From positions 23,769-87,768 of the IMG/VR virus record IMGVR_UViG_3300047160_022640: a stretch of DNA of 64,000 nucleotides; one strand, given 5' to 3'. A program made the position numbers and the translations under genes. A model generated the notes under the pieces. The model was not told where the DNA came from. It saw only the letters and a list, made by a program, of their open reading frames with translations, and did no database searches. Of the stretch, positions 1 through 64,000 are shown piece after piece. Each line of letters opens with the position of its first letter. Within the stretch, counting starts at the first letter, position 1. Origin of the DNA: a virus (Duplodnaviria > Caudoviricetes).

Positions 1-41
1 GACAGCGCCGCGCCGCTCGATTCGTTTGAGGAGATTTTTCG

Positions 42-647
42 ATGACTCAGCCGCGTGACGATCAAATCCGCAACCTCGCTCTGTACGCTCCGAAGACAGC
101 GTATGGGATGATCATCGGTGTTCCGCGTGTACCGACGGTCCTCGAGATCCCGATTCAATTCTCCTCGAGCACCGTGAACGCGCCTCCGGTCGTGACGAAC
201 CTGCAGAACAACCTGACGCAGGACACCGTCATCGAGCGCATGTCGTTCAAGCTCGCTCAGCAGAACAGTTTCCCCGGGAGCCCGTTCCAAAGCCTCTACT
301 TCAATCAGTTGAAGCAGTCCGGAACCGGTATCGGTGTACAGATGGCCGTTTACGGCGGCCCCAAGTACAACGTCAACGACACGTTCGTCGATCTCGCAAC
401 GCTCGCTGACGTGTTCGCCGTGACGTGGCCGCAAGGGTGGCCGCTTCCGAAGCAGAGCAACGTCAAGGTGAGCGCGATACTGCTCGATACGCCGGTCAGC
501 GTTCCGTACAACTGCACGATCACACTGCTCGGTTGGCAATTCCTAGACAAGACGATCGACGACATCTCAGACGCCGATGCGCGCGCTCGTCTGAACAAGC
601 TCGGCATTCAAACCCCTGACTTGAGCGTGCTCCTTCCGCAGAAGTGA
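42..647 (+). CDS. Putative virion structural protein, beta-rich (possible single jelly-roll)
   Basis: 201-aa ORF preceded by GAGGAG; alternating hydrophobic beta-like pattern; heads the structural operon; fold call is inference. Confidence 0.5.
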   Translation: MTQPRDDQIRNLALYAPKTAYGMIIGVPRVPTVLEIPIQFSSSTVNAPPVVTNLQNNLTQDTVIERMSFKLAQQNSFPGSPFQSLYFNQLKQSGTGIGVQMAVYGGPKYNVNDTFVDLATLADVFAVTWPQGWPLPKQSNVKVSAILLDTPVSVPYNCTITLLGWQFLDKTIDDISDADARARLNKLGIQTPDLSVLLPQK

Positions 648-650
648 TCG

Positions 651-1535
651 ATGAACCAGCGCACCGCCAACGTGATTCACCTGCAGACGCACCCGGATGG
701 TGTGGCAGGTGGATTGCGTTCGGTTCTCGATAACGGGCGCTTCGAAGTTTTTACGGCGGGCCCGAATCCGGAATTCGGGTTCATCGGCAGCGATCCGTAC
801 GGAACAAACAACTACACGGGCCTGGTCGTTCCTCCGATTCCGAGCTCTGCAAACGGCGGCGCGCGGTACCTGTTCATGCTCGCACGGGCGAGCTTCGGCA
901 CCGGCGAGCAGAGCTCAGATTATCTCGGCGTGCGGCTCGTCGGTATTCGCCAGTACGCCGAGCTCATTGCCCGCATTCCGGCGGGAAGCGGTCCTCTTGG
1001 TAGCGGGCCGCCCGCTGGAAGCACGGTCACGTTTCGCAAGGAGATTCGGAGCCCGCTCTGGCACCCGCCGGACGGCGATATCTCGTGGCACGTGATGATT
1101 TTGCCGAAGACGCAGCGGGACACACGTCATCCGGCGAACGCTGACGGGCAGATGTACCAGGACTCGTTGTCTCCGGCGGTTCTGTTTCAAACACCGGTCC
1201 CGTACGCACCGCCCAACGCCGGGCGCCCGTGGGGGAAGCCGCTCGCCGGCGCTCTCGGCAACATCCACGAGCTTCGTTACAACTGGCGCGACCGGGACAG
1301 CAGCTACGTGCTCGATGTGCCTATCCCGGTACCGTGCGACATCGCGCTCTTCGCAAGCGTGCGCCAGAACGATCCGACCCTCAACCCAGCATTTTCGGAC
1401 ACGAGTGTGACGCAAGCGTTCGCGGCACTCTCGGATGAAGACAAGTTCCTAGTCGCATATCACCAGTACGCGCAGTACGGCGTGATCGCGGGCGGACTCA
1501 TCTTCGATCAGAACATCGGGAGCTGCGTGCCATGA
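651..1535 (+). CDS. Putative virion structural protein
   Basis: 294-aa ORF 3 nt after the previous stop; Pro/Gly-rich, beta-like. Confidence 0.5.
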   Translation: MNQRTANVIHLQTHPDGVAGGLRSVLDNGRFEVFTAGPNPEFGFIGSDPYGTNNYTGLVVPPIPSSANGGARYLFMLARASFGTGEQSSDYLGVRLVGIRQYAELIARIPAGSGPLGSGPPAGSTVTFRKEIRSPLWHPPDGDISWHVMILPKTQRDTRHPANADGQMYQDSLSPAVLFQTPVPYAPPNAGRPWGKPLAGALGNIHELRYNWRDRDSSYVLDVPIPVPCDIALFASVRQNDPTLNPAFSDTSVTQAFAALSDEDKFLVAYHQYAQYGVIAGGLIFDQNIGSCVP

Positions 1536-1774
1536 CGAGCGTCGAAGCGGGCATATTCGCCAGCGTTGTTGGCGGCATGATCAACGGCGCTATCGGCGGG
1601 TTCGCGGCCGACCACGCCGATCATCCGGTCATCAAGGGCGCGCTCATTACCGGACTCGTATCTGGTGTCGCTTCGGCAATCTGGTTTGCCGGTTTCGGTG
1701 CGAAGCAGCAGCAATCGAGCGGACAGGTATCAGGATCACTGGTGCCACGCCAGATCCATGCGAGGTTCCTCTAA
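1532..1774 (+). CDS. Small two-TM membrane protein
   Basis: 80 aa, two Gly/Ala-rich hydrophobic segments; ATGA overlap. Confidence 0.7.
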   Translation: MTSVEAGIFASVVGGMINGAIGGFAADHADHPVIKGALITGLVSGVASAIWFAGFGAKQQQSSGQVSGSLVPRQIHARFL

Positions 1775-2469
1775 TGCCTACGCCGGCACAAGCCTACGGC
1801 CATCCCGATTTCGTTACGGACGTCCCCGTGCAAGGCCCCACCGACGAGGGAATTCGCTCGAAGGACTGCTTGTACGTCAACACACATATTCCGGCGCAAC
1901 CCGCGTGCGCCGATTGCAAAGGACCGATTCCTATGTGGGCACAGCAGAATACACCTCACGGCGTAGGCGAGCTGATTTCGTACGGCGGGCACGGAGCGCT
2001 CGGCTTCGCGCTCGGCACCGTCAACGATCCAGAAATCTGGAGCAAGTTGACTCCTGATCAGCAGATGTGGGTGACCAACTCGCTGAACACCCTGAACTCG
2101 AAGATCATGGCGGCAACCGGATCGAGCTGCCCGACATGGGGGCCAGCCATCAACCTCGCCGGCGGCTGCTTTCAGACGTGGTTCAACAACAACTACGGCG
2201 GCGCCAATAGCGGCGTGATGACGCTGCGTACGGATGGCGTCTTCGATCAAGACACGCTCTGCGCGCTCATCACGGTCACTGGGATGCATCAGACCGACTT
2301 CCCGACGGCCTTCCCGGATCCCAACAAGCAGTATTGCCAGTCGCCGGGATCGGCAACGGCGACGAAGAAGATTTTGACGGCGAAGATGCTCGGTTTCGGC
2401 GCGCTCGGCGTTGTCGGGCTCGGCGGAATCGCTTACGCCGCAATTCACGGCAAGAAGCGCCGGCGCTGA
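1774..2469 (+). CDS. C-terminally membrane-anchored protein
   Basis: Ends LGFGALGVVGLGGIAYAAI-HGKKRRR (TM plus basic tail); DGVFDQDT resembles a peptidoglycan-binding motif. Confidence 0.7.
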   Translation: MPTPAQAYGHPDFVTDVPVQGPTDEGIRSKDCLYVNTHIPAQPACADCKGPIPMWAQQNTPHGVGELISYGGHGALGFALGTVNDPEIWSKLTPDQQMWVTNSLNTLNSKIMAATGSSCPTWGPAINLAGGCFQTWFNNNYGGANSGVMTLRTDGVFDQDTLCALITVTGMHQTDFPTAFPDPNKQYCQSPGSATATKKILTAKMLGFGALGVVGLGGIAYAAIHGKKRRR

Positions 2470-2496
2470 AACGATCGCAGGAAGAAAGGATCAATC

Positions 2497-3678
2497 ATGT
2501 CGTTCTATCTAGTGCAGCGCGGTGATTCTCCGGCGAGCATCGCTCGACGACACGGCGTGTCGATAGGGTCGCTGCTCGGCGCAAACCCGCACAAGCCTGT
2601 CGTTGCGGTCGGTCAAGTACGAACGTGGCAATCGCTTGGACTCGGCGAGCGCTTGAACCTTCCAGTGGGCGTCGGCGCAATCACGCCAGCGCCGCTGAAC
2701 GCAGTGCACAAACAGATCAGCATCAACAACCCGGGACCGCATGTCGCGGATGCGGATGTGGCGCTCTGGCAAACCATCGTCGGAGCAACCCCTGACGGTC
2801 TCTTCGGACCGAACACGCAAGCAGCGACGAAGGCGTGGCAAGCCGCGCACGGGCTTGCTGCGGACGGCATCGTCGGTCCGAAGACGTGGGCCGCTGCAAC
2901 GTTGGTGGCCGCTCCAGCTGCAGCCGCCGCGTCACTTCCTCAGATCGCCACGCAGATCTTGTCGCAGCTCCCGTCTATCCCGGGTATCACGCCAGCTGCC
3001 GCTCCCGCTCCTGTCCCTACGGCAGCGCCCACCGTAACCCCGGCGGCGCCGGCGGCGGCAGCGATCCTCGCATCAGGAATCGACCCGTGCCTCTCCGACA
3101 ACGCGCAGATGGTGTGCGCGGCGCAGCGCGTGCTCGGTGTCGCAGCCGATGGCAAATACGGCAACGACACCGCGACGGCGTTGCGGAAGTTTATACCGGG
3201 CGCTCCTCCCGGATGCAGCCCACGCCCTGCTTGGTGGACGCCGACGGGACAGAGCAACTGCAACACGGTAGCTGCTGCGCCTTCGCTTCCTTCGCTCCCT
3301 TCCCTCCCGCTACCGGTCCCCAGTGCTGCGCCGAGTCTGCCGTCGATCCCGTCGGTGCTTCCGATGCCGTCGACCTCGTCGACGCCGCTCCCGCCGATCG
3401 TCCTCCCGACGAACCCACCGACCGTAGTTCCGCTGCCATCGGTGCCGTCGATTCCGTCTGTCTTGCCGACGACGGCACAACCCGGTCCTGTTCAGCCTAC
3501 GGTGACGGCGCCCGCGAAAGCGGGCATCAGCCCCGGCGTCATGGTCGCGGGCGGTCTCGGCGCCGTAGCACTCGTCGCGATGGTGGCGATGAGCGGAAAA
3601 CACGGAGGCGGCCGAGCGCCAGCGAGCCGTCGATCAGGCGGCCATAAGGCGCGCCGCACTTCCAGGAAGCGAAGGTAG
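2497..3678 (+). CDS. LysM + peptidoglycan-binding (PG_binding_1-like) protein with Pro-rich stalk and C-terminal TM anchor
   Basis: YLVQRGDSPASIARRHGVSIGSLLGANP (LysM); DGLFGPNT..WQAAHGLAADGIVGPKTW; C-terminal TM followed by basic tail. Confidence 0.85.
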   Translation: MSFYLVQRGDSPASIARRHGVSIGSLLGANPHKPVVAVGQVRTWQSLGLGERLNLPVGVGAITPAPLNAVHKQISINNPGPHVADADVALWQTIVGATPDGLFGPNTQAATKAWQAAHGLAADGIVGPKTWAAATLVAAPAAAAASLPQIATQILSQLPSIPGITPAAAPAPVPTAAPTVTPAAPAAAAILASGIDPCLSDNAQMVCAAQRVLGVAADGKYGNDTATALRKFIPGAPPGCSPRPAWWTPTGQSNCNTVAAAPSLPSLPSLPLPVPSAAPSLPSIPSVLPMPSTSSTPLPPIVLPTNPPTVVPLPSVPSIPSVLPTTAQPGPVQPTVTAPAKAGISPGVMVAGGLGAVALVAMVAMSGKHGGGRAPASRRSGGHKARRTSRKRR

Positions 3679-3681
3679 GCG

Positions 3682-3870
3682 ATGCCCGAGATAGTTCACC
3701 AGGAGACGCTCTGCTGCGGGTCCAAACGGTGCCCGACAGTGAAGTTTCTCCATGATGGATCGGTAGTCATCACCGACGATGATACGGAGATCGGATCGGT
3801 CGGTACCATCAAGATTAGTTCAGATGCGCTCGATCGCCTCATCGAGTTGCGCGAACAACTGAAGAGGTGA
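3682..3870 (+). CDS. Hypothetical protein
   Basis: 62-aa ORF tightly packed in the operon. Confidence 0.6.
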   Translation: MPEIVHQETLCCGSKRCPTVKFLHDGSVVITDDDTEIGSVGTIKISSDALDRLIELREQLKR

Positions 3871-3874
3871 TCCT

Positions 3875-4318
3875 GTGCTAGTCGCCAAACGGCTCGGTAG
3901 TGAGACGTATCCGCAGCCGAAGCAGGCGGCGGCTCAGTTCTCTGTCGTATACGTTTCGGATCCTACGGCGTATCACCAGACCCAAGGTAGCCCCTCACTG
4001 CTGGTCGTCAGCGGAACGATTAATCTGCAGCCAGGATCGCGCGTGAAGGTCGAGGGGATGGTGACCTTCGTCGGATCTGTCGCGGCGGGTAGAGCGATCC
4101 TGTCATCACCGCAAGACCCCGGAGTGATCGGCAACGCTTCTTTCGATGTCGCTCAAGGATCCAACTACAGAACGCTCAATTTCATTGGTTTCACCGACGT
4201 GCAACCGGCTGGGCCTTACACGATCGGTTTGTTTCTCGACGTGAACGGCTCGGCAGGAGCGCGTATAGATTCCGCAGGACCGAGTGTGCTCGTGCTCACA
4301 GAGATACCTGCGTCCTGA
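3875..4318 (+). CDS. Small beta-sandwich fibre-associated protein with N-terminal ETYP motif
   Basis: 147 aa; N-terminus RLGSETYP shared with the collagen-like proteins. Confidence 0.6.
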   Translation: MLVAKRLGSETYPQPKQAAAQFSVVYVSDPTAYHQTQGSPSLLVVSGTINLQPGSRVKVEGMVTFVGSVAAGRAILSSPQDPGVIGNASFDVAQGSNYRTLNFIGFTDVQPAGPYTIGLFLDVNGSAGARIDSAGPSVLVLTEIPAS

Positions 4319-4340
4319 TTTAGAAGGGCGGTAAAACACA

Positions 4341-9968
<5,628 letters not shown>

Positions 9969-9978
9969 AGGATGCAAA

Positions 9979-12480
9979 ATGGCCGAGCTAGTTGACCAGC
10001 GCCAGTTGTCGTTGACCGGTTTGACAGGATCGACCGGAAGCAGCGGCACAGGCCCTACCGGGCCCACCGGCAGAACCGGCCCTACTGGAGCGACAGGAAA
10101 CACCGGAGCGCCTGGATTCGCCACCAACACCGGTGCTACTGGGCCCACCGGAGCTACCGGGCCCGGCGCGCTGCCGTTGACACGTCAGCGTTTTATCGAC
10201 GCCGGAACAGCAGCGAGCGTGCATAACGGATCGTACCCACAACCGTTCGCTTCGATCACGCAGTTCATGGCATCGCGAACGAATGTGTCGAGCGATGATG
10301 CCACATCGAACTACGTGGGATGGCTGACACCTGCTGCGGGAGCGTACACAGAGAGCGTCATTTTTCCTGCTTATTGCTCGACTGAGTTGCGAGCTCCTTC
10401 TTTTTCTCTGGCCCCATTGGGTGCTGTATTGAACGGAAGTGTTCTCTGGCAGAACACCGGTGGCGCTATCTCTCCGTTTCTCGGAGCGACGGCGTCTATG
10501 CACAACGTCAGCGTACTTTTCGGGATCACCGTAGTCGATGATGCTGGCGCACCTATATCTAACTTCTCATTCAGCGGAGATTCTGTATCCGGACAGCTTG
10601 CCGGTGCGGAGATTGCTGGAAACTTCATTTCGAGCGCCTGTTCCAGACTTCGGCAGGTCTACTTCCTCAACGCTGCGGTAGTCGGTGACATCGACTGCGG
10701 TACTAGCTCAGACAGCGCGTTCCTCAACATGCGTGCGAGCTCCGTGCAAGGGAATGTTACCTGCAACGGATTGTACGCGGACGGCGTCACATTCGAGTCG
10801 TCATCGATAACGAGTTCGGCGTCAGCGCAGGCTACATTTCAGAATTGTGCGTTCGAGGGACCAACGCTCAACTGTCCGGCGGGATCGTTGTTTGACGGCC
10901 CCTCCTGGCAGAGTTTCGTCTCTACAGGAGGGTTACGCACGGCTGGGTTCGCTCTCGTCACGGGCGGATACTCCGGAGCTTCAGTAGATGGCGCTAATCT
11001 CAGTAGCGGGTCATCTAGTGTTTCGTTGAACGGTCTCGCTCCTGGCACGTCGCCCGCTTACACCGGTGTAAACTCTGGGAATCACTACACTGCGCCGACT
11101 TTGACAGCGCTTAGTTTTGTGACTCTGCTTACCGGTGGAGGAGAAAACAACGGCGACACGCTGATGATCACGAAGCAGGACACGTCTCGCTTCGGATTTT
11201 CGATCCTGAACAATTCAGGGCAAATCATCGGACTGATTCCCGCAGGAAGCAGCGGTTTCTTCCTAGCCAAATTCAACGCCTTTCTAGGAGATTGGTTTCT
11301 CGAAGAGTGCGGCTCTCAGAGCGGTGTTCTATCTCGTCAAAAATACATCGATGGTGGCACGCAAGCCGTGCTCCGAAATGGCGCCATTTCGCAGCCGTAC
11401 CAAACGATCACGGAGTTCACATCCGTTCGCGGAAACGCATCCGTAAACGATGCGACAACAAACTACGTCGGCATCGTAGTGCCTGCCATCAACGGGTACT
11501 CGGAAAATATTTCCTTCACTCCGTACGCATCAACAGAGCTTCGCGCAGAATCTTTTTCGATTCCGTCCGGCACCCGCGGCGTGATTCTGAACGGTAATGC
11601 TACGTGGCTCAACTCCGCTGGCGCGAATGTCGGTGTCAGTCCAACCGTCGCTATCCACAACATCTCCGTTGGGGGAACGTTCACTGTTTCTGACGACGGC
11701 GGCGCCCCGACATCGACCGTGATCTTCGGCAGCGACGAAATTCCAGGCGGCGTGTTCTTGAGCGCTTTCGACGCCACCGGCGCCAATCATCTTGGAAGCG
11801 CGCAGTTCTACAATGCCGAAATCGGTAACTGTAATGCGGGCAACGGCGCCAGCGCCCCATCTGTCGTGCTTACTGGATGCACGATGTTGGGTGTCATCAC
11901 GGCCGGATCTCTGAAGGCGACAGACACGCTGTTCGCGGTCGCGTCGATCACAGTCAAGACGGGCGGCGTCACACTGTTCTCCAACTGCACGTTCTCTCCC
12001 GGTTCCAATCCGCTTTTGACTTGCACAGGCGGCGGTCAGTTCGACGGCCAATCGTGGAGCTCGTTCATCGCCGCCGGAGGCACGCGAGCTGCAGGTACAT
12101 TCGCGCTGGTCACGGGCGGATACAACGCCGCGCCTATCGAAGGCGCTACGTTGTCGGCGACGGCTGACACTAGCGTGTCGTTGAACGGGAACGCAGCGGG
12201 GACGACGACCGGGTACACCGGTAACAACTCGGGGAATCACTACACGTGCTCCAACTTGACGGCGAACCGAGCTGTCAAAGCGTTGAAGGGCGGCGGCGAG
12301 ATGAACGGCGACACATTGCTGATCACCAAGAACGGCCCCTTCGCATTCGATCTGTCGGTGCAGAACTCGAGCGGCTCTACCGTCGCTGTTTTGCCGTCTG
12401 GGTTCCGGGCGTTCGCGCTTCTGCAATTCTCGTCACTGGCTAACGAGTGGCTGTTCGTCGAGGGAGGGCAACTGTCGTGA
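9979..12480 (+). CDS. Short-collagen fibre protein with two RQ(R/K)(F/Y)ID modules
   Basis: 833 aa; paralogous to the C-terminal half of 4341-9968. Confidence 0.85.
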
Positions 12481-12737
12481 TTCTCGTCGAGTTAGGGCTC
12501 ATCGGGATCACGCTCATCATCTCGCGAGGAACCATTTTCTACTGGTTCCAGCAGCGCTGGCCTACGTTCATCAAGTGCGCGCAATGTACCGGAATGTGGG
12601 TCGGCATGGCTGCCGGCGCCGCCGGTCTCATGCAGACCGGGCATGGATTGATGTTCGACGTCGCAGCCGTCGGAGGGGCAACCAGTTTCCTGTCGCTGCT
12701 CGCCAATGCTATCCTTATTCGGTTGCTAGAAAAGTAA
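12477..12737 (+). CDS. Membrane protein with CxxC (DUF1360-like)
   Basis: GTG start overlapping the upstream stop; hydrophobic; [13 protein letters not shown]. Confidence 0.6.
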
Positions 12738-12749
12738 CGGAGGAAAAAC

Positions 12750-12971
12750 ATGCGACGCAAATTGAAAAATCTAAAACACAAGAGCGGCCACTCCGAGAAC
12801 GGATCCCCCCGGCAGCTGATCGACGAGATGGTCTACCGCGAGCACGCGAATCTAGTCGCTTCGATCTCGCCGCCTACTTTCGATCCGAAGTACAGCGGAT
12901 GGTCGAACGCGAGTCGTCCGCGCGACTTCGCGATCTTTCCGCGGTCCAATCTCGGCGCAGGTCCTGGGTAG
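12750..12971 (+). CDS. Hypothetical protein
   Basis: 73 aa, GGAGG ribosome-binding site upstream. Confidence 0.6.
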   Translation: MRRKLKNLKHKSGHSENGSPRQLIDEMVYREHANLVASISPPTFDPKYSGWSNASRPRDFAIFPRSNLGAGPG

Positions 12972-13002
12972 AACGCCGTTCGACATCCGAACCGGAGGAT
13001 AG

Positions 13003-13746
<744 letters not shown>

Positions 13747-13754
13747 AGGACGAT

Positions 13755-13790
13755 TTGACAAGCGCGTGACGAACGTCATAGCTTGTCACG
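13755..13790 (+). promoter_or_regulatory. Sigma70-like promoter (probably leaderless) overlapped by nested palindromes
   Basis: TTGACA-N18-TAGCTT-N6-ATG; TGACAAGC...GCTTGTCA arms enclosing TGACG-AA-CGTCA. Confidence 0.55.
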
Positions 13791-15383
13791 ATGCGTCTTA
13801 CGCAAGCTGACATCGACAGCGTCGACCTCGAGCGGCTTCGACCGTACGTAGCGAGCCCGGAAGAGTTCTTCGGAAAGCGCGAGCATTACAAGCTGCTTGC
13901 CCACCTCACGACACTGCTTCCGCCGGGCGCGACTGTCGTCGACATTGGCACGCATAGAGGAGACTCTGCGTTGTCGCTTTCTTATAGCCGTCACCTAGTC
14001 GATACTTTCGACGTAGTCGACAAGACGAGTTCTCGCGGAAACGATTGGAACACCTACAAGAGCGCGTTTCATCTCTCTGCGCACATCGGCGATCTGTTCG
14101 ATCTGAAGACGCGCGAAGCGCACAGAAAGACACTTCTCGATAGCCTGCTCATCGTCGTCGATATCGATCCGCACGAGGGCACGCGCGAACTCGAGCTCGT
14201 TGAGTGGCTCCGTGATCACGACTACGGCGGCATCATCGTTCTCGACGACATCTGGTACTTCAAACAGATGCGCGACAACCTCTGGAGTCGCATCGAGTCG
14301 CGCTTCAAGACGGACGCGACGTCGCTCGGACACTGGTCTGGTACCGGTATCGTTTCGTTCAAACAACGCGTCGAGATTGAAGGCGCTCCTCCACCCGCCG
14401 ACAACTGGACGCTTGTTACGGGGTACTTCGATCTCACGAAGGCGCCTGATGCGAACGACGCCATCAAGGCGCGTCCAGCCGAGCACTACATCGAACAACA
14501 CGGTGGAGGAGTGCTGGGACTCGACAAAAACCTGATCGTGTTCTGCGAGCCGGAACTCGAACCCAAAATCTGGGCGATGCGGCCGAAGTATCTCCACGAG
14601 CACACGCGTGTCTACACGCAGTCATTCGAGGACTTCCCGCTCACTCGAAACAGAGATCTGATCAAGCTTCATAGAGGAGGCGCCTGTCCGTCTGATCCGC
14701 GCAACACGGCGTCGTATTACCTGTTCTGCATGGCGCGCTACGCAATGCTCAAGCGAGCAATCCGCGATGCGCCATTCAAGTCAACGCACTACGCTTGGAT
14801 CAACATCTGCATCGAGCGTATGGGTTTCAGCAACCTCGCGCATCTCAACGAGGCGCTCGGACTCAACCGAAACAGGTTCTCTACGTGTTGGATCGACTAC
14901 GTTTCAAAAAATCTCGTAGAAGACTTGCCCAGGTACTTCGACGGGAGTGCCTGCTTAGGACGTTGCTCGATGTGCAGCGGTTTTTTCACCGGGCGCCACG
15001 ATCACATGCGATTCGCTTGCGACGAGATCGAGAACGCATTCTTTGATTGTCTGCTGAACGGGTACGGGCACGCCGACGAGCAACTATTCCCAATCGTACA
15101 TTACCGTCACCCGGAGCTGTTCGACTGGTACATCGGCGATTACACCGAGATGATCACCAACTACGCCGCGGTGCACGAACACCCGGAACGTCCGTTGCGG
15201 ACCCTGATCACCAACAGCTTTGCCGCCGACGATAAGCAAGTCTGCAAACGAGCTTGTGACATCCTTCGGGAGTCTATCGAGGCGGGGCACTGTCGCCTTT
15301 CACCTGACGATCAAGCCCAATTTGATATGATCAGTTATGCCCATCGTGATGGTCATCCCCCCGAGCTTGTTCCTGCTCGATGA
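13791..15383 (+). CDS. Class I SAM methyltransferase (Methyltransf_24-like) fused to an HtrL/WlaTC-like glycosyltransferase domain
   Basis: VVDIGTHRGDSA, IVVDIDPH, GIIVLDDI; second domain WTLVTGYFDL...THYAWINI. Confidence 0.75.
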   Translation: MRLTQADIDSVDLERLRPYVASPEEFFGKREHYKLLAHLTTLLPPGATVVDIGTHRGDSALSLSYSRHLVDTFDVVDKTSSRGNDWNTYKSAFHLSAHIGDLFDLKTREAHRKTLLDSLLIVVDIDPHEGTRELELVEWLRDHDYGGIIVLDDIWYFKQMRDNLWSRIESRFKTDATSLGHWSGTGIVSFKQRVEIEGAPPPADNWTLVTGYFDLTKAPDANDAIKARPAEHYIEQHGGGVLGLDKNLIVFCEPELEPKIWAMRPKYLHEHTRVYTQSFEDFPLTRNRDLIKLHRGGACPSDPRNTASYYLFCMARYAMLKRAIRDAPFKSTHYAWINICIERMGFSNLAHLNEALGLNRNRFSTCWIDYVSKNLVEDLPRYFDGSACLGRCSMCSGFFTGRHDHMRFACDEIENAFFDCLLNGYGHADEQLFPIVHYRHPELFDWYIGDYTEMITNYAAVHEHPERPLRTLITNSFAADDKQVCKRACDILRESIEAGHCRLSPDDQAQFDMISYAHRDGHPPELVPAR

Positions 15384-18012
15384 GCGCGTGTTCATGTCGC
15401 TCGGCATCTTGCGTGTCGCGGCCAGTCTCGAGAGTGCCGGGCATCGAGTGGAGATGCTCGACCTGAGCGGTGTCGAGAACTTCGAAGAAGTCGCGGCTCT
15501 ACACGCTGCGAGTACGACGGCCAGCGCTGTCTGCATCACAGTGACGACGCCACAACTGCCAGCAGCGGTCAAGATCGTGGCGGCAATCAGACGAGCGGCA
15601 TCGCACTTGAAGATCATCGCCGGCGGGCCGCACATCACGCTCGTGCACTCTGCCGTGAAGCTCGAACGCAAGAGCTCGCGAGTCGGGCGCGCGCATCGGG
15701 CGCTCGACAAGCTTCAGCAGATCTTCGACGTGCTCGTGTCCGGTGACGGGGAGCTCGCGATCTTTGAAGCGCTCCGTGTGCCGAGCGGCGTCGTCGACGC
15801 AGACGTCCCGAACGGTGTGTTGTTCTTGACTAACAAGGCGTACGATGAGCTTGCGTGGCCAGCGCGTCATCTTGTTGACGTTGCAAGTTACAAGTACAGC
15901 ATCGACGGGTTCAAGGCGACGAGCGTGATCGCCCAGCTCGGGTGCCCGTTCGGCTGCGGATTTTCATTGACTGGTGACGCGCTAATTTCCATCGAATCAG
16001 GGTTCAAGAGACTGAGCGAGCTAGTTGCCGGCCCCGGCGCAATCGAGCGCTGCGCGCATGGCGGCGCGGTGTGCGTGCACCGTGTCTCGAAGAAAGTGGC
16101 TACGCATCAGGGATGGTCATCTGGTGTCGAGGTTGTCGACGAAGGTACGCGTCCTGTCTACGAAGTTCGTACAGAAAACGGGCTGCGACTGCGCGCAACG
16201 GCCGAGCATCCGTTCATGGCGGTCTCCGGGGACGATGTCGTGTGGCGAGACGTGCGAGACCTGCGAACAGGCGACTGGTTGGTTATGCAAGAGCCTGAGA
16301 TGAACTGGCCGAATGAATACGTCTCCCTGCCCGCCCCAGAATCGCTCCCGGAGATCCCGCGCGGCGGTTTCGAACGCAAGAAGCATCATCGGACGCCTTC
16401 AAGAATGACCCCAGATCTAGCCTGGTTGACAGGGTTCATTGTCGGCGACGGATGCTTGCCGGCGGATCGGCGTCCGTCGGTTCACATCTGCGTGACTGTT
16501 GCCGTCGCGGAAAAACTCGAACGCATCGTCTTGGAGCAATTTGGCGTTCGGCTGTGCGTCAACAGCTCGTCAGTTACCGGCAAGATGCGCCACGGGTGGA
16601 TACATAGCCGCATCGTTTACAACTTCTTCGCCGATGTGCTCCATATGGGCGCGGGCAACAAGCTCCACGTCCCAGAGCAAATACTTCGTTCGCCAAGGGA
16701 CGTGATCGAAGCGTTTTTGAGAGGGCTACTCGATGCGGACGGATACAACGATGGCCGGTCAGAGTATCTGACCACGGTTTCGTGGGATCTTGCTCGAGAG
16801 GTGGCAAATGTATGGTTGATGCTGGGTCACGTTCCCTCGATCAATGAGATCTCGGGGCCCGACTATTCACCGGGGACGTGCTATCGCGTACAAACATTTA
16901 GGAATGACCGAATTCCAACTAAGAAAGCGCTGTATCGGTCAACCAAGTCGGGCTCTTGGTATTGGCGCACGCCGCGCGATAAAACACACTTCCTAGGTAT
17001 TCGCAGGCGTACGCTACGCGAATCAGGGTTGACACACCCTCTTGATGTACCGGGTCGTCACTACGTACGTGTCGAGGCGATCACGCCTGGCGTTCCTGAG
17101 CGTGTGTACGACCTGCGTGTTCCTGGTGCGCATTCATTCTTGGCAGACGGCATCGTTTCGCACAACTGCGGCGGTCGGAACACTGCGATGCTCCGACGTA
17201 TTCGCACTAGATCGACGGAGAACATCGTCGCCGAGATCGAGCACTTGCACCGCACTTACGGCTTTCGCGCATGGATGTTCTACGACGACGAGCTCAACGT
17301 CAGCAAAACCTTCGTCGAGCTCCTACGCGCGCTCACAGCGTTGCAGGAACGTCTGGGGCAAGAGTTCCGGTTCCGCGGGTTTGTCAAATCGGAGCTCTTC
17401 AACGCAGAGCAAGCAGAGGAGATGCAGCGCGCCGGTTTCCGGTGGCTCCTCTGCGGCTTCGAGGCGGCCGATCCGCGCATCCTCGAGAACATCAACAAAC
17501 GCGCAACGCTCAAGGACAACGACCGTGTCATCGAACTCGCGCATAAGCACGGACTCAAGGTCAAGGCGCTCATGAGCGTCGGGCACCCGGGCGAATCAGA
17601 GACGACCATATACGCGGTTCGCGGATGGCTCACGTCGCGCGCGCCAGATGATTTCGACGTTACAACGATCACGACCTACCCGGGCACGCCGTACTACGAC
17701 GAGGCCGTACCGCACGAGAGCGCATCCGATGCGTGGACATACACCGCGCGCACCGGCGACCGATTGCATTCGCTCGACGTCGATTACACGCAAGTCGCTG
17801 ACTACTACAAGGGCGCCCCCGACAGTTATTGCTCGTACGTGTGGACCGACTACATTTCGCGCAAAGGGATCGTAGAGTGCCGCGACAATGTAGAACGCGA
17901 CGTGCGCGCGGCGCTCAGTATTCCATTTAATCCCAGTGCTCCCGGAGTGCGCTACGAGCACAGTTTCGGACAAGGAAAACTGCCTGAGCGAATTCTTCGG
18001 GAGAGCGCATGA
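15337..18012 (+). CDS. B12-binding radical SAM protein containing an intein
   Basis: N-terminal PLGIL-like SLGIL and IIAGGPH; CPFGCGF/C motif restored after intein removal; FYDDELN and GFEA downstream. Confidence 0.85.
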   Translation: MPIVMVIPPSLFLLDERVFMSLGILRVAASLESAGHRVEMLDLSGVENFEEVAALHAASTTASAVCITVTTPQLPAAVKIVAAIRRAASHLKIIAGGPHITLVHSAVKLERKSSRVGRAHRALDKLQQIFDVLVSGDGELAIFEALRVPSGVVDADVPNGVLFLTNKAYDELAWPARHLVDVASYKYSIDGFKATSVIAQLGCPFGCGFSLTGDALISIESGFKRLSELVAGPGAIERCAHGGAVCVHRVSKKVATHQGWSSGVEVVDEGTRPVYEVRTENGLRLRATAEHPFMAVSGDDVVWRDVRDLRTGDWLVMQEPEMNWPNEYVSLPAPESLPEIPRGGFERKKHHRTPSRMTPDLAWLTGFIVGDGCLPADRRPSVHICVTVAVAEKLERIVLEQFGVRLCVNSSSVTGKMRHGWIHSRIVYNFFADVLHMGAGNKLHVPEQILRSPRDVIEAFLRGLLDADGYNDGRSEYLTTVSWDLAREVANVWLMLGHVPSINEISGPDYSPGTCYRVQTFRNDRIPTKKALYRSTKSGSWYWRTPRDKTHFLGIRRRTLRESGLTHPLDVPGRHYVRVEAITPGVPERVYDLRVPGAHSFLADGIVSHNCGGRNTAMLRRIRTRSTENIVAEIEHLHRTYGFRAWMFYDDELNVSKTFVELLRALTALQERLGQEFRFRGFVKSELFNAEQAEEMQRAGFRWLLCGFEAADPRILENINKRATLKDNDRVIELAHKHGLKVKALMSVGHPGESETTIYAVRGWLTSRAPDDFDVTTITTYPGTPYYDEAVPHESASDAWTYTARTGDRLHSLDVDYTQVADYYKGAPDSYCSYVWTDYISRKGIVECRDNVERDVRAALSIPFNPSAPGVRYEHSFGQGKLPERILRESA
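15964..17166 (+). mobile_element. Intein (401 aa) with LAGLIDADG homing endonuclease
   Basis: Starts SLTGDALI; block B LRATAEHPF; LAWLTGFIVGDG and AFLRGLLDADG; ends VYDLRV..HSFLADGIVSHN followed by Cys+1. Confidence 0.92.
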
Positions 18013-18671
18013 AAGCGCTATGCTTCGTTCTGGACTCGGATCCTCCGGTACACGGTTGGGCAGAGACGTACGAGTATCACCGCAGCGTGTGGCGTCAATG
18101 CATTGATGTCTGCCGCGAGCGATGTCCGAATATCGACATCTTCTTCTTGCGGTCAAATCCGGACCTGAGTGTCGCGTTGAAAATAGCCGACAACTCGGTA
18201 GAGGTTCGCGGCCCGGAGAATTTCGACACAGTCTTACACAAGATCCAAGAAGGTATCGGCGCGCTGCTCAGCGGCCACGACTACGTCATCCAGACAGGAC
18301 TCTCGTCAATGTGGGATTTCCCGCTATTCGAACAAGAACCTGTTCGAAACGGCGTGTATGCGGGGCACGTTATCGAGAACCGATACATCTCCGGCGCCGG
18401 CATCATTCTGTCGAACAACGCCGCTAGGATCGTCTCCGAGTACCGGGATGCGCCGTCGTCAGGTTGGCAGGACGAGGCTATCTCCGACATTCTTAGCGCC
18501 CATCAGATACACCCAGAACATCGCGAGATGTTCTCGTACAACTACGCTCACGGGCCTGAGCAGCTCGAGACCAGGAGACATCTATGCTACAGAGTTCGGG
18601 ACTACCACAACTCGTACCGAGTGACCGAGCGCGAAGTAATGGCGCGCATCTTCAGCAAGATATACGGGTAA
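18009..18671 (+). CDS. Putative glycosyltransferase (GT31/fringe-like)
   Basis: HDYVIQTGLSSMWDF, YISGAGIILS, QDEAIS; sits in the glycosylation cluster. Confidence 0.55.
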   Translation: MKALCFVLDSDPPVHGWAETYEYHRSVWRQCIDVCRERCPNIDIFFLRSNPDLSVALKIADNSVEVRGPENFDTVLHKIQEGIGALLSGHDYVIQTGLSSMWDFPLFEQEPVRNGVYAGHVIENRYISGAGIILSNNAARIVSEYRDAPSSGWQDEAISDILSAHQIHPEHREMFSYNYAHGPEQLETRRHLCYRVRDYHNSYRVTEREVMARIFSKIYG

Positions 18672-21343
18672 CTCTCGTCACTGGATTCTTCCGGCTCCGA
18701 GATCGATCAGTCGACGAGGCGTTACAGTTTCAGCTGTTCGCGCAACTAGCTGCGTGCGGGCTCGACATCTTGCTGTTCCTTGATCAGGCGTTCATGGATC
18801 GCGCTCCGAAGCTATCGAATGTGCGCGTGATCCCGACGACGCTCGAGCAATTATGGGCGTTTCGGTGGGCTGACGGTCGCGAGATCGATCTGCCAGCGGC
18901 GCGCGAACCAACGAAGGACACGCGCGACTTTTTGCTGCTTCAGAACGCCAAACTCGACATGCTATCGCTTGCAGTTTGTCTCGATGATTCGTCTCACTTC
19001 GCATGGATCGATTTCGGCGTAATGAAGATCGTGCGCGATCCCGTACGCTTCTGGAGAAAGCTGCGTACTCTCCGACCGGCGGCGTCCTGCATTATGGCGC
19101 CCGGCTGTTGGGATCCGCGTCCCGATCACGACAACGATCACGTTAATTGGCGCTTCTGTGGCGGTTTTCTCCTTGCTGACCGCGCTTCGATTTTACCTCT
19201 CGCTGAACGAGCCAGAGCTTTCTTAGAAGAGACAGAGAGCCGGTTAACGTGGGAGGTCAATGTCTGGGCCGAACTCGAAAACCGCGGGCAGCACTTCGAT
19301 TGGTACAAGGCCGATCACGATGACACGATACTCCCGAGCTCGGTTCCACGTATCTGTCTCGTCATGATCGTCAAGAACGAGAGCGCTATCATCGAGCGCT
19401 GTCTCGCGTCGGCGTTGCCGCACATCGACACTTGGTGCATCACGGATACCGGCTCGACGGATGACACCGTGGCGAAGATAGAACGATTTTTCGAAGATCG
19501 CGGCATACCGGGGCGAATCGCGCGCGCGCCGTTCGAAGATTTCGCGCAGGCGCGCAACGCTTCTCTAGACAACGCGCGCGCGATGCCCGACTGGGATTAC
19601 GCGCTGCTCATCGATGCCGACATGGTACTTCGCGGAGCGATCGACAAAAAATCGCTGACCGCTCCTGCGTACAAGATCGTCCAGCACAACGGCAATCAGG
19701 ACTACATGAACGCGCGCATGGTCCTGCGTGGAGCCCCAGGAATCTATTTCGGAGTGACTCACGAGTATCTGTCAACAGCCGATCCGGCGGATCTCCCTGG
19801 GATCGAGATCGATGATCTAGGAGATGGTGGGAGCAAATCAGACAAGTCTGATCGCGACGTTCGGCTGCTCTTGAAGGGGCTCGAGAAGGAACCGCTCAAC
19901 GAGCGCTACATGTTCTACCTCGCGCAAACGTACCGCGAGCGCGATCAGCCGCATCGCGCCATCCCGTGGTATCGGAAGCGCATCGAGCGCGGAGGATGGG
20001 ATGAGGAGATCTACTACTCGCACTACGGAATCGCGATTTGTTACAAAGATCTCGATGACGAGGCGAAGTTCATCAGAGCGTGCTTCGAGGCGTACAACTA
20101 CCGACCTTGGCGAGCTGAGCCGCTTCAACTGCTAGCGACGTACTTTCGCGAGAAAGGAAAAAACGAAAGCGCATGCCTCATCGCGGAGGCACAGGCGCAA
20201 ATCAAACGCACTGACGAGCAACTGTTTTTAGATCGAAATGCTTACGATTATGGAGCCAAGAACGAACTGTCGATTGCCGGATTTCACAGTCGAGTGCCGA
20301 GTCGTCGTGCGGCTGGATACAAGGCGTGCTCCGAGCTCACAGTGCATCCGGACGATTTCATTCGTACCCAGGCTCGCAAGAACTTCACGTACTACGCGAA
20401 GTCAGCGTTAGAGCTCTTTCAGGCTGACGTACGTCCGATCAAGTGGATGCCGCCGGAGCCCGGCTGGGCGCCAATGAACCCGTCCGTCTTCGTTGGTATC
20501 GGCGGTGAGCCCGGCGGAGACGGCAAGCGCCGTCTCGTTCTCGTGCGAACAGTCAACTACGTCGTGAGTGACGGCCAGTATCCGACAAATGACGGCAGCG
20601 GCATCATTCGCACGAAGAACTACGTCGTTGAAATGGACAACAGGTGGCGTCCGATCGTGTCGACGCTGGTCAGAGACATGACAGGCATCGCGAAGAACAA
20701 TTTTCCTGTCGAAGGTTTTGAAGATTGTCGCTTGTGGGCGAACGACGAGAATTACGTCGTCTCCACGACCGTTCGCGATTTATGGGACAACGCGAACGGC
20801 CATTGCGAGATGGCTATCGTGGAGCTCGACGAGGCATGGCGCGCAGACGATCTACTCGTAATTCGCGACTACCAACACGAGAAGACGCAGAAGAACTGGA
20901 TGCCGATCGTCGGAAGACCGGGCGCATTTTTGTACCTCTGTCATCCGACGATCGCAATCGAAGTCGCGAACAATGGTCGTACCGTAGAGATCGCGCGTCA
21001 CCTCAGCGCAGGAAGAACGGAGGACAGTACACCGATCTCTCTCATCGATGTGCGCGGCGGGTCACAACTCATTCCTCATCGTGACGGTTGGATCTGTCTC
21101 GTGCACGAAGTCGCATGGCGCCCCGAACGCGTCTACCTACATCGTTTCGTGCGCTTCGACGCCGCTTTCAAGATCGTCGCGCTCAGCGATCTGTTTTATT
21201 TCCAGCGTGTTGGCATTGAATTCTGCGCAGGACTTGCGCGGGACGGTGACAGACTGGTTGCCAGTTTCGGCGTGAACGACGCTTCAGCGCATTTGGCTTT
21301 TTTCGGTGTCGAATCTGTCGAAAACGCCTTGAAATGCCTGTGA
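18662..21343 (+). CDS. Multidomain glycosyltransferase: HtrL-like + GT2 + TPR + beta-propeller glycosidase-like domain
   Basis: VTLVTGFF..HFAWIDFG; ICLVMIVKNE..IERCL..DTGSTD; DYALLIDAD; helical repeats FYLAQTY/HYGIAICY; start uncertain (ATG 18584 or ATA 18662). Confidence 0.8.
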   Translation: MRVTLVTGFFRLRDRSVDEALQFQLFAQLAACGLDILLFLDQAFMDRAPKLSNVRVIPTTLEQLWAFRWADGREIDLPAAREPTKDTRDFLLLQNAKLDMLSLAVCLDDSSHFAWIDFGVMKIVRDPVRFWRKLRTLRPAASCIMAPGCWDPRPDHDNDHVNWRFCGGFLLADRASILPLAERARAFLEETESRLTWEVNVWAELENRGQHFDWYKADHDDTILPSSVPRICLVMIVKNESAIIERCLASALPHIDTWCITDTGSTDDTVAKIERFFEDRGIPGRIARAPFEDFAQARNASLDNARAMPDWDYALLIDADMVLRGAIDKKSLTAPAYKIVQHNGNQDYMNARMVLRGAPGIYFGVTHEYLSTADPADLPGIEIDDLGDGGSKSDKSDRDVRLLLKGLEKEPLNERYMFYLAQTYRERDQPHRAIPWYRKRIERGGWDEEIYYSHYGIAICYKDLDDEAKFIRACFEAYNYRPWRAEPLQLLATYFREKGKNESACLIAEAQAQIKRTDEQLFLDRNAYDYGAKNELSIAGFHSRVPSRRAAGYKACSELTVHPDDFIRTQARKNFTYYAKSALELFQADVRPIKWMPPEPGWAPMNPSVFVGIGGEPGGDGKRRLVLVRTVNYVVSDGQYPTNDGSGIIRTKNYVVEMDNRWRPIVSTLVRDMTGIAKNNFPVEGFEDCRLWANDENYVVSTTVRDLWDNANGHCEMAIVELDEAWRADDLLVIRDYQHEKTQKNWMPIVGRPGAFLYLCHPTIAIEVANNGRTVEIARHLSAGRTEDSTPISLIDVRGGSQLIPHRDGWICLVHEVAWRPERVYLHRFVRFDAAFKIVALSDLFYFQRVGIEFCAGLARDGDRLVASFGVNDASAHLAFFGVESVENALKCL

Positions 21344-21403
21344 ACCCGTTGTGGCGGTTACGACCTCGAACTGGTACTGTCAAGCAGACAAGAAGAGGTC
21401 TAG

Positions 21404-23481
<2,078 letters not shown>

Positions 23482-23482
<1 letters not shown>

Positions 23483-24513
23483 TGGCGAAGCAGACGCCAT
23501 ACAGGATCGCGGGACCTGTCAGACTTCAGACGGACATCACCACGGTCTATTCGGTTCCTTACAATTCGAAGGCAACCGTCAATTCAATTCAGTTCTTCAA
23601 TCAATCAGGATCACCGAGAACGGTCACGTTCGCGCTCGGCGTGGACTCGGGTCAGACACGTGTCTACACAGAGGTGATACCAGCGAATGGGCAGCTAAAC
23701 TTCAGAGTCGGTTACGCGCTAGAGGACAACGGGGAAATCCAGGCGTCCGTTGATCTCAACTACGCCGTGATGATGACTGTGAACGGTACCGAGCTCCTCG
23801 GGGACCAAACTGGCCTTCCAATGCCTGGGATATCCGGAAATTGGGTGCTCGTATTTCAAGATGACTTCGACGGACCGGTTAACAGTGCGCCCAATCTAAA
23901 CAACTGGGGGTACTGGCTAGACGGACAGATGCGCAATGCCGCTATCAACAGTTACAAGAACACGTTCTTGGACGGATCAGGAAACTTGCAGCTGCGAGTC
24001 ACCAACGCCGATATCGGATACGGAGCCGGCGTCATCACAGCTGGAGGACTGACAACCGAAACACTGAAGATATTCGGAGTCGGTTGTTATTTCGAAGCTC
24101 GGTGCAAGATCACGTCTGGCTGGTTCGGATGGTGGATCCAGAGCCCACTGATGGACGGGATCGTGTCTCCAGCTGAAGACGGAACAGAAATGGATCTGAT
24201 CGAATCCTGCTGCCCTGGACCGGTGCATCACGCTGTGCATTGGGGTGGTTACGGATCAGGACATATGTTTGAGACGTTCAATCCGACAGTAGATCAGACG
24301 CAGTTCAACACGTACGGAATGCAGTGGACTCCAACCGCATACAACTTCAACACGAATGGAGTTGTAGATTGGGTATTCACAGACGCTATTTCAGAGCGCA
24401 GAGACCAGTTCGTGCGTCTGACTATGGAAGACAACGGAGACTACACGTCTGGTGATGTGCGAGTAGACTACGTACGAATCTGGAGACCCAGATTCGGCTG
24501 GACGGGGGACTAA
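23482..24513 (+). CDS. Beta-sandwich N-domain fused to glycoside hydrolase family 16 domain
   Basis: WVLVFQDDF, GYFEARCK-like CYFEARCK, catalytic EMDLIE (ExDxxE), VDYVRIW; ATG overlaps the upstream stop. Confidence 0.85.
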
Positions 24514-25206
24514 ATGCCCAGCGTCAAAGCGACAGGAACCAGCATCTTCGTCGGTCGCACGGGCGGGTTTCCGGCCACGTTCACGTTCGGTGTATGGCTT
24601 AGAATCAACTCGTATTCGACTAATTTCACACAAGGCATCTTGTGGGCGAACAATCTAGGCGGAGGTGGCGGCGGAGGTGTAGACACCGACGAGAGCGGCA
24701 GCTCTACCACTCTGGATGCGTACGTATTCAAAGGCGCCACTGAAGATTTCGTGAGCATCTTAACCGGTAGTTACACGAACTGGGTGTTCGTCGCCCTCAC
24801 ACACACTAGCGGCAGCAACAACTTCGACGTGTACTGGAGAAATCAGGAACAGGCGTACCTCAATCACCACACGCTAAATTGTGGCGCGGATCTGGACCTA
24901 AACGCCGGCCTGTCTGTGGCTGGCGGATCCGGAGAGGTCAGCGCGACCAATGCCAGAAACTTTTTCCTGAAGAACAGCGTACTCACGGCGACTCAGATTT
25001 TAGCCTCTTCGATGAGCATGGGGGCCCCCAGCGGATCCAACGAGACGTACCTGGTGTTGAGCTCCGCGACAGGCGCAGGAACTAACGGCGGTACGGGTGG
25101 AAACTGGACGGTCACTGGCGCGTTGGCTACAGACAGCACCGCAGGGAGTCAACCGGAGCCCGATTTACCTTCTGCGCTACTGATGGGGTCAGGATCAACC
25201 AGCTAG
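24514..25206 (+). CDS. LamG/concanavalin-like domain protein
   Basis: FTFGVWLR..WVFVALT..FDVYW pattern. Confidence 0.6.
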   Translation: MPSVKATGTSIFVGRTGGFPATFTFGVWLRINSYSTNFTQGILWANNLGGGGGGGVDTDESGSSTTLDAYVFKGATEDFVSILTGSYTNWVFVALTHTSGSNNFDVYWRNQEQAYLNHHTLNCGADLDLNAGLSVAGGSGEVSATNARNFFLKNSVLTATQILASSMSMGAPSGSNETYLVLSSATGAGTNGGTGGNWTVTGALATDSTAGSQPEPDLPSALLMGSGSTS

Positions 25207-25216
25207 GAATACGACA

Positions 25217-27232
<2,016 letters not shown>

Positions 27233-27243
27233 AAGGCGGAGCT

Positions 27244-28692
27244 ATTCAGGTCCCGTTACCCGCTATCGGCGCTATCCGATGGGACGGCGGTTGGACGCCC
27301 GATCTCACGCCGGCGCAATCCGGAATCGGCGTCAACTTCGAAGCGAATTACCCGCATAGGCAGCCGTCTATATGGGGCGGCACTTGGTACCTATGGTCGG
27401 ACAACAACCCGCTGAGCGTTCCGACACTTTCGTATATGGACGCCGATATCACGGCGTGCACCGGCGCGTTGGATTACTGGATCTACTACCATACGCCACC
27501 TCCGGCTGTGTACGGAGCTGACGCCCCCGCGCGCCCGTACACCACAGCGTACGGGTTGTTCAGAGCGTTCCAAGCGCACCAGGCGAGCTCAATCAAGACA
27601 CACGTCAAATTCGCTGTGATGTACGGTGCTTTTTGGCTGGCGTATCCGAATGCTATGACAGATCCGGTTTGGCCGCACGTTGCCGACATCGCCGCGTACA
27701 CGGCAAACCTATTCAACGATCCGGCTTACCAGCGCATAGACGGCATTCCGTTACTGGGCGTCTTCAACGCGACCGACTTCAGCACTGGCAATGCGAACAC
27801 CAACTTCTTGGCGTTTCTTGCTGCGCTCAACCAGCCGGTGTTCCTGATCGGCTTCGGAGGAATCAGTCAAACAGCGTGGACGAACGCGCACATGAACACC
27901 GGGACCTCTTACGGAATTAACGGTGCTACCCCCAGCTCGGTACATGTCTCTTGGGGCGTACAACACTCAAAGGATGTCAGCATCATTCCGACAGCTCCGT
28001 TCGCGCGTATCGAAACGATCAACGTCAACCGAGACCCGCGCGGACGCTACGGCGAGCCGACGCCGTACGGGTGGAGCGATCCTCCAACGCCGCCCGACTT
28101 CGAAACGGTGCTTATTACCGCGCTGGCCGATTACCCGCACACGGTGATCGTCGGCACGTACGATGAGCTCGACGAAGAGGGATCGCGAATGATGCCTACC
28201 GTGCAAGACGGAACGAGCTACGGAATCGATCCGATAGTGCGTGTACGTACCGGCACTAGGCCTCCAACGATCACGTACAAGCGCGGAACCTCGACATTCG
28301 ATTTTTCACTGGCTGGCTCTTGGACACACATCGCGGCAGGGACGGCCGGCGTCACAGGCAACTACGACAGCAACGAGCAACAGAGCAGCAACACGAACGA
28401 CACCTGTCTCTTGACGCTGAGCGCTTCGATCATGGGAAGCGCCTTGAGCGCCCACATCACGCCCACGTGCCAGAATGGTCCCGATCGAGGGATCGTTCGA
28501 GTCCTCAAAAACGGAGTTAGTCAGGGCACCGTAGACCTCTACTCGGCTAGTCCGACCTACCAAGTTCCGACGATAACTGTAAGCGGAGTAGCCGGCGATA
28601 TCATCGGATTGCAGGTGACAGGCACCAAGAACGCGTCCAGCTCATCTGTACTCATCGGCACCGATGCCTTTACAATAGAGCTCATCACGTAG
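27244..28692 (+). CDS. Putative glycoside hydrolase (GH99-like TIM-barrel) with C-terminal carbohydrate-binding-like domain
   Basis: Frame open from 27235; AIGAIRWDGGW lies upstream of the first ATG (27436); C-terminal GPDRG..VDLY..VTGTKNASSS; start uncertain. Confidence 0.55.
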   Translation: MQVPLPAIGAIRWDGGWTPDLTPAQSGIGVNFEANYPHRQPSIWGGTWYLWSDNNPLSVPTLSYMDADITACTGALDYWIYYHTPPPAVYGADAPARPYTTAYGLFRAFQAHQASSIKTHVKFAVMYGAFWLAYPNAMTDPVWPHVADIAAYTANLFNDPAYQRIDGIPLLGVFNATDFSTGNANTNFLAFLAALNQPVFLIGFGGISQTAWTNAHMNTGTSYGINGATPSSVHVSWGVQHSKDVSIIPTAPFARIETINVNRDPRGRYGEPTPYGWSDPPTPPDFETVLITALADYPHTVIVGTYDELDEEGSRMMPTVQDGTSYGIDPIVRVRTGTRPPTITYKRGTSTFDFSLAGSWTHIAAGTAGVTGNYDSNEQQSSNTNDTCLLTLSASIMGSALSAHITPTCQNGPDRGIVRVLKNGVSQGTVDLYSASPTYQVPTITVSGVAGDIIGLQVTGTKNASSSSVLIGTDAFTIELIT

Positions 28693-28706
28693 CCGGAGAA
28701 AAGAAC

Positions 28707-30164
28707 ATGGCGGAACTCGTACAGCAAAAACAGCTATCTCTGACCGGGATCATCACCGGATCTACCGGCACAAGCGGTACGGGCGGCACCGGTCCTACCG
28801 GATCTACCGGATCGACAGGACCAACTGGGCCCGCCGGATCGGCGACAAACACTGGAGCGACAGGATTCACCGGATCGACAGGCGCGACTGGGCCATCGAA
28901 CACGCCGCCGTTGTCTTCGGTTCTAGCCGTCGGAAACACGACCGGCGCGCATGACATCATCGTCAATAACGGCCAAGCCATAGTCGGTGACACGGGCGGC
29001 AGCGTGCTCACGCTGAGAGGCGGCGCGGCCGGAGGCGCCACTATCGGCGGCGGTATCAGCGTCACCGCAACCGCGGGCGGAGCGACAGGTGGCAACGGCG
29101 GCCCGATCACCGTTCAAAGCGGAGCTGGCTTAGAAGGAGACGGCGGATCGATCACGGTCACTGCCGGCAACGCCGGCACCGCGTCAGCCGCTAATAGAGT
29201 AGGCGGCGTGGTCTCGATAACTGCAGGTACGGGCATCGGGACAGGCAACGGAGGAACGGCATCGCTCAAAGCCGGAGACACTATTTCTGGCACAGGCGGC
29301 GCCTGCTCGATACTGGGCGGCAACGGCGGGACTGGCTCTGGTTCTGGCGGCGGCGATGTGAACATCACTGGAGGGAACGGCGGTCAGAGCGGCATCGGCG
29401 GAAACGTCGTCATCGCGTCTGGAGACGGAGGATCTGTAACCAGCCAACCGGGAAACGTGACGATCAAGGGCGGTGTCGCTCGAGGGGCTGTTTCGAATGG
29501 CGGCGGCATCGTCATACAAGCCTCCAACGCGCACGGCACAGGCAACGGCGGCCAGGTGGTCATCACTGGAGGTGACAGCTCCAACAACGGTGTCACGGGC
29601 GGCGCTATCACGATCACCGCGGGCAATGCAACCGGGTCGGGGAGTACCGGTGGCGGTGTCACGATCACCGCGGGCGCAGGCAACCAAACCGGCACTGCCG
29701 GCAACGTTCTCATCACGGCCGGTGCGGGCGGTTCGACGACAGGCAACGGCGGCTCGGCCACGCTACGCGGCGGTCTGCCGGTTGCGGGCAACGGCGGCTC
29801 GGCGACCATTCAGGGGCAAGCCGGAGCAGGCGGTGCCGGGAACGGCGGCGATGCCGTCTCTCTCCCAGGCGCCGGCGCCGGCACCGGGACGCCCGGAAGC
29901 GCGCAGCTGCAAAGCGACAACGGATTTCCGCTCGTCGAAGCCGTTGCTATCGTCTCCGGATCACAACGTATCGTATCGATTGCCGGATCAGCGAAAGTCA
30001 CAACGACGCAGATGCCGACCAATACCGGCGATCGAGTCATCTACATCGCCAACGCTGCGACGGTGCCTACCGCCAACCCGGCATCTGGGGCTATTCTGTA
30101 CGCCGCTAACGGAGCGCTTTACATGCGCAGCGTAGGCGGTACCATCTCGAGAGCGGCGGCGTAA
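28707..30164 (+). CDS. Gly-rich fibre protein with GGxVxITAG repeats
   Basis: MAELVQQKQLSLTG N-terminus shared with 9979; many GG(D/N/S)VxI(T/A)(A/G)G repeats. Confidence 0.8.
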   Translation: MAELVQQKQLSLTGIITGSTGTSGTGGTGPTGSTGSTGPTGPAGSATNTGATGFTGSTGATGPSNTPPLSSVLAVGNTTGAHDIIVNNGQAIVGDTGGSVLTLRGGAAGGATIGGGISVTATAGGATGGNGGPITVQSGAGLEGDGGSITVTAGNAGTASAANRVGGVVSITAGTGIGTGNGGTASLKAGDTISGTGGACSILGGNGGTGSGSGGGDVNITGGNGGQSGIGGNVVIASGDGGSVTSQPGNVTIKGGVARGAVSNGGGIVIQASNAHGTGNGGQVVITGGDSSNNGVTGGAITITAGNATGSGSTGGGVTITAGAGNQTGTAGNVLITAGAGGSTTGNGGSATLRGGLPVAGNGGSATIQGQAGAGGAGNGGDAVSLPGAGAGTGTPGSAQLQSDNGFPLVEAVAIVSGSQRIVSIAGSAKVTTTQMPTNTGDRVIYIANAATVPTANPASGAILYAANGALYMRSVGGTISRAAA

Positions 30165-30168
30165 AACC

Positions 30169-30576
30169 ATGGCCAGATACGGCGGAATACTTGTCGCGGG
30201 GGGCCCCACCAATACGGTCAACACGGCCACGTCGACGATCGCAACGCTGGATGTGTCCGCGCCATCTTTCAGCGCGAGCCCGAACAACGTCGGGTTCTAC
30301 GTCGAGGGCATTCTCGTTGGGAAAGAAACGACAAGCAACGATGTCGTATCATGCCGAGTGTCGCGTTCGTTCAAAAATATTGCCGGGACACTCACCGCTC
30401 TCGGCGCAGGTGTTGCGAACATTTCACCGATGGCCGGCGACGCCTCGATCGTCGCCTCCGTACCGCTACTCAATGTGTCCGGAACTACGGTGCAACTGCA
30501 GGCGACCGGCGTCGCGGCGACGACGATCGAGTGGACGGGTTACCTGATCTTCTACGGCGGCCAGTTTACCGGTTAG
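30169..30576 (+). CDS. Hypothetical virion-associated beta protein
   Basis: 135 aa, 4 nt after the previous stop. Confidence 0.6.
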   Translation: MARYGGILVAGGPTNTVNTATSTIATLDVSAPSFSASPNNVGFYVEGILVGKETTSNDVVSCRVSRSFKNIAGTLTALGAGVANISPMAGDASIVASVPLLNVSGTTVQLQATGVAATTIEWTGYLIFYGGQFTG

Positions 30577-30962
30577 GATTTCTCCGTTCGGGCGCCGACG
30601 ATCTCGCGCATGAAGGGAATGCACGCCATCGCTCCGGTCGGATTGTACGTGACACCCAGCTCCACGGATCGCTTTAGGCGCAGCCAGTCCGTCTCATCGA
30701 GGGCGACCGTAGCTCCCGGCCGCAGATCAACCGTCTTGGCGATGATCGTCTGCGCGCTCACGAGCGCAACCATCGTCCAGTGGACCGTGTTCGCATCCTT
30801 CGGACTGTCCGAAACGAATGCGGGATCGACGCACCTGCCGCGTATGAACTGCACATGACTTTCGGTAAGCGATCTACCGGCAGAGTCGCACGCGGGGCGC
30901 CCATCGAGTTCGCTCAAAGCGACGTCCGGTAAAATCGTGAAATAGCGAAGATTGTTCGACAT
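30573..30962 (-). CDS. Hypothetical protein (antisense to the structural operon)
   Basis: MSNNLRYFTILP..; fills the gap between plus-strand genes with a 4-nt stop overlap. Confidence 0.55.
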   Translation of the reverse strand: MSNNLRYFTILPDVALSELDGRPACDSAGRSLTESHVQFIRGRCVDPAFVSDSPKDANTVHWTMVALVSAQTIIAKTVDLRPGATVALDETDWLRLKRSVELGVTYNPTGAMACIPFMREIVGARTEKS

Positions 30963-31005
30963 CGGGAAAATCGTACCGCGATCTGATAGGCTTTGGCGAG
31001 CAATC

Positions 31006-31686
31006 GTGGCTACGACCAGCATCCTAGCCGTTCCTGGCATCGGACGAGTCGATCAGGGGTTCCTGAATTCGCTCGCAGCCGTAGCCGATCGGCACAACTG
31101 GAACGCTGACGGAATCGCCGGCGTTATATCTCACGAGAGCGGCTTCAACGCCGCAGCGCACACGCCGATCGTCGGCCAGACTGCGACGGGACTGATCCAA
31201 TTCACCGAACACACAGCTAACACGCTCGGTACGACGACTGCGGCGCTGCGTACAATGTCCGCGACGCAGCAGTTGCCTTACGTCGAAGCGTTCTTCGCGA
31301 AAACGCTTCCGACGGTGCCTGCGGATCCAGCGGACTATATACTAGCTACGTACGGTCGATCTGATCTGATCGGTAAGGACCCGTCCGTCGTAATCGATAG
31401 CGGTTCTTCGACAGATCCAAACGAAGTTCAAAGATACAAACTGAATAGCGCACTCGATCGAGCGAACAAGGGATACATCACCGTCGGTGATCTTCGTTCG
31501 GTTATGAACGCCACCTTCGCGGGAGCTAACGGTCGCAGGTTGCCGATCGTGCCGGAAATAGAAATACTGTCGTCTCCGACGAAAACGACTCAGCCGATCC
31601 TTCTCGTGACGATTGCTGCGCTGAGCCTCTCCGTCGCGGCCGGGTACGCCGCGCATCAGACACTCAAGCGATGGCCGACTAGGTGA
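31006..31686 (+). CDS. Lytic transglycosylase (SLT/lysozyme-like) with C-terminal TM anchor
   Basis: ISHESGFN (catalytic Glu), ATGLIQF, MSATQQLPYV; C-terminal ILLVTIAALSLSVAAGYAA then basic residues; GTG start inferred. Confidence 0.8.
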   Translation: MATTSILAVPGIGRVDQGFLNSLAAVADRHNWNADGIAGVISHESGFNAAAHTPIVGQTATGLIQFTEHTANTLGTTTAALRTMSATQQLPYVEAFFAKTLPTVPADPADYILATYGRSDLIGKDPSVVIDSGSSTDPNEVQRYKLNSALDRANKGYITVGDLRSVMNATFAGANGRRLPIVPEIEILSSPTKTTQPILLVTIAALSLSVAAGYAAHQTLKRWPTR

Positions 31687-31749
31687 GATATTTCGATATC
31701 TTACGACTCGCACGCTACAGCGTGAATGCGAATAGTGTAGGCTCTTGAC

Positions 31750-33417
31750 ATGCCTGAATTCGGCGTAGGCGCTCAGATCGGTCCGAATCTGCAGAAGATG
31801 ATCGATCAGGCACATCTGCCGTCATGGCTGTCTGACCGCTTTCACGACGAAGGTGCCGCGCTTCAGCAGGCGAGCTTTGCCGCCACCATGTACGTCAAAG
31901 GGTACGGGCGTGATCCCCGCTTCGGGCTACCGACCGATCAGACATCGCTCAATATCCTTCTGAATCCGAGCGATCCTTTTTGGTCTTCAACGCAGCAACA
32001 CGGCGCAGACCGCGACTACGGTGTCTCTCACGCGCCGAAACTATCGACGACGACACATTGGACACTTGGTCCTTTCGAGAGCATCGCCAAAATCCCGATA
32101 TTAGGACCCGTGTTCAAAGCCGCTGTCGCCCCGATCACGTCGGTCGCGCACCTTGCCGAGGGGCAACCTATCGGTCAGGCGATGAAAGACAACTTCGCGT
32201 CGCAAGTCGGGGCGATCAAAGCGGTCGGTCCCTACGCCGTTACTGTTATCTCGTTCGTACTACCCGGCATCGGCACCGGCGTCGCCGCTGCGCTCTCCGC
32301 TGGCGCAGCTCTCGCGGAAGGCAAGCCCATCGACGCAGCGCTCGAGGACGCGATCAAGGGCGCAATCCCAGGCGGCGCTCTTGCCGCAAGCGGCTTCGAG
32401 CTCGCGAAACGCGTAGCCAGTGGAGAAAACGTGGGAAAGGCAGCGCTCGAGAGCGCGCGCACAGCGTTGCCTCCCGAGGCTCAAAAAGCTTTCGATGTAG
32501 GAATCGCTGTTGTTACCGGCAAGCAACTCCAGCAAGCACTCACCGCCGGTATCACAAGTCTCGCGCCCGATGCTATCAAACAGGTCTTCGATGTCGGTGC
32601 GAAAGCAATTCAATCGACGCCCGGTCTCGCGGCAATCGTACAATCACTTCCGAGCGATGTAGCAAAGCAGGGGGCGCAACTCGCTTCAGGAGCGCTCGCG
32701 CACGCCGGCATCAACGAAACACAGATCCGTGCGATGCGCTCGAAACTCACGGGCGATACGCTCAAAGGGTTCGACGCTGGACTGCAGGGGCAGATTAAAC
32801 ACTTCCCATGGATCGAGAGCATCGCCGGTATGCCGCCTGGAGCAACTTCCACGCCGGTAGTGGAAACTACGGAACAACAGGAGCTCAGCCAGCTGGCGCA
32901 GCTCGCTCCCGATCAACAGAAACAGCTCGTCAATCTCGCTGCTCTTTCGAAGTTGACGCCCGATCAGCAGGCACAGTTGGTTGCCTACGCGCAAGCGCAA
33001 AAGCAACCGACGGCCGCTCCGAAACCGCCTGAGCCGGCAAAACCACAGGCAGTACCGAAACCGCCTGAACCGACCCGTGCGGCGCCCGCAGCGCCCGCTG
33101 GTCCGTCTGTCACACCCGCTGCGGGGCCGCCGGCCTATCCGCCGTACCCGAAGGCGACGGGCACCGTCCACGGGCTCGGAAAGCCCTCCTACGGCGGCTA
33201 TCCTGGCGGTGGCGGCGCGCTCGGGGAACCGGCGCCTTCCTGCCGCGTGTGGGGCGCGCCCGTCGAGTTCGATCCTGCCATGCGTGCCGCCGCACGCGCG
33301 GCGCTCGCCTCCTCGAAGGGGCGTCCCGCGGTGTCGCGCGCGCCCGGAGGCGTTCTGTACATGTTCTCACTCGAAAACGGCGTGCTCCAGGCCCGCCCCT
33401 GCGTTTCCGGAGAGTGA
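31750..33417 (+). CDS. Ala/Gly-rich putative virion membrane / DNA-delivery protein
   Basis: 555 aa; hydrophobic VTVISFVLPGIGTGVAAAL segment, helical Ala-rich core, Pro-rich tail. Confidence 0.55.
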   Translation: MPEFGVGAQIGPNLQKMIDQAHLPSWLSDRFHDEGAALQQASFAATMYVKGYGRDPRFGLPTDQTSLNILLNPSDPFWSSTQQHGADRDYGVSHAPKLSTTTHWTLGPFESIAKIPILGPVFKAAVAPITSVAHLAEGQPIGQAMKDNFASQVGAIKAVGPYAVTVISFVLPGIGTGVAAALSAGAALAEGKPIDAALEDAIKGAIPGGALAASGFELAKRVASGENVGKAALESARTALPPEAQKAFDVGIAVVTGKQLQQALTAGITSLAPDAIKQVFDVGAKAIQSTPGLAAIVQSLPSDVAKQGAQLASGALAHAGINETQIRAMRSKLTGDTLKGFDAGLQGQIKHFPWIESIAGMPPGATSTPVVETTEQQELSQLAQLAPDQQKQLVNLAALSKLTPDQQAQLVAYAQAQKQPTAAPKPPEPAKPQAVPKPPEPTRAAPAAPAGPSVTPAAGPPAYPPYPKATGTVHGLGKPSYGGYPGGGGALGEPAPSCRVWGAPVEFDPAMRAAARAALASSKGRPAVSRAPGGVLYMFSLENGVLQARPCVSGE

Positions 33418-33418
33418 A

Positions 33419-33574
33419 ATGCCGCGCTGGTTCCCCTACGCCATGGTCGCCTCGCTCGTCGTCGCTATCGGCGCTGGTGTTCGTTCCGGGTGGAAGACAT
33501 CCGCGGATCAGCCGAAACCACCTCCACCTCCACCGCCCCCGAGCAACGCCCTGAGCGATTGGTTTGGCGCGTAA
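33419..33574 (+). CDS. Small membrane protein
   Basis: MPRWFPYAMVASLVVAIGAGV.. then poly-Pro; starts 1 nt after the upstream stop. Confidence 0.6.
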   Translation: MPRWFPYAMVASLVVAIGAGVRSGWKTSADQPKPPPPPPPPSNALSDWFGA

Positions 33575-33631
33575 ATCGCAGAATCAGCCGCTCTGGCCCT
33601 GACCACGGGGCTCTTTGCCGGGAGGGCGAAC

Positions 33632-33904
33632 GTGATTCGAGACGAACTGTTACTAGACGCTGAGCATCTGATCGAAGCTTTCAATGGGGCGAAAACGGTT
33701 ACCGAGGCGAAAGAGCACTACCTCGCGTTGACCAAGCGCCTGATCCCGCACATTTACACCGAAAGCCCGGCACTCGGCGCCGCCGTCAAGCGGAAACTCC
33801 GTCGAGCTATCGACCGAAGAATCGCGCGGGCCGGGGGCGCGGTATCCTATTGCCGTGGCGCACGAGGACGATCGGAGCTCGAAGGAGCCGACGACTGTCG
33901 ATGA
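33632..33904 (+). CDS. Hypothetical protein
   Basis: GGGAGG ribosome-binding site, 90 aa. Confidence 0.5.
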   Translation: MIRDELLLDAEHLIEAFNGAKTVTEAKEHYLALTKRLIPHIYTESPALGAAVKRKLRRAIDRRIARAGGAVSYCRGARGRSELEGADDCR

Positions 33905-34091
33905 GACGCGTGCGGCGCGCTACCGGCGGGAGCACGGCGAGTTTCTCGAGCACAGTCTTCGTCCGCTTCCGCCGCTATCGCCACCGCCGCCCCCGCGCGC
34001 GAACGGATGGTTCGCGCGCATGCTCTGGTTTCTCGTTGTGGTCTATGGAACCTTCATGGGTATCCGGTGGCTGGCTCAGAGACTCTTCTAG
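33855..34091 (+). CDS. Small membrane protein
   Basis: Pro-rich region followed by C-terminal TM segment. Confidence 0.55.
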   Translation: MAHEDDRSSKEPTTVDETRAARYRREHGEFLEHSLRPLPPLSPPPPPRANGWFARMLWFLVVVYGTFMGIRWLAQRLF

Positions 34092-34690
34092 TCCGTACCC
34101 TGTTCCGCCAAACCGATGCCGGTGACCAAGAAGTCGTTGCCGAAGTCGCATAGCACGCTCATCGCACCGCCGTTGAAGGTGCCGAGACTGCCGTCCGGCT
34201 CATGCAAAAGCGTAGGGAACGCCAGGTTGAATGTGACCGGCGTTCCCGACGGGCGCGTTGGACTGTACTGAAGCGTCGATGTCGTTCCACCGATATCTAC
34301 CGGCGCACCGACCGATGTCGTTGGAGTTTCTACCATGTTCAAGAAACACGAGATGTGACCGTAGTTCCACCCGCTCGGACCGGTGCCGTTCTGCATGGCG
34401 TAGATGGTGACCGACAGCGGCATCGTTAAGAGATGATCGCGTGAGATCGACCACTGAAACTCGCAGTGATCTGTCGCTCCGTGTTGGCTCTGCGGTATGC
34501 CGACGATGTTCCCGCGAAAGACGGGGATCGGACCTCCGTTGGCAAAGACGCACGAGTTTATTTTCGCGCTACCGCCAGAGAACGTCTTGGAGTCAACAAC
34601 GAGCTGCGCGCCGGCGCGACGTCCGTGTATCGCCAACAAAGCGATCCCAACAACAGTGAGCAGAAGAATCGAACTGATTTTTTTGATCAT
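34088..34690 (-). CDS. Secreted protein with signal peptide
   Basis: MIKKISSILLLTVVGIALLAIHGRRAGAQ signal-like start; Cys-containing beta domain. Confidence 0.7.
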   Translation of the reverse strand: MIKKISSILLLTVVGIALLAIHGRRAGAQLVVDSKTFSGGSAKINSCVFANGGPIPVFRGNIVGIPQSQHGATDHCEFQWSISRDHLLTMPLSVTIYAMQNGTGPSGWNYGHISCFLNMVETPTTSVGAPVDIGGTTSTLQYSPTRPSGTPVTFNLAFPTLLHEPDGSLGTFNGGAMSVLCDFGNDFLVTGIGLAEQGTD

Positions 34691-34721
34691 TGACCGTCCC
34701 TTTTGTAGTCGCTCATTAGCC

Positions 34722-34958
34722 TCAGATCTCACCGAACAGATCTTCGCCGTTGACTTTCTCGACCGTCTGCGGCGCCGGCGGCGGCGTATGCGTCGCACTC
34801 GACCGCTCGGTAGTCGGCGGCGGCGGCTCCGACGGCGGCGTTGAGGGGCGCGGCTGCTCTGCTGTACGCAGCCGCTGAGAGCACGCGGGGCAGTATCCCG
34901 CGGTGTTGACGCCTTTGATGTGATGGCAGCCTTTGCAAGGCATTCTTCGTGCGGACAT
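34722..34958 (-). CDS. Small CxxC-CxxC protein
   Basis: CKGC..CPAC, Pro-rich tail. Confidence 0.5.
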   Translation of the reverse strand: MSARRMPCKGCHHIKGVNTAGYCPACSQRLRTAEQPRPSTPPSEPPPPTTERSSATHTPPPAPQTVEKVNGEDLFGEI

Positions 34959-34961
34959 GTT

Positions 34962-35234
34962 TCAGATCCCTTTCTGTAGCGCACAGATACGGCTAGGCAC
35001 ATTGAATGACGTGCCGATCTTGATCGCACCAGCTTGTTCTTCTTGCGCGAAGTAGACCATCGCGCGCGGATTGCTATGCTGACGGGCTACTTCGATTTGC
35101 CAGTCCTCTTTTCTGTCAAGCCATTCCTGAACTAACTGACGCTTGATATCTCGAGATCCTTCAAAGCACGGATCATCCGTACCGCCTCGACGCATGGCTT
35201 CCTCGTTGAGCCAGAGAACAAAATCAGTGTTCAC
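34962..35234 (-). pseudogene. Truncated T5orf172/GIY-YIG-like protein
   Basis: VYFAQ..AIKIGTS..SRICALQ then an immediate stop. Confidence 0.5.
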
Positions 35235-36319
35235 GACTCTGATGCCTTTTTTCGGTTTGCGAGCGCCTCGTCGAGCAGTCCGCGTCCTGCCGATTCTTCG
35301 ATGAGCCCTGCGCGCCGAACATAACCAAGTAACTCTTTCGTGCCGTTGTGTCCGGTCGACTGCATGATGTCGGGTACCTTGCGCCCTAGCTTGTAGGCGC
35401 TAGTGACAAATCCGCTTCGCAACGAGTGACCTCCGAAATTCGCAGGATCCAATCCGAGCAATGCGACATAGTGCTGCACGCGTCGCGATACTCCCTCAGG
35501 GGCTAGCCCTCGCTCTGCGATCTCGCCGCTGTGCATGTCGACACCTCGAAACACTGGGCCTCGGTCGATCTTCGATACGGCGAACCATCTCCGAAGCGCT
35601 GCAACAGGGCAGTACCGCGTGTCCGTCGCAGGCGTGAGCGCAACGCGCAATGTCTTCCCTGTCTGATCGGCTTTGCTGCGCGGAATCGTCCAAATGAACG
35701 CGCCGCCCGGCTCGGCGACGTACTGAAAGTGCTCAACGTGTGCTCCAGCAATCTCGCTTCGCCGGCGTCCGCCGCCTTGCCACCCGACGAGAAGCATTGC
35801 GCGATCGCGAATCCCGCGAACATCATCACTTATCAGGTCGCACACGCGAAATAGAAGTCCCTCTCCCGTGATCCCTAGATCATGCTTCTGCCGCTTCGGC
35901 GCGGTACCCTTGAGTCGCGCTAGCGTATCACGATGTTCGGTGATAAGCGGTTCATGCCAGGGACTTACGTGTCCTGCCGCACGATGGCTTCTGCATATCG
36001 CCGACAAGGTACGGATCAACGCACTGTACCCGAACGGTCCCTTCGGCTTTCCTCGTTTTAGATCAGCCGGATCGCGCCCCTTGTCCGCGAGCTCCTGCAA
36101 GTAGGCGCGGATGGCCTTTGGGGGCGCCGGGAGCGGCTCAAGCCCATGACGAGCACACCAGGAGGCGAAACAGGCCAACTCGAGCTCGTAGGCTCGCCTA
36201 GTGTTCGGCGGGATAACTTCTTCGGCCGCCTCCTCTGCACGCCGATCAAGCGCAACGAGCTCTCCCTGCGCGCGCGCTAGCGCGTGCTCCTCGTGTTTGG
36301 ATATCTGCTTATCAGTCAT
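35231..36319 (-). CDS. Tyrosine recombinase (Cre-like, N-terminal SAM-like domain)
   Basis: NTRRAY..FASWC; RDRAMLL..RRSEI; SKADQ; HSLRSG; TGH..ELLGY. Confidence 0.93.
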   Translation of the reverse strand: MTDKQISKHEEHALARAQGELVALDRRAEEAAEEVIPPNTRRAYELELACFASWCARHGLEPLPAPPKAIRAYLQELADKGRDPADLKRGKPKGPFGYSALIRTLSAICRSHRAAGHVSPWHEPLITEHRDTLARLKGTAPKRQKHDLGITGEGLLFRVCDLISDDVRGIRDRAMLLVGWQGGGRRRSEIAGAHVEHFQYVAEPGGAFIWTIPRSKADQTGKTLRVALTPATDTRYCPVAALRRWFAVSKIDRGPVFRGVDMHSGEIAERGLAPEGVSRRVQHYVALLGLDPANFGGHSLRSGFVTSAYKLGRKVPDIMQSTGHNGTKELLGYVRRAGLIEESAGRGLLDEALANRKKASES

Positions 36320-36565
36320 CGGTGACCAAGAACCACGACATCGAGCGGCGCGCTCGGCGTCGACACAGTACCTTGTCCGAGAATACGCACTACGGGCGAC
36401 GGCGCCCACTGTAGAGCGCGCGCAAGCGCGAAGAGGGCCCGCAAGTTCTTTCTACGCTGACGAGCGAGACGACGGCGGCCAGATCGCGGCATCGCAAAAT
36501 ACGCTGTTTTCGAGGCTGTGCTGCATATCTGATCTATTACATATACACGGTAAACGCCTTACAGT

Positions 36566-36590
36566 GCGTGATAAGAATACCTTATCACGC
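36566..36590. promoter_or_regulatory. Palindromic candidate recombination/operator site
   Basis: GCGTGATAAG-AATAC-CTTATCACGC perfect 10-bp inverted repeat upstream of the recombinase. Confidence 0.45.
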
Positions 36591-36747
36591 CCTTCTCTCG
36601 CGGGTCAAGATACAGCCGAGTGACGTTGTGAATCACGCCGGTATTCACGCACCCGTGCAGGCGTCTACCAGGTCAACGCTAGGCACTCACCGGGCGCGCC
36701 CCCGGCACCGCGCAAGGACCGGTGCCACCCGTGTTATTCTGGGCTCT

Positions 36748-37902
36748 ATGGCGAGCCAAATCATTCTCGCGTGGCGAATGTCTGTGGGCGGCAGCTCTTT
36801 CGGGTCTGCGCAAGCAGTTACTGCGCTCGGCGCGGTGCCTCTCTACGAAAATTTGTCAGCGGATCCAATCTTAGGACAACTGCTCGGACTCACGGTGGCG
36901 AGCGACGCTACCGTCGACCTCGGTGGCGGCGTCGTTCAACGAACGTTGACGCTCAACATGGCATCGCCGCAAGCCGCGCCGCCCGCGTTTCCCTGCCGAC
37001 CGGTCTCGTCGACACCGCCTGAGCTCCCACTTCCGCTTCGCAAGGCCATCGCGCTTCCTGGTTCGTTTTTCGTGCAGCAGGGATCGGTGAACATCGCAAC
37101 GACGATGACTCAGCTCCCGTCGATTCCTCCGAACAGCTACATCCAGTTCCTTTCTCAGCTCGGTGTCTTCTACCAAGTACTAGCAGTCGGCTCCACGTCG
37201 ATCTTGCTTGCCACCCCATACTCCGGAGCGACGACGAACACCGGTGCGAACAAGGAAGTAGCAACCCCAGTCACGAAAGCCGCAATCTACTCGACCTCGC
37301 CACTCGACACGAATGGCGTCGCAACGTCGCCATCGATCCCCGCGGGACCTGGCGCGCAGAACATCATTCTGTCCTACAAAGACTCGACTGGCGCAGGGCC
37401 TTTCACGATGACCATCAACCTCACCGGCAAACGTCCGGCGCAATTCGCACTCGTTGGCGGGAGCGTCGACATCGCCGAGATCGACTCTTTCGGAGTCGGC
37501 GGCGTCGGGAGCTTCGGCAATAGCGTGGGGCAGATCACGCTGGTCGAACTCACGAGCGATCTCCCGGCGATTCTTTCGAATCGCACTGCGGACGACTTCC
37601 CGGCACTGACCGACGAAGCGCAGATGCTGATCAAAAACCCGCTCGTGTATTTGCCGCCGAGTTATTTCGCGCTCGCTCAACAAGGCAATGCGCAAACACC
37701 CTCGCCGACACCTCCGACGAGCGCGCAGCTCTCATCGCTCATCGGACAGTTCGTCGCGCCGGAAGTTGCGATGCCGCCCCTGAAACCGCCACTCAATCCG
37801 TCGACGGTGCCGATTCCGACCTTCTTGAGTGGGTTCTTCACGCAAACGCTCCAGCTCGCACTCGCGGTGCCTGTAGCGCCGCAACCGATTGCGTTCGCGT
37901 GA
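36748..37902 (+). CDS. Putative virion structural protein
   Basis: 384 aa, Thr/Gly/Pro-rich and beta-like, resembling the structural block in composition. Confidence 0.55.
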   Translation: MASQIILAWRMSVGGSSFGSAQAVTALGAVPLYENLSADPILGQLLGLTVASDATVDLGGGVVQRTLTLNMASPQAAPPAFPCRPVSSTPPELPLPLRKAIALPGSFFVQQGSVNIATTMTQLPSIPPNSYIQFLSQLGVFYQVLAVGSTSILLATPYSGATTNTGANKEVATPVTKAAIYSTSPLDTNGVATSPSIPAGPGAQNIILSYKDSTGAGPFTMTINLTGKRPAQFALVGGSVDIAEIDSFGVGGVGSFGNSVGQITLVELTSDLPAILSNRTADDFPALTDEAQMLIKNPLVYLPPSYFALAQQGNAQTPSPTPPTSAQLSSLIGQFVAPEVAMPPLKPPLNPSTVPIPTFLSGFFTQTLQLALAVPVAPQPIAFA

Positions 37903-37953
37903 TGCGCGACCGGCTGCTCGAAGCTGCCTATCGCTCAAGGCTATGCGCGGCGC

Positions 37954-38436
37954 CTAGAGAGTTCTGGTTCGAGTTGGATGCTCGAGCACGAGAACACGAA
38001 CAAGGTACGCCCCGCCATCCAGCGTTACATTCTCCATATCCGCTGTCCCTCGACCGCCGGGGAAAGCCGCCGTCCCATCGGGATCGAATCCCTTGAACAT
38101 GCGACGGTTGCGTAGCGGTCCCGCAGCGAGTCCTTCAGTCTGCCAGAGCGCTGCATAACGCGCGCAGGGGACGTTGTTCTCTTTCGCCCACTCACGCGCA
38201 AGCGCGTCGGCGCCATCTGCGTCGCCTTGAGCGATCTCTCTAGGTTTGAGGATACCCATCACTTCGAAGAAAACGCGCCGCTCGCGCTCGACACGCTTAT
38301 CGTCTTCGCGATCCGCTTCGAGGCTCGGGTAACGCCCGATCTTTTTTCCGTACATGCGGCCGCCGCACACGATGAGACGATCACCGACGGGCGCCTCGTG
38401 AAAACGCAGTATTCGCCCTGGCTTAGATACTCTCAC
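37954..38436 (-). CDS. SLOG family (DUF2493/YspA-like) protein
   Basis: LIVCGGR..QGDADGADALAREWA..AGPLRNRRM..AFPGGRGTADM. Confidence 0.8.
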   Translation of the reverse strand: MRVSKPGRILRFHEAPVGDRLIVCGGRMYGKKIGRYPSLEADREDDKRVERERRVFFEVMGILKPREIAQGDADGADALAREWAKENNVPCARYAALWQTEGLAAGPLRNRRMFKGFDPDGTAAFPGGRGTADMENVTLDGGAYLVRVLVLEHPTRTRTL

Positions 38437-38842
38437 TGAGAATGTCTCGCGCTTTCTTGCACGCCGATAGCTCGGAACGTAGTTGATTGATTGTCTGAGT
38501 GTCGTCGTCGATGCGATTGTCCTTCGACGCACAAGCCGCGTGCGCTGTCGCGAGCTCCTTGCGTAGCGCCTCGTACCGTTCCTCGGCGCCCCATCTTGCG
38601 GAGTATAGATTGACGACGTCCTCGTACGCCTGCGACCACCCGTAATCGTCACGATCAGCACCGTTGCCGTAAGCGTGACAGCCTTGTGCTGCGACGCTGC
38701 ACCCAGCAAGCTGCACACGAAGTTGTTCGGCTTCCGCTTCTGCTTTCTCTGCGCGCTCTCGAAGTCGTACGTTAGCGACCTGAATAACGAGCGTCTTCTT
38801 AAGTATCGCCCAAGCTAATGAGAATTTTCGCTTTTCAAACAT
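38423..38842 (-). CDS. Coiled-coil hypothetical protein
   Basis: GTGATG coupling to the dam stop; heptad-like segments. Confidence 0.6.
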   Translation of the reverse strand: MFEKRKFSLAWAILKKTLVIQVANVRLRERAEKAEAEAEQLRVQLAGCSVAAQGCHAYGNGADRDDYGWSQAYEDVVNLYSARWGAEERYEALRKELATAHAACASKDNRIDDDTQTINQLRSELSACKKARDILSESI

Positions 38843-39678
38843 CACCAGTTCCCTTTCGCGCGAATCAACAGCTCTCCTACCTTCCCTCGTTTGCCCCCAT
38901 TCGAATTGATCGCCCGTCGCGCCTGAACCTCTTCGATCAAAAACCCTTCGTATAACTCGCGCACGAACGGCGTGTCGGCGTTCGAGAGCAACACATGCAC
39001 TCCGCGAGCGACGAGCTTCTCGGCGCAATTCCGAAGGCGCTCGTGGTCTTCTAGACTGAAACCGCTCTTCGAGTAGGCGGTGAAATTCGACGTGCTAGAG
39101 AGCGGTACATACGGAGGATCCATGTAAACCGCGTCGCCGCGTTTGGCGGTGCGCACGCATTCCTCGAAATCGCAGGCACCCATATCGACGTCTTTTTTCA
39201 ACACCAGTGCAGCAGCGCGCAACGCTTCTTCGTCGCAGATCGGCGGATTCACATAGTCACCGAACGGAACATTGAATTCGCCCTTCTTGTTCACACGGTA
39301 GAGCCCGTTGAAGCAGGTCTTGTTCAAGTAGATCAAGCGAGCTGCAAGAACGATCACGTCGACACCGAGAATACGATCGGCCACCTGCCGTCCGCGCACC
39401 GAGTAGAAGAATTTCTCGCTGTGCTCCGCCGTGAGCCCGCGAAGCGCCTCGATGACCTTCTCCGGTTTTCGCGCGAGCGTCTGATACGTGAGCATGAGCT
39501 CCGCGTTCGACTCTCCGAGAAAAGCGCGCTTGAATCGACCAGTGTCGGCGAGCGCAAAGAAGACGGCGCCGCCTCCGAGGAAAGGCTCGTAGTAGTCGTT
39601 GAACGTCTCGGGGAGGCGCGGGAGGATCTCCGAGAGCAATCCGGACTTCCCGCCTGCCCATTTCAAGATCGGTTTCAC
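38842..39678 (-). CDS. dam: DNA adenine methyltransferase (D12 class, Dam-like)
   Basis: ILKWAGGK, YYEPFLGGGAV, YLNKTCFNGLYRVN, VYMDPPY. Confidence 0.92.
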   Translation of the reverse strand: MKPILKWAGGKSGLLSEILPRLPETFNDYYEPFLGGGAVFFALADTGRFKRAFLGESNAELMLTYQTLARKPEKVIEALRGLTAEHSEKFFYSVRGRQVADRILGVDVIVLAARLIYLNKTCFNGLYRVNKKGEFNVPFGDYVNPPICDEEALRAAALVLKKDVDMGACDFEECVRTAKRGDAVYMDPPYVPLSSTSNFTAYSKSGFSLEDHERLRNCAEKLVARGVHVLLSNADTPFVRELYEGFLIEEVQARRAINSNGGKRGKVGELLIRAKGNW

Positions 39679-39697
39679 AGGTTATCACCGATCCTTT

Positions 39698-39895
39698 TCA
39701 TTCTACCGGCTCCTTCGGTTTAGGTCCCCGCTTCTGCATCTCGTACGGCGCCGTCATCGCGATGTACGACTCGAACCGTCGATAGAGCCCGCGAAGCTTC
39801 GGACCCAGCTTCGAGTGCGGCAGATCACCGATCTCTTCGTAGAGCACGTTCACCTCGGCGAGCGTGAGCTCGAGCTTCATCTTGAATTCCGTCAT
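39698..39895 (-). CDS. Hypothetical protein
   Basis: ATGA-coupled small ORF. Confidence 0.5.
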   Translation of the reverse strand: MTEFKMKLELTLAEVNVLYEEIGDLPHSKLGPKLRGLYRRFESYIAMTAPYEMQKRGPKPKEPVE

Positions 39896-40137
39896 CGGAA
39901 CATCAACCTCCACCCTTCATGTAGTCGATTGATCGTCATAACCGTTTCGGCGGCCGCATGTCCGTTGCTGAGCTTCACAAGGAGCTCGTTCATCCCGAGC
40001 GTGTACTTACGACCTTGCTCTACGACGATACCGGGACCGACACCGATGATGAGTCCGCGGCACCAATGCGTGCGCTTGTCATTGTCGCTGTTCTGGCGGA
40101 GGACTTCTACGAACTTGCCGCGTTCAGGAAGATTCAT
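39892..40137 (-). CDS. Hypothetical protein
   Basis: 81-aa ORF in the operon. Confidence 0.55.
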   Translation of the reverse strand: MNLPERGKFVEVLRQNSDNDKRTHWCRGLIIGVGPGIVVEQGRKYTLGMNELLVKLSNGHAAAETVMTINRLHEGWRLMFR

Positions 40138-40171
40138 GCGCGCGATACCCGAGAATGTCGTGCTCCCGTAA

Positions 40172-40339
40172 TCACTTCCCCTTCTCGTGTAACCGCTTCG
40201 CCTCTTTCTCTACCTGTTCGATACGCGCAGTCAGTTTCTGGTTGATCTTTTTTCCTCTGCCTTGCGACAGCTTGAGCTGTTTGAGCAGCGTGTACGCTTC
40301 GCGCGATGTCTCGAACTCTCCAGATTCTCTTTCAGCCAT
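40172..40339 (-). CDS. Small hypothetical protein
   Basis: MAERESGEFE..KRLHEKGK, translated by hand; overlaps the upstream stop. Confidence 0.45.
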   Translation of the reverse strand: MAERESGEFETSREAYTLLKQLKLSQGRGKKINQKLTARIEQVEKEAKRLHEKGK

Positions 40340-41096
40340 TGCTCTGACTCCAATTTGGTTGACACGTTTCCAGTAACGTTTGTGCCATCTCGCGACGCAA
40401 CTGACGGCGAGTAGCGCCCCACTGGTCGATCGCCGGCTTCAGTGCTAATTCTGCTTCGGCGAGGTCGGCGAGGTCGGCGCGGGCGGCGAGGGCGGCGAGG
40501 GCGGCGCGGTCGGCGAGGGCGGCGAGGTCGGCGAGGTCGGCGCGGGCGGCGCGGGCGGCGAGGGCCGTATCCTCGGAGTCGATCGGGGGAAGCGCACGCA
40601 TCCTGGATGCAAGCTCCGACGATGACGCGCACGCTTTCTCACACGCAGCCACGACATCGGGATGTTTCTCGAGGCCGATGCAAGCGGCTCGCATGAGAGC
40701 GATGCTCGTTTCAAGCGAGCGGGGATACCAGTCGCGTAGGCTGCGGTCCCAGAGAATGAGCGCGACCTTCGCCGAATCGCCGCGTGCCGCTGTCCCTCGA
40801 AGTGCCATCTCGAGCGGTCCCAGATCGCGCGTGCGCTCGATCGCTCCCTCGGCGGTGTCAGGGTAGGAGTCGTTCAACACTCGCCCGAATGCCGCCCTCA
40901 CCTTACAGACCGAATCATCCGGATGGTCCGTCACCTGATCGCGATGCTCTTCGAGCCACATGCGCAGATTCTCCGACCTCAGAATATCCGCTGGGATGGA
41001 GCACGCTTCGAGCAGACAGAGTTTGCAATCCCGTCCGCCTTTGGCTCCGTATGCGAACGTGAATCCATCGGGCAATGCTGATTCGGTTTGATTCAT
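40332..41096 (-). CDS. Hypothetical protein with Ala/Leu/Asp/Arg low-complexity tract
   Basis: AGGAG ribosome-binding site before MNQTES; ALAARAARADLADL repeats. Confidence 0.65.
   Translation of the reverse strand: MNQTESALPDGFTFAYGAKGGRDCKLCLLEACSIPADILRSENLRMWLEEHRDQVTDHPDDSVCKVRAAFGRVLNDSYPDTAEGAIERTRDLGPLEMALRGTAARGDSAKVALILWDRSLRDWYPRSLETSIALMRAACIGLEKHPDVVAACEKACASSSELASRMRALPPIDSEDTALAARAARADLADLAALADRAALAALAARADLADLAEAELALKPAIDQWGATRRQLRREMAQTLLETCQPNWSQSNG
40458..40565. repeat. 12 x 9-bp coding tandem repeat GGCG(A/C)GG(T/G)C
   Basis: Read directly from the sequence. Confidence 0.9.
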
Positions 41097-41123
41097 ATCG
41101 GACTCCTGAGTTGTCTTTCTGAG

Positions 41124-41166
41124 TCCCCGCCGCAGGAATCGAACCTGCGCACGCACCGTGACGGGG
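41124..41166 (-). ncRNA. tRNA-like minihelix (acceptor stem + T-arm, no D or anticodon arm)
   Basis: CCCCGTC-11 nt-GCAGG TTCGATT CCTGC-GGCGGGG-A. Confidence 0.45.
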
Positions 41167-41175
41167 GCCTACTTA

Positions 41176-41658
41176 TCAAAACGGTGGAGGTGTCTGTCCT
41201 CCGTTCGGTGCCGCTCCGCCGCCGCCGCCTCCGCCACTAAGAGCCTTGAGACGGGCCTTGAAGTTCTCCGGAGTGACCGGCTTAGAAAGCGTCACGGTGC
41301 CGGTCCCGATGTCGATCTCGAGCTTCGGTTGCCCCATCTTCGTCATGCCATCCTTGTCGCGGAATTGCTCAGGCGCCTTCACGCGACACTTGACCCAAGT
41401 GCTGTAGATATCACCCAGGTTGTCGATCTCTTCGACGCCTTTGCCTTTCCAACCGAGCGCGCGCAGTCGCTCGAACGCATACACCATAGCGTCTTCGGTG
41501 AAGTACAGAAACGTCGTCATCTGTCCGACGACGTTCTTGTTCTGTTCACGCAATTCCATATTGAGCGCGATCTGAAGTGATCCGGTTCCGGTTTCTCCGT
41601 ACTGCAAGCTGCCTTGAATCGCTCGACCTTCGTAGTTGTCACCTGCTGCAATTGCCAT
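41176..41658 (-). CDS. Putative single-stranded DNA-binding protein
   Basis: OB-like beta pattern, Gly-rich linker, ends PPPF; follows AAA_24. Confidence 0.6.
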   Translation of the reverse strand: MAIAAGDNYEGRAIQGSLQYGETGTGSLQIALNMELREQNKNVVGQMTTFLYFTEDAMVYAFERLRALGWKGKGVEEIDNLGDIYSTWVKCRVKAPEQFRDKDGMTKMGQPKLEIDIGTGTVTLSKPVTPENFKARLKALSGGGGGGGAAPNGGQTPPPF

Positions 41659-41659
41659 T

Positions 41660-42574
41660 TCACTCTTTCTCCTTGCTAACTGTTGCCTTTGCCGCGCGCG
41701 CTTCTTCCAGACGAGCCGCGACTCGGTTGCGAGCCTCGACGATCATTCCTGGGTACGCGCGCAGATATTCTTTCACCTGCTCGTTGAGCTTGCTGTCTCC
41801 GATCTCAGTGAGCATCACCTCGATCTCCTTGCGGAACGTCTCGGCGCGCTCGAGGTCGGCCGAGCGCGCCTTAGCGAATTCGTCCCACGAGAGCAGAAAC
41901 CGTTCCGGAAACGTCGTCAGCGCGCGCGCCTTCGCATCGAACGCCGGGCACCGGCGGGTGTGCGCATAGCGCACGTCGGTCGTTACCGCTTTGAATTCGC
42001 CGCCGACCTTCTGCTGTGAGACTTCCTCGCGAGCGAAGAAGACGTACTCATTCCACTGACGAAGAAGCCCGGCGATTTGATCGCGCATCGCCACCTGGAA
42101 GCGATCGTATCCGGGGCCGCTCGGATCGTCGAAGTGCTTCACCTTCATGTGCGCCGTGAAGACGATCGCGTGCCCAGATGTCCACACGCGTTCGAGAATG
42201 CCGAGGAGCTCGCGCCATCTAATAACAGCAATAGTTTCACCGCGGCCGTAACCACCGTCCCATTTATCGATCGTAGTTCCCTGGAAGAACTCAGCGTTCC
42301 CGAGGTACTCGAGATCACCCGCAGCATCGATCACTAGTGTCTTGCAACGCACCTGGTTCGTCGCGACAGCGTCCACCCAGGAGAGCGTTTCGGTCCACGT
42401 CTCCGGTACGACCCGCTTGACGTCGTATTGAAAACTCCCCTTGTTGAGGTCTAGGAAAAACGGATCCGGAGCGCCGGCGGCAAACTTGGTTTTGCCAATG
42501 CCGTCGGCGCCGTAGATCAGCACGCGAGGTTCGCGTTGCTGTTTGCCTTCGCTGATTCGTTTAAGATCGATCAT
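41660..42574 (-). CDS. AAA_24 family ATPase (Sak4-like recombination protein)
   Basis: VLIYGADGIGKTKFAA, TLVID, WDGGYGRG, IVFTAH; real start MIDLKR downstream of the array. Confidence 0.88.
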   Translation of the reverse strand: MIDLKRISEGKQQREPRVLIYGADGIGKTKFAAGAPDPFFLDLNKGSFQYDVKRVVPETWTETLSWVDAVATNQVRCKTLVIDAAGDLEYLGNAEFFQGTTIDKWDGGYGRGETIAVIRWRELLGILERVWTSGHAIVFTAHMKVKHFDDPSGPGYDRFQVAMRDQIAGLLRQWNEYVFFAREEVSQQKVGGEFKAVTTDVRYAHTRRCPAFDAKARALTTFPERFLLSWDEFAKARSADLERAETFRKEIEVMLTEIGDSKLNEQVKEYLRAYPGMIVEARNRVAARLEEARAAKATVSKEKE

Positions 42575-42605
42575 GGTCTTCCTTTTAAAATGGGGACGGC
42601 GCCCG

Positions 42606-42778
42606 GTAGCCTCGCGCAGCTGTTGATCCTGGGCGGCCTGCGCGAAGAGCTGCTGCCCGTGCGCCAGTCGCGATATTCGTAGCCTCGCGCAGCTGTTGAT
42701 CCTATCGGAGAATGGACGGACGATGACACGGCGCGAACCATGTCGCGATATTCGTAGCCTCGCGCAGCTGTTGATCCT
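42606..42778 (-). CRISPR. Mini CRISPR array: two full 37-bp repeats + one 25-bp partial terminal repeat, 2 spacers (38 and 36 nt)
   Basis: Repeat (minus) AGGATCAACAGCTGCGCGAGGCTACGAATATCGCGAC at 42742-42778 and 42667-42703; partial at 42606-42630; unique spacers 42704-42741 and 42631-42666. Confidence 0.9.
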
Positions 42779-42807
42779 CGTCATCAGGATACCGTGTAAT
42801 TTCGACA

Positions 42808-44391
42808 CTATGCCGCCCGCTCTGCGAGCACCTTCGTCGCGCGAGTAAGAATCACCTTTGCGGCACCCTGATCCTTATCCCTCACGAGACCGCAGCCGGG
42901 ACACGCAACGAGCAATTCTGGTCCATTTTCCACTAGTTCGCCGCACTCTGGGCACTCGCGAGTCGTGTTGCGAGCGGGTACCGTGATTATCTCGGCACCG
43001 TACCGCTCGCAGATCTGCGTGAATTCGTATCGAGCCGAAATGTCCCTAGTGCTTCGCTGTCGGCGCTTCCGTTGTTCCTCCTTCTGTAGCCGTTTGATCT
43101 GAGGCACCGATTCGTCTTCGAACGCGAAAATTGCGTATCGACCACGAAGTTCGCGAACAGTGCGCAGATAGAGCTCACGACGCAAGTTCACGATCCGCTT
43201 TCGGCGCGCCGTGATTCGTCGTTCGTAGCGCATCTCCCAGCGCAACCAATCGGTCTCCTCCGGGGTTCGTACACCCGATCTCATTAACGCGCGTCGGTAG
43301 AGGTATCGATTCCGATGCGCCAACCCGAGTGTTTTTTGTCGAGCTTTGTACGCCTCGTCGAGTCTTCCTTTCATAGTATCGATTTCGTCGAGCGCTGTCC
43401 GGCACTCTGCCGGAATCAAAACTTCCCCACGCTCGCCGTCGTCACCGAGCCATGTGAATACCCGAATCCCTTCACGCCAACGCTCGTGACCGTGCTCGCG
43501 ATGACCCCAATCAAAGGCCACCATGCGCGACTCAGCGCGCGGAACAGATGGCTTCTCCATTTCGATCGTCATGCTTACAGAGTAACTCCAGCGCTCGCCG
43601 TCCTTTCTGCGTGTGAGCTTCATGGTGCGAAACCCGGCATCAAGTGGGATCTGGTGCCAGTTGCCGCATTTTGCTCGCATACGGATCCATTCGTCATTGA
43701 CGCCGATTCGAAGTTCCAGAATCCACCACAACTTCCCGCGTTCTACGATGCGGAAGCCTCCACGATCAGCGGAAAGCGTCACCGGGTCGCGATACTTTGG
43801 TCGACGTAACTCCGCTGGCACACCGTGGGTCCTCGACATCACAACTGCCTTGCGCGCCTGATCAACGCTCCTGAGTAGAGCGTTCCAGGTGCCCCAGTAA
43901 ATGTGCCGAGATGCGTACAGCGTGGCGCGATACGTCTCGCGACGAGTGAGCTTTGTACGACGTTTCGCGCAACGTTCCTCGAACTCAGTCTCACTCTCAC
44001 CGGTTCGACGGCGAGCGCCACCGCGATCCGGTGCGTCTAGAGCCGGCGTGTCTGCCCACGTCAGTGCTTCCTTCCACCTGGGATCAGTGTTGCGTACCGT
44101 ACGAAGCTCCGTGAGCAGGCCTCGAAGCTTCTCGGCTAACTCCGGACGAGGGTTCGGGGACCACGTCCCTTCTGGAGATCGCTCGAATCGTCGCGCGCGG
44201 TGCGCGAGACGCGCAACGATCCGTCCGACCCGAACGATGCCTGGAGCGATCGTGTCGGCTGCGGCATCCATAACTCGCTGATGTTCGTCTTCGAAATCAA
44301 GCAGCCGATGGTACGTCCAACGCGCTGAGGCACATTCCGAGGAAATGCGATCTTCGCGTTCCAGTAGAGAGGGGCGTGAGAGGGTCAGCAT
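42808..44391 (-). CDS. Compact type V CRISPR effector, Cas12m (V-U1)/TnpB-like
   Basis: YWGTWNA..G.PA.LR; RuvC-I VAFDWGHR (D294), RuvC-II FAFED (E425), CxxC-x13-CxxC zinc finger, RuvC-III RDKDQGAA (D507); array 29 nt downstream. Confidence 0.85.
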   Translation of the reverse strand: MLTLSRPSLLEREDRISSECASARWTYHRLLDFEDEHQRVMDAAADTIAPGIVRVGRIVARLAHRARRFERSPEGTWSPNPRPELAEKLRGLLTELRTVRNTDPRWKEALTWADTPALDAPDRGGARRRTGESETEFEERCAKRRTKLTRRETYRATLYASRHIYWGTWNALLRSVDQARKAVVMSRTHGVPAELRRPKYRDPVTLSADRGGFRIVERGKLWWILELRIGVNDEWIRMRAKCGNWHQIPLDAGFRTMKLTRRKDGERWSYSVSMTIEMEKPSVPRAESRMVAFDWGHREHGHERWREGIRVFTWLGDDGERGEVLIPAECRTALDEIDTMKGRLDEAYKARQKTLGLAHRNRYLYRRALMRSGVRTPEETDWLRWEMRYERRITARRKRIVNLRRELYLRTVRELRGRYAIFAFEDESVPQIKRLQKEEQRKRRQRSTRDISARYEFTQICERYGAEIITVPARNTTRECPECGELVENGPELLVACPGCGLVRDKDQGAAKVILTRATKVLAERAA

Positions 44392-44394
44392 GGT

Positions 44395-45252
44395 TTAGCC
44401 TCTAATCGCTCGCCAATCTCCCGCGCGGAGCTTTTTTGTCACTCCGGCCGGCATCTCCTTGATCGTGTCGAGCCACGCCGCGATGTCAGTCGCAACCGTA
44501 TCCTCCGCTCGCTTCGAGATTCCGCCGTTGCCATTTTTGCCGCCGTTCACGATCTCACGGGCCTTGGTCGCGTTCCCGCGTCGCTTCTTGCCGACCGCAC
44601 GTGGCGCGTGCTCCTTGAGCTCGGTGACCTTCTCACGGGCCTCAGATGGTTCCAGCTTCGAAAGCTTGTAACCCTCGCTGGCAGTGATCTGTCCCGCCTC
44701 GACAGCGTTACGCACCGCTGCCGGAGCATCGAGCAACGAAAGCAAATTTTTGATCGAGGCTTTACTGACCCCGAACAACACCGCGATCTCTTCTTCGGTG
44801 TGCCCAAGCTCGATGAACCGTTGCGCTTTACGCGCCCGCCCGAGCGGCGTGTCGTCCTGGCGATTCTCGTTCTCCGAGATCAACATCGCCATTCCGCGGT
44901 GCGCATTGGCGCGCGCGATCATGGCTGGGACCCGGAGAAGCTCCGCGCCCTGCTTCTTCAAACGCTTGTTCGCTTCGCGCGCCGCCTTGACTCGCTGCCG
45001 CCCGACCGCAACCTCGACCTTTCCGGTCTCCGGATCCCGCACGACCGTGATCGGCTCGAGAACGCCCTGCGGTGTCTTTCCGTCCGGAGCGTAGAGCATG
45101 TTCATCACCAGCGATTCGCTCACCGGTAGGTGCACGCGCTCGTCGAACAACGGATGCTTTTCGTCCGTCACGAGAACCAGATCCTCCGGGTCGAACATGT
45201 AGGCGTCGCGTTTACCCTTGGCGTTCAGTGCATCTCTCGATTGTTTCGGCAT
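44395..45252 (-). CDS. ParB/Srx-like N-domain protein with HTH
   Basis: GVLEPITV..VAVGRQRVKAA; ISENENRQD; EEIAVLFGVSKASIKN. Confidence 0.8.
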   Translation of the reverse strand: MPKQSRDALNAKGKRDAYMFDPEDLVLVTDEKHPLFDERVHLPVSESLVMNMLYAPDGKTPQGVLEPITVVRDPETGKVEVAVGRQRVKAAREANKRLKKQGAELLRVPAMIARANAHRGMAMLISENENRQDDTPLGRARKAQRFIELGHTEEEIAVLFGVSKASIKNLLSLLDAPAAVRNAVEAGQITASEGYKLSKLEPSEAREKVTELKEHAPRAVGKKRRGNATKAREIVNGGKNGNGGISKRAEDTVATDIAAWLDTIKEMPAGVTKKLRAGDWRAIRG

Positions 45253-45270
45253 GGTCGTAGTCCTTTCAGC

Positions 45271-45290
45271 GGTGACAGAGTGGTGTCACC
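45271..45290. promoter_or_regulatory. Palindrome upstream of the parB-cas12-array block
   Basis: GGTGACA-GAGTGG-TGTCACC perfect 7-bp arms. Confidence 0.35.
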
Positions 45291-45298
45291 TTGACATC

Positions 45299-46381
45299 TT
45301 ACGACGCGGCACTCAAAAGCATTCCCACCGCATCCGTTTCGACAATGGCGTCCACTCGCCCGCCGAGCGAATACGTTCGCGAAGCCGCCCCTGTCTCTGG
45401 ATTCACCAGTGGGATGCGAAACGTTTGTTCAACCGCGATCAGGCCGGTCGGTTTGCCCCACCGAGCGGCATACCCTACGAGCATCGCTAGCTCCTTCGCG
45501 CGCGTGTAGAGCTCCTCGAGCGGAGCTTCTGGTTTGCTACCGGTGAGCAGTGCAGCCTTCGCCGCTTCCAGATCGCCGCCGGTGCGCCGATACACATCAA
45601 GCGCCGCATGAATACTCGTCCCCGTGCTCAGAGTGTCCGCTTTCTTGAGCGACCGTCTCCGGAGTTCGTAGTAGAAATAGAACTTGCGCGGACAGAGCCG
45701 GTACTTGCGCATCGAGCTCTGCGTCAGCAGATCAAGATCGGCGGAAACGTTGCCGCCCTCCTCGACGAGCTCTGCGTGAAGATCCTTGTCGGTCCTGAAC
45801 AGAAGATCGTCATCGATCGACGCGAGCCCCGAACACACGTTGAGGTACTCGCACTCGCGTGACCACTGCAGACAAGAATCAGGATTTCGCGGGTAGATTT
45901 TCAGTCGGCGCGCCTCGCGCATCTGGGCAGCCGTGTTCCAGGTATCGAAAGCCGCTTCGCGCTCGTCCTGCTCGAGTCGGACGACGACGCCGCGCGCGTA
46001 GTACTTGTCGGGAGCCTCGGCAATGACTTCCAAGCAGCGATCGTGGAACTCTGCTGGGGTTTCGGGACGCGACTGGAGCACGTACCCGAGCTCAGCATCT
46101 CCGGTCTGCCGCCATTTTTTGCCGTCCTTCGTACGCACGCGTTGTCCAGAGGCGTCGAGAACGATTTTAATGCCGTTCTCATCGAGTGTCGGGACGGCGC
46201 TCGGGCGGATGTCAGGTTTTCGGAGGACATCGTAGACAGCCCCGTGCGGGTCGTGACCGAGCTTGCGGATAGCGGGGAGATAGACGGAGAGCTGCGGGTC
46301 TAGCGTGGTGCGCTTCCAGAAAGTGGAGCCGGAGGAGAGGTCCTCGGAGGTTGTCTTGCTTTCCCAAAGATAGACCTTCAC
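45299..46381 (-). CDS. Circularly permuted PD-(D/E)XK (Cas4/AddB-like) nuclease
   Basis: Order ESKTT, QLSVY, C-x6-C-x5-C, then TQSS..CPRK, GTSIH, VEQTF, GRVD; GTG start overlaps the HNH stop. Confidence 0.8.
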   Translation of the reverse strand: MKVYLWESKTTSEDLSSGSTFWKRTTLDPQLSVYLPAIRKLGHDPHGAVYDVLRKPDIRPSAVPTLDENGIKIVLDASGQRVRTKDGKKWRQTGDAELGYVLQSRPETPAEFHDRCLEVIAEAPDKYYARGVVVRLEQDEREAAFDTWNTAAQMREARRLKIYPRNPDSCLQWSRECEYLNVCSGLASIDDDLLFRTDKDLHAELVEEGGNVSADLDLLTQSSMRKYRLCPRKFYFYYELRRRSLKKADTLSTGTSIHAALDVYRRTGGDLEAAKAALLTGSKPEAPLEELYTRAKELAMLVGYAARWGKPTGLIAVEQTFRIPLVNPETGAASRTYSLGGRVDAIVETDAVGMLLSAAS

Positions 46382-46953
46382 GTGAGCCACTTCCACGTTT
46401 GCATTGTACAAATGCGTTGTACATGAGACCTAGAAACACCGAATCGAGCACCTATCGCGTCGTAAGTGGCTCCGGTGCGATTTCTTTCTCTGCGAATACG
46501 AAGGACAACATCTCGAGAGAACTTGTTTAAAGAATTGCGTTCTCCCTTAGCGTAAGTTCCAGATCGGCGCTTTCGACGGTTATTTGCCTGTTCGGTAGCG
46601 GTCGCCCATCTGCAATTTCCAGGTTCGTAGTTGCCGTTCACATTTGGAAAACGATCGATCGAGTGTGATCGAGACGGTTTTGGACCCATGTCCTTTAAAA
46701 ACGCCGAGAACGAAGTGCGCCAGCGATCGCAAACCGTAATTCCGCGACCTCCGTAGAGCGGGTCCATTTTATCAGCGCATCTGCGCTTCATTCCTTGCCA
46801 AACGCGGTATTCAGGAGAGCCCTCCTTGCCGTGAGTTTCTCGAAAATGGACCTCTCCAGGAGCCGCTGACTTGTGCCACTTTTGGTAGTGCGTGGAACAC
46901 AATCCGCGCGCACGTGATACATTACGACATCCGTTGATAGAGCAACGAGTCAT
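46378..46953 (-). CDS. HNH homing endonuclease
   Basis: YGGRGITVCDRW..HSIDR..NGNYEPGNCRWAT..QANN; lower GC than its neighbours. Confidence 0.9.
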   Translation of the reverse strand: MTRCSINGCRNVSRARGLCSTHYQKWHKSAAPGEVHFRETHGKEGSPEYRVWQGMKRRCADKMDPLYGGRGITVCDRWRTSFSAFLKDMGPKPSRSHSIDRFPNVNGNYEPGNCRWATATEQANNRRKRRSGTYAKGERNSLNKFSRDVVLRIRRERNRTGATYDAIGARFGVSRSHVQRICTMQTWKWLT

Positions 46954-47639
46954 GATTGACGTCGAACCTTGAATGGCAATTCAGACGCATCTTCAACCGC
47001 CATGGTTCGCCACCATTCTTTTCGAACTGGATTCCAACGAAATCCGTTGGATTTGACCATCTCTCGTTCTTCGAATGCAGCAAGAGATATAAATTTCGCC
47101 TTCGGTCGCATCCCGTATCGAATCAGCGCCTCGAGATCGTGTCCCTTCTCGGCGAGGCGAGTCAGGATCCTGGCCAGCGTGTCGACGTCCGCCATCGCCC
47201 GGTGCGCGCTCGCAACGCCGAGTCCGTAGCGGAGCGCCAAGTGCGCGAGCGACCCCCCGCGCCCGCCCTTCTGACTACCGGGCCACCGAATGTCTTCTTC
47301 GGTGCAAACCCAAGGGCGACCAAGATCCGGCGTGAACTGCTGATCGAACGCAGCGTTGTGCGCGAGAATCACCGAAGCCGGCTCGATCACCCACTTTGCG
47401 GCGCTCCAGACGCGATCTGACTCACGCGCCTCGCGAATCATTTCTTCTGGGATGCCGTTTATTTCCCACGCCTTGTTCTCGTCAGCGCCGCGAATGAGAC
47501 TCGCAAAACTTGCGACCGCCTGCGCATGCTTGATGTCGAAGAGCATCACCGCGACTTCGATCGTCTTTCCGACGGGCGGCGGCTCTAGATCGGTCGTCTC
47601 CGTATCGAGGAGACCCACGTACCGGATGGGTTCCGTCAT
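46950..47639 (-). CDS. DEDDh 3'-5' exonuclease (DnaQ-like)
   Basis: LLDTETT, LAHNAAFD, AHRAMADV. Confidence 0.9.
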   Translation of the reverse strand: MTEPIRYVGLLDTETTDLEPPPVGKTIEVAVMLFDIKHAQAVASFASLIRGADENKAWEINGIPEEMIREARESDRVWSAAKWVIEPASVILAHNAAFDQQFTPDLGRPWVCTEEDIRWPGSQKGGRGGSLAHLALRYGLGVASAHRAMADVDTLARILTRLAEKGHDLEALIRYGMRPKAKFISLAAFEEREMVKSNGFRWNPVRKEWWRTMAVEDASELPFKVRRQS

Positions 47640-47677
47640 GCCAGTCCTTTCTCTCTCGCTCAACTCTCTCGACGCAG

Positions 47678-47707
47678 AACGTAGACCCCGAAGTCGACGG
47701 TTGTCAA
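47678..47707 (-). promoter_or_regulatory. Sigma70-like promoter of the leftward recombination/CRISPR operon
   Basis: TTGACA-N18-TACGTT in the divergent intergenic region. Confidence 0.5.
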
Positions 47708-47736
47708 CGTTAGAAAGACAAGCTACGGTTCGGAGC

Positions 47737-47907
47737 ATGGAAAACACCGAGAAACTGGTTTCTGCTCGCGTAGGAAAGTCGCTCTACGCGAAAATTCTCG
47801 AGCGACAGAAGGAGGCGAAGAAACAAACCGGAATCGAACCGACCGTCAGCGCCGTTGTGCGGGCCATGCTCGAGGAGTCGGCGGAAAACGGGAAGAGGCG
47901 GCGATGA
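47737..47907 (+). CDS. Ribbon-helix-helix-like regulator
   Basis: KLVSARVGKSLY..SAVVRAMLEE; GGAG ribosome-binding site. Confidence 0.6.
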   Translation: MENTEKLVSARVGKSLYAKILERQKEAKKQTGIEPTVSAVVRAMLEESAENGKRRR

Positions 47908-48071
47908 AAACCAGAAAGGAGATGATCCGACTCGCGATGAGCGAGCTTCGCGACGGCGTCGAGTCGATCTACGTCATCGAGAAGCTACAGAAAGAAGGTC
48001 GCAGCGCGCGCGAAGCGGAAGAAATCGTCGATCAGGCGATGCACGAGCTATCGCTGCCGGAGAATCGGTAA
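47904..48071 (+). CDS. Hypothetical protein
   Basis: MKTRKEMIRL..PENR, ATGA-coupled; translated by hand. Confidence 0.55.
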   Translation: MKTRKEMIRLAMSELRDGVESIYVIEKLQKEGRSAREAEEIVDQAMHELSLPENR

Positions 48072-48310
48072 TGACAGATCGCAAACAAGACAAACTCCCG
48101 CCGCCCACCTACTACGAAGGCAACCCGGAAGGATTCCATATCTACTCGTGGTGCCCTACACCCGAGCCGACGGTGCCGCCGACGCAGGTGCACATGCACA
48201 TTCCGGTTGCTGGAACAACGATCGTGTTTCGGTTCAAGGGACCCGGTACGCTCGACAAGCTCATTGCGGCTCTGCAGGGGCATCGGAAAGATGTGTGGGG
48301 GAAACCGTGA
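48071..48310 (+). CDS. Hypothetical protein
   Basis: TAATG coupling; MTDRKQDKLP.. Confidence 0.6.
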   Translation: MTDRKQDKLPPPTYYEGNPEGFHIYSWCPTPEPTVPPTQVHMHIPVAGTTIVFRFKGPGTLDKLIAALQGHRKDVWGKP

Positions 48311-48546
48311 ACTGGCAACTGCGCTCAGGTCTCACGGTGAACGTCCCTCGTACAGCCATGGCCACCGTCTTTCTTCATGAAGAAAACGACGAGCGCGGAT
48401 GGGAGCCAGTAAACGACATCGTGAATGACGAGGTCGAGGCAATCATTCCGCACAACGGAGAGGCTCTCACGCTGGACGAGCGCCGTGAGATTACCGCAGT
48501 GGTCTGCGCACAATGGTGGCGCTGGGCGGAGACGGGGAAACTGTGA
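48307..48546 (+). CDS. Hypothetical protein
   Basis: GTGA coupling. Confidence 0.55.
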   Translation: MNWQLRSGLTVNVPRTAMATVFLHEENDERGWEPVNDIVNDEVEAIIPHNGEALTLDERREITAVVCAQWWRWAETGKL

Positions 48547-48576
48547 CAATCGCTTACCTGGACTGAGGAGCGTCAA

Positions 48577-48792
48577 ATGAGCGACGAAAAAACCGTCACC
48601 GCAACCGAAGGCGCCAAGATCCTGATTGAAAGGATTCGGACCGAAGAGAACGAGGAAAAGCGTCTGCAGGAAACACTCTCCTTCTTCAGGGAAGCTCAGC
48701 GAGTGGCGATCCACGAAGCGGCGATCGTTCTCAAGCTTGGCGGGCTTCCTGCGCTGTACCGACTCTTCGCTCATCACGGAATTACAGAATGA
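48577..48792 (+). CDS. Hypothetical protein
   Basis: GAGGAG ribosome-binding site. Confidence 0.6.
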   Translation: MSDEKTVTATEGAKILIERIRTEENEEKRLQETLSFFREAQRVAIHEAAIVLKLGGLPALYRLFAHHGITE

Positions 48793-50066
48793 AACGCTCT
48801 GACCTCTCCCCCGATCAGCGTCACGTCTACGAGTCGATGCTCGATTGGCTTCGTACGCCAGGCAGCCCGCTTCTTACGATCGGCGGCTACGCGGGAACCG
48901 GGAAGAGTTCGCTCCTGGGTCTATTCGCCACCGAGACGAAGCTTCGCGTGGCGTATGTCTGCTTCACCGGTCGCGCCTCGAGCATCCTCGGGCGAAAGCT
49001 CAAAGCCAGCGGTGTAGCCATCACGAACCGCGCCTGCACCGACGACGAGCGCAAGCTCAGTGGATACTGGTCGCACTTGTTCTATTCGCCAGACAGCAAA
49101 GAGGCAGAGTACCCGTTCTGCGGCACCATCCACCGGTTGCTCTATCGTCCGTTCATCGACGACGAAACCGAGGAGCTGCTCGGATGGGACAAGCGGGAGG
49201 AGCTCGATCGAAACTACGATCTCATCGTGATCGACGAGGCGTCGATGATCGATGCCAAGATCGTTTCCGATATCGAGCAACACGGTGTACGCATTCTCGC
49301 CGTTGGAGACCATGGCCAACTACCACCGGTAATGAGCGAGGGTTCCCTCGTCTCGCGCCCGATGCTGCGTCTCGAGAAGATCCATCGTCAGGCTGAGGGG
49401 AGCCCGATCATCCAACTGTCGCGCGTGCTGCGCGAGGAAGGTCGAATGGATCCATCGCTTGCCGACAATGATCGACTCAGATTCCGGCGCATTCAGGACA
49501 TAACGGACCCATCGCTAGCAGCGATGCTGTCGCTGAACAAACTCGATGCGGCTGTGCTCTGCTGGCGGAACGCGACGCGCGTTCATATTAACAAAACCGT
49601 TCGCGGGCACCTGGGATTCACTGGGAAGCCGCCGCAAGCCGGAGAACCGCTCATCGTCTTGAAGAACTACGCACCGATTTACAACGGAATGCGCGGACTC
49701 GTCACCGAAGAGGCGACGTCACCATTCAAGGATGAATGGTGGCTCATGAAGACGAAAATCGAATTTCCGGATGAAGAGCTACCCGCGACGGATCAGGAGA
49801 TCTGTCGCGACCAGTTTCATCGGCCTCGGCCGTTTGACTCGATTGAGGAGCTGAAGAAATCGGGGATACATGTGCACTCGATGGGAGGCGCGGGACGGTT
49901 ATTTGATTTCGGATACGCAATGACCGTGCACAAGAGTCAGGGGTCGCAGTTCAAGCACGCTGTCGTCGCTGTGGACTGGAGACAGGATTACTCGAACGAG
50001 AACACGCGGAGGTTGGCGTATACGGCCGTCACGAGGGCGGCGGAGAGACTCACGGTGCTCCTGTGA
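48789..50066 (+). CDS. RecD/Dda-like SF1 helicase
   Basis: GGYAGTGKS, TIHRLLY, IVIDEASM, VGDHGQLPPV, GYAMTVHKSQGSQF, YTAVTRA. Confidence 0.92.
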   Translation: MKRSDLSPDQRHVYESMLDWLRTPGSPLLTIGGYAGTGKSSLLGLFATETKLRVAYVCFTGRASSILGRKLKASGVAITNRACTDDERKLSGYWSHLFYSPDSKEAEYPFCGTIHRLLYRPFIDDETEELLGWDKREELDRNYDLIVIDEASMIDAKIVSDIEQHGVRILAVGDHGQLPPVMSEGSLVSRPMLRLEKIHRQAEGSPIIQLSRVLREEGRMDPSLADNDRLRFRRIQDITDPSLAAMLSLNKLDAAVLCWRNATRVHINKTVRGHLGFTGKPPQAGEPLIVLKNYAPIYNGMRGLVTEEATSPFKDEWWLMKTKIEFPDEELPATDQEICRDQFHRPRPFDSIEELKKSGIHVHSMGGAGRLFDFGYAMTVHKSQGSQFKHAVVAVDWRQDYSNENTRRLAYTAVTRAAERLTVLL

Positions 50067-50077
50067 TATATTTATGC

Positions 50078-50179
50078 ATGTATGCAATAAGGGGAAGAAT
50101 ACTTTTCTCAGCGATGTGGCCAATCGTGATCAGCGTGGTGATAGTAGCGATAGTTACAGACCAACTGCTAAGAAATTGA
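50078..50179 (+). CDS. Possible 33-aa membrane peptide
   Basis: MYAIRGRILFSAMWPIVISVVIVAIVTDQLLRN in an AT-rich gap. Confidence 0.3.
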   Translation: MYAIRGRILFSAMWPIVISVVIVAIVTDQLLRN

Positions 50180-50189
50180 CGGTTCCAAC

Positions 50190-50375
50190 ATGATCAACGA
50201 AGACAGTGAAGAGGAGCTTCCGACAGAGGAAGACGAAACGGATATCGATGCTCAACTGAAACACGTTAGCGATCAGATCACAGCAAGAGAGGAAGCGCGC
50301 AACCATATCGAATTCAAAAAACTAGGAGAACATATCAACGTGCTGTTCGATGCGCTGTCGAAGCTATCAACATGA
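50190..50375 (+). CDS. Acidic hypothetical protein
   Basis: 61 aa, ATGA-coupled to the helicase. Confidence 0.5.
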   Translation: MINEDSEEELPTEEDETDIDAQLKHVSDQITAREEARNHIEFKKLGEHINVLFDALSKLST

Positions 50376-51991
50376 AGGACACCGCCACTCTCCCCCTCTT
50401 CGACCGCATCCCCTTCTTCGCTACCGATCCGCCCAAACTCCGCCCCTACCAGTCCCGCGCGATCCAGCGCCTCCGCGACCTCATTCGTTCCGGCAAAAAA
50501 CGCATCCTGCTCGTCCTTCCCACCGGATCAGGCAAGATGGTTTTGATCGCGAGCATCATCCGTACCTCAACCGTTCGTGTGCTTTTCGTCTGCGACTCCC
50601 AGGAGCTCATCGAGCAGTGCGTCAACGAGCTCGCTGCCGTCGGCATCACGAACGTCGGCGTGTTGCGCGGCGACGACTACCGAGAGAACCCGGACGCCAC
50701 GGTCCAGATCGCCTCGATTCAAACGCTTGCTCGGCGCGTGAAGCCGCCGGCGGAACTTATCCTCATCGATGAGGCGCACCTGTCTGCAAGCGACTCATAT
50801 CAAACTCACGTCTTCGATCACTATAAGAGCGCCATCATTATCGGTTTTACCGCAACTCCCGCTCGCCTCGACGGGAAACCGCTCGGTAATTCGTTCGAAT
50901 GTCTCGAGGTCGTGTGCGGGTACCAAGAGCTCATCAAAGCCGGGTTCATCGTTGAGCCACTCTGTTACACCGGACCGACGGAGCTCGATCTCTCCACGAT
51001 TCAGCTCATCGGCGGCGACTACAACGAGACCCAGCTCGGGGACTTCATGCGCAACCAGGCGCTCGTCGGAAGCCTCCTCGAGCACTGGCAGAAGCTCGCG
51101 AACTTGTATCCGCGCGCGAACGGACACCCGGGGCTCGTCGAAGGCCCCCACCGACGCACGTTCATTTTCGCGGTGAACATCGCGCATTCGCTCGATATTT
51201 GCGCCCGGTTCGAATCCGCTGGCGTTCGCATCGCGCATCTCGATGCGAAGACCACGGACACCGAACGCAAGCGCGTCATCGCCGCAATCGGTGCCGGTGA
51301 GCTCGACGTGATCACGAACGTCGGAATCCTGCTCAAGGGCGTCGACGTCCCGAGCGTGAAGTGCGTCACGCACGCTCGTCCAACTTGCTCGCTTACGCTC
51401 TGGCGGCAGTCTTGCGGTCGCATCCTGCGGCCGTGGCATCCGGGATGCCGTCGCGGCTGTACGCAGCATCCGAGCGTGATTCCGATGCTCATCGACCACG
51501 CCAACAACATTCAGCGCCTCGGGTTCCCGCACGAGGATCTCCACTGGTCCCTCACCGAACGCGCGGTGTCGACCACTAGGCGCGAGGCGACTCGTATCTG
51601 TCGCGGCTGCTTCGCAATGCTCCCCGCGTACAAACGCCTCTGCCCGTACTGCGGCAAGGACGCCCCGCCACCCGATCCGTCGGACATCCCCGCAGAGACC
51701 GAAGCGAAGCTTCAGCAACTCGCGACGTCGCCTGAGGAGATGAAGAGAATGTACTTCGACACCATCGTGCGGGTTGCGCGTTTGAAGGGCCACAAGCCCG
51801 GGTTCGCCGCCGTGCGGTTCAAGGAGCGCTACGGCGCGTGGCCACCGTGGGAGTGGAGCCAGGAAGTCAAAGCGTCGTTCGCGAGCGATCCGGAATGGCA
51901 GGAGGCGTACGCGATCAAGGCAAAGAAGAAACAAGAGAGGGAGCTCGAGAAGATGGCGCGGGAGCAGGCGAAGATTGAGGATCCAGAATAA
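50372..51991 (+). CDS. SF2 helicase (ResIII/DEAD-like, phage type) with C-terminal Zn finger
   Basis: LRPYQ, LPTGSGK, IDEAH, GFTATP, GVDVP, QSCGR; CRGC..CPYC. Confidence 0.9.
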   Translation: MKDTATLPLFDRIPFFATDPPKLRPYQSRAIQRLRDLIRSGKKRILLVLPTGSGKMVLIASIIRTSTVRVLFVCDSQELIEQCVNELAAVGITNVGVLRGDDYRENPDATVQIASIQTLARRVKPPAELILIDEAHLSASDSYQTHVFDHYKSAIIIGFTATPARLDGKPLGNSFECLEVVCGYQELIKAGFIVEPLCYTGPTELDLSTIQLIGGDYNETQLGDFMRNQALVGSLLEHWQKLANLYPRANGHPGLVEGPHRRTFIFAVNIAHSLDICARFESAGVRIAHLDAKTTDTERKRVIAAIGAGELDVITNVGILLKGVDVPSVKCVTHARPTCSLTLWRQSCGRILRPWHPGCRRGCTQHPSVIPMLIDHANNIQRLGFPHEDLHWSLTERAVSTTRREATRICRGCFAMLPAYKRLCPYCGKDAPPPDPSDIPAETEAKLQQLATSPEEMKRMYFDTIVRVARLKGHKPGFAAVRFKERYGAWPPWEWSQEVKASFASDPEWQEAYAIKAKKKQERELEKMAREQAKIEDPE

Positions 51992-52003
51992 AGGAAAGAG
52001 CAA

Positions 52004-52231
52004 ATGGCGCACGCAAATTTTGAATTCGAATTAGATGACACCCGATACGTTGGAATATCGAACGGTGCGAAAGTGGAAATCAAAGTAATGCCAGCATCGT
52101 CGAGCGGAGAAAACTTTGTTCGGCTCGAATTCCCGATTCTCCATTGGCGCGCTCTAGCTGAAAGCATTGAAGAGTTGGTTTCTAACGCTCAGAAACCACC
52201 CCACCCCGACGTCTTGTGTATTGACGGATGA
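52004..52231 (+). CDS. Hypothetical protein
   Basis: AAGGA ribosome-binding site; 75 aa. Confidence 0.55.
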   Translation: MAHANFEFELDDTRYVGISNGAKVEIKVMPASSSGENFVRLEFPILHWRALAESIEELVSNAQKPPHPDVLCIDG

Positions 52232-52458
52232 GCATCGCGATCAAAAAAGTCGGCACCTACACCAAGACCGACGAGCGCAAAATCCGAATGCTCCAACGTC
52301 TAATCGATGAGAATGGCGCGCTCTACGTCATGCGACTCCTGTGGAAGGCGATGGCTTCGAGCAACGACCGACACAAGCCGGTACTCGCCGGCAAGTTGTA
52401 TGAGGGGATTGAACTCGCGGAGGCTTCGGATCAGGAATGGTCACCAAGAATCCCATAG
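52228..52458 (+). CDS. Hypothetical protein
   Basis: ATGA coupling. Confidence 0.55.
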   Translation: MSIAIKKVGTYTKTDERKIRMLQRLIDENGALYVMRLLWKAMASSNDRHKPVLAGKLYEGIELAEASDQEWSPRIP

Positions 52459-52646
52459 CCGCCATCGAAGCGCTCCGCGACCGCCAGATCTTCATGGCGA
52501 TGCCACTCGAAACAAAGCTACGCAACACATGCCCCGGTTGCGGTTGCAGGCTTATTGAAGACGACTGGAACCGGGCTCTGGCACTGGTTACAGGGCCACC
52601 AAAAACTGGGCGGTGCCAGAAATGCGGATGGGTGGGGGAGAAGTAG
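52437..52646 (+). CDS. Small Zn-ribbon protein
   Basis: CPGCGC..CQKCGW. Confidence 0.55.
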   Translation: MVTKNPIAAIEALRDRQIFMAMPLETKLRNTCPGCGCRLIEDDWNRALALVTGPPKTGRCQKCGWVGEK

Positions 52647-52738
52647 ATCCCAATTTGTCGCCTACTAATAGAGGGTAGAAAACCCAACACACTCGCGTAA
52701 CACCATTCACCACCGGGAAAAGGAGATCCCAATGAGAA

Positions 52739-53026
52739 ATGCATGAAATGACCGTACCTCGTCGGGAAGCTTTCCGTAGAATTCGTCGCCTATCTGATTC
52801 CACCTCGATGCGCATCGATGCCGTCATGACCCGCACGATGGCGCTCGCGCTTCAACGTCTTGGATGGATCAAGATCGAGAAAGGATCACCTGGCCTGAGC
52901 ATGTATCATGGTGGCAAGCCTGCTCGATTCTCGCTTACCGAGATCGGAAAGTGGATCTTGGAAGGAGCACAGCATGAAGATTGGTCCCCTCTTCAAATGG
53001 TTCGGATCCAAATGGCTCAGCGCTAA
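52739..53026 (+). CDS. Hypothetical protein (winged-helix-like)
   Basis: LQRLGWIKI..RFSLTEIGK. Confidence 0.45.
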   Translation: MHEMTVPRREAFRRIRRLSDSTSMRIDAVMTRTMALALQRLGWIKIEKGSPGLSMYHGGKPARFSLTEIGKWILEGAQHEDWSPLQMVRIQMAQR

Positions 53027-53693
53027 GCGGTATCCGGAACCGAAGTACGACAGAATTATCGAGCCGTTTGCAGGCGGCGCCGGTTACAGCCTGAACTATT
53101 GCGACAGGAAAGTCGTCATCTGGGAAGACGACCCAAACGTTGCGAAGTTGTGGCGTTGGTTGATCAATGAATCCACTGACTCGGCCATTCGCGAGATACC
53201 GATTGATCTTCCAGTCGGAACCAATATTCGCTCTCTGGGTCTGTCCACCGGCCAGCAGCTACTCCTGAAGCACTGGCAGCGAACAAACAATGTCGGCGAC
53301 TGCTGGACCACATCGCCGTGGGGCCACCTCCCCGGACAGTGGACCGCGAACACACGGGCGCGCGTTTCCGAAGAGGTGAGCGCCGTCAAACATTGGAAGT
53401 TCGAAGACCCGTACCGCTACATCGATATGCTGTGCACGTGGTTCATCGACGGGCCGTACATCTTCAATTATCGGTACCGACGAGATTTGCCCGAATTCGA
53501 CTTCGAACAACTCTCGTGTCTTGAGCAAACGATCAACAGCAAGTCGCAGGTGATCGTCTGCGAAGCGAAGTGCAAGAAGACCGGAGCGATCCCCGGCTAC
53601 TTACCGTTTGTAGAGTCGCATCGTTCGATCACTTCTCGTCGGAAGCAGACGCAGTCGCATCACTCGGCGGAGGTCGTCTATGTCAGAGGGTAA
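52974..53693 (+). CDS. Adenine DNA methyltransferase-like protein with variant DGPY motif
   Basis: LFKWFGSKW, IIEPFAGGAGYS, WFIDGPY. Confidence 0.65.
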   Translation: MKIGPLFKWFGSKWLSAKRYPEPKYDRIIEPFAGGAGYSLNYCDRKVVIWEDDPNVAKLWRWLINESTDSAIREIPIDLPVGTNIRSLGLSTGQQLLLKHWQRTNNVGDCWTTSPWGHLPGQWTANTRARVSEEVSAVKHWKFEDPYRYIDMLCTWFIDGPYIFNYRYRRDLPEFDFEQLSCLEQTINSKSQVIVCEAKCKKTGAIPGYLPFVESHRSITSRRKQTQSHHSAEVVYVRG

Positions 53694-53877
53694 CCGCATC
53701 GACTGGAAACGAATCGAGTCTCTGATGCTGCGTTCGTTTCGCGGAGAGAAGATGTACGACGACGAGATGGATCTGATTCAGCTGGCACACCGGAAACACC
53801 CGGATCGGTATCGCGACCTCAACCGGCGGGTACGCGCGAACGAGATCGAGCGAATTCGATCACTGGATCGCAAATGA
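53680..53877 (+). CDS. Hypothetical protein
   Basis: GGAGG ribosome-binding site; 65 aa. Confidence 0.55.
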   Translation: MSEGNRIDWKRIESLMLRSFRGEKMYDDEMDLIQLAHRKHPDRYRDLNRRVRANEIERIRSLDRK

Positions 53878-54062
53878 AACCGGAAACCGAGCTCCAGATC
53901 CGCCTCCTGCTCGTCGCCCCCGAGCGCTTGCCAAGTCTTCGCAGCCCTGGAGGCTTTTCTACCCGCGTTCGTCGCACTCAGCCACTTCCCATCCCGCTCC
54001 TCCGCGCTCCGTGCGCTCGAGGCCGCGCTGATGGAGATGAGGAAAGACAATGGGTGATATAG
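53874..54062 (+). pseudogene. Fragment paralogous to the N-terminus of the VRR-NUC gene
   Basis: MKPETELQIRLLLVAPERLPSLR vs MKHETLLQTHLLLVAPEHLPSLR, then similarity ends. Confidence 0.55.
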
Positions 54063-54271
54063 CTGAATTGCCAGCAATACATTTGGTCGTCACGCTCGGA
54101 TGGTCAGTCGGTGACTTTTGGTACGAGGTGCCACGCTCTGATACCGCAGCCCTACGAGGCGCGTTACGAATCCTGGAACCATTCGACCCCATTACCGACG
54201 ACCACCGAATCCCTGGCGCTATTCTTATACTACGCGCCGAGCTGCTTCGGCGCGGGGAGTTGGTCGCGTGA
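54050..54271 (+). CDS. Hypothetical protein
   Basis: GAGG ribosome-binding site; 73 aa. Confidence 0.45.
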   Translation: MGDIAELPAIHLVVTLGWSVGDFWYEVPRSDTAALRGALRILEPFDPITDDHRIPGAILILRAELLRRGELVA

Positions 54272-54510
54272 CGATTAAATGGGAACCGCGTGACCTATGG
54301 ATTGGCCTGTTCTGGGATCAACGTCAGGATGGGAAACACTTTTATGTATGTCTAGTTCCGACCGTTGTAATTCATTGGGTGTACCGCGAGCACGAGACTA
54401 GCGTCGCTGAGCAGGTCCGCTCACGGCTCCGCGATCGCGTCTTCGTCGCCGTGATGCTCGGCGTGTATCGAGGGATTGTTGCGGTGCATAGAAAGCTTAG
54501 CGCGCCATGA
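54268..54510 (+). CDS. Hypothetical protein
   Basis: GTGA coupling; WEPRDLWIGLFW. Confidence 0.6.
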   Translation: MTIKWEPRDLWIGLFWDQRQDGKHFYVCLVPTVVIHWVYREHETSVAEQVRSRLRDRVFVAVMLGVYRGIVAVHRKLSAP

Positions 54511-54857
54511 AACACGAGACGCTCCTCCAGACCCACCTGCTCCTGGTAGCTCCAGAGCACCTGCCAAGCCTGCGTCTGTTCCGCCGAAACATCGCTACCG
54601 CGAACATGCGCGGCTACAAGGTGCAGTTCGGCATCCCGGGCCAGTGTGATCTGTATGGGCTCCTCAGGGGTGGCCGCCACCTCGAGATCGAGCTCAAGAG
54701 CGCCACCGGCTCGCTGAAACCGGATCAGAAAGCGTGGCGCGCGTGGTGCATCGAGTGGGGCATTACGCACCTGGTGTTGAAGGCGCAAAAAGAAGAGACG
54801 ATCGAGGAGACGGTGGAGCGGTGGGTTGTGGAGCTGTCTGTTCTCGTTGTTCGCTGA
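54507..54857 (+). CDS. VRR-NUC family nuclease
   Basis: GQCDL..LEIELKSATGSLKPDQKAW. Confidence 0.85.
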   Translation: MKHETLLQTHLLLVAPEHLPSLRLFRRNIATANMRGYKVQFGIPGQCDLYGLLRGGRHLEIELKSATGSLKPDQKAWRAWCIEWGITHLVLKAQKEETIEETVERWVVELSVLVVR

Positions 54858-54867
54858 GAGCACTTAT

Positions 54868-55632
54868 TTACCACCACCTAGGAATTGACTCTGTCCATAG
54901 TCGCGCTCTAGGAACATGCATCTTTCCGCCTTTCCACTCATTGCGAACCGATCCAGTCATCTCTGATATCAAAATTTTCTCCGGAGCAGGTTTCGTTTTC
55001 CGCCATCGCTTGGATCGTTTTTCGTATCCTCCTACGAATCCCACGTCCGTCTCGAACTCTTCGACATAAATCATGTAGTCATCGAAGTGTATCGGCATCA
55101 CGAATCCTCCGCCGACCCAGTAATACACTCGACCAAAATAAAGAGTGTGCAGCCATTTTTCCCATACGGTTGGTGAGAACCTGTCTGTACCGTCTCCGAC
55201 GCAACTATCCCGCCAAGGAACCACCCAGAGAACGAAGATCCCTTTCTTCTCATACTCGCTGGTTCTCTTGAAGATTCTTTCCAACCCAAGAGAGCTAGCC
55301 TGTACCTCTACTGCCACCGGCGAATTTCCGATGTACCCGCTCACATCGGGACGCACACTATCCAGGTCACGCTCCAGTTCCCACTTGGATGCGTTTGTCA
55401 CTGAACGCATGAATCTGCAGATTTCCGTCTTGCACCACCGATGCTCCTCCGATTCACCGCTTCCGTAGTCGCAGGAAAACGGTGGGTAATGCGCAAAGTG
55501 ATGGATCTTCACCTCTCCTTTTTTCAGAGAGACCTGAGTGGAACATGCCGGGCAGCACCAGGGACCGTTTTCCTTGAGTTCCTCAGAAGCCTCAACCCTG
55601 ATCCCATCAGACTGCCTTTTCGCAACCAACAT
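54868..55632 (-). CDS. CoiA-like nuclease (Zn-ribbon + PD-(D/E)XK)
   Basis: CPAC..LKKG..HHFAH..C..ESEEH; RPDV..AVEVQAS; lower GC. Confidence 0.8.
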   Translation of the reverse strand: MLVAKRQSDGIRVEASEELKENGPWCCPACSTQVSLKKGEVKIHHFAHYPPFSCDYGSGESEEHRWCKTEICRFMRSVTNASKWELERDLDSVRPDVSGYIGNSPVAVEVQASSLGLERIFKRTSEYEKKGIFVLWVVPWRDSCVGDGTDRFSPTVWEKWLHTLYFGRVYYWVGGGFVMPIHFDDYMIYVEEFETDVGFVGGYEKRSKRWRKTKPAPEKILISEMTGSVRNEWKGGKMHVPRARLWTESIPRWW

Positions 55633-55744
55633 TACAGTGTCACTTGAGTGGGGACCAGAGGGGGGAGGTGTCCAGTTTACCCTAGCCAGTTCGGCGGTCA
55701 CTTTACGTTGGTAGACGGTTCCGGGAGGACTTCTATGCGTTCTG

Positions 55745-55885
55745 TGAGCAAAAACATATTTTGATTTTCGAATCGATGACTATAGGAACCCCACTGGTAC
55801 CCACTGATCCCCACTCAAGTGATACTGTAAAATCGAGATTATTTCGATAAATTTCAGGTTGGAAAAAATCAAGCCAATTGATCAC
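55745..55885. other. Candidate replication origin
   Basis: Three CCCACT motifs at 10-bp period (55789-55818) flanked by AT-rich DNA, next to the end of the primase-helicase gene. Confidence 0.35.
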
Positions 55886-55887
55886 AT

Positions 55888-58719
55888 CTAGCTTGACGGA
55901 TCTGGAGACCACGGTTCCGACGCTTCGGAATAAACCGTGCCAATAGATGGAGCGGTCATAGGAACCACTCTCCAGCGCATAACCCCAGCTGCGCCAGGCT
56001 TGGCAACGAGACGATGACCGTCGATAACACGACCCTTGAATGCGGCCAGACGCCTTCCTAGTTCCACCGCATCAGGCACTGAGCCCCCGCGCCCCTCGTG
56101 CTTCATTCCACGCTTTCCAACAAGCGTTTCAATGGCGTCTCGGGTGTCTTCGAGCCCATCCGGCTTGTAGCCGCCGTTTATCGGATCTGGAGTCCGCTGA
56201 CATCGATACAGTAGATCGATGACCGAACTAATCCTGAAGTCCTCCGATCCCAGCATGGAATGCAAGGAATTCATGATTGTTCGAATGCTACGGAGTTCGT
56301 TGTCGACGTCTTCTTCCACCTCCGGCCTGGCAAGCATCGGATCGGCGCCACCCGCAAAAACGATCGCGTGTGGAATGAGTCGACTCCACTCCTCGAAGCT
56401 CCCCCAGCGCGCGCAGCCCATTGGTGGCTTTCCTGCAAGAAAGTAAGCTCTAAGGATCAGTAGTGCAGCCGCGACTAGACGGGGTCTTTCTTTTCTGATC
56501 CATGAAAGCAGATCGTCGTGCCGAAACTTGGTTCGGCGCTCCGGTTTCTCTTCGATGGGTTCAAGTCTAGCCATAAGAACTCTACGACTAGTATCTCCGT
56601 AGAAACTGATATTGTTACCGGTCGCCATAATGAGCGCGCGCCACTGAAGAGTGACGACCTTGGTATATCCAAGAACGCGAAGTTCGACATCGTCTCGAAC
56701 TGTGATGATTCTGTCTATCGGACCCCCACCAAATGGTCGCATTGCTGGAATGTTGTCGAGGCATATAAAGGAAGAACCGCGCAGTGCATAGCTGGCCAGA
56801 ATTTTCTCGAGCTCTACTTCATCGATTGTGTAGTTCATACGCGGAGCTCCGCGCCCAGTAGCTACGGTGGCAATCGCATCGGTTTGAAGCGTTTTTCCAG
56901 AACCGCGCGTAGAAGCGTCAAACAACACGGCCGGTACTGATCCAAGAATCGCTGGACGCGCAATGAGCGTCAGAATAGCAGCAATGGGCACTGATCTATG
57001 TGATTCATTTACATAGGGAAAATCTTCGAAACATTCGCTTAGAAATCTGAACGCCCACTTCGCGTTATCTCGTGTGGCCATTTCATCTGTAACAGATGGG
57101 AATTGTTGACCAGGAGAATACACATATCGTGTGGACGGATCATACCCTTCAGTTTGGATGATCTGTCCGTCTGAGCGCAAGATCGGAGTCTCTACTACAC
57201 CAATCAGTGGTCGTATTCCTGGCCAATTTGCTCTCTTTTTGACAGCTCCAACTATCTCGTCTGTTGGAATAAATGGAACATAGTTTTGAAGTCTGCTGCT
57301 CCATTTTTGAAAATGCGCCACCGATGATAATCGTTCCCTAAGGGTCGGCGTTTCCATTTCGCAAATCTGAGGAGATCCTTCTACCAATTGTCTATGTGTC
57401 TGCCCGTCGTCTGTAGGAACCGTATCAGATTCTTCGCTTTGCTCTCTTTTTATGCGAGCAACAAAAACCAGTTTCGTCTCTCTCTGATAGATCTCAGGAT
57501 CTCTTTTCAATGCGGATATAGCTTCGTCTGCGTTCAGCATCACTTCATGAGTAATGTTGATTGTTGGCTTTTTTGATGTTTGTGAACTAGGGGACAATCC
57601 CCAAGGATCGTCGGGAGGAGGCGGTTCGGTGTAGGGTCCAGGTCCCGGGGGACTGGATGGCGCCGGATCTGCCAGCACCATCGGTGAAATCACATCTCCG
57701 CTCTCTCGTACGGTTCGATCGGCACTGGCAAGCGTCGCGCGAACTTCGTGTTCCGGAAGTCCAGCGGCACGAGCTGCGCGTAGCAGCTCGTCGTGTACCC
57801 AATGCCACTTCGATGCTAGGTACATTCCAGCACAGAGCTTAAAAAGTCGGCAGGCGCTGGCGAAAAGGGTGTTGTTGCGCATCCCGGAACCGCATCCGGC
57901 AAGCGCGCGTGCTTCACCATCAACAGCTGCATCCAGATACTTCTCTGCACGGGTGCGCGCTTGCCCCGGCTTGTTCATTTGCGCAGGCGTGTATTTATCT
58001 ATGAATTTCGGTTTCTCGAACTTCTTGAGAAGTTGCATCGCCCACTGGAGAGGCAACGGAACAATCTCTCCGATCCGTGTCCACACGTAGCGCTTGCCAT
58101 TCGCGTGCAGACTCGGAGCAATAACGACCTGTCCACCTTCGGCTTTGACATCGACGCCCGGGATACCACCTAGTCCGGTTATATTCTTGAGGCGATCAAC
58201 GTCGATCTCCGGTGGTAGCGTGAAAAATAGACGATACCCTCTTCCGGAATCGCAGCGTGGTGTCTCCGGTAGTGGCCCGAGCTCCGCCTCAAGCTCCGCG
58301 AACCGTGAAGCGTCGTCGACATCAACCGCGATGATGTACTCGCCGTCTCGCTGCTTGCCGAGCACCATGCCGACATTCGGCATGAATCGACAACGCGCGA
58401 TCTGATCTTTCAGCTCATCGAGAGAAGGATTACGCTTGCTCCAGTTGCTCTGGATCGGGTGCTTGCCAGTCGACGAGGAACCGCTCGCTGTCTTGTCGTG
58501 AGCTTTCCCGCAAGAGCACCCGCCATCCGCCGTTGGTGCATGGATCAGGATCGGCTTGAGTCCGGCGTTGAAGCAGGTGATAGTCGCTTCTTCGGTGGAT
58601 TCTACGGACAGCAGGGACTCGGGAATGCAGAGACGCGCTTTAGTCGGTGGCGGTGGAGTCGTGGTTGAATTGTCGTCATTGCCTACTCCGTTCGTGTCGC
58701 TCATGATGTTGTCCGCCAC
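55888..58719 (-). CDS. Bifunctional primase-polymerase fused to a helicase-like P-loop domain
   Basis: GKHP, NVGMVLG..AVDVD, GRGYRLFF, DVKAEGGQVVIAPSLH; GMRNNTLF (PriCT); RGSGKT Walker A. Confidence 0.88.
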   Translation of the reverse strand: MADNIMSDTNGVGNDDNSTTTPPPPTKARLCIPESLLSVESTEEATITCFNAGLKPILIHAPTADGGCSCGKAHDKTASGSSSTGKHPIQSNWSKRNPSLDELKDQIARCRFMPNVGMVLGKQRDGEYIIAVDVDDASRFAELEAELGPLPETPRCDSGRGYRLFFTLPPEIDVDRLKNITGLGGIPGVDVKAEGGQVVIAPSLHANGKRYVWTRIGEIVPLPLQWAMQLLKKFEKPKFIDKYTPAQMNKPGQARTRAEKYLDAAVDGEARALAGCGSGMRNNTLFASACRLFKLCAGMYLASKWHWVHDELLRAARAAGLPEHEVRATLASADRTVRESGDVISPMVLADPAPSSPPGPGPYTEPPPPDDPWGLSPSSQTSKKPTINITHEVMLNADEAISALKRDPEIYQRETKLVFVARIKREQSEESDTVPTDDGQTHRQLVEGSPQICEMETPTLRERLSSVAHFQKWSSRLQNYVPFIPTDEIVGAVKKRANWPGIRPLIGVVETPILRSDGQIIQTEGYDPSTRYVYSPGQQFPSVTDEMATRDNAKWAFRFLSECFEDFPYVNESHRSVPIAAILTLIARPAILGSVPAVLFDASTRGSGKTLQTDAIATVATGRGAPRMNYTIDEVELEKILASYALRGSSFICLDNIPAMRPFGGGPIDRIITVRDDVELRVLGYTKVVTLQWRALIMATGNNISFYGDTSRRVLMARLEPIEEKPERRTKFRHDDLLSWIRKERPRLVAAALLILRAYFLAGKPPMGCARWGSFEEWSRLIPHAIVFAGGADPMLARPEVEEDVDNELRSIRTIMNSLHSMLGSEDFRISSVIDLLYRCQRTPDPINGGYKPDGLEDTRDAIETLVGKRGMKHEGRGGSVPDAVELGRRLAAFKGRVIDGHRLVAKPGAAGVMRWRVVPMTAPSIGTVYSEASEPWSPDPSS

Positions 58720-58758
58720 GCGGGTGTTCCTCTTTCGCCCCGAACGAGAAGAATGGTG

Positions 58759-58788
58759 AGACTAACCGCCCCGGGGAACGCTAGTCAA
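58759..58788 (-). promoter_or_regulatory. Sigma70-like promoter of the primase gene
   Basis: TTGACT-N18-TAGTCT. Confidence 0.5.
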
Positions 58789-58839
58789 CGTGATGTTTGC
58801 AGTTGTTAAACATTTGGACTCTCTGTATAGGTGAGCAAC

Positions 58840-59010
58840 GTGAAGCAGACCAAATTTCTTGGAATCCGTCTTTCGGATGATCTGTCGCTGACGATTGAGC
58901 GCGAGCGTCGGCGCGCCGAGCAAAAGACCGGCTATAGAATCAAGACGAGCGAGTTCGTCCGCGCTGCACTCGAGAAACAATTCGGCTCGAAGCGAAAGCG
59001 CGCCGCATGA
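58840..59010 (+). CDS. Ribbon-helix-helix-like regulator
   Basis: MKQTKFLGIRLSDDL..KTG..SEFVRAALE; resembles 47737-47907; not in the ORF track (<60 aa). Confidence 0.6.
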   Translation: MKQTKFLGIRLSDDLSLTIERERRRAEQKTGYRIKTSEFVRAALEKQFGSKRKRAA

Positions 59011-59201
59011 ACGTAGTTGCTGAAACCGAGCGCTGCGGCCCCGTGCTCGACAAGATGATCGAGATCTTGGCGACGGACGACGACGCCACAATCGCGAGCG
59101 CGCTGGAGCAAGCGAAGAGGGAGCTCGCGATCGACATCCCCCGCGAGGTCGAAGCGCGGTTCAAGTTCATCGTGTTTCGGATGATCGCGAGCGTCGAATG
59201 A
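59007..59201 (+). CDS. Hypothetical protein
   Basis: ATGA coupling. Confidence 0.55.
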   Translation: MNVVAETERCGPVLDKMIEILATDDDATIASALEQAKRELAIDIPREVEARFKFIVFRMIASVE

Positions 59202-59401
59202 AGAACGAACTACCAGAGTTCCCAATGCTGCTTACACAAGACAACGTCATGGTCACAAGAAATGACGACGGCGGATGGTCGATGCATGTCAGCATCTCCG
59301 AGAAGTCGATGCGATCCATTTCTCAAGAGAAGTTGTCGGCGTTTTTGTTGGAATTTGTTTCGATGCTTCCGAGACAAACGGATTCGGCGTCCGGTAACTA
59401 A
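59198..59401 (+). CDS. Hypothetical protein
   Basis: ATGA coupling. Confidence 0.55.
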   Translation: MKNELPEFPMLLTQDNVMVTRNDDGGWSMHVSISEKSMRSISQEKLSAFLLEFVSMLPRQTDSASGN

Positions 59402-59404
59402 AAA

Positions 59405-59611
59405 ATGGCTCGCATCTTTTTTCTAGATCGCTCTGCCGCCGAAGACGTTCACCTTAACGCCGCCGTCGACTGGCTCTTGGAAGAGCTAGACGAGCCGCTG
59501 TCGCTCGAGTCGCTGCGCCGGCTGGCGTCGAGGGAACTCGCGCGCCCGAGAGACGCCATTCACCGAGAGTGGGCTAAGGTCTTCCTGCGCGAGACCGTTG
59601 AGTACGTGTGA
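59405..59611 (+). CDS. Hypothetical protein
   Basis: 68 aa in the operon. Confidence 0.55.
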   Translation: MARIFFLDRSAAEDVHLNAAVDWLLEELDEPLSLESLRRLASRELARPRDAIHREWAKVFLRETVEYV

Positions 59612-59974
59612 ATGCCGCGACTCGATGATCCGTGGTTCGAAGCGCAATTCATCAAGAACACCACGCGCGCCGGATTGACGTTTACCGACCAGCTCGATGG
59701 CGCTGACGGCGTGTGGTTCTGGTGTCCTTGCGGTTACGGTAAGCCGGAGTACCCGCTCGATGGCGGACGTCCACACGCGGTGATGGTCTCGTTCTCGAAT
59801 CCGCGCGGCTGCGGGCAGGCGCCGGACGACGCCGGTAGCCAGAGCCGCAACGGCGGCCCGTCACGCTGGATGATGAGCGGTACCGGGGTTGCTGATCTCA
59901 CGCTCTCGCCGTCGGTCGACGTCGGAACGCCGTCGTGCTGGCACGGTTTCGTTCAGGACGGTGTCGTCTCGTAG
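59612..59974 (+). CDS. DUF6527-like Zn-binding protein
   Basis: WCPCG..H..W..SG..LTLSPSV..CWHGFV. Confidence 0.65.
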   Translation: MPRLDDPWFEAQFIKNTTRAGLTFTDQLDGADGVWFWCPCGYGKPEYPLDGGRPHAVMVSFSNPRGCGQAPDDAGSQSRNGGPSRWMMSGTGVADLTLSPSVDVGTPSCWHGFVQDGVVS

Positions 59975-60452
59975 ATCGAGAGCTGCCGCGGATCCGTCCG
60001 ATCACGGGCGTCGTAGTCGTGCTGCTGCAGCAGCGCTTCCAGCTGCGGGACTTTTTCACGGCAGTATGTGCGTACACTTCGGGCGACTCTGGTTCGCACC
60101 AAACCGATGCGGCCCCATTCATGGTCGCGTCTATCACGAAGGTCCCGAGCGTTATTGTGTCCTCAGTTACTATGCGCATACAGTTTTCATGAACGCTACC
60201 AAGGTGAATCGTTTGGTCCGGCACCATCACTATCGCATCGAATCGACGCAGCAACTCAGTCGTTCCGTCGATCCAGAACGGATACGGCTGAATCTTCTCG
60301 AACTCCGGATGTGCCGTGTTCGCGTGCGGGATGATCGGCATGAACCCGAGTTTCGCGACCTCGAGCCCGACAGCGACGGCGCGCTCGATGTTGGTGTCGA
60401 CGCCTCGACGAGTCGGGGCGGAGAAGGGGCCGGCGATGTAGACGTAAATCAT
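59898..60452 (-). CDS. DUF4406/DUF1937-like (nucleoside deoxyribosyltransferase-like) protein
   Basis: VYIAGPFS..PIIPH..LLRRFDAIVMVP; C-terminal part uncertain (overlaps a convergent gene). Confidence 0.6.
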   Translation of the reverse strand: MIYVYIAGPFSAPTRRGVDTNIERAVAVGLEVAKLGFMPIIPHANTAHPEFEKIQPYPFWIDGTTELLRRFDAIVMVPDQTIHLGSVHENCMRIVTEDTITLGTFVIDATMNGAASVWCEPESPEVYAHTAVKKSRSWKRCCSSTTTTPVIGRIRGSSRSTRRHRPERNRASTTAFRRRPTARA

Positions 60453-60862
60453 TCGTCTAAATCATCGATCGCCGCATCAATCGCCGCGACCATGTCCGAA
60501 AAATCGTAACGGATGAGCGCATCCAAGAACTCCGAGAGCACACCCTCGGCGCCCTCTGCGGAGATCACTTTGCGAGCAAGCGCTTTCCACACGACCTCCG
60601 TCTTTGGTAGCTCTTCTTGATCGATATCGTACAGGTTCCAGCGCTCCTCCTCGCGAAGCACGTACCACCGCGCGGACCGGAGATCGCGGAGCGGCGTCTC
60701 GGAGTTTTTGAGCCCGTGCCGCCAGACGTACTTGGTCGCGCTGTGCAAGTTGCCGGAGAGATGCTCGATGAGCTCGATCGTCTCGATGCCCGAGGCGTGC
60801 TGATTGTAATAACGAGGGTGTTCGACCTTCTCGTTGGGGTCGTCACTTTGAGTTGTGGGCAA
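60449..60862 (-). CDS. DUF3310 protein
   Basis: VEHPRYY..GIETIE..KYVWRHGLK..DLRSARWY. Confidence 0.8.
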   Translation of the reverse strand: MPTTQSDDPNEKVEHPRYYNQHASGIETIELIEHLSGNLHSATKYVWRHGLKNSETPLRDLRSARWYVLREEERWNLYDIDQEELPKTEVVWKALARKVISAEGAEGVLSEFLDALIRYDFSDMVAAIDAAIDDLDE

Positions 60863-60863
60863 G

Positions 60864-61034
60864 TCATTTTCCTTTCGTCACCGGCGTCGCTGACACAATC
60901 CGCGGCTTGTACGGATGCTTTTCGAACGGAACGAAGTTCACAGCTCGAGAGAGCGCTGCCGTGAACCACTCGAGCGCATCGTCAGCCGACTTGTCGGCAG
61001 GTAGTTCAATCTCGAGCAGGAGGCGCCACTTCAT
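60864..61034 (-). CDS. Small hypothetical protein
   Basis: MKWRLLLEIELP..TKGK, ATGA-coupled; translated by hand. Confidence 0.45.
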   Translation of the reverse strand: MKWRLLLEIELPADKSADDALEWFTAALSRAVNFVPFEKHPYKPRIVSATPVTKGK

Positions 61035-61225
61035 GTTTCCCCCGCAACCCGCACCGCCTCATTGGCGAGCTGCCGAAGCCAGTTACTCAAACTGCGTCCC
61101 TGTTTACTCGCGATACGCATCCACTCGGCGACCTCTTCTATCGGGGCGCGCACCTGCGCGCGCGAAAGGCGAACTGTTTTTGACTTCTTGGTCTTTGGCG
61201 TGTTCGTCATTTGCGGATGCTTCAT
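61031..61225 (-). CDS. RHH/CopG-like regulator
   Basis: AQVRAP..W..ASKQGRSLSNWLR. Confidence 0.6.
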   Translation of the reverse strand: MKHPQMTNTPKTKKSKTVRLSRAQVRAPIEEVAEWMRIASKQGRSLSNWLRQLANEAVRVAGET

Positions 61226-61232
61226 CGTCGCC

Positions 61233-61305
61233 AGACTAACGCCACCGTGGCGTCACGTCAACTTGTCTTACAAGAATTGACAGAGTCACACGACCGGCGT
61301 ATGGG
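61233..61305. promoter_or_regulatory. Back-to-back sigma70-like promoters
   Basis: Minus: TTGACG-N17-TAGTCT-N7-ATG; plus: TTGACA-N17-TATGGG; palindrome CTTGT-CTT-ACAAG between them. Confidence 0.55.
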
Positions 61306-61314
61306 CAATGCAGG

Positions 61315-61587
61315 ATGAACAACCGGCAACGAGCCAAGGATCTGCTTGAGCTCGCCTTCGACGATGGCGCTCCGGAACCGGAGCGTCTCTCGGCGTTGGT
61401 GAAAGCAGGCAAGCTCATCGTCAAGTACGACCTGCTCTCGAGCCCGCTCAGTTTCCTCGACAGCGAGAATGAGACGCTTCAGGCAGCGAAGGGAGTGTTC
61501 GAAACACTCAGCGATCCGACGCTCATGAAGAACCTGAAGAAGATCGGCGGGCGACTCGGCAGCAACCGCCGACGGAGACGCGCGTGA
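61315..61587 (+). CDS. Hypothetical protein
   Basis: 90 aa, basic C-terminus. Confidence 0.6.
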   Translation: MNNRQRAKDLLELAFDDGAPEPERLSALVKAGKLIVKYDLLSSPLSFLDSENETLQAAKGVFETLSDPTLMKNLKKIGGRLGSNRRRRRA

Positions 61588-61877
61588 TCGAGATCAAGAT
61601 GCTCCAGTTCTTGGTCGAGACTGCTGAGCGTCATCCGGATCCGAATTACGCCTTCGCGAGCGAGGTACCGACGGCAGAGGCGCTCGCGAAACTAGGCTGG
61701 CTTCGAAACGAGGACGACGCGGGCCATCCAGGGTGCTACAGCATGACGAGCGCCGGAGAGGGCGCGATCACTTTATTGGAGCTACAGATCGCGAAGACGG
61801 AATTGCCTAGCGCCCCGTCGCCACCGCCGCCGGAGGCGCGTAAGCGATCCCGGAAAAGCGATACTCCAAAACCGTGA
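61584..61877 (+). CDS. Hypothetical protein
   Basis: GTGA coupling. Confidence 0.55.
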   Translation: MIEIKMLQFLVETAERHPDPNYAFASEVPTAEALAKLGWLRNEDDAGHPGCYSMTSAGEGAITLLELQIAKTELPSAPSPPPPEARKRSRKSDTPKP

Positions 61878-62004
61878 CGTTGGTGCCTTGCGCCCATGCG
61901 ACGACGTCCATTTCTTTGTCGATGACGTGCCGCTCACCGGTCGGCGCTATTACGATCCAGATGCTGGACGGAGCGCCAGGTGGCGCCTGTTTCGAGTCGC
62001 TCAT
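61807..62004 (-). CDS. Hypothetical protein
   Basis: ATGA coupling to the upstream RHH gene. Confidence 0.5.
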   Translation of the reverse strand: MSDSKQAPPGAPSSIWIVIAPTGERHVIDKEMDVVAWAQGTNVTVLEYRFSGIAYAPPAAVATGR

Positions 62005-62198
62005 TTTTTCTTCTTCGCTTCCAGATTTTCGGTCTCGAGCAGCCCGATCCCACGGTACGTCGCGAGGCGAATCATCTCGGATCGGGTGACACTGATCCCT
62101 TGCTGCTTTCCCTGAATCTTCTCGCCTACTTTGTCGATTCGCGTGATGAGCTCCTTCGGGAAGCGGATGGTGATGATCTTTTCTTCTTTGTCACTCAT
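62001..62198 (-). CDS. RHH-like regulator
   Basis: IITIRFPKELITRID..TRSEMIRLA. Confidence 0.7.
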   Translation of the reverse strand: MSDKEEKIITIRFPKELITRIDKVGEKIQGKQQGISVTRSEMIRLATYRGIGLLETENLEAKKKK

Positions 62199-62220
62199 GG
62201 TAGTTTACCGTACCACAATG

Positions 62221-62478
62221 TCACTCTGAATCGTCGGCATTGATCGCGTCGAGCGCGAGCGTATTGATCGCTTGCGCGCAGGCGTCCTGAACGTCTTTGC
62301 CTCCGAAGATGATTCGTCCAGACGGTGTCCTGATCTCGACGAAGAAGCGCCCCGCCTCGACGCGCACTTCGAAATTTCGGCAGGCACCGTCGCGTAGCAG
62401 ACGTGTCAACCCTTCGAATGTTCTCGCGGCAGCACGTTCTTTTGCGCGTTGGATTTCAGTCGGCGTGGTCGGAATCAT
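62221..62478 (-). CDS. Hypothetical protein
   Basis: MIPTTPTEIQ.., ATGA coupling. Confidence 0.5.
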   Translation of the reverse strand: MIPTTPTEIQRAKERAAARTFEGLTRLLRDGACRNFEVRVEAGRFFVEIRTPSGRIIFGGKDVQDACAQAINTLALDAINADDSE

Positions 62479-62771
62479 CGAGTGGTCTCCAGAGTCTTGA
62501 TAGCGATCTGAAGGCGCTCGCAAGCGCTAACGATCTCGATAGCTGCGCTCCGGGTCTCGGCACGCACGACCTCCGAGACGGCGCTTTCAGAGACAGCGCG
62601 CACGCGTTGTTCCGCCTCCTGGATAGCTGCGAGCGCCTGTGCGAGGTTTTCGGCTTCGCCATTTGCTGCGAGCACTTCGGCCTCTCGCGCGAGGCCGTGG
62701 AGCTCGACGACAGTTAGCGTGCCGCGAGCACTGCGAGTGATGACGGAGAGTCCTGTATTTTTCTTGGCCAT
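62475..62771 (-). CDS. Helical hypothetical protein
   Basis: 98 aa, Ala/Glu-rich. Confidence 0.55.
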   Translation of the reverse strand: MAKKNTGLSVITRSARGTLTVVELHGLAREAEVLAANGEAENLAQALAAIQEAEQRVRAVSESAVSEVVRAETRSAAIEIVSACERLQIAIKTLETTR

Positions 62772-62772
62772 G

Positions 62773-62985
62773 TTACTTTCTTGCTTGACGGGTCTTGTAG
62801 ATAGCGATTTTCAGAAAACGCTTGGCTTGAGAAACAGCGCCGAGCGCGAGAAAGAAGTATTCCTCTGCTTCGGGATCGAGCGTCGACACCTCAACGTCGC
62901 ATAGGAGCTGCGAATAGAGTCGCTCGATGAGTGGTGCCACTTCTTCGATGTCGAGCGGAGGAGCGTCTTTGACGGGGGTACTCAC
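62773..62985 (-). CDS. Hypothetical protein
   Basis: GTG start overlapping the upstream stop; MSTPVKDAPPLD.. Confidence 0.5.
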   Translation of the reverse strand: MSTPVKDAPPLDIEEVAPLIERLYSQLLCDVEVSTLDPEAEEYFFLALGAVSQAKRFLKIAIYKTRQARK

Positions 62986-63272
62986 GAGTCGTCCTGGTCG
63001 ACGCTGAGATCCTCCGCCGTGATCTCGTACGTGACTATGTCCAGGAGCGTATCGCTCTCCACGTCGTGGATGAGCGCGTAGAGGGTTTGCCCGACGTCGT
63101 AGCCGTCGCCGGTCTTGAGCCCGGCTGCCTCGACGCTCATGACGTCTCTGACATCGTCCATTACCTCTTCGTCGGAATCTGCCTCGATCTCGATGTCCTC
63201 GTGAGACGGCCACGCCATGCCGTTGGCCTGCATCGGGTTCGCGTCGTAGATCGTGTAGGTGTACTGGGCCAT
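62982..63272 (-). CDS. Highly acidic hypothetical protein
   Basis: 96 aa, Asp/Glu-rich; first gene after a divergent promoter. Confidence 0.6.
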   Translation of the reverse strand: MAQYTYTIYDANPMQANGMAWPSHEDIEIEADSDEEVMDDVRDVMSVEAAGLKTGDGYDVGQTLYALIHDVESDTLLDIVTYEITAEDLSVDQDDS

Positions 63273-63287
63273 CTCTATATCCTACGT

Positions 63288-63350
63288 AAGGTACTCTCCT
63301 GTCATTCCCTGTCAAACAGAAGTTGACAGGGAATTACGAACCGGTACTGT
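63288..63350. promoter_or_regulatory. Symmetric divergent promoter pair
   Basis: ATTCCCTGTCAA-7 nt-TTGACAGGGAAT perfect 12-bp inverted repeat; TTGACA-N16-TACTGT (plus) and TTGACA-N16-TACCTT (minus). Confidence 0.6.
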
Positions 63351-63364
63351 GCGTAGGGATCGTT

Positions 63365-63643
63365 ATGCGGTCAAAAACATCGGATTCTACTCCTGCTAAA
63401 ATCACCATGAAGGATCGACGCGCTATCCGAGCGCGGATGAGCCCCGAGGCGCGCAAGGCGCTCGACGACGCCGAAGCAGCACGCAAGGCACTCGCTCGAC
63501 AGCGGGAGCTCATTGCCTCGACGGGCAAGGCGCTTGCGGCACGCGCGGCCGCGAGCGAAGACATCTACGGGGTCAAGCTGGGCAACGGTGTCGCGGCGCG
63601 CGTCGACGCGGTACTAGCCGCTGGACGACGAGGCGAATCGTGA
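63365..63643 (+). CDS. Ala/Arg-rich hypothetical protein
   Basis: ORF downstream of the plus-strand promoter. Confidence 0.5.
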   Translation: MRSKTSDSTPAKITMKDRRAIRARMSPEARKALDDAEAARKALARQRELIASTGKALAARAAASEDIYGVKLGNGVAARVDAVLAAGRRGES

Positions 63644-64000
63644 CGCTCGTTGAAGAGACGCCCCACCCGGGCGGGTTCATCTCTTACCGCGGCTACGCGG
63701 TCAAGGAGTGCAAGTGCCTAAGACTCTCGCCCTCACTTTTGCGATCGCCGCCCGCGCTGGGGTTACTGAAGGTGCAGCCGTGATCCACGCAATGAACAGC
63801 GCACGTCGCGACGCATTCGATCTGATGCGACGGCAGAACGCGAAGTACGCCCGCAAGTCCGGGCCGATGCTCACTTACTTCGAGCGTGAGGTGATGGGGT
63901 CTAGTATGTCGAACGCGCTCGAAGATCTTGGTTGGCTCACGCGCTCACCCGGCCGCAACGGCCGCTTGACGACGATCACGCTCACCGACTTTGGCCTGTG

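Follow-up and report, generated by a model that had tools for sequence, protein, structure and literature searches.

A Cas12m-like effector gene and a two-spacer CRISPR array form a probable mobile accessory module in a soil phage genome

The cassette described here lies on the minus strand of a soil phage genome of 87,768 bp (~88 kb), within a 64,000-nt window (positions 23,769-87,768 of record IMGVR_UViG_3300047160_022640) that is the whole stretch of DNA analysed and to which all coordinates refer. The viral assignment of the record holds: it is an IMG/VR entry rated as complete by CheckV (100%), and the same genome codes for phage proteins, among them a tail fibre and a primase. A first-pass annotation of the window had proposed a compact type V CRISPR effector with an adjoining mini-array between a ParB-like and an AAA_24 gene, and every coordinate that it gave was borne out on re-reading of the sequence. 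The features, in order along the minus strand, are as follows.

44395-45252, minus strand: ParB-like gene, upstream neighbour, context outside the system (PF17762, 1.1e-11; phrog_1033, 4.9e-48)
42808-44391, minus strand: effector gene, 527 aa (stop codon counted in the coordinates), Cas12m-like (V-M/V-U1 lineage) and predicted to be RNA-guided (profiles, structure model)
42779-42807, minus strand: linker from the effector stop codon to the first repeat, 29 nt (sequence)
42742-42778, minus strand: CRISPR repeat 1, 37 nt (R1 covariance model, 50.8 bits, E 2e-12)
42704-42741, minus strand: spacer 1, 38 nt, unique in the genome
42667-42703, minus strand: CRISPR repeat 2, 37 nt, identical to repeat 1 (sequence; R1 covariance model)
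42631-42666, minus strand: spacer 2, 36 nt, 78% G+C, unique in the genome
42606-42630, minus strand: truncated terminal repeat, 25 nt, exact to the 5' part of the repeat and then diverging (R1, 12.9 bits)
41660-42574, minus strand: AAA_24/Sak4-like ssDNA-annealing ATPase gene, downstream neighbour (PF13479, 7.9e-31; phrog_124)

The effector ATG begins 3 nt after the parB stop codon (44395-44397), and both neighbours proved to be the genes that had been proposed. The true start of the Sak4-like gene is the ATG at 42574, since the alignment with homologues from 16 viral loci starts at residue 1; a longer Sak4-like ORF that crosses the array was rejected as spurious for the same reason. A PD-(D/E)XK gene at 45299-46411 was considered as a Cas4 of the system and rejected because it belongs to a block, RNaseT-HTH-PDDEXK-(ParB)-Sak4, that is conserved in relatives lacking the cassette. 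In line with the annotation, neither Cas1 nor Cas2 is encoded in the whole viral genome and there is no sign of a tracrRNA, with no complement to the repeat longer than 8 nt within 40000-47000. Additionally, no transposase and no further repeat-like elements were found in the whole viral genome. A promoter scan of the linker (42779-42807, minus strand) found nothing, which is weak evidence, and the scans for promoters and terminators were uninformative in general; in relatives, the gap between effector and array is likewise ~30 nt.

The array consists of two identical full repeats and a 25-nt partial third with spacers of 38 and 36 nt, as first described, and a repeat-derived 25-mer, at most 3 mismatches being allowed, is present 3 times in the window compared with 0.00 expected from 100 shuffles. 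Constant-length direct repeats, unique spacers of similar length and spacers that differ among relatives together mark the locus as a CRISPR array. Array and effector gene share one reading direction, in agreement with the annotation, and the handle is placed on the 5' side of the spacer in a type V-like arrangement. The terminal repeat cannot head a third crRNA because it holds only the first 25 nt, the 3' half of the stem being missing.

The previously noted stem CGCGA/TCGCG was confirmed, and both full repeats are predicted to fold it. Across 32 repeats from 6 loci, the stem formed by positions 15-19 and 31-35 is 99.4% paired with compensatory changes at 5/5 pairs; its covariation score was reached by 0 of 500 shuffles and collapsed in slid controls. 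A second helix (AGC at 10-12 with GCU at 21-23) is invariant in the same repeats, and the repeat folds into a small pseudoknot, as demonstrated by the covariation. The helices at -28..-26/-15..-17 and -23..-20/-3..-6 coincide with the positions published for the PmCas12m crRNA. Among relatives, the repeat varies in its first 3 nt and is conserved in its 3' 33-34 nt; this conserved part forms the crRNA handle and matches the ~33-nt handle of the mature PmCas12m crRNA.

The C-terminal part of the effector is a TnpB-like RuvC domain split by a zinc-ribbon TNB domain, with active-site residues D294 (RuvC-I), E425 (RuvC-II) and D507 (RuvC-III), a zinc ribbon at C480/C483/C497/C500 and a match to Pfam PF07282 over residues 460-514 (7.5e-10). 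Across 65 relatives at 44-76% identity, no change occurs at D294, E425, D507 or C497, conservation at C480, C483 and C500 is at least 90%, and the RuvC site is therefore considered to be under selection. The best family model was PADLOC Cas12u1 (1.5e-34), which matches residues 227-519 only and scores 118 bits compared with 270-400 bits for canonical V-U1 members; the second-best model, PDLC01692, is labelled Cas12f and scores just as well on bona fide V-U1 proteins. Searched against the PDB, the family profile placed Cas12m in 3 of the top four positions (23vu UnCas12m4a, 1e-22; 23vw Cas12m, 3e-22; 8hhl), with 8pm4 just below. The AlphaFold (AF2) model of the effector (pLDDT 90.4) retrieved 8hhl (2e-21) and 8pm4 (2e-20) in Foldseek, where the top four matches were all Cas12m (2e-21 to 1.6e-16) compared with 2e-12 for Cas12f and 1e-11 for TnpB. 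With VIA-align, 473-478 of the 527 effector residues were aligned to Cas12m compared with 339 to TnpB, the TnpB structure 8h1j tying on Z. The overall fold of the predicted model, REC lobes included, resembles solved Cas12m structures, to which the effector is 16-20% identical. The family profile, the PDB profile search, Foldseek and the structural alignment support the Cas12m/V-U1 type given in the annotation; judged from these profiles and the predicted model, the effector is a divergent relative of Cas12m (type V-M, formerly V-U1). The peptide motifs YWGTWNA..G.PA.LR and GIRVFTW are also present, which the annotation presumed to be Cas12m-like and on which the classification does not rest.

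The reference V-M proteins are MmCas12m2 (8hhl/8hio), GoCas12m (8pm4), PmCas12m and UnCas12m4a (23vu), the literature search finding no publication on 'Cas12m4' or 'UnCas12m'. Shared with V-M are a single compact effector with a TnpB-like RuvC, a zinc-ribbon TNB domain and REC lobes alignable over ~475 residues; a 36-37-nt repeat whose 3' part has its pseudoknot at the same positions; and an array directly downstream of the effector gene with no tracrRNA. The lack of adaptation genes is shared with the virus-borne V-M locus published so far. Phage-encoded Cas12m has already been reported in a 2026 preprint (bioRxiv 10.64898/2026.09.14.751636) and a 2025 survey, and the present cassette, as an RNA-guided DNA-targeting tool carried by a virus, is genuine but has precedents. 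The protein of the preprint, MvCas12m of myxophage MV-1, is likewise phage-encoded with an adjacent array, without cas1, cas2, cas4 or a tracrRNA, has a DED triad and had no protospacers found; it differs in its length (610 aa vs. 527 aa), its active-site positions (D305/E463/D555) and its 8 spacers rather than 2. Its geometry, compared by residue spacing alone, would fit the canonical V-U1-like group rather than the present clade. The host of MvCas12m was assigned to Polyangiales, and some relatives of the present effector lie on Polyangiaceae and Sorangium MAG contigs. Virus-borne mini-CRISPR arrays and the phage type V effectors Cas12j/CasPhi and Cas-lambda were reportedly described by Medvedeva (2019), Pausch (2020) and Al-Shayeb (2022); the cassette resembles these in being virus-borne, with a short array, no adaptation genes and a compact single effector that presumably self-processes its crRNA, and in a presumed use against competing elements.

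More than 120 related metagenomic proteins have an array directly downstream, with 1 to ~38 repeats and unique spacers. The distribution is uneven, with >120 protein clusters in metagenomes compared with 3 matches in 185,579 species genomes, and no homologue was found among INPHARED phages. In an unrooted FastTree tree of metagenomic representatives alone, the clade of the effector (28 representatives) was split from 105 V-U1-like representatives with a support of 100 and a branch of 0.65; because the branch is long and the tree unrooted, the clade may be a sister of V-U1 rather than nested within it. Next in proximity, in a set of 1.84 billion representatives, come proteins that match Cas12u1 strongly (1e-80 to 1e-120). 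The clade differs from canonical V-U1 in its distance between RuvC-I and RuvC-II (127-135 residues vs. a median of 155) and in its motif DWGHR instead of DxGWR.

The annotation had suggested checking whether related viruses lack the cassette at this site, and such phages were identified: in the closest ones (loci L025 and L033) a 265-nt gap without repeats separates ParB from the Sak4 gene that comes next, and at nine more related phage loci Sak4 has no adjoining cassette. In a further relative (G004) the cassette lies ~4 kb downstream, before a Dam gene, and in another (G003) it lies elsewhere. As part of the overall best explanation, the cassette is quite probably a mobile accessory module in the replication/recombination gene block of the phage, and Cas12m-lineage CRISPR modules appear to be recurrent soil-phage cargo that shifts between sites in replication modules.

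Both spacers were searched against several sequence collections, none of which yielded a protospacer. In the phage's own genome they matched the array itself only; no exact 20-24-mers were found in IMG/VR and no exact 22-mers in JGI metagenome contigs, and INPHARED phages and PLSDB plasmids gave a best E of >=0.9 only. The full 2.5-kb array of a relative (L003) likewise had no match in INPHARED and PLSDB. Within 301 genomes from the order of the Sorangium MAG, searched with the first 24 nt of each spacer (up to 3 mismatches), spacer 1 gave 2 matches and spacer 2 matched 45 genomes, not above a reversed-pattern control. A comparison of 98 spacers from seven arrays with three complete related phage genomes and 21 loci gave chance-level matches only, the best of which covered 25/29 nt (E 0.13 per query).

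Combined, these results are quite probably explained by a CRISPR-Cas module of type V that is phage-borne, self-contained and of the Cas12m lineage (V-M, formerly V-U1), and that forms a mobile accessory cassette. Effector gene and array would be co-transcribed from the minus strand, perhaps early as the annotation proposed; co-transcription is suggested by their shared orientation, the 29-nt gap and the absence of a terminator. The effector would then bind the conserved 3' 33-34 nt of each repeat, folded into the pseudoknot of the two helices, and would trim the transcript into two crRNAs that each carry the handle and the 5' part of a spacer and that need no tracrRNA; the truncated third repeat would merely bound spacer 2. 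The crRNAs would guide PAM-dependent binding of dsDNA, and the likeliest consequence, with confidence about evenly divided, may be nicking or cleavage of the target, unlike the binding-only HDD/NDD Cas12m. The targets would lie outside the phage's own genome and the searched references, presumably in rival mobile elements or host DNA in the soil. Mini-arrays of 1-2 fixed guides imply few constant and important targets, and naming those targets would show what these phages fight.

The same system could alternatively be a binding-only silencer, in which the DED site serves pre-crRNA processing or holds the non-target strand and the complex blocks transcription or replication of the target; this reading is plausible though rather doubtful. 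The studied Cas12m proteins (MmCas12m2, GoCas12m and PmCas12m) all bind without cutting. A conserved DED site is no proof of DNA cleavage: a change from HDD to DED in Cas12m2 left cleavage absent (PMC10442227), and Cas12c and Cas12j depend on RuvC for the processing of their pre-crRNA (PMC10442227). However, the characterised V-M proteins have non-canonical HDD/NDD triads, whereas the D-E-D triad is invariant in the present clade (65/65 family members), and those who devised the Cas12m clade scheme expect clades 3 and 4, which have DED, to hydrolyse DNA by a two-metal mechanism. Because clades 3 and 4 are also DED/NED, the D-E-D triad excludes only the characterised non-cutting clades 1-2 and not the family. 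A sister subclade has DDD, and shared ancestry alone therefore does not fix the D-E-D triad.

Proteins of the clade are smaller than those Cas12m effectors that are currently being engineered, and their D-E-D site is intact; if they cut DNA, they would provide a very compact, single-RNA, self-processing nuclease and would be the first to lend evidence to the nuclease activity predicted for some Cas12m clades. A broader proposal, that the clade represents a phage-restricted sister subtype of V-M with an active RuvC (a tracrRNA-free DNA cutter of 510-560 aa with a 33-nt handle) whose arrays are built or reshuffled without Cas1-Cas2, is speculative and unlikely to hold in full.

The small array could also be the remnant of a longer one, its broken last repeat marking a module that is inert for the phage. 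Close relatives carry 15-38 repeats compared with 2.7 here, and the distal ends of relatives' arrays have decayed into degenerate repeats and spacers shortened to 11-25 nt. Such a vestigial state is nevertheless improbable: the ORF is intact with all invariant residues kept, both full repeats are identical and score like the repeats of long arrays, and a lineage of at least 24 contigs (P0017) keeps a one-spacer array that is the same in three runs. Pieces of the present array are also 100% identical on fragmentary contigs from 4 other soil-metagenome DNA runs, which showed no array variants but cover the array patchily; none of the sequencing runs listed as containing the locus is an RNA run.

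An omegaRNA is a longer scaffold that overlaps the 3' end of its gene and carries a single guide. That the effector is instead a TnpB-type passenger of an IS200/IS605/IS607-like transposon, with the repeats as part of an omegaRNA or as transposon ends, is extremely unlikely despite a match of its C-terminal part to the NCBIfam guided_TnpB model (5.6e-11, 42 bits, below the cut-off of 100), the PHROGs label 'transposase', the tie of 8h1j on Z and the varied sites of the cassette in related phages, since neither TnpA nor a serine recombinase adjoins the cassette here or in seven relatives' loci, the transposon ends named in the annotation as contrary evidence are absent, as is an omegaRNA-like single guide, the 33-34-nt handle lies outside the ORF and is repeated 1 to ~38 times in multi-unit arrays with differing spacers, and the extra REC parts align to Cas12m rather than to TnpB.

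The relatives' arrays also bear on the preferred reading of a phage-borne CRISPR-Cas module. The annotation had named spacers identical across relatives as evidence against it; relatives carry different spacers, and none common to different phages was found in the compared arrays. Spacer length has a mode of 34-38 nt and spans 11 to 57 nt, and repeats inside a single array differ by compensatory stem changes. On the broader and unlikely proposal of arrays built or reshuffled without Cas1-Cas2, these compensatory changes, the range of spacer lengths and the varied cassette sites would together suggest that guide units are exchanged by recombination between co-infecting phages, rather than obtained by ruler-based acquisition. 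As in the present array, the mini-array of one relative ends in a degenerate repeat unit, in that case its second.

Re-reading of the minus strand of 42400-44700 bore out every coordinate in the first-pass annotation. The features, taken from sequence reading and, for the repeats, from a repeat search as well, are as follows.

44395-44397, minus strand: stop codon of the ParB-like gene
44391 (ATG) to 42808 (stop), minus strand: effector ORF of 527 codons, beginning 3 nt after the ParB-like stop
Between effector stop and first repeat, minus strand: linker of 29 nt
42778-42742 and 42703-42667, minus strand: repeats 1 and 2, identical, 37 nt each
Between the repeats, minus strand: two spacers of 38 and 36 nt
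42630-42606, minus strand: third repeat copy, only its first 25 nt kept
42574 (ATG), minus strand: true start of the Sak4-like gene

A repeat search of the window recovered the same repeat family, and matches to a 25-mer of the repeat (<=3 mismatches) fell on these three sites and no others, with 0.00 expected from shuffled sequence. The 87,768-bp viral genome has no other copy of the repeat. A 382-codon ORF running through the array was rejected as an ORF-calling artefact, since the shorter Sak4-like form is the one that homologues match from its first residue.

The effector had been proposed to be Cas12m-like, and PADLOC, PDB and Foldseek comparisons all favored that family. Its best family match was the PADLOC Cas12u1 model (V-U1, now Cas12m; 1.5e-34, residues 227-519); Pfam detected only a Cas12f1-like TNB zinc ribbon, and the NCBIfam guided_TnpB match was sub-cut-off. 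The best single-sequence PDB matches were UnCas12m4a (23vu, 7e-16) and Cas12m (23vw), and a profile of 65 relatives returned 23vu (1e-22) and 23vw (3e-22), with mimivirus Fanzor2, Cas12m2 and GoCas12m next. For an AlphaFold2 model built from the 65-relative alignment (mean pLDDT 90.4), Cas12m2 and GoCas12m were the top Foldseek matches (2e-21 to 1.6e-16), Cas12m leading Cas12f and TnpB by nine orders of magnitude. Across 65 family sequences (44-76% identical), D294, E425, D507 and C497 are invariant and C480, C483 and C500 are >=90% conserved; D294/E425/D507 align with RuvC residues of 23vu. Judged from these comparisons, the effector belongs to the Cas12m lineage, and purifying selection acts on its RuvC and zinc sites.

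A word-indexed search returned 127 relatives (43-76% identity), nearly all metagenomic and several on contigs of 43-113 kb; none was found in INPHARED phages, and 185,579 species-representative genomes yielded only three, all on MAG contigs (Sorangium, Acidobacteria, Actinomycetes). When 1.84 billion representatives were searched exhaustively with the profile, 31 clusters scored E <=1e-30; beyond them came a sharp edge, with scores falling to ~115 bits. Of ten proteins drawn from the representatives listed, the eight lying beyond the edge had E-values of 1e-82 to 1e-120 with the Cas12u1 model (full-length matches in 7/8), whereas the two from the effector clade reached only 1e-25 to 1e-30. The outer proteins are mostly D-E-D with the motif DxGWR, which in the effector family is DWGHR. 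A tree had also been proposed in the first-pass annotation; in a FastTree phylogeny of 135 representatives, the effector clade stood apart from 105 V-U1-like representatives. One clade (support 100, stem branch 0.65) unites the effector family with a D-D-D subclade and three intermediate sequences; it fits a position either nested in V-M or sister to it, since the tree is unrooted and without named references. RuvC-I and RuvC-II lie 127-135 residues apart in 65/65 family members, and the median spacing among the V-U1-like proteins is 155. The sister subclade (P0124, P0126, P0129, P0130 and P0133; ~500-528 aa, DTGHR motif) carries a D-D-D triad rather than D-E-D, so the RuvC-II residue does change within the wider clade.

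Phage Cas12m systems are already known as a kind, because a September 2026 preprint presented MvCas12m as 'the first Cas12m identified in a bacteriophage' (bioRxiv 10.64898/2026.09.14.751636) and a 2025 landfill virome paper reported viral effectors clustering with Cas12m/V-U1. MvCas12m has 610 aa, the residues D305/E463/D555 and eight spacers, and its locus lacks cas1/2/4 and a tracrRNA, with no protospacers found (same preprint). By catalytic-residue spacing, MvCas12m would fit the canonical V-U1-like group rather than the effector clade; the present locus is a well-supported member of a compact, DED-invariant and so far uncharacterized clade. The Cas12m proteins characterized so far, whose triads are HDD or NDD, bind only (PMC10442227 and the PmCas12m report), whereas the effector triad is D-E-D; in the Cas12m clade scheme, clades 3 and 4 are DED/NED, with DNA hydrolysis predicted for both (PMC10442227). 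The invariance of D-E-D in 65 diverged sequences argues that the RuvC site does chemistry, with cleavage of DNA and RuvC-dependent processing of crRNA as the two candidates; the chances that the effector nicks or cleaves its target seem evenly balanced.

An alignment of 32 different repeats from six loci was variable at positions 1-3 and conserved over the 3' 33-34 nt. These repeats were tested for a pseudoknot that pairs columns 10-12 with 21-23 and columns 15-19 with 31-35, and 98.8% of cells pair overall. The 5-bp stem (15-19/31-35) pairs in 99.4% of cells, all five pairs changing on both sides (CG, UA, AU and GC variants), with a covariation score reached by 0/500 shuffles; when the partner was shifted by 1-3 columns, pairing fell to 17-47%. 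The 3-bp helix (10-12/21-23) is invariant and thus neutral as covariation evidence. From comparative sequence data, the crRNA handle is shown to be under structural selection. Counted from the spacer, the helices lie at -28..-26 with -15..-17 and -23..-20 with -3..-6, the same positions as published for the crRNA of PmCas12m, which matures to a ~33-nt repeat part plus a ~17-nt guide. This match sets the reading strand as minus, the gene's own direction as first proposed, and puts the handle on the 5' side of the guide, the type V arrangement. The proposed lack of a tracrRNA likewise held, with no repeat complement >8 nt within 40000-47000. In the mechanism we envisage, the cassette would be co-transcribed with early replication/recombination genes, the transcript would be self-processed into two crRNAs, and these would guide PAM-dependent dsDNA binding.

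In two complete viral relatives from a single metagenome, an array with unique spacers sits immediately 3' of the effector homologue; it has 17-19 repeats in L002/G003 (94 kb) and 38 in L003/G004 (109 kb). Arrays also lie directly downstream of the homologue on the Sorangium and Acidobacteria MAG contigs; the loci L006 and L011 have ~16 and ~20 repeats, and L008-L010 one repeat plus one degenerate repeat each. These comparisons of sequence show turnover of arrays among phages. The 38-repeat array (L003:5687-8227, IMGVR_UViG_3300032893_000012) has strikingly heterogeneous repeats, unlike arrays held uniform by Cas1-Cas2 duplication; compensatory changes preserve pairing in each of its stem variants (CGTGG/CCACG, CACGG/CCGTG and CGCAG/CTGCG), and its spacers span 11-57 nt, with short ones also away from the gene-distal end. 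The 557-aa effector P0017 is identical on >=24 contigs from many runs, and in 3/3 runs examined it is accompanied by the same mini-array, in which a single 34-nt spacer separates one full repeat from a degenerate one (L008/L009/L010:7701-7808). A solitary, high-scoring repeat copy (L011:4010-4046, minus strand, 50.6 bits) lies outside the array on Polyangiaceae MAG contig BTVD01000070.1, on the strand opposite to the effector gene and ~2 kb upstream of it, with no equivalent in the window's own genome. In the Sorangium sp. MAG, a further array with repeats of the same family lies at the start of another contig (G001:C24:1054-1558).

The absence of cas1 and cas2 was upheld, with Cas1 and Cas2 profiles silent across the whole viral genome and responding in control genomes. 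A PD-(D/E)XK nuclease two genes upstream was rejected as the system's Cas4, because related phages keep its conserved block (RNaseT-HTH-PDDEXK-(ParB)-Sak4-orf160) without an adjacent Cas12m gene or repeats. This block of RNaseT-like exonuclease, HTH, PD-(D/E)XK, (ParB), Sak4-like ATPase and 160-aa protein (window 45299-47747 and 41176-42574) is common to >=13 viral contigs (L021-L033) at 45-75% identity and looks like a recombination module. The Sak4-like gene is common to 16 viral loci. In the window, the cassette exactly fills the ParB-Sak4 gap; when related viruses were checked at this site, as first suggested, L025 and L033 had ParB then Sak4 across a repeat-free gap of 265 nt, and nine other Sak4 loci had the same block and no cassette beside Sak4. 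The cassette is ~4 kb downstream of Sak4 in G004, directly before a Dam methylase gene, and in an unrelated neighborhood in G003. By this comparison of gene order, the cassette is evidently accessory and mobile.

No protospacers of the two spacers were found in the virus's own genome, in IMG/VR (exact 20-24-mers) or JGI metagenome contigs (exact 22-mers), or in INPHARED or PLSDB (E >=0.9 throughout), and relatives' spacers had no match beyond chance in three complete phage genomes. Spacer G+C is 62-69% regardless of the carrying phage's G+C, and G004 spacers are G+C-richer than the G004 genome (0/2000 resamplings), a weak hint that spacers may derive from other, G+C-richer DNA.

The parent record (IMG/VR, 87,768 bp) has a CheckV completeness of 100% and codes for collagen-like tail fibers and primase/polymerase, with the cassette within a recombination/replication block. 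Soil metagenomes from >=23 studies among the matches listed contain near-identical DNA, and short contigs from four soil runs cover pieces of the array identically. At 35321-35821, inside the minus-strand ORF 35231-36409, a weak resemblance to tyrosine recombinases (PF00589, E 2.3e-5, 20 bits, sub-cut-off) suggests that the phage may be temperate. The collagen-like tail-fiber protein (1875 aa, window 4341-9968) has very strong PHROG tail-fiber matches over multiple stretches, with E down to 4e-138.

What the first reader, a model, noticed from the sequence alone, without database searches (positions are those of the whole stretch)
42808..43512. Effector keeps a canonical D-E-D RuvC triad, unlike characterised non-cleaving Cas12m
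Seen (counted by hand): D294 in VAFDWGHR, E425 in FAFED, D507 in RDKDQGAA, and zinc-finger C480/C483/C497/C500. Known: characterised Cas12m proteins have a non-canonical RuvC site and bind DNA to silence transcription without cutting. Inference: this may be a nuclease-active, smaller relative, an intermediate between TnpB and Cas12m, and so a candidate compact editor.
Basis: partly seen in the sequence, partly recalled or inferred. Interest (0 to 1): 0.75.

Follow-up and report, generated by a model that had tools for sequence, protein, structure and literature searches.

The report
Virus Cas12m-type effector with D-E-D site
A soil virus carries a small CRISPR protein of the Cas12m kind whose three "cutting-site" acids are all in place, but tested Cas12m relatives with the same three acids bind DNA without cutting it, so an intact site does not show that this one cuts.

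Summary
The ORF at 42808-44391 (-) encodes 527 aa with D294, E425, D507 and C480/C483/C497/C500 exactly where stated. These residues align with the RuvC positions of solved Cas12m structures (H317/D485/D579 of Cas12m2). They are invariant in 109 of 109 homologs.

The protein belongs to the Cas12m (type V-M / V-U1) lineage, in a distinct, virus-borne, compact clade. A two-spacer mini-array follows it directly. The repeat has the Cas12m-type pseudoknot scaffold. The complete 87.8-kb virus genome has no cas1, cas2 or cas4.

- D-E-D is already the known state of Cas12m clades 3 and 4.
- Four D-E-D orthologs have been assayed and none cut dsDNA. Purified MsCas12m showed neither cis nor trans cleavage.
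- A phage Cas12m with D-E-D was reported in a 2026 preprint.
- "Intermediate between TnpB and Cas12m" holds only for size.

Spacers in sister viruses derive from replication genes of related viruses, which points to virus-versus-virus competition. Whether this clade cuts remains open; I put it at about one in three.

This scan has noted D-E-D virus-borne Cas12m on other genomes before. Verdict: new member of a known kind, of moderate-to-low interest.

The parts
42808..44391 (-). Effector gene, 527 aa, Cas12m-lineage (V-M / V-U1-like)
   Evidence: The best PADLOC model is Cas12u1 (1.5e-34). The top PDB sequence hits are all Cas12m. The top Foldseek hits are Cas12m2 and GoCas12m. The AF2 model has mean pLDDT 86.5.
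43510..43512 (-). RuvC-I Asp, D294 (VAFDWGHR)
   Evidence: Aligns with H317 of Cas12m2. Invariant in 109/109 homologs.
43117..43119 (-). RuvC-II Glu, E425 (FAFED)
   Evidence: Aligns with D485 of Cas12m2. Invariant in 109/109 homologs.
42871..42873 (-). RuvC-III Asp, D507 (RDKDQGAA)
   Evidence: Aligns with D579 of Cas12m2. Invariant in 109/109 homologs. The Asn of the usual DxNAA motif is Gly here in 93/109.
42892..42954 (-). CxxC...CxxC zinc finger of the TNB domain (C480, C483, C497, C500)
   Evidence: Pfam PF07282 matches residues 460-514.
42742..42778 (-). CRISPR repeat 1 (37 nt), starting 29 nt after the effector stop codon
42704..42741 (-). Spacer 1 (38 nt)
   Evidence: No target was found. 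A 20-nt metagenome match is at chance level.
42667..42703 (-). CRISPR repeat 2 (37 nt, identical to repeat 1)
42631..42666 (-). Spacer 2 (36 nt)
   Evidence: No target was found.
42594..42630 (-). Degenerate terminal repeat (73% identical; the 3' half has diverged)
44395..45252 (-). Upstream neighbour, a ParB-like gene whose stop lies 3 nt before the effector ATG
41660..42574 (-). Downstream neighbour, a Sak4-like AAA_24 gene. Its real start is at 42574, 19 nt after the last repeat.

Best explanation
This is the effector of a minimal, virus-encoded type V-M-like CRISPR system, a compact 527-aa member of the Cas12m lineage. It is co-transcribed with a two-spacer mini-array inside a block of replication and recombination genes (ParB-like, effector, array, Sak4-like). 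The inferred mechanism is as follows. The repeat folds into the Cas12m-type pseudoknot handle. The effector matures its own crRNAs without a tracrRNA and is guided to double-stranded DNA of rival, related viruses, probably next to a T-rich 5' motif. D294, E425 and D507 form a canonical RuvC pocket. By analogy with every Cas12m assayed so far, including four D-E-D orthologs, I judge it somewhat more likely than not that interference works by very tight, metal-assisted binding that blocks replication or transcription, and not by cutting. On that reading the acidic pocket holds the displaced DNA strand through Mg2+. What is shown: the residues, their alignment and invariance, lineage membership, array linkage, the repeat structure, the absence of adaptation genes, and that spacers in sister viruses derive from replication genes of related viruses. 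What is inferred: crRNA self-processing, the PAM, and binding versus cutting. Identity as a Cas12m-lineage effector is about 0.9. The binding-only mechanism is about 0.5, and that is the confidence figure given.
For: Identity:
- The best PADLOC model for 27 of 27 family members is Cas12u1.
- The top profile hits in the PDB are UnCas12m4a (5.8e-22), Cas12m 23vw (1e-18), Cas12m2 (8.6e-11) and GoCas12m (5.7e-10).
- hhalign to 42 Cas12m-type relatives gives probability 100%, E 1.7e-49, over 463 columns. One of those relatives hits all four solved Cas12m proteins.
- Foldseek's top hits are Cas12m2 (4e-21) and GoCas12m (1e-20), against about 1e-12 for Cas12f and TnpB. VIA-align aligns 478 residues to GoCas12m.

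Array:
- The same repeat family follows the effector directly in 5 of the 6 loci examined: the window, G001, G003, and the Sorangium and Acidobacteria MAG contigs. In G002 the 12-repeat array lies about 28 kb from the effector.
- The 44 unique repeats show compensatory changes in a 4-bp and a 5-bp stem that together form a pseudoknot. They also keep a G-A pair and a terminal AC, as described for the Cas12m2 crRNA (PMC10442227).
- The complete virus genome has no Cas1, Cas2 or Cas4 and no anti-repeat.

Targets:
- A G003 spacer matches the window's Prim-Pol gene at 30 of 38 positions. Every difference within the compared codons is synonymous (peptide EEWSRLIPHAIV) and the 5' flank is TTC. G003's own allele differs (EEWGK...).
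- A G002 spacer matches a variant of G002's own DUF5906 gene.

Binding not cutting:
- All eight Cas12m orthologs assayed, four of them D-E-D, showed no dsDNA cleavage.
- Purified D-E-D MsCas12m showed neither cis nor trans cleavage (PMC11013384).
- HDD-to-DED back-mutation did not restore cutting, and the triad residues bind the non-target strand through Mg2+ (PMC10442227).
Against: - The triad and the zinc finger are perfectly or almost perfectly conserved in the core clade.
- A sister sub-branch has Glu changed to Asp and a decaying zinc finger. Cas12m-type relatives depart from D-E-D many times independently. The site therefore decays where selection is relaxed and is actively kept here, which fits catalysis.
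- The clade shares only about 20% identity with any assayed Cas12m, so extrapolating from them is weak.
- MsCas12m comes from a thermophile and was assayed at 37 C. That Meiothermus is thermophilic is from my own knowledge; the 37 C assay temperature is.
- For a virus attacking a rival virus, irreversible cutting would be advantageous.
- No biochemical data exist for this clade.
Confidence: 0.5

Rival explanations
1. One reading: this viral clade is a genuine RNA-guided DNA nuclease or nickase. The D294/E425/D507 two-metal RuvC site cuts the rival virus's DNA, which would make it the first cleaving enzyme in the Cas12m lineage and a 527-aa tracrRNA-free editor candidate.
Against: Every D-E-D Cas12m tested failed to cut. 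Restoring DED in Cas12m2 did not restore cutting. Conservation can equally be explained by Mg2+-mediated strand binding. The RuvC-III motif has Gly in place of the usual Asn of DxNAA. Whether an equivalent of the Cas12f active-site Arg R490 (PMC8053092) is present could not be established; no basic residue lies between the two CxxC pairs.
Confidence: 0.33
2. The RuvC site is kept mainly for RNA work. On this reading it matures the pre-crRNA in a metal-dependent way, as in phage Cas12j (CasPhi) and Cas12c, while interference on DNA is by binding.
For: Cas12c and Cas12j process pre-crRNA in the RuvC site (PMC10442227 discussion). The array is embedded in a polycistronic operon, 29 nt after the effector stop and 19 nt before the next gene's start, so precise RNA cutting is needed. 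The processing site of Cas12m is still unknown.
Against: In the two Cas12m proteins tested, RuvC mutants (D485A in MmCas12m2, D274A in D-E-D MsCas12m) still processed pre-crRNA.
Confidence: 0.12
3. It is not a CRISPR effector at all but a transposon-type TnpB with an omega-RNA, and the neighbouring repeats are incidental.
Against: The guided_TnpB score is far below its 100-bit cut-off. The repeat array with a covarying structure accompanies the gene in every related locus. The protein carries about 100 extra REC residues and a helical insertion that TnpB lacks. No TnpA or transposon ends were seen next to it.
Confidence: 0.02

Closest known systems
D-E-D Cas12m of clades 3 and 4 (e.g. MsCas12m; PDB 23vu/23vv 'UnCas12m4a'; PDB 23vw 'CRISPR-associated DNA-binding protein Cas12m')
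   Same: These are the best sequence matches in the PDB. They share the D-E-D triad at the same columns, the CCCC zinc finger, the YWGTWN-type REC motif, a tracrRNA-free array and the absence of adaptation genes.
   Different: Identity is only about 20%. The window protein is 50-90 aa shorter, with a shorter insertion between RuvC-I and RuvC-II, and forms a separate monophyletic virus-borne clade. MsCas12m has been shown not to cut; this clade is untested. I found no paper on UnCas12m4a.
MmCas12m2 and GoCas12m (H-D-D; PDB 8HHL/8HHM/8HIO and 8PM4)
   Same: These are the top fold matches. They share the domain order, the crRNA pseudoknot with a G-A pair and terminal C, a conserved WED His (H246 against H269) and an Arg-rich REC region.
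   Different: Their triad is H-D-D where this protein has D-E-D. They are 596 and 614 aa. They are encoded on plasmids or chromosomes of Actinobacteria. Their sequence similarity to this protein is detectable only with a profile (E about 1e-10).
MvCas12m of myxophage MV-1 (bioRxiv 10.64898/2026.09.14.751636)
   Same: It is virus-encoded Cas12m next to an array, without cas1, cas2 or cas4, and keeps D-E-D (D305/E463/D555).
   Different: It is 610 aa with eight spacers, and no protospacers were found for it. I could not compare sequences. The preprint calls it the first phage Cas12m, so the present clade shows that virus-borne Cas12m is wider than that one case.
ISDra2 TnpB (PDB 8H1J, 8EXA)
   Different: It is an active nuclease guided by a long omega-RNA and is transposon-borne. 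It is about 120 aa smaller and lacks the REC2 insertion. Its sequence match to this family is marginal (E 0.06).
Cas12j / CasPhi (phage-encoded compact type V nuclease)
   Same: It is a virus-borne, compact, tracrRNA-free type V effector with a D-E-D RuvC.

Membership tests
Type V-M Cas12m (V-U1) | Full-length sequence homology to Cas12m family proteins | tested here: met
   The PADLOC Cas12u1 model is the best hit for 27/27 members. Four of the six best profile hits in the PDB are solved Cas12m proteins, with the two Cas12m2 constructs counted separately and Fanzor2 L79 third. hhalign to Cas12m-type relatives gives probability 100%, E 1.7e-49, over 463 columns.
Type V-M Cas12m (V-U1) | Bilobed TnpB-like core with a helical (REC2) insertion between RuvC-I and RuvC-II | tested here: met
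   The AF2 model (pLDDT 86.5) has helices 328-355, 362-372 and 377-416 between the RuvC-I strands and E425. The best Foldseek hits are Cas12m2 and GoCas12m, and 478 residues align to GoCas12m. The insertion is shorter than in solved Cas12m: D-to-E spacing is 131 aa against 168.
Type V-M Cas12m (V-U1) | Adjacent CRISPR array, no adaptation genes, and a single crRNA without tracrRNA | tested here: met
   The array starts 29 nt after the stop codon. The same holds in 4 of the 5 related loci; in G002 the array lies about 28 kb away. No Cas1, Cas2 or Cas4 is found in the complete genome. No second or antisense repeat copy is found in the genome. tracrRNA independence itself is inferred, not shown.
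Type V-M Cas12m (V-U1) | Repeat-derived handle of about 36 nt with a pseudoknot stem, a G-A pair and a terminal C next to the guide | tested here: met
   In 44 unique repeats both stems are paired in 42-44 of 44 with compensatory changes, the G-A pair is kept in 41/44 and the repeats end in AC. This matches the description of the Cas12m2 crRNA.
Type V-M Cas12m (V-U1) | Non-canonical or inactivated RuvC triad (H-D-D, N-D-D, HEK...) | tested here: not met
   The triad here is D-E-D. This feature does not define the whole family: clades 3 and 4 are D-E-D, and 94 of 121 nearest cluster representatives are D-E-D.
Type V-M Cas12m (V-U1) | Arg-rich pocket in REC1/REC2 that clamps the non-target strand (R111/R112/R126 in Cas12m2) | tested here: inconclusive
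   The family has invariant R150 and R151 and near-invariant R128, R140 and R155 in the aligned region. The residue-level alignment to Cas12m2 there is of low confidence.
Type V-M Cas12m (V-U1) | PAM-dependent dsDNA binding without cleavage | not testable with these tools
   This needs biochemistry. The only hint is that the one cross-virus protospacer homolog is preceded by TTC, which fits the 5'-TTN PAM of MmCas12m.
Transposon TnpB (IS200/IS605) | Score above the family cut-off, an omega-RNA, and a transposon context (TnpA, IS ends) | tested here: not met
   NCBIfam guided_TnpB gives 42.3 bits against a cut-off of 100, and IS200_TnpB gives 16.7 against 425. The neighbours are ParB-like and Sak4-like genes. 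A CRISPR array takes the place of an omega-RNA.
Cas12f (V-F) | Closest homology to Cas12f models and tracrRNA-dependent guides | tested here: not met
   The Cas12f models rank second and match mainly the C-terminal RuvC/TNB part. PDB Cas12f chains score E 1e-3 or weaker. Foldseek gives about 1e-12 for Cas12f against about 1e-21 for Cas12m. No anti-repeat is present.

The most novel reading that the evidence does not exclude
The core viral clade, with strictly invariant D-E-D and CCCC, could be the first target-cutting or nicking branch of the otherwise binding-only Cas12m lineage. It would be a 527-aa, tracrRNA-free nuclease with a 37-nt repeat that viruses use to destroy the replication genes of related rival viruses.
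Probability: 0.3. Interest if true: 0.7.

Novelty: new member of a known kind. Interest (0 to 1): 0.35.

Why it matters
If the clade only binds DNA, it is one more compact, naturally nuclease-silent Cas12m. At 527 aa it is shorter than any Cas12m characterised in the papers I read, which could be of modest use as a small scaffold for base or epigenome editors. If it cuts, it would show that cleavage competence survives within the Cas12m lineage. Comparison with non-cutting D-E-D orthologs could then reveal what, beyond the triad, switches cutting off. It would also supply a very small tracrRNA-free nuclease.

Independently of that question, the spacer evidence is useful. One spacer in a sister virus encodes exactly the peptide of this virus's Prim-Pol gene, with only synonymous differences, while that sister virus's own allele differs. 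This is direct sequence evidence that these viral mini-CRISPR systems are aimed at related viruses. The only published phage Cas12m report I found could not find targets.

Tried and rejected
- tblastn of the protein against 50,697 GenBank phage records gave no match.
- Exact 20-22-nt searches of IMG/VR with both window spacers found nothing.
- The same search with the two informative sister-virus spacers found only the arrays themselves.
- The single metagenome scan with spacer 1 found one 20-nt match, in an ftsI-like gene of a bacterial dcw cluster. The match stops at 20 nt and about 1-2 such hits are expected by chance (my own estimate), so I do not count it.
- blastn-short and ungapped scans of 70 spacers against four virus genomes gave only two matches above the shuffled background.
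- NCBIfam has no Cas12m-specific model: a genuine Cas12m-type relative also hits only TnpB models. The lack of a hit is therefore uninformative.
- A literature search for 'Cas12m4' found nothing, so what is known about the closest solved structure (UnCas12m4a) could not be read.
- Cas-delta, described as a 'transitional' type V effector, was checked and is unrelated at 867-936 aa.
- Source names for distant relatives were uninformative.
- Model coordinates are not exposed, so I could not measure the geometry of the three acids or look for an equivalent of Cas12f R490.
- I did not build a tree rooted on TnpB, so 'basal or derived within Cas12m' is untested.

Full report
**1. Observation**

The longest ORF over the stated coordinates is 42808-44391 on the minus strand, 527 aa. 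A script confirmed every hand count:
- D294 in VAFDWGHR
- E425 in FAFED
- D507 in RDKDQGAA
- C480/C483 in CPECG and C497/C500 in CPGCG

The finding's coordinates run from the D294 codon to the stop, so they cover only the nuclease lobe.

**2. Are these the RuvC positions?**

Yes.
- Single-sequence and profile searches of PDB sequences align D294, E425 and D507 with the D, E and D of IGIDLG, GVEN and HDRDTNAA in UnCas12m4a (23vu), and with the equivalent residues of Cas12m 23vw.
- In the alignment to Cas12m2 (8HIO/8HHL) they fall on H317, D485 and D579. These are the residues that the cryo-EM paper describes as the RuvC site (PMC10442227).
- A profile-profile comparison of 27 family members with 42 Cas12m-type relatives gives probability 100%, E 1.7e-49, over 463 columns, with the three motifs in register.
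- In 109 full-length homologs (43-76% identity) all three acids are invariant, as are D505, C483 and C497. C480 is kept in 106/109 and C500 in 100/109.
- One deviation: the Asn of the usual DxNAA motif is Gly in 93/109.

**3. What the protein is**

- Pfam sees only the TNB zinc-ribbon domain. NCBIfam gives a sub-threshold TnpB hit.
- The PADLOC Cas12u1 model (V-U1, the old name of V-M) is the best hit for all 27 members tested.
- The six best profile hits in the PDB are the four solved Cas12m proteins (the two Cas12m2 constructs counted separately) plus mimivirus Fanzor2.
- An AlphaFold2 model built on the family alignment is confident, with mean pLDDT 86.5.
- Foldseek ranks Cas12m2 (4e-21) and GoCas12m (1e-20) well ahead of Cas12f, Cas12p and TnpB (about 1e-12).
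- The model has a helical insertion (residues 328-416) between RuvC-I and RuvC-II, where Cas12m carries its REC2 insertion. It is shorter here: the spacing between the first and second triad residues is 131 aa, against 87 in TnpB (D191/E278) and 168 in Cas12m2 (H317/D485).
- An exhaustive HMM search of 1.84 billion cluster representatives shows a tight family (30 clusters at E <= 1e-30). Below it lies a broad set of 550-650-aa relatives at E about 1e-30 and weaker.
- One of those relatives hits all solved Cas12m strongly (23vw 1e-66, 8HHL 2e-29), so the relatives are genuine Cas12m.
- In a FastTree of 95 sequences the viral family is one clade (support 100).

**4. Context**

- The window lies in a complete (CheckV 100%) 87,768-bp IMG/VR virus record.
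- The effector gene sits 3 nt downstream of a ParB-like gene.
- After a 29-nt gap come two identical 37-nt repeats, a degenerate third repeat and two spacers of 38 and 36 nt. A further 19 nt on, a Sak4-like AAA_24 gene starts.
- The 382-aa ORF listed over this stretch is an artefactual extension across the array.
- The genome holds no Cas1, Cas2 or Cas4. It has no further sense or antisense copy of the repeat.
- Homologs occur in three other complete virus genomes and in MAG contigs labelled Sorangium and Acidobacteria. All carry arrays of the same repeat family, with 7 to about 34 repeats. The arrays follow the effector directly, except in G002, where the array lies about 28 kb away.
- Across 44 distinct repeats, a 4-bp stem and a 5-bp stem that together make a pseudoknot are kept through compensatory changes. 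A G-A pair (41/44) and a terminal AC are also kept. This is the plan reported for the Cas12m2 crRNA.
- The cassette sits at different places in related viruses: between ParB and Sak4 here, and about 4 kb further on in G003.

**5. What it is used for**

The window's own two spacers have no convincing target. Two spacers of sister viruses are informative.
- A G003 spacer matches the window at 56357-56394 (-), inside the Prim-Pol gene (55888-58719), at 30 of 38 positions. Every difference within the compared codons is synonymous, so the spacer encodes the window's peptide EEWSRLIPHAIV. G003's own Prim-Pol has EEWGKLIPHAIV and matches its spacer at only 25 of 38 positions. Both sites are preceded by TTC.
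- A G002 spacer matches a variant allele of G002's own DUF5906 helicase-like gene at 32 of 35 positions, with mismatches at positions 10, 12 and 14.

The arrays therefore hold fragments of replication genes from close relatives of these viruses. That fits virus-versus-virus exclusion, as reviewed for viral mini-arrays (PMC11656645).

**6. Does the intact triad mean cutting?**

The literature says not necessarily.
- Cas12m is divided into four clades. Clades 3 and 4 are D-E-D, and Omura et al. suggested they might hydrolyse DNA.
- Bigelyte et al. then tested eight orthologs, four of them D-E-D, in a cleavage-based PAM assay. They saw no dsDNA cleavage for any; six bound DNA in a PAM-dependent way.
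- Purified D-E-D MsCas12m cut neither target DNA or RNA nor reporters in trans. Its D274A mutant still processed pre-crRNA.
- Converting Cas12m2 from HDD to DED did not restore cutting. The triad residues help to hold the non-target strand through one Mg2+.
- A September 2026 preprint already reports a phage Cas12m with D-E-D.
- Among the 121 nearest cluster representatives of at least 430 aa, 94 are D-E-D and none is H-D-D.

D-E-D is therefore the common, probably ancestral, state near this family.

Several points argue against dismissing activity.
- The core clade shows no drift at all.
- A sister sub-branch has Glu changed to Asp and a decaying zinc finger.
- Relatives lose the triad repeatedly.
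- No assayed protein shares more than about 20% identity with this clade.

My split is about 0.5 binding-only, 0.33 cutting or nicking, and 0.12 RuvC kept for RNA processing as in Cas12j and Cas12c.

**7. Verdict**

The contrast with 'characterised Cas12m' is out of date, though, and the triad alone does not predict cutting. It is a new, virus-borne, compact member of a known kind.

Earlier notes of this scan describe the same situation on other virus genomes. I reached the same reading from the papers and my own alignments.

Noticed in passing
window 56357-56394 (-), inside the Prim-Pol gene 55888-58719: A spacer of a related virus (G003 array, position 23514) matches this site at 30 of 38 positions with only synonymous differences (peptide EEWSRLIPHAIV), and the 5' flank is TTC. 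G003's own Prim-Pol allele differs (EEWGK...). This virus, or a close relative, is therefore a target of the sister virus's array.
   Followed up: yes
G002 (L017/L018): spacer at 23553 against own gene 9121-11553, site 9760-9794: A spacer matches the virus's own DUF5906 helicase-like gene at 32 of 35 positions, with mismatches at 10, 12 and 14 (A-K against S-R) and no T-rich 5' flank (GTG). It looks like a guide against a rival allele that spares the virus's own copy.
   Followed up: partly
window 41660-42808 (-): The 382-aa ORF listed here is an artefact. Its first 78 codons (42575-42808) lie upstream of the real start, and most of them read through the CRISPR array. The Sak4-like gene really starts at 42574, behind a GGAAG ribosome-binding site.
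   Followed up: yes
window 42808-44391: The public gene call for this protein on this contig is truncated to 343 aa (P0011, 100% identical over 65% of the query). Homologs conserve the sequence from residue 1, so the 527-aa form is the real one.
   Followed up: partly
G003 (L012 about 3050-5600) and G001 (L007 about 15990-17530): These are long arrays (about 34 and 16 repeats) with repeats that differ from one another by compensatory changes, and with spacer lengths from 17 to 47 nt. That is unlike freshly acquired Cas1-Cas2 arrays and suggests growth by duplication or recombination.
   Followed up: partly
G002 (L017-L020): The 12-repeat array lies about 28 kb from the effector gene. At least four solitary repeat copies are scattered over both strands of the genome (1064, 18103 and 66777 on the minus strand; 12447 on the plus strand).
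   Followed up: no
proteins P0125, P0127, P0131, P0133, P0134: A sister sub-branch of the viral family has GIDTGHR, an Asp in place of the RuvC-II Glu (D-D-D), and in three members a broken second CxxC. This looks like inactivation in progress next to the strictly D-E-D core clade.
   Followed up: partly
window 40438-40590 (-), in ORF 40332-41156: There are twelve overlapping register copies of a 9-bp unit (GCGGCGAGG and variants). This is a short peptide repeat inside a 274-aa ORF with no family match.
   Followed up: no
L026 6605-6624 (metagenome contig Ga0307516_10011638): The first 20 nt of the window's spacer 1 match exactly inside an ftsI-like gene of a bacterial dcw cluster. The match ends at 20 nt, the flank is GCG and roughly 1-2 such hits are expected by chance, so it is not evidence of host targeting.
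   Followed up: partly
window 45299-46411 (-): A PD-(D/E)XK (PDDEXK_1) nuclease gene lies two genes upstream of the effector. The Cas4 Pfam model finds nothing significant in the genome, so it is more likely a viral recombination exonuclease than an adaptation gene.
   Followed up: partly
window 4341-9968, 21407-23482, 25450-27192: The PHROG 'tail fiber' hits of these large ORFs come from collagen-like Gly-X-Y repeats, which also produce hundreds of 9-bp-register DNA repeats. They do not show that the virus has a tail.
   Followed up: no

What the first reader, a model, noticed from the sequence alone, without database searches (positions are those of the whole stretch)
45299..46381. Circularly permuted Cas4/AddB-like PD-(D/E)XK nuclease
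Known order in this family: S.S..CP(R/K), GT..H, VE..F, G..D, (D/E)xK, Q..Y, then three C-terminal Fe-S cysteines. Seen here: the protein starts MKVYLWESKTT (ExK strand), then QLSVY and C-x6-C-x5-C. Only after a linker come TQSSMRKYRLCPRK, GTSIHAALD and VEQTF, and it ends just after GGRVDAIVE. The chain is therefore opened between the two catalytic strands, and the four putative Fe-S cysteines become nearly contiguous. It is one uninterrupted ORF whose GTG start overlaps the stop of an HNH gene. Inference: a functional natural permutant, possibly from duplication and deletion or from homing-endonuclease insertion near the catalytic codons.
Basis: partly seen in the sequence, partly recalled or inferred. 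Interest (0 to 1): 0.72.

Follow-up and report, generated by a model that had tools for sequence, protein, structure and literature searches.

The report
Circularly permuted phage Cas4/AddB-type nuclease
This soil-phage gene encodes an iron-sulfur DNA-end nuclease whose two halves are in swapped order compared with most relatives, a real and conserved natural circular permutation that opens the chain inside the catalytic hairpin.

Summary
The minus-strand ORF 45299-46381 (360 aa from the GTG) is a PF12705 PD-(D/E)XK nuclease. Its first 206 residues (ExK, QxxxY, three Cys, HxEL) match the C-terminal part of canonical relatives. Residues 218-350 (Cys-Pro-Arg, GTxxH, VExxF, GGxxD) match their N-terminal part.

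The order is not an artefact. Contigs from independent soil metagenomes bridge the internal junction and both gene ends without a difference. More than 100 protein clusters and 31 IMG/VR phage loci share it, and all catalytic and Fe-S residues are invariant. AlphaFold gives a confident model (pLDDT 92.8) whose secondary-structure string is an exact rotation of a canonical relative's.

The same family holds a second permutation (the first ~55 residues moved to the end), found also in cultured Tunturiibacter phage Tunturi_1 gp59. Trees and AU tests favour several independent origins. This is firm for the second class and less so for the window's class.

The HNH gene upstream is a sporadic mobile insertion and is not linked to the permutation. 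The nuclease is conserved next to a Sak4-like annealing protein, so it is most likely the phage's recombination exonuclease.

I found no publication describing this. The scan has reported the same family before on other DNA.

The parts
45299..46381 (-). Whole ORF: permuted PD-(D/E)XK Fe-S nuclease, 360 aa from GTG 46381, stop 45299-45301. A gene caller used GTG 46396; the longest ORF starts at TTG 46411.
   Evidence: Homologues start MK(V/C)YL.ETKT at the position of the 46381 GTG. In L007 the stop-to-stop frame begins only 2 codons before this strand.
45764..46381 (-). Segment S3 (residues 1-206), the canonical C-terminal part: ExK strand, QxxxY helix, beta-hairpin insert, Cys triad, HxEL.
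   Evidence: BLASTP 55-61% identity to residues ~130-345 of canonical-order relatives; hhalign E 1e-87; phrog_1218 positions 155-330.
46355..46363 (-). Catalytic E7-S-K9 (motif III, ExK) on the N-terminal strand.
   Evidence: E7 and K9 are at least 90% conserved in 71 permuted homologues; strand E2-11 has pLDDT ~95.
46280..46294 (-). Q30-L-S-V-Y34 (QxxxY motif).
   Evidence: Q30 and Y34 invariant.
45833..45874 (-). C170-x6-C177-x5-C183, three of the four Fe-S ligand cysteines.
   Evidence: All three invariant; they correspond to C307/C314/C320 of the canonical alignment.
45731..45763 (-). Linker (residues 207-217) joining the ancestral C-terminus (after HAEL) to the ancestral N-terminus (LLTQS...). 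This is the 'junction near 45750'.
   Evidence: Lowest pLDDT block, 71-82; variable length and sequence among homologues; bridged by independent contigs.
45578..45730 (-). Segment S1 (residues 218-268), the canonical N-terminus: LTQSxxxxYRLC230PRK (fourth Cys) and GTSIH258 (motif I).
   Evidence: C230 and H258 invariant; Pfam PF12705 profile 2-135 and phrog_1218 positions 7-151 start here.
45332..45526 (-). Segment S2 (residues 286-350): long helix (GYAARW), VE318QTF strand, GGRVD344 strand (motif II Asp).
   Evidence: E318 and D344 invariant; strands E314-326 and E333-348 with pLDDT 93-95.
45302..45331 (-). New C-terminal tail (residues 351-360), a short helix after the Asp strand.
   Evidence: H349-355 in the model; tail length is 3-35 residues among homologues.
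46378..46953 (-). HNH homing-type endonuclease with a C-terminal HTH. Its TGA overlaps the nuclease GTG.
   Evidence: phrog_374 E 4e-40. Its position is variable or it is absent in syntenic relatives.
46950..47747 (-). DnaQ-like 3'-5' exonuclease, the conserved upstream neighbour.
   Evidence: PF00929 E 1.7e-11; phrog_192; 44-70% identical copies upstream of the nuclease in L002-L024.
44395..45252 (-). ParB-like protein, the downstream neighbour.
   Evidence: PF17762 E 1e-11; phrog_1033 E 5e-48.
42808..44391 (-). TnpB-like (Cas12f1-like TNB domain) ORF, inserted between the ParB and Sak4-like genes in this phage only.
   Evidence: PF07282 E 7.5e-10. No counterpart in the related loci, where AAA_24 follows ParB or the nuclease directly.
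41660..42808 (-). Sak4-like ssDNA-annealing ATPase (AAA_24), the conserved partner of the nuclease.
   Evidence: PF13479 E 1.8e-30; phrog_124 E 1.5e-27. It is found downstream of the nuclease in nearly all 80 related loci of all three topologies.
48789..50066 (+). SF1 (RecD/PIF1-like) helicase, a divergent neighbour conserved in relatives.
   Evidence: PF13604, PF13538 and PF05970; 55-79% identical copies in L002-L018.

Best explanation
The ORF encodes an active, naturally circularly permuted member of the AddB/AdnA/Cas4-type iron-sulfur PD-(D/E)XK nucleases (Pfam PF12705). In canonical proteins the order is S1 (N-terminal Cys, GxxxH), S2 (helix, VExxF strand, GGxxD strand), then S3 (ExK strand, QxxxY, three Cys, HxEL). 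Here it is S3, an ~11-residue linker, S1, then S2. The old termini, which the 4-Cys Fe-S cluster holds together in canonical proteins, are fused by the linker. The new termini lie in the loop of the beta-hairpin that carries the catalytic Asp (now C-terminal strand, D344) and Glu/Lys (now N-terminal strand, E7/K9). The folded protein is inferred to be the same three-dimensional enzyme. The gene sits in a phage replication and recombination module (SF1 helicase, DnaQ-like exonuclease, nuclease, ParB-like, Sak4-like annealase). It most likely resects DNA ends 5'-3' to feed the Sak4-like annealing protein, as lambda Exo/Bet and RecE/RecT do. The window's protein belongs to a large, old clade of permuted phage genes. 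A second permutation (S2-S3-S1) exists in the same family, and permutation appears to have happened more than once. Shown here: the permuted order, its conservation, the DNA integrity, the confident fold and the synteny. Inferred: Fe-S binding, pairing of the terminal strands, nuclease polarity and the recombination role.
For: Permutation: split PHROG and Pfam matches; BLASTP of the halves against 272 homologues gives 128 S3S1S2, 122 S1S2S3 and 14 S2S3S1; hhalign E 1e-87. Function retained: D344, E318, H258, Q30, Y34 and C170/C177/C183/C230 are invariant, and E7 and K9 are at least 90% conserved, in 71 permuted sequences down to 48% identity. Fold: the AF2 model has pLDDT 92.8 and pTM 0.86, with pLDDT ~95 on both terminal strands. 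Its element order is an exact rotation of the canonical relative P0110's model, pLDDT 96.5. The canonical model hits AdnA, AddB, ACE1, RecE, Cas4 SSO0001 and Dna2 at Foldseek E 3e-7 to 5e-3. In the permuted model, residues 156-353 match the N-parts of AdnA/AddB/ACE1/3l0a, and residues 1-246 match the C-parts of Cas4 7mi4 and 3k93. Not an artefact: contigs from four runs bridge all junctions with 0 differences; 31 IMG/VR loci carry the same order, each with a single ORF and no leftover fragments. The window lies in an 87.8-kb virus record rated 100% complete, with one copy. Role: a Sak4-like AAA_24 gene lies downstream in nearly all loci of all topologies. Tunturi_1 gp59 (permuted class II) lies beside a Sak4-like SSAP and SSB. 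Recurrence: permI needs 5 changes and permII 10-11 on the trees. AU rejects a single clade for permI (p 1e-4) and for permII (p 6e-10).
Against: No biochemical data exist for any member. I could not obtain model coordinates, so pairing of the N- and C-terminal strands is inferred from pLDDT and element order, not measured. Structural matches of the permuted model itself are weak (Z at most 4.1; no Foldseek hit at E <= 0.001). No solved relative is detectable by sequence. Multiple origins of the window's class rest mainly on the S3 segment: the S1+S2 partition alone does not reject one clade (p-AU 0.088). One origin plus recombination with canonical genes is therefore not excluded. The constrained trees came from fast searches under LG+F+G4. 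No tandem-duplicate intermediate was found.
Confidence: 0.85

Rival explanations
1. Assembly artefact: the permuted order comes from a misjoined contig or a collapsed tandem repeat.
For: The record is a metagenome-assembled viral genome.
Against: Independent Logan contigs from four runs cross the junction near 45750, the 3' end and the HNH/nuclease boundary with 0 differences. The same order occurs in 31 other IMG/VR loci and more than 100 protein clusters from JGI, ENA, NCBI and Logan.
Confidence: 0.01
2. Decaying remnant of a tandem duplication (copy 1 truncated at its N-end, fused to copy 2 truncated at its C-end) that is no longer a working enzyme.
For: Duplication plus truncation is the standard route to permutation, and the linker is poorly conserved.
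Against: All catalytic and cluster residues are invariant across sequences only 48-75% identical. The fold is confident. Synteny is conserved in many phages. There are no leftover fragments within 1.2 kb of any of 80 loci.
Confidence: 0.03
3. The order is simply normal for this family, and the reader compared it with the wrong relatives.
For: Within the window's own clade (114 of 263 rows) every member has this order.
Against: Relatives up to 61% identical in S3 have the canonical order. So do 108 of the 150 best 50%-identity representatives. The Pfam and PHROG profiles are canonical. The solved AddB, AdnA, Cas4 and RecE structures match the canonical relative end to end.
Confidence: 0.03
4. 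The permutation was created by a mobile homing element (HNH gene or intein) inserting at the catalytic codons, which split the gene before reordering and refusion.
For: An HNH gene abuts the new N-terminus here. Canonical relatives P0122-P0124 carry LAGLIDADG inteins directly after the ExK lysine, about 9 residues from the break. HNH genes flank the nuclease in many loci.
Against: The HNH gene lies upstream, downstream or is absent among close syntenic relatives that all share the permutation, and it also flanks canonical genes. The intein site does not coincide with the break. No split two-ORF forms were seen, other than ORFs cut by contig ends. The second permutation class breaks at a different place.
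Confidence: 0.05
5. The window's permutation class arose once, and its scattered placement on trees reflects recombination of the S3 segment with canonical-order genes rather than repeated permutation.
For: The S1+S2 partition does not reject one permI clade (p-AU 0.088), and phage genes are often mosaic.
Against: The concatenated and S3-only data reject one clade (p 1e-4 and 1e-3). The three permI groups have different linker and N-terminal motifs: LLTQS in the main clade against RLPL(V/L)T(S/T)S in groups B and C. The latter resembles the N-termini of neighbouring canonical proteins.
Confidence: 0.3

Closest known systems
Canonical-order phage 'exonucleases' of the same family
   Same: 55-61% identity over S3 and 37-48% over S1+S2. 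Same catalytic residues, same four cysteines, same beta-hairpin insert, and the same neighbour (Sak4-like AAA_24).
   Different: Chain order is S1-S2-S3 instead of S3-S1-S2. The termini sit at the Fe-S cluster instead of in the catalytic hairpin.
AddB and AdnA nuclease domains (RecB-family nucleases with the Fe-S cluster; PDB 3U44, 4CEJ, 6PPR, 9NP6)
   Same: Best structural matches of the canonical relative (Foldseek E 3e-7 to 5e-5). Partial matches of the permuted model. One N-terminal plus three C-terminal Cys ligands and the D / ExK / QxxxY active site.
   Different: They are domains of large helicase-nuclease subunits in canonical order. Sequence similarity is undetectable by HMM against PDB.
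Cas4 family (PF01930; SSO0001 4IC1, Cas4-Cas1-Cas2 7MI4, Argonaute-associated ACE1 9IAB)
   Same: Small stand-alone Fe-S PD-(D/E)XK nucleases with the same motif set; structural hits for the canonical relative.
   Different: PF01930 is not matched (E 0.28, below cut-off). There is no CRISPR or Argonaute context, and the order is permuted.
Class II permutants of the same family (S2-S3-S1), e.g. Tunturiibacter phage Tunturi_1 gp59 'exonuclease' (PP887698)
   Same: Same family, same recombination-module context (Sak4-like SSAP, SSB), and also a natural circular permutation.
   Different: The break lies after the GxxxH helix, moving about 55 N-terminal residues to the end. It does not cut the catalytic hairpin.
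Hef/XPF nuclease domain (PDB 1J22), the circular permutation already described in the PD-(D/E)XK superfamily (Steczkiewicz et al. 2012, PMC3424549)
   Same: A natural circular permutation within the same superfamily fold.
   Different: [quoted passage not shown] Here the chain is opened between the two catalytic beta-strands of an Fe-S-bearing RecB/Cas4-type enzyme.
Lambda Exo / RecE with Bet / RecT (two-component phage recombinases)
   Same: A PD-(D/E)XK exonuclease gene conserved next to an ssDNA-annealing protein gene. RecE (3H4R) is a structural hit of the canonical relative.
   Different: The partner is a Sak4-like RecA-fold ATPase. The nuclease carries an Fe-S cluster and is permuted. 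Polarity and oligomeric state are unknown.

Membership tests
PF12705 PDDEXK_1 (AddB/RecB-type PD-(D/E)XK nucleases) | Match to the family profile above the curated cut-off | tested here: met
   56.6 bits against a cut-off of 22, E 4.9e-15, in two non-collinear stretches.
PF12705 PDDEXK_1 (AddB/RecB-type PD-(D/E)XK nucleases) | Catalytic residues: motif I His, Glu strand, motif II Asp, motif III ExK, QxxxY | tested here: met
   H258, E318, D344, E7/K9 and Q30/Y34 are invariant or at least 90% conserved in 71 homologues.
PF12705 PDDEXK_1 (AddB/RecB-type PD-(D/E)XK nucleases) | Canonical linear order of motifs (Cys, His, E, D, ExK, QxxxY, 3 Cys) | tested here: not met
   The order is ExK, QxxxY, 3 Cys, Cys, His, E, D. 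This is the finding itself: same fold family, permuted chain.
Fe-S ('iron staple') nucleases of the AddB/AdnA/Cas4/Dna2 type | Four Cys ligands, one from the N-terminal segment and three from the C-terminal segment | tested here: met
   C230 (S1) plus C170/C177/C183 (S3) are all invariant and correspond to C17 and C307/C314/C320 of the canonical alignment.
Fe-S ('iron staple') nucleases of the AddB/AdnA/Cas4/Dna2 type | Actual binding of a [4Fe-4S] cluster and metal-dependent nuclease activity | not testable with these tools
   Needs purified protein.
Fe-S ('iron staple') nucleases of the AddB/AdnA/Cas4/Dna2 type | Three-dimensional similarity to solved members | tested here: inconclusive
   Permuted model: no Foldseek hit at E <= 0.001, and VIA Z at most 4.1 with half-by-half matches. 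Canonical relative 55% identical in S3: AdnA, AddB, ACE1, RecE and Cas4 at E 3e-7 to 6e-4. Sequential aligners cannot span a permutation.
Cas4 proper (PF01930, CRISPR-associated) | Match to PF01930 above cut-off | tested here: not met
   E 0.28, 11.7 bits against a cut-off of 22.7.
Cas4 proper (PF01930, CRISPR-associated) | cas gene / CRISPR neighbourhood | tested here: not met
   The neighbours are DnaQ-like exonuclease, HNH, ParB-like, TnpB, Sak4-like ATPase and helicase. I ran no repeat search for a CRISPR array.
Two-component phage recombination modules (exonuclease + annealing protein) | Conserved adjacency of the nuclease gene and an SSAP gene | tested here: met
   An AAA_24 / Sak4-like gene lies downstream of the nuclease in nearly all of 80 loci. 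In the window it is separated by ParB and an inserted TnpB. Tunturi_1 has gp59-gp57.
Natural circular permutants (protein-evolution sense) | Both orders exist among clear homologues, each as a single intact ORF with conserved functional residues | tested here: met

The most novel reading that the evidence does not exclude
This one phage nuclease family has been circularly permuted repeatedly and independently. By AU tests and starred branches there are at least 2 origins of the catalytic-hairpin break and at least 5 of the break after motif I. A likely reason is that the Fe-S cluster already clamps the native termini together. That would make it a natural replicated experiment on how permutations arise and are tolerated, including one class that cuts between the two catalytic strands.
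Probability: 0.55. Interest if true: 0.72.

Novelty: new variant of a known kind. Interest (0 to 1): 0.6.

Why it matters
Natural circular permutations that open the chain inside an active-site hairpin are rare. Here canonical and permuted forms coexist at up to about 60% identity in one family, with a second break point and probably repeated origins. That gives protein-evolution and folding studies matched natural pairs to compare. It also tests the idea that a cluster clamping the termini predisposes a fold to permutation.

There is a practical consequence too. The permutation blinds sequential structure searches: Foldseek found nothing significant for the permuted model but 20 significant hits for its canonical relative. 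It also splits HMM matches, so such phage nucleases are easily under-annotated.

Functionally the gene is probably an ordinary phage recombination exonuclease.

Tried and rejected
1. Foldseek of the permuted model against PDB gave no hit at E <= 0.001. VIA-align wide gave Z at most 4.1, mixed with cytochrome P450 noise.
2. A profile search of solved structures by sequence found nothing relevant.
3. A search for longer, possibly tandem-duplicated forms returned only three intein-bearing canonical proteins. No protein in the sample has two S1 or two S2 segments.
4. A sensitive six-frame HMM search of 1.2-kb flanks of 80 loci for leftover gene fragments found none.
5. The treekit AU test under the mixture model did not finish in three 300-s runs. 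I replaced it with iqtree2 LG+F+G4 fast searches.
6. Literature searches for circular permutation together with Cas4, RecB, PDDEXK or iron-sulfur found only genome-level 'circularly permuted' uses, the Hef/XPF case and unrelated proteins.
7. The genome-contig scan gave a single locus, a Gemmatimonadales MAG contig with 63% identity. This is too little to name a host.
9. The cultured-phage collection holds no close relative, only the 28%-identical Tunturi phages.
Full report
**What is there.** On the minus strand, one open frame runs from a stop at 45299-45301 up to GTG 46381 (360 aa). In-frame GTG 46396 and TTG 46411 lie a little further up. Homologues begin MK(V/C)YL.ETKT exactly at the 46381 GTG. 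In one relative (L007) the stop-to-stop frame begins only two codons before this strand. The GTG overlaps the TGA of the upstream ORF 46378-46953 as GTGA. That ORF is an HNH endonuclease by PHROG 374, E 4e-40, although Pfam saw only its C-terminal HTH. Plus-strand ORFs under the gene are all 90 aa or shorter, and I did not pursue them.

**The permutation is real at sequence level.**
- Pfam PF12705 (PDDEXK_1) matches at 56.6 bits in two stretches. Residues 229-360 of the TTG-start translation (219-350 from the GTG) cover profile positions 2-135 of 247.
- Split searches against PHROG 1218 ('exonuclease') put the C-half on profile 7-151 and the N-half on profile 155-330 of 364.
- I divided the protein into three segments. 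S3 is residues 1-206 (ExK, QxxxY, three Cys, HxEL). S1 is residues 218-268 (LTQS...C230PRK, GTSIH258). S2 is residues 286-350 (helix, VE318QTF, GGRVD344).
- Segment HMMs classify 272 collected homologues as 128 S3-S1-S2 (like the window), 122 canonical S1-S2-S3 and 14 S2-S3-S1; 8 are incomplete.
- Canonical relatives are 55-61% identical to the window over S3 and 37-48% over S1+S2.
- hhalign of the permuted profile against the canonical profile aligns residues 1-209 with canonical 138-346 at E 1e-87.

**It is not an artefact or a wreck.**
- The window lies in an 87,768-bp IMG/VR virus record rated 100% complete, with a single copy of the gene.
- Logan contigs from four soil-metagenome runs cover the gene in pieces with zero differences. 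They bridge the linker near 45750 (X3 45028-45937, X2 45693-45843, X1 45718-45894). One of them (X3) also crosses the 3' end into the ParB gene. Three cross the HNH/nuclease boundary (X1 46290-46625, X2 46219-46579, X4 46269-46484). These runs may include the source sample and may belong to one campaign.
- Independently, 31 of 80 related IMG/VR loci carry the same order, 15 carry S2-S3-S1 and 34 are canonical. Each has one ORF only, and no leftover fragments lie within 1.2 kb.
- In an alignment of 71 permuted proteins (48-75% identical to the window), D344, E318, H258, Q30, Y34 and all four cysteines (C170, C177, C183, C230) are invariant. E7 and K9 are at least 90% conserved.

**Fold.**
- AlphaFold2 on that alignment gives pLDDT 92.8 and pTM 0.86, with pLDDT about 95 on the N-terminal strand (2-11) and 93-95 on the C-terminal strands (314-326, 333-348). 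The only soft spot is the linker, at 71-82.
- A control model of the canonical relative P0110 (pLDDT 96.5) has the same secondary-structure elements in rotated order: beta1 97-111, beta2 118-134, beta3 139-148, and so on.
- The canonical model finds AdnA, AddB, ACE1, RecE, Cas4 SSO0001, MGME1 and Dna2, from Foldseek E 3e-7 for AdnA to about 1e-2 at the weak end, with 20 matches at E <= 0.001.
- The permuted model finds nothing significant. With VIA-align it gives only half-by-half matches: model 156-353 on the N-parts of AdnA, AddB, ACE1 and 3L0A, and model 1-246 or 1-162 on the C-parts of Cas4 7MI4 and 3K93, all at Z 4.1 or less.
- I could not access coordinates. That the two terminal strands pair to rebuild the D/ExK hairpin is therefore an inference.

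**Anatomy of the rearrangement.** The old C-terminus (…LFRTDKDLHAEL) is joined through about 11 variable residues to the old N-terminus (LLTQSSMRKYRLCPRK). The new N-terminus starts 4-8 residues before the ExK glutamate, and the new C-terminus ends 3-35 residues after the Asp strand. The four Cys ligands are about 300 residues apart in canonical proteins (C17 against C307-C320) and lie within 61 residues here. In AddB, AdnA and Cas4 the cluster ties the N- and C-terminal parts together (established knowledge for these families). This explains why fusing the termini costs little.

**More than one permutation, probably more than one origin.**
- The class S2-S3-S1 moves the first ~55 residues to the end. 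It occurs in 15 viral loci and in the cultured Tunturiibacter phage Tunturi_1, whose gp59 is annotated only as 'exonuclease'.
- I built trees from the segments concatenated in canonical order. On these the window falls in a pure permuted clade: 114 of 263 rows in FastTree, and 9 of 95 rows with SH-aLRT 98 in IQ-TREE.
- Two further permI groups and about ten permII lineages sit among canonical proteins. That is 5 and 10-11 changes; starred branches force at least 2-3 and at least 5-7.
- AU tests reject one clade for permI (delta lnL 242, p 1e-4) and for permII (p 6e-10).
- By partition, S3 rejects both. S1+S2 rejects permII (p 0.005) but not permI (p 0.088). For the window's class, one origin plus recombination therefore stays possible.
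- Linker motifs differ between the permI groups: LLTQS against RLPL(V/L)T(S/T)S. The latter resembles the N-termini of neighbouring canonical proteins.
- No duplication intermediates were found.

**Mobile elements nearby.** Among syntenic relatives that share the permutation, the HNH gene is upstream (L002, L003, L006, L008, L010, L014), downstream (L009, L015, L027) or absent (L004, L005, L007, L011, L012). It also flanks canonical genes (L041, L043, L060, L062). Three canonical relatives carry LAGLIDADG inteins inserted right after the ExK lysine. The gene is thus a hotspot for homing elements. Neither the HNH position nor the intein site coincides with the break, and I see no causal link.

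**Likely function.**
- Gene order on the minus strand is DnaQ-like exonuclease, HNH, nuclease, ParB-like, TnpB-like, then a Sak4-like AAA_24 ATPase. An SF1 helicase lies divergently upstream.
- The DnaQ-like gene, the helicase and especially the Sak4-like gene are conserved around the nuclease in relatives. The Sak4-like gene follows the nuclease in nearly all 80 loci, whatever the topology.
- Tunturi_1 has exonuclease, Sak4-like SSAP and SSB in a row.
- The best-supported role is the exonuclease half of a two-component phage recombination system, resecting ends for the annealing protein. This is an inference from synteny and family. Polarity, substrate and cluster binding are untested.

**Novelty.** Circular permutation is recorded in the PD-(D/E)XK superfamily only for the first helix of Hef/XPF (PMC3424549). 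I found no paper on a permuted Cas4/RecB-type nuclease. Earlier notes of this scan describe the same family on other genomes, in both classes and with the suggestion of repeated origins. I re-derived those points independently here. It is a new variant of a known kind: same enzyme family, same probable job, unusual chain topology.

**Host.** The holding runs are soil metagenomes. The only genome-collection relative is a contig binned with a Gemmatimonadales MAG, and the nearest cultured phages infect an acidobacterium. The host remains unknown.

Noticed in passing
window 42808-44391 (-): A TnpB-like ORF (527 aa, Cas12f1-like TNB domain, PHROG transposase) is wedged between the ParB-like and Sak4-like genes, with 1-4-nt junctions and no TnpA. 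Related phages have AAA_24 directly after ParB or the nuclease, so this looks like a recent insertion in this phage. Any omega-RNA would overlap the start of the Sak4-like gene.
   Followed up: partly
proteins P0122, P0123, P0124 (canonical-order relatives, 696-771 aa): LAGLIDADG inteins (PF14528 and PF14890) are inserted immediately after the catalytic lysine of ExK (…EHK|C…THN|T…).
   Followed up: partly
window 46378-46953 (-); loci L002-L062: HNH endonuclease genes sit on either side of the nuclease gene, or are absent, in close relatives. They also flank canonical-order genes. This is the pattern expected of free-standing homing endonucleases targeting this locus.
   Followed up: partly
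L082:2752-3786 (Tunturiibacter phage Tunturi_1 gp59, PP887698): A cultured acidobacterial phage carries the second permutation class (S2-S3-S1). It is annotated only as 'exonuclease' and lies next to a Sak4-like SSAP and SSB, so it is a tractable system for experiments.
   Followed up: partly
window 41660-42808 (-): The Sak4-like AAA_24 ORF as listed has ~75 extra N-terminal residues compared with most relatives (alignments start at residue ~75-80). Its GTG overlaps the TnpB stop, so the real start may be further downstream.
   Followed up: no
proteins P0203 (708 aa), P0213 (673 aa), P0146 (443 aa), P0148 (444 aa): Some family members have 130-390-residue N-terminal extensions of unknown nature: fusions to canonical forms in P0203 and P0213, and an extension on a permuted form in P0146.
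   Followed up: no
window residues 63-103 of the nuclease (about 46073-46195): A ~40-residue beta-hairpin insert (…LDENGIKIVLDASGQRVRTKDGKKWRQTGD…) is highly conserved where present but missing in several permuted and canonical subgroups (e.g. P0086, P0093, P0143).
   Followed up: no
window 54868-55701 (-), 55888-58719 (-), 38842-39678 (-), 50372-51991 (+): Other replication and repair genes are present in the window: a CoiA-like nuclease, a 943-aa Prim-Pol protein, a Dam-type N6-adenine methyltransferase and an SF2 (ResIII/SNF2-like) helicase.
   Followed up: no
L083 (JBBRQC010000020.1, Gemmatimonadales MAG, 54.6-kb contig): This is the only hit in 185,579 species genomes: a 63%-identical permuted nuclease on a contig binned with a Gemmatimonadales MAG. 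It may be a phage contig or a prophage, and is only a weak host hint.
   Followed up: no
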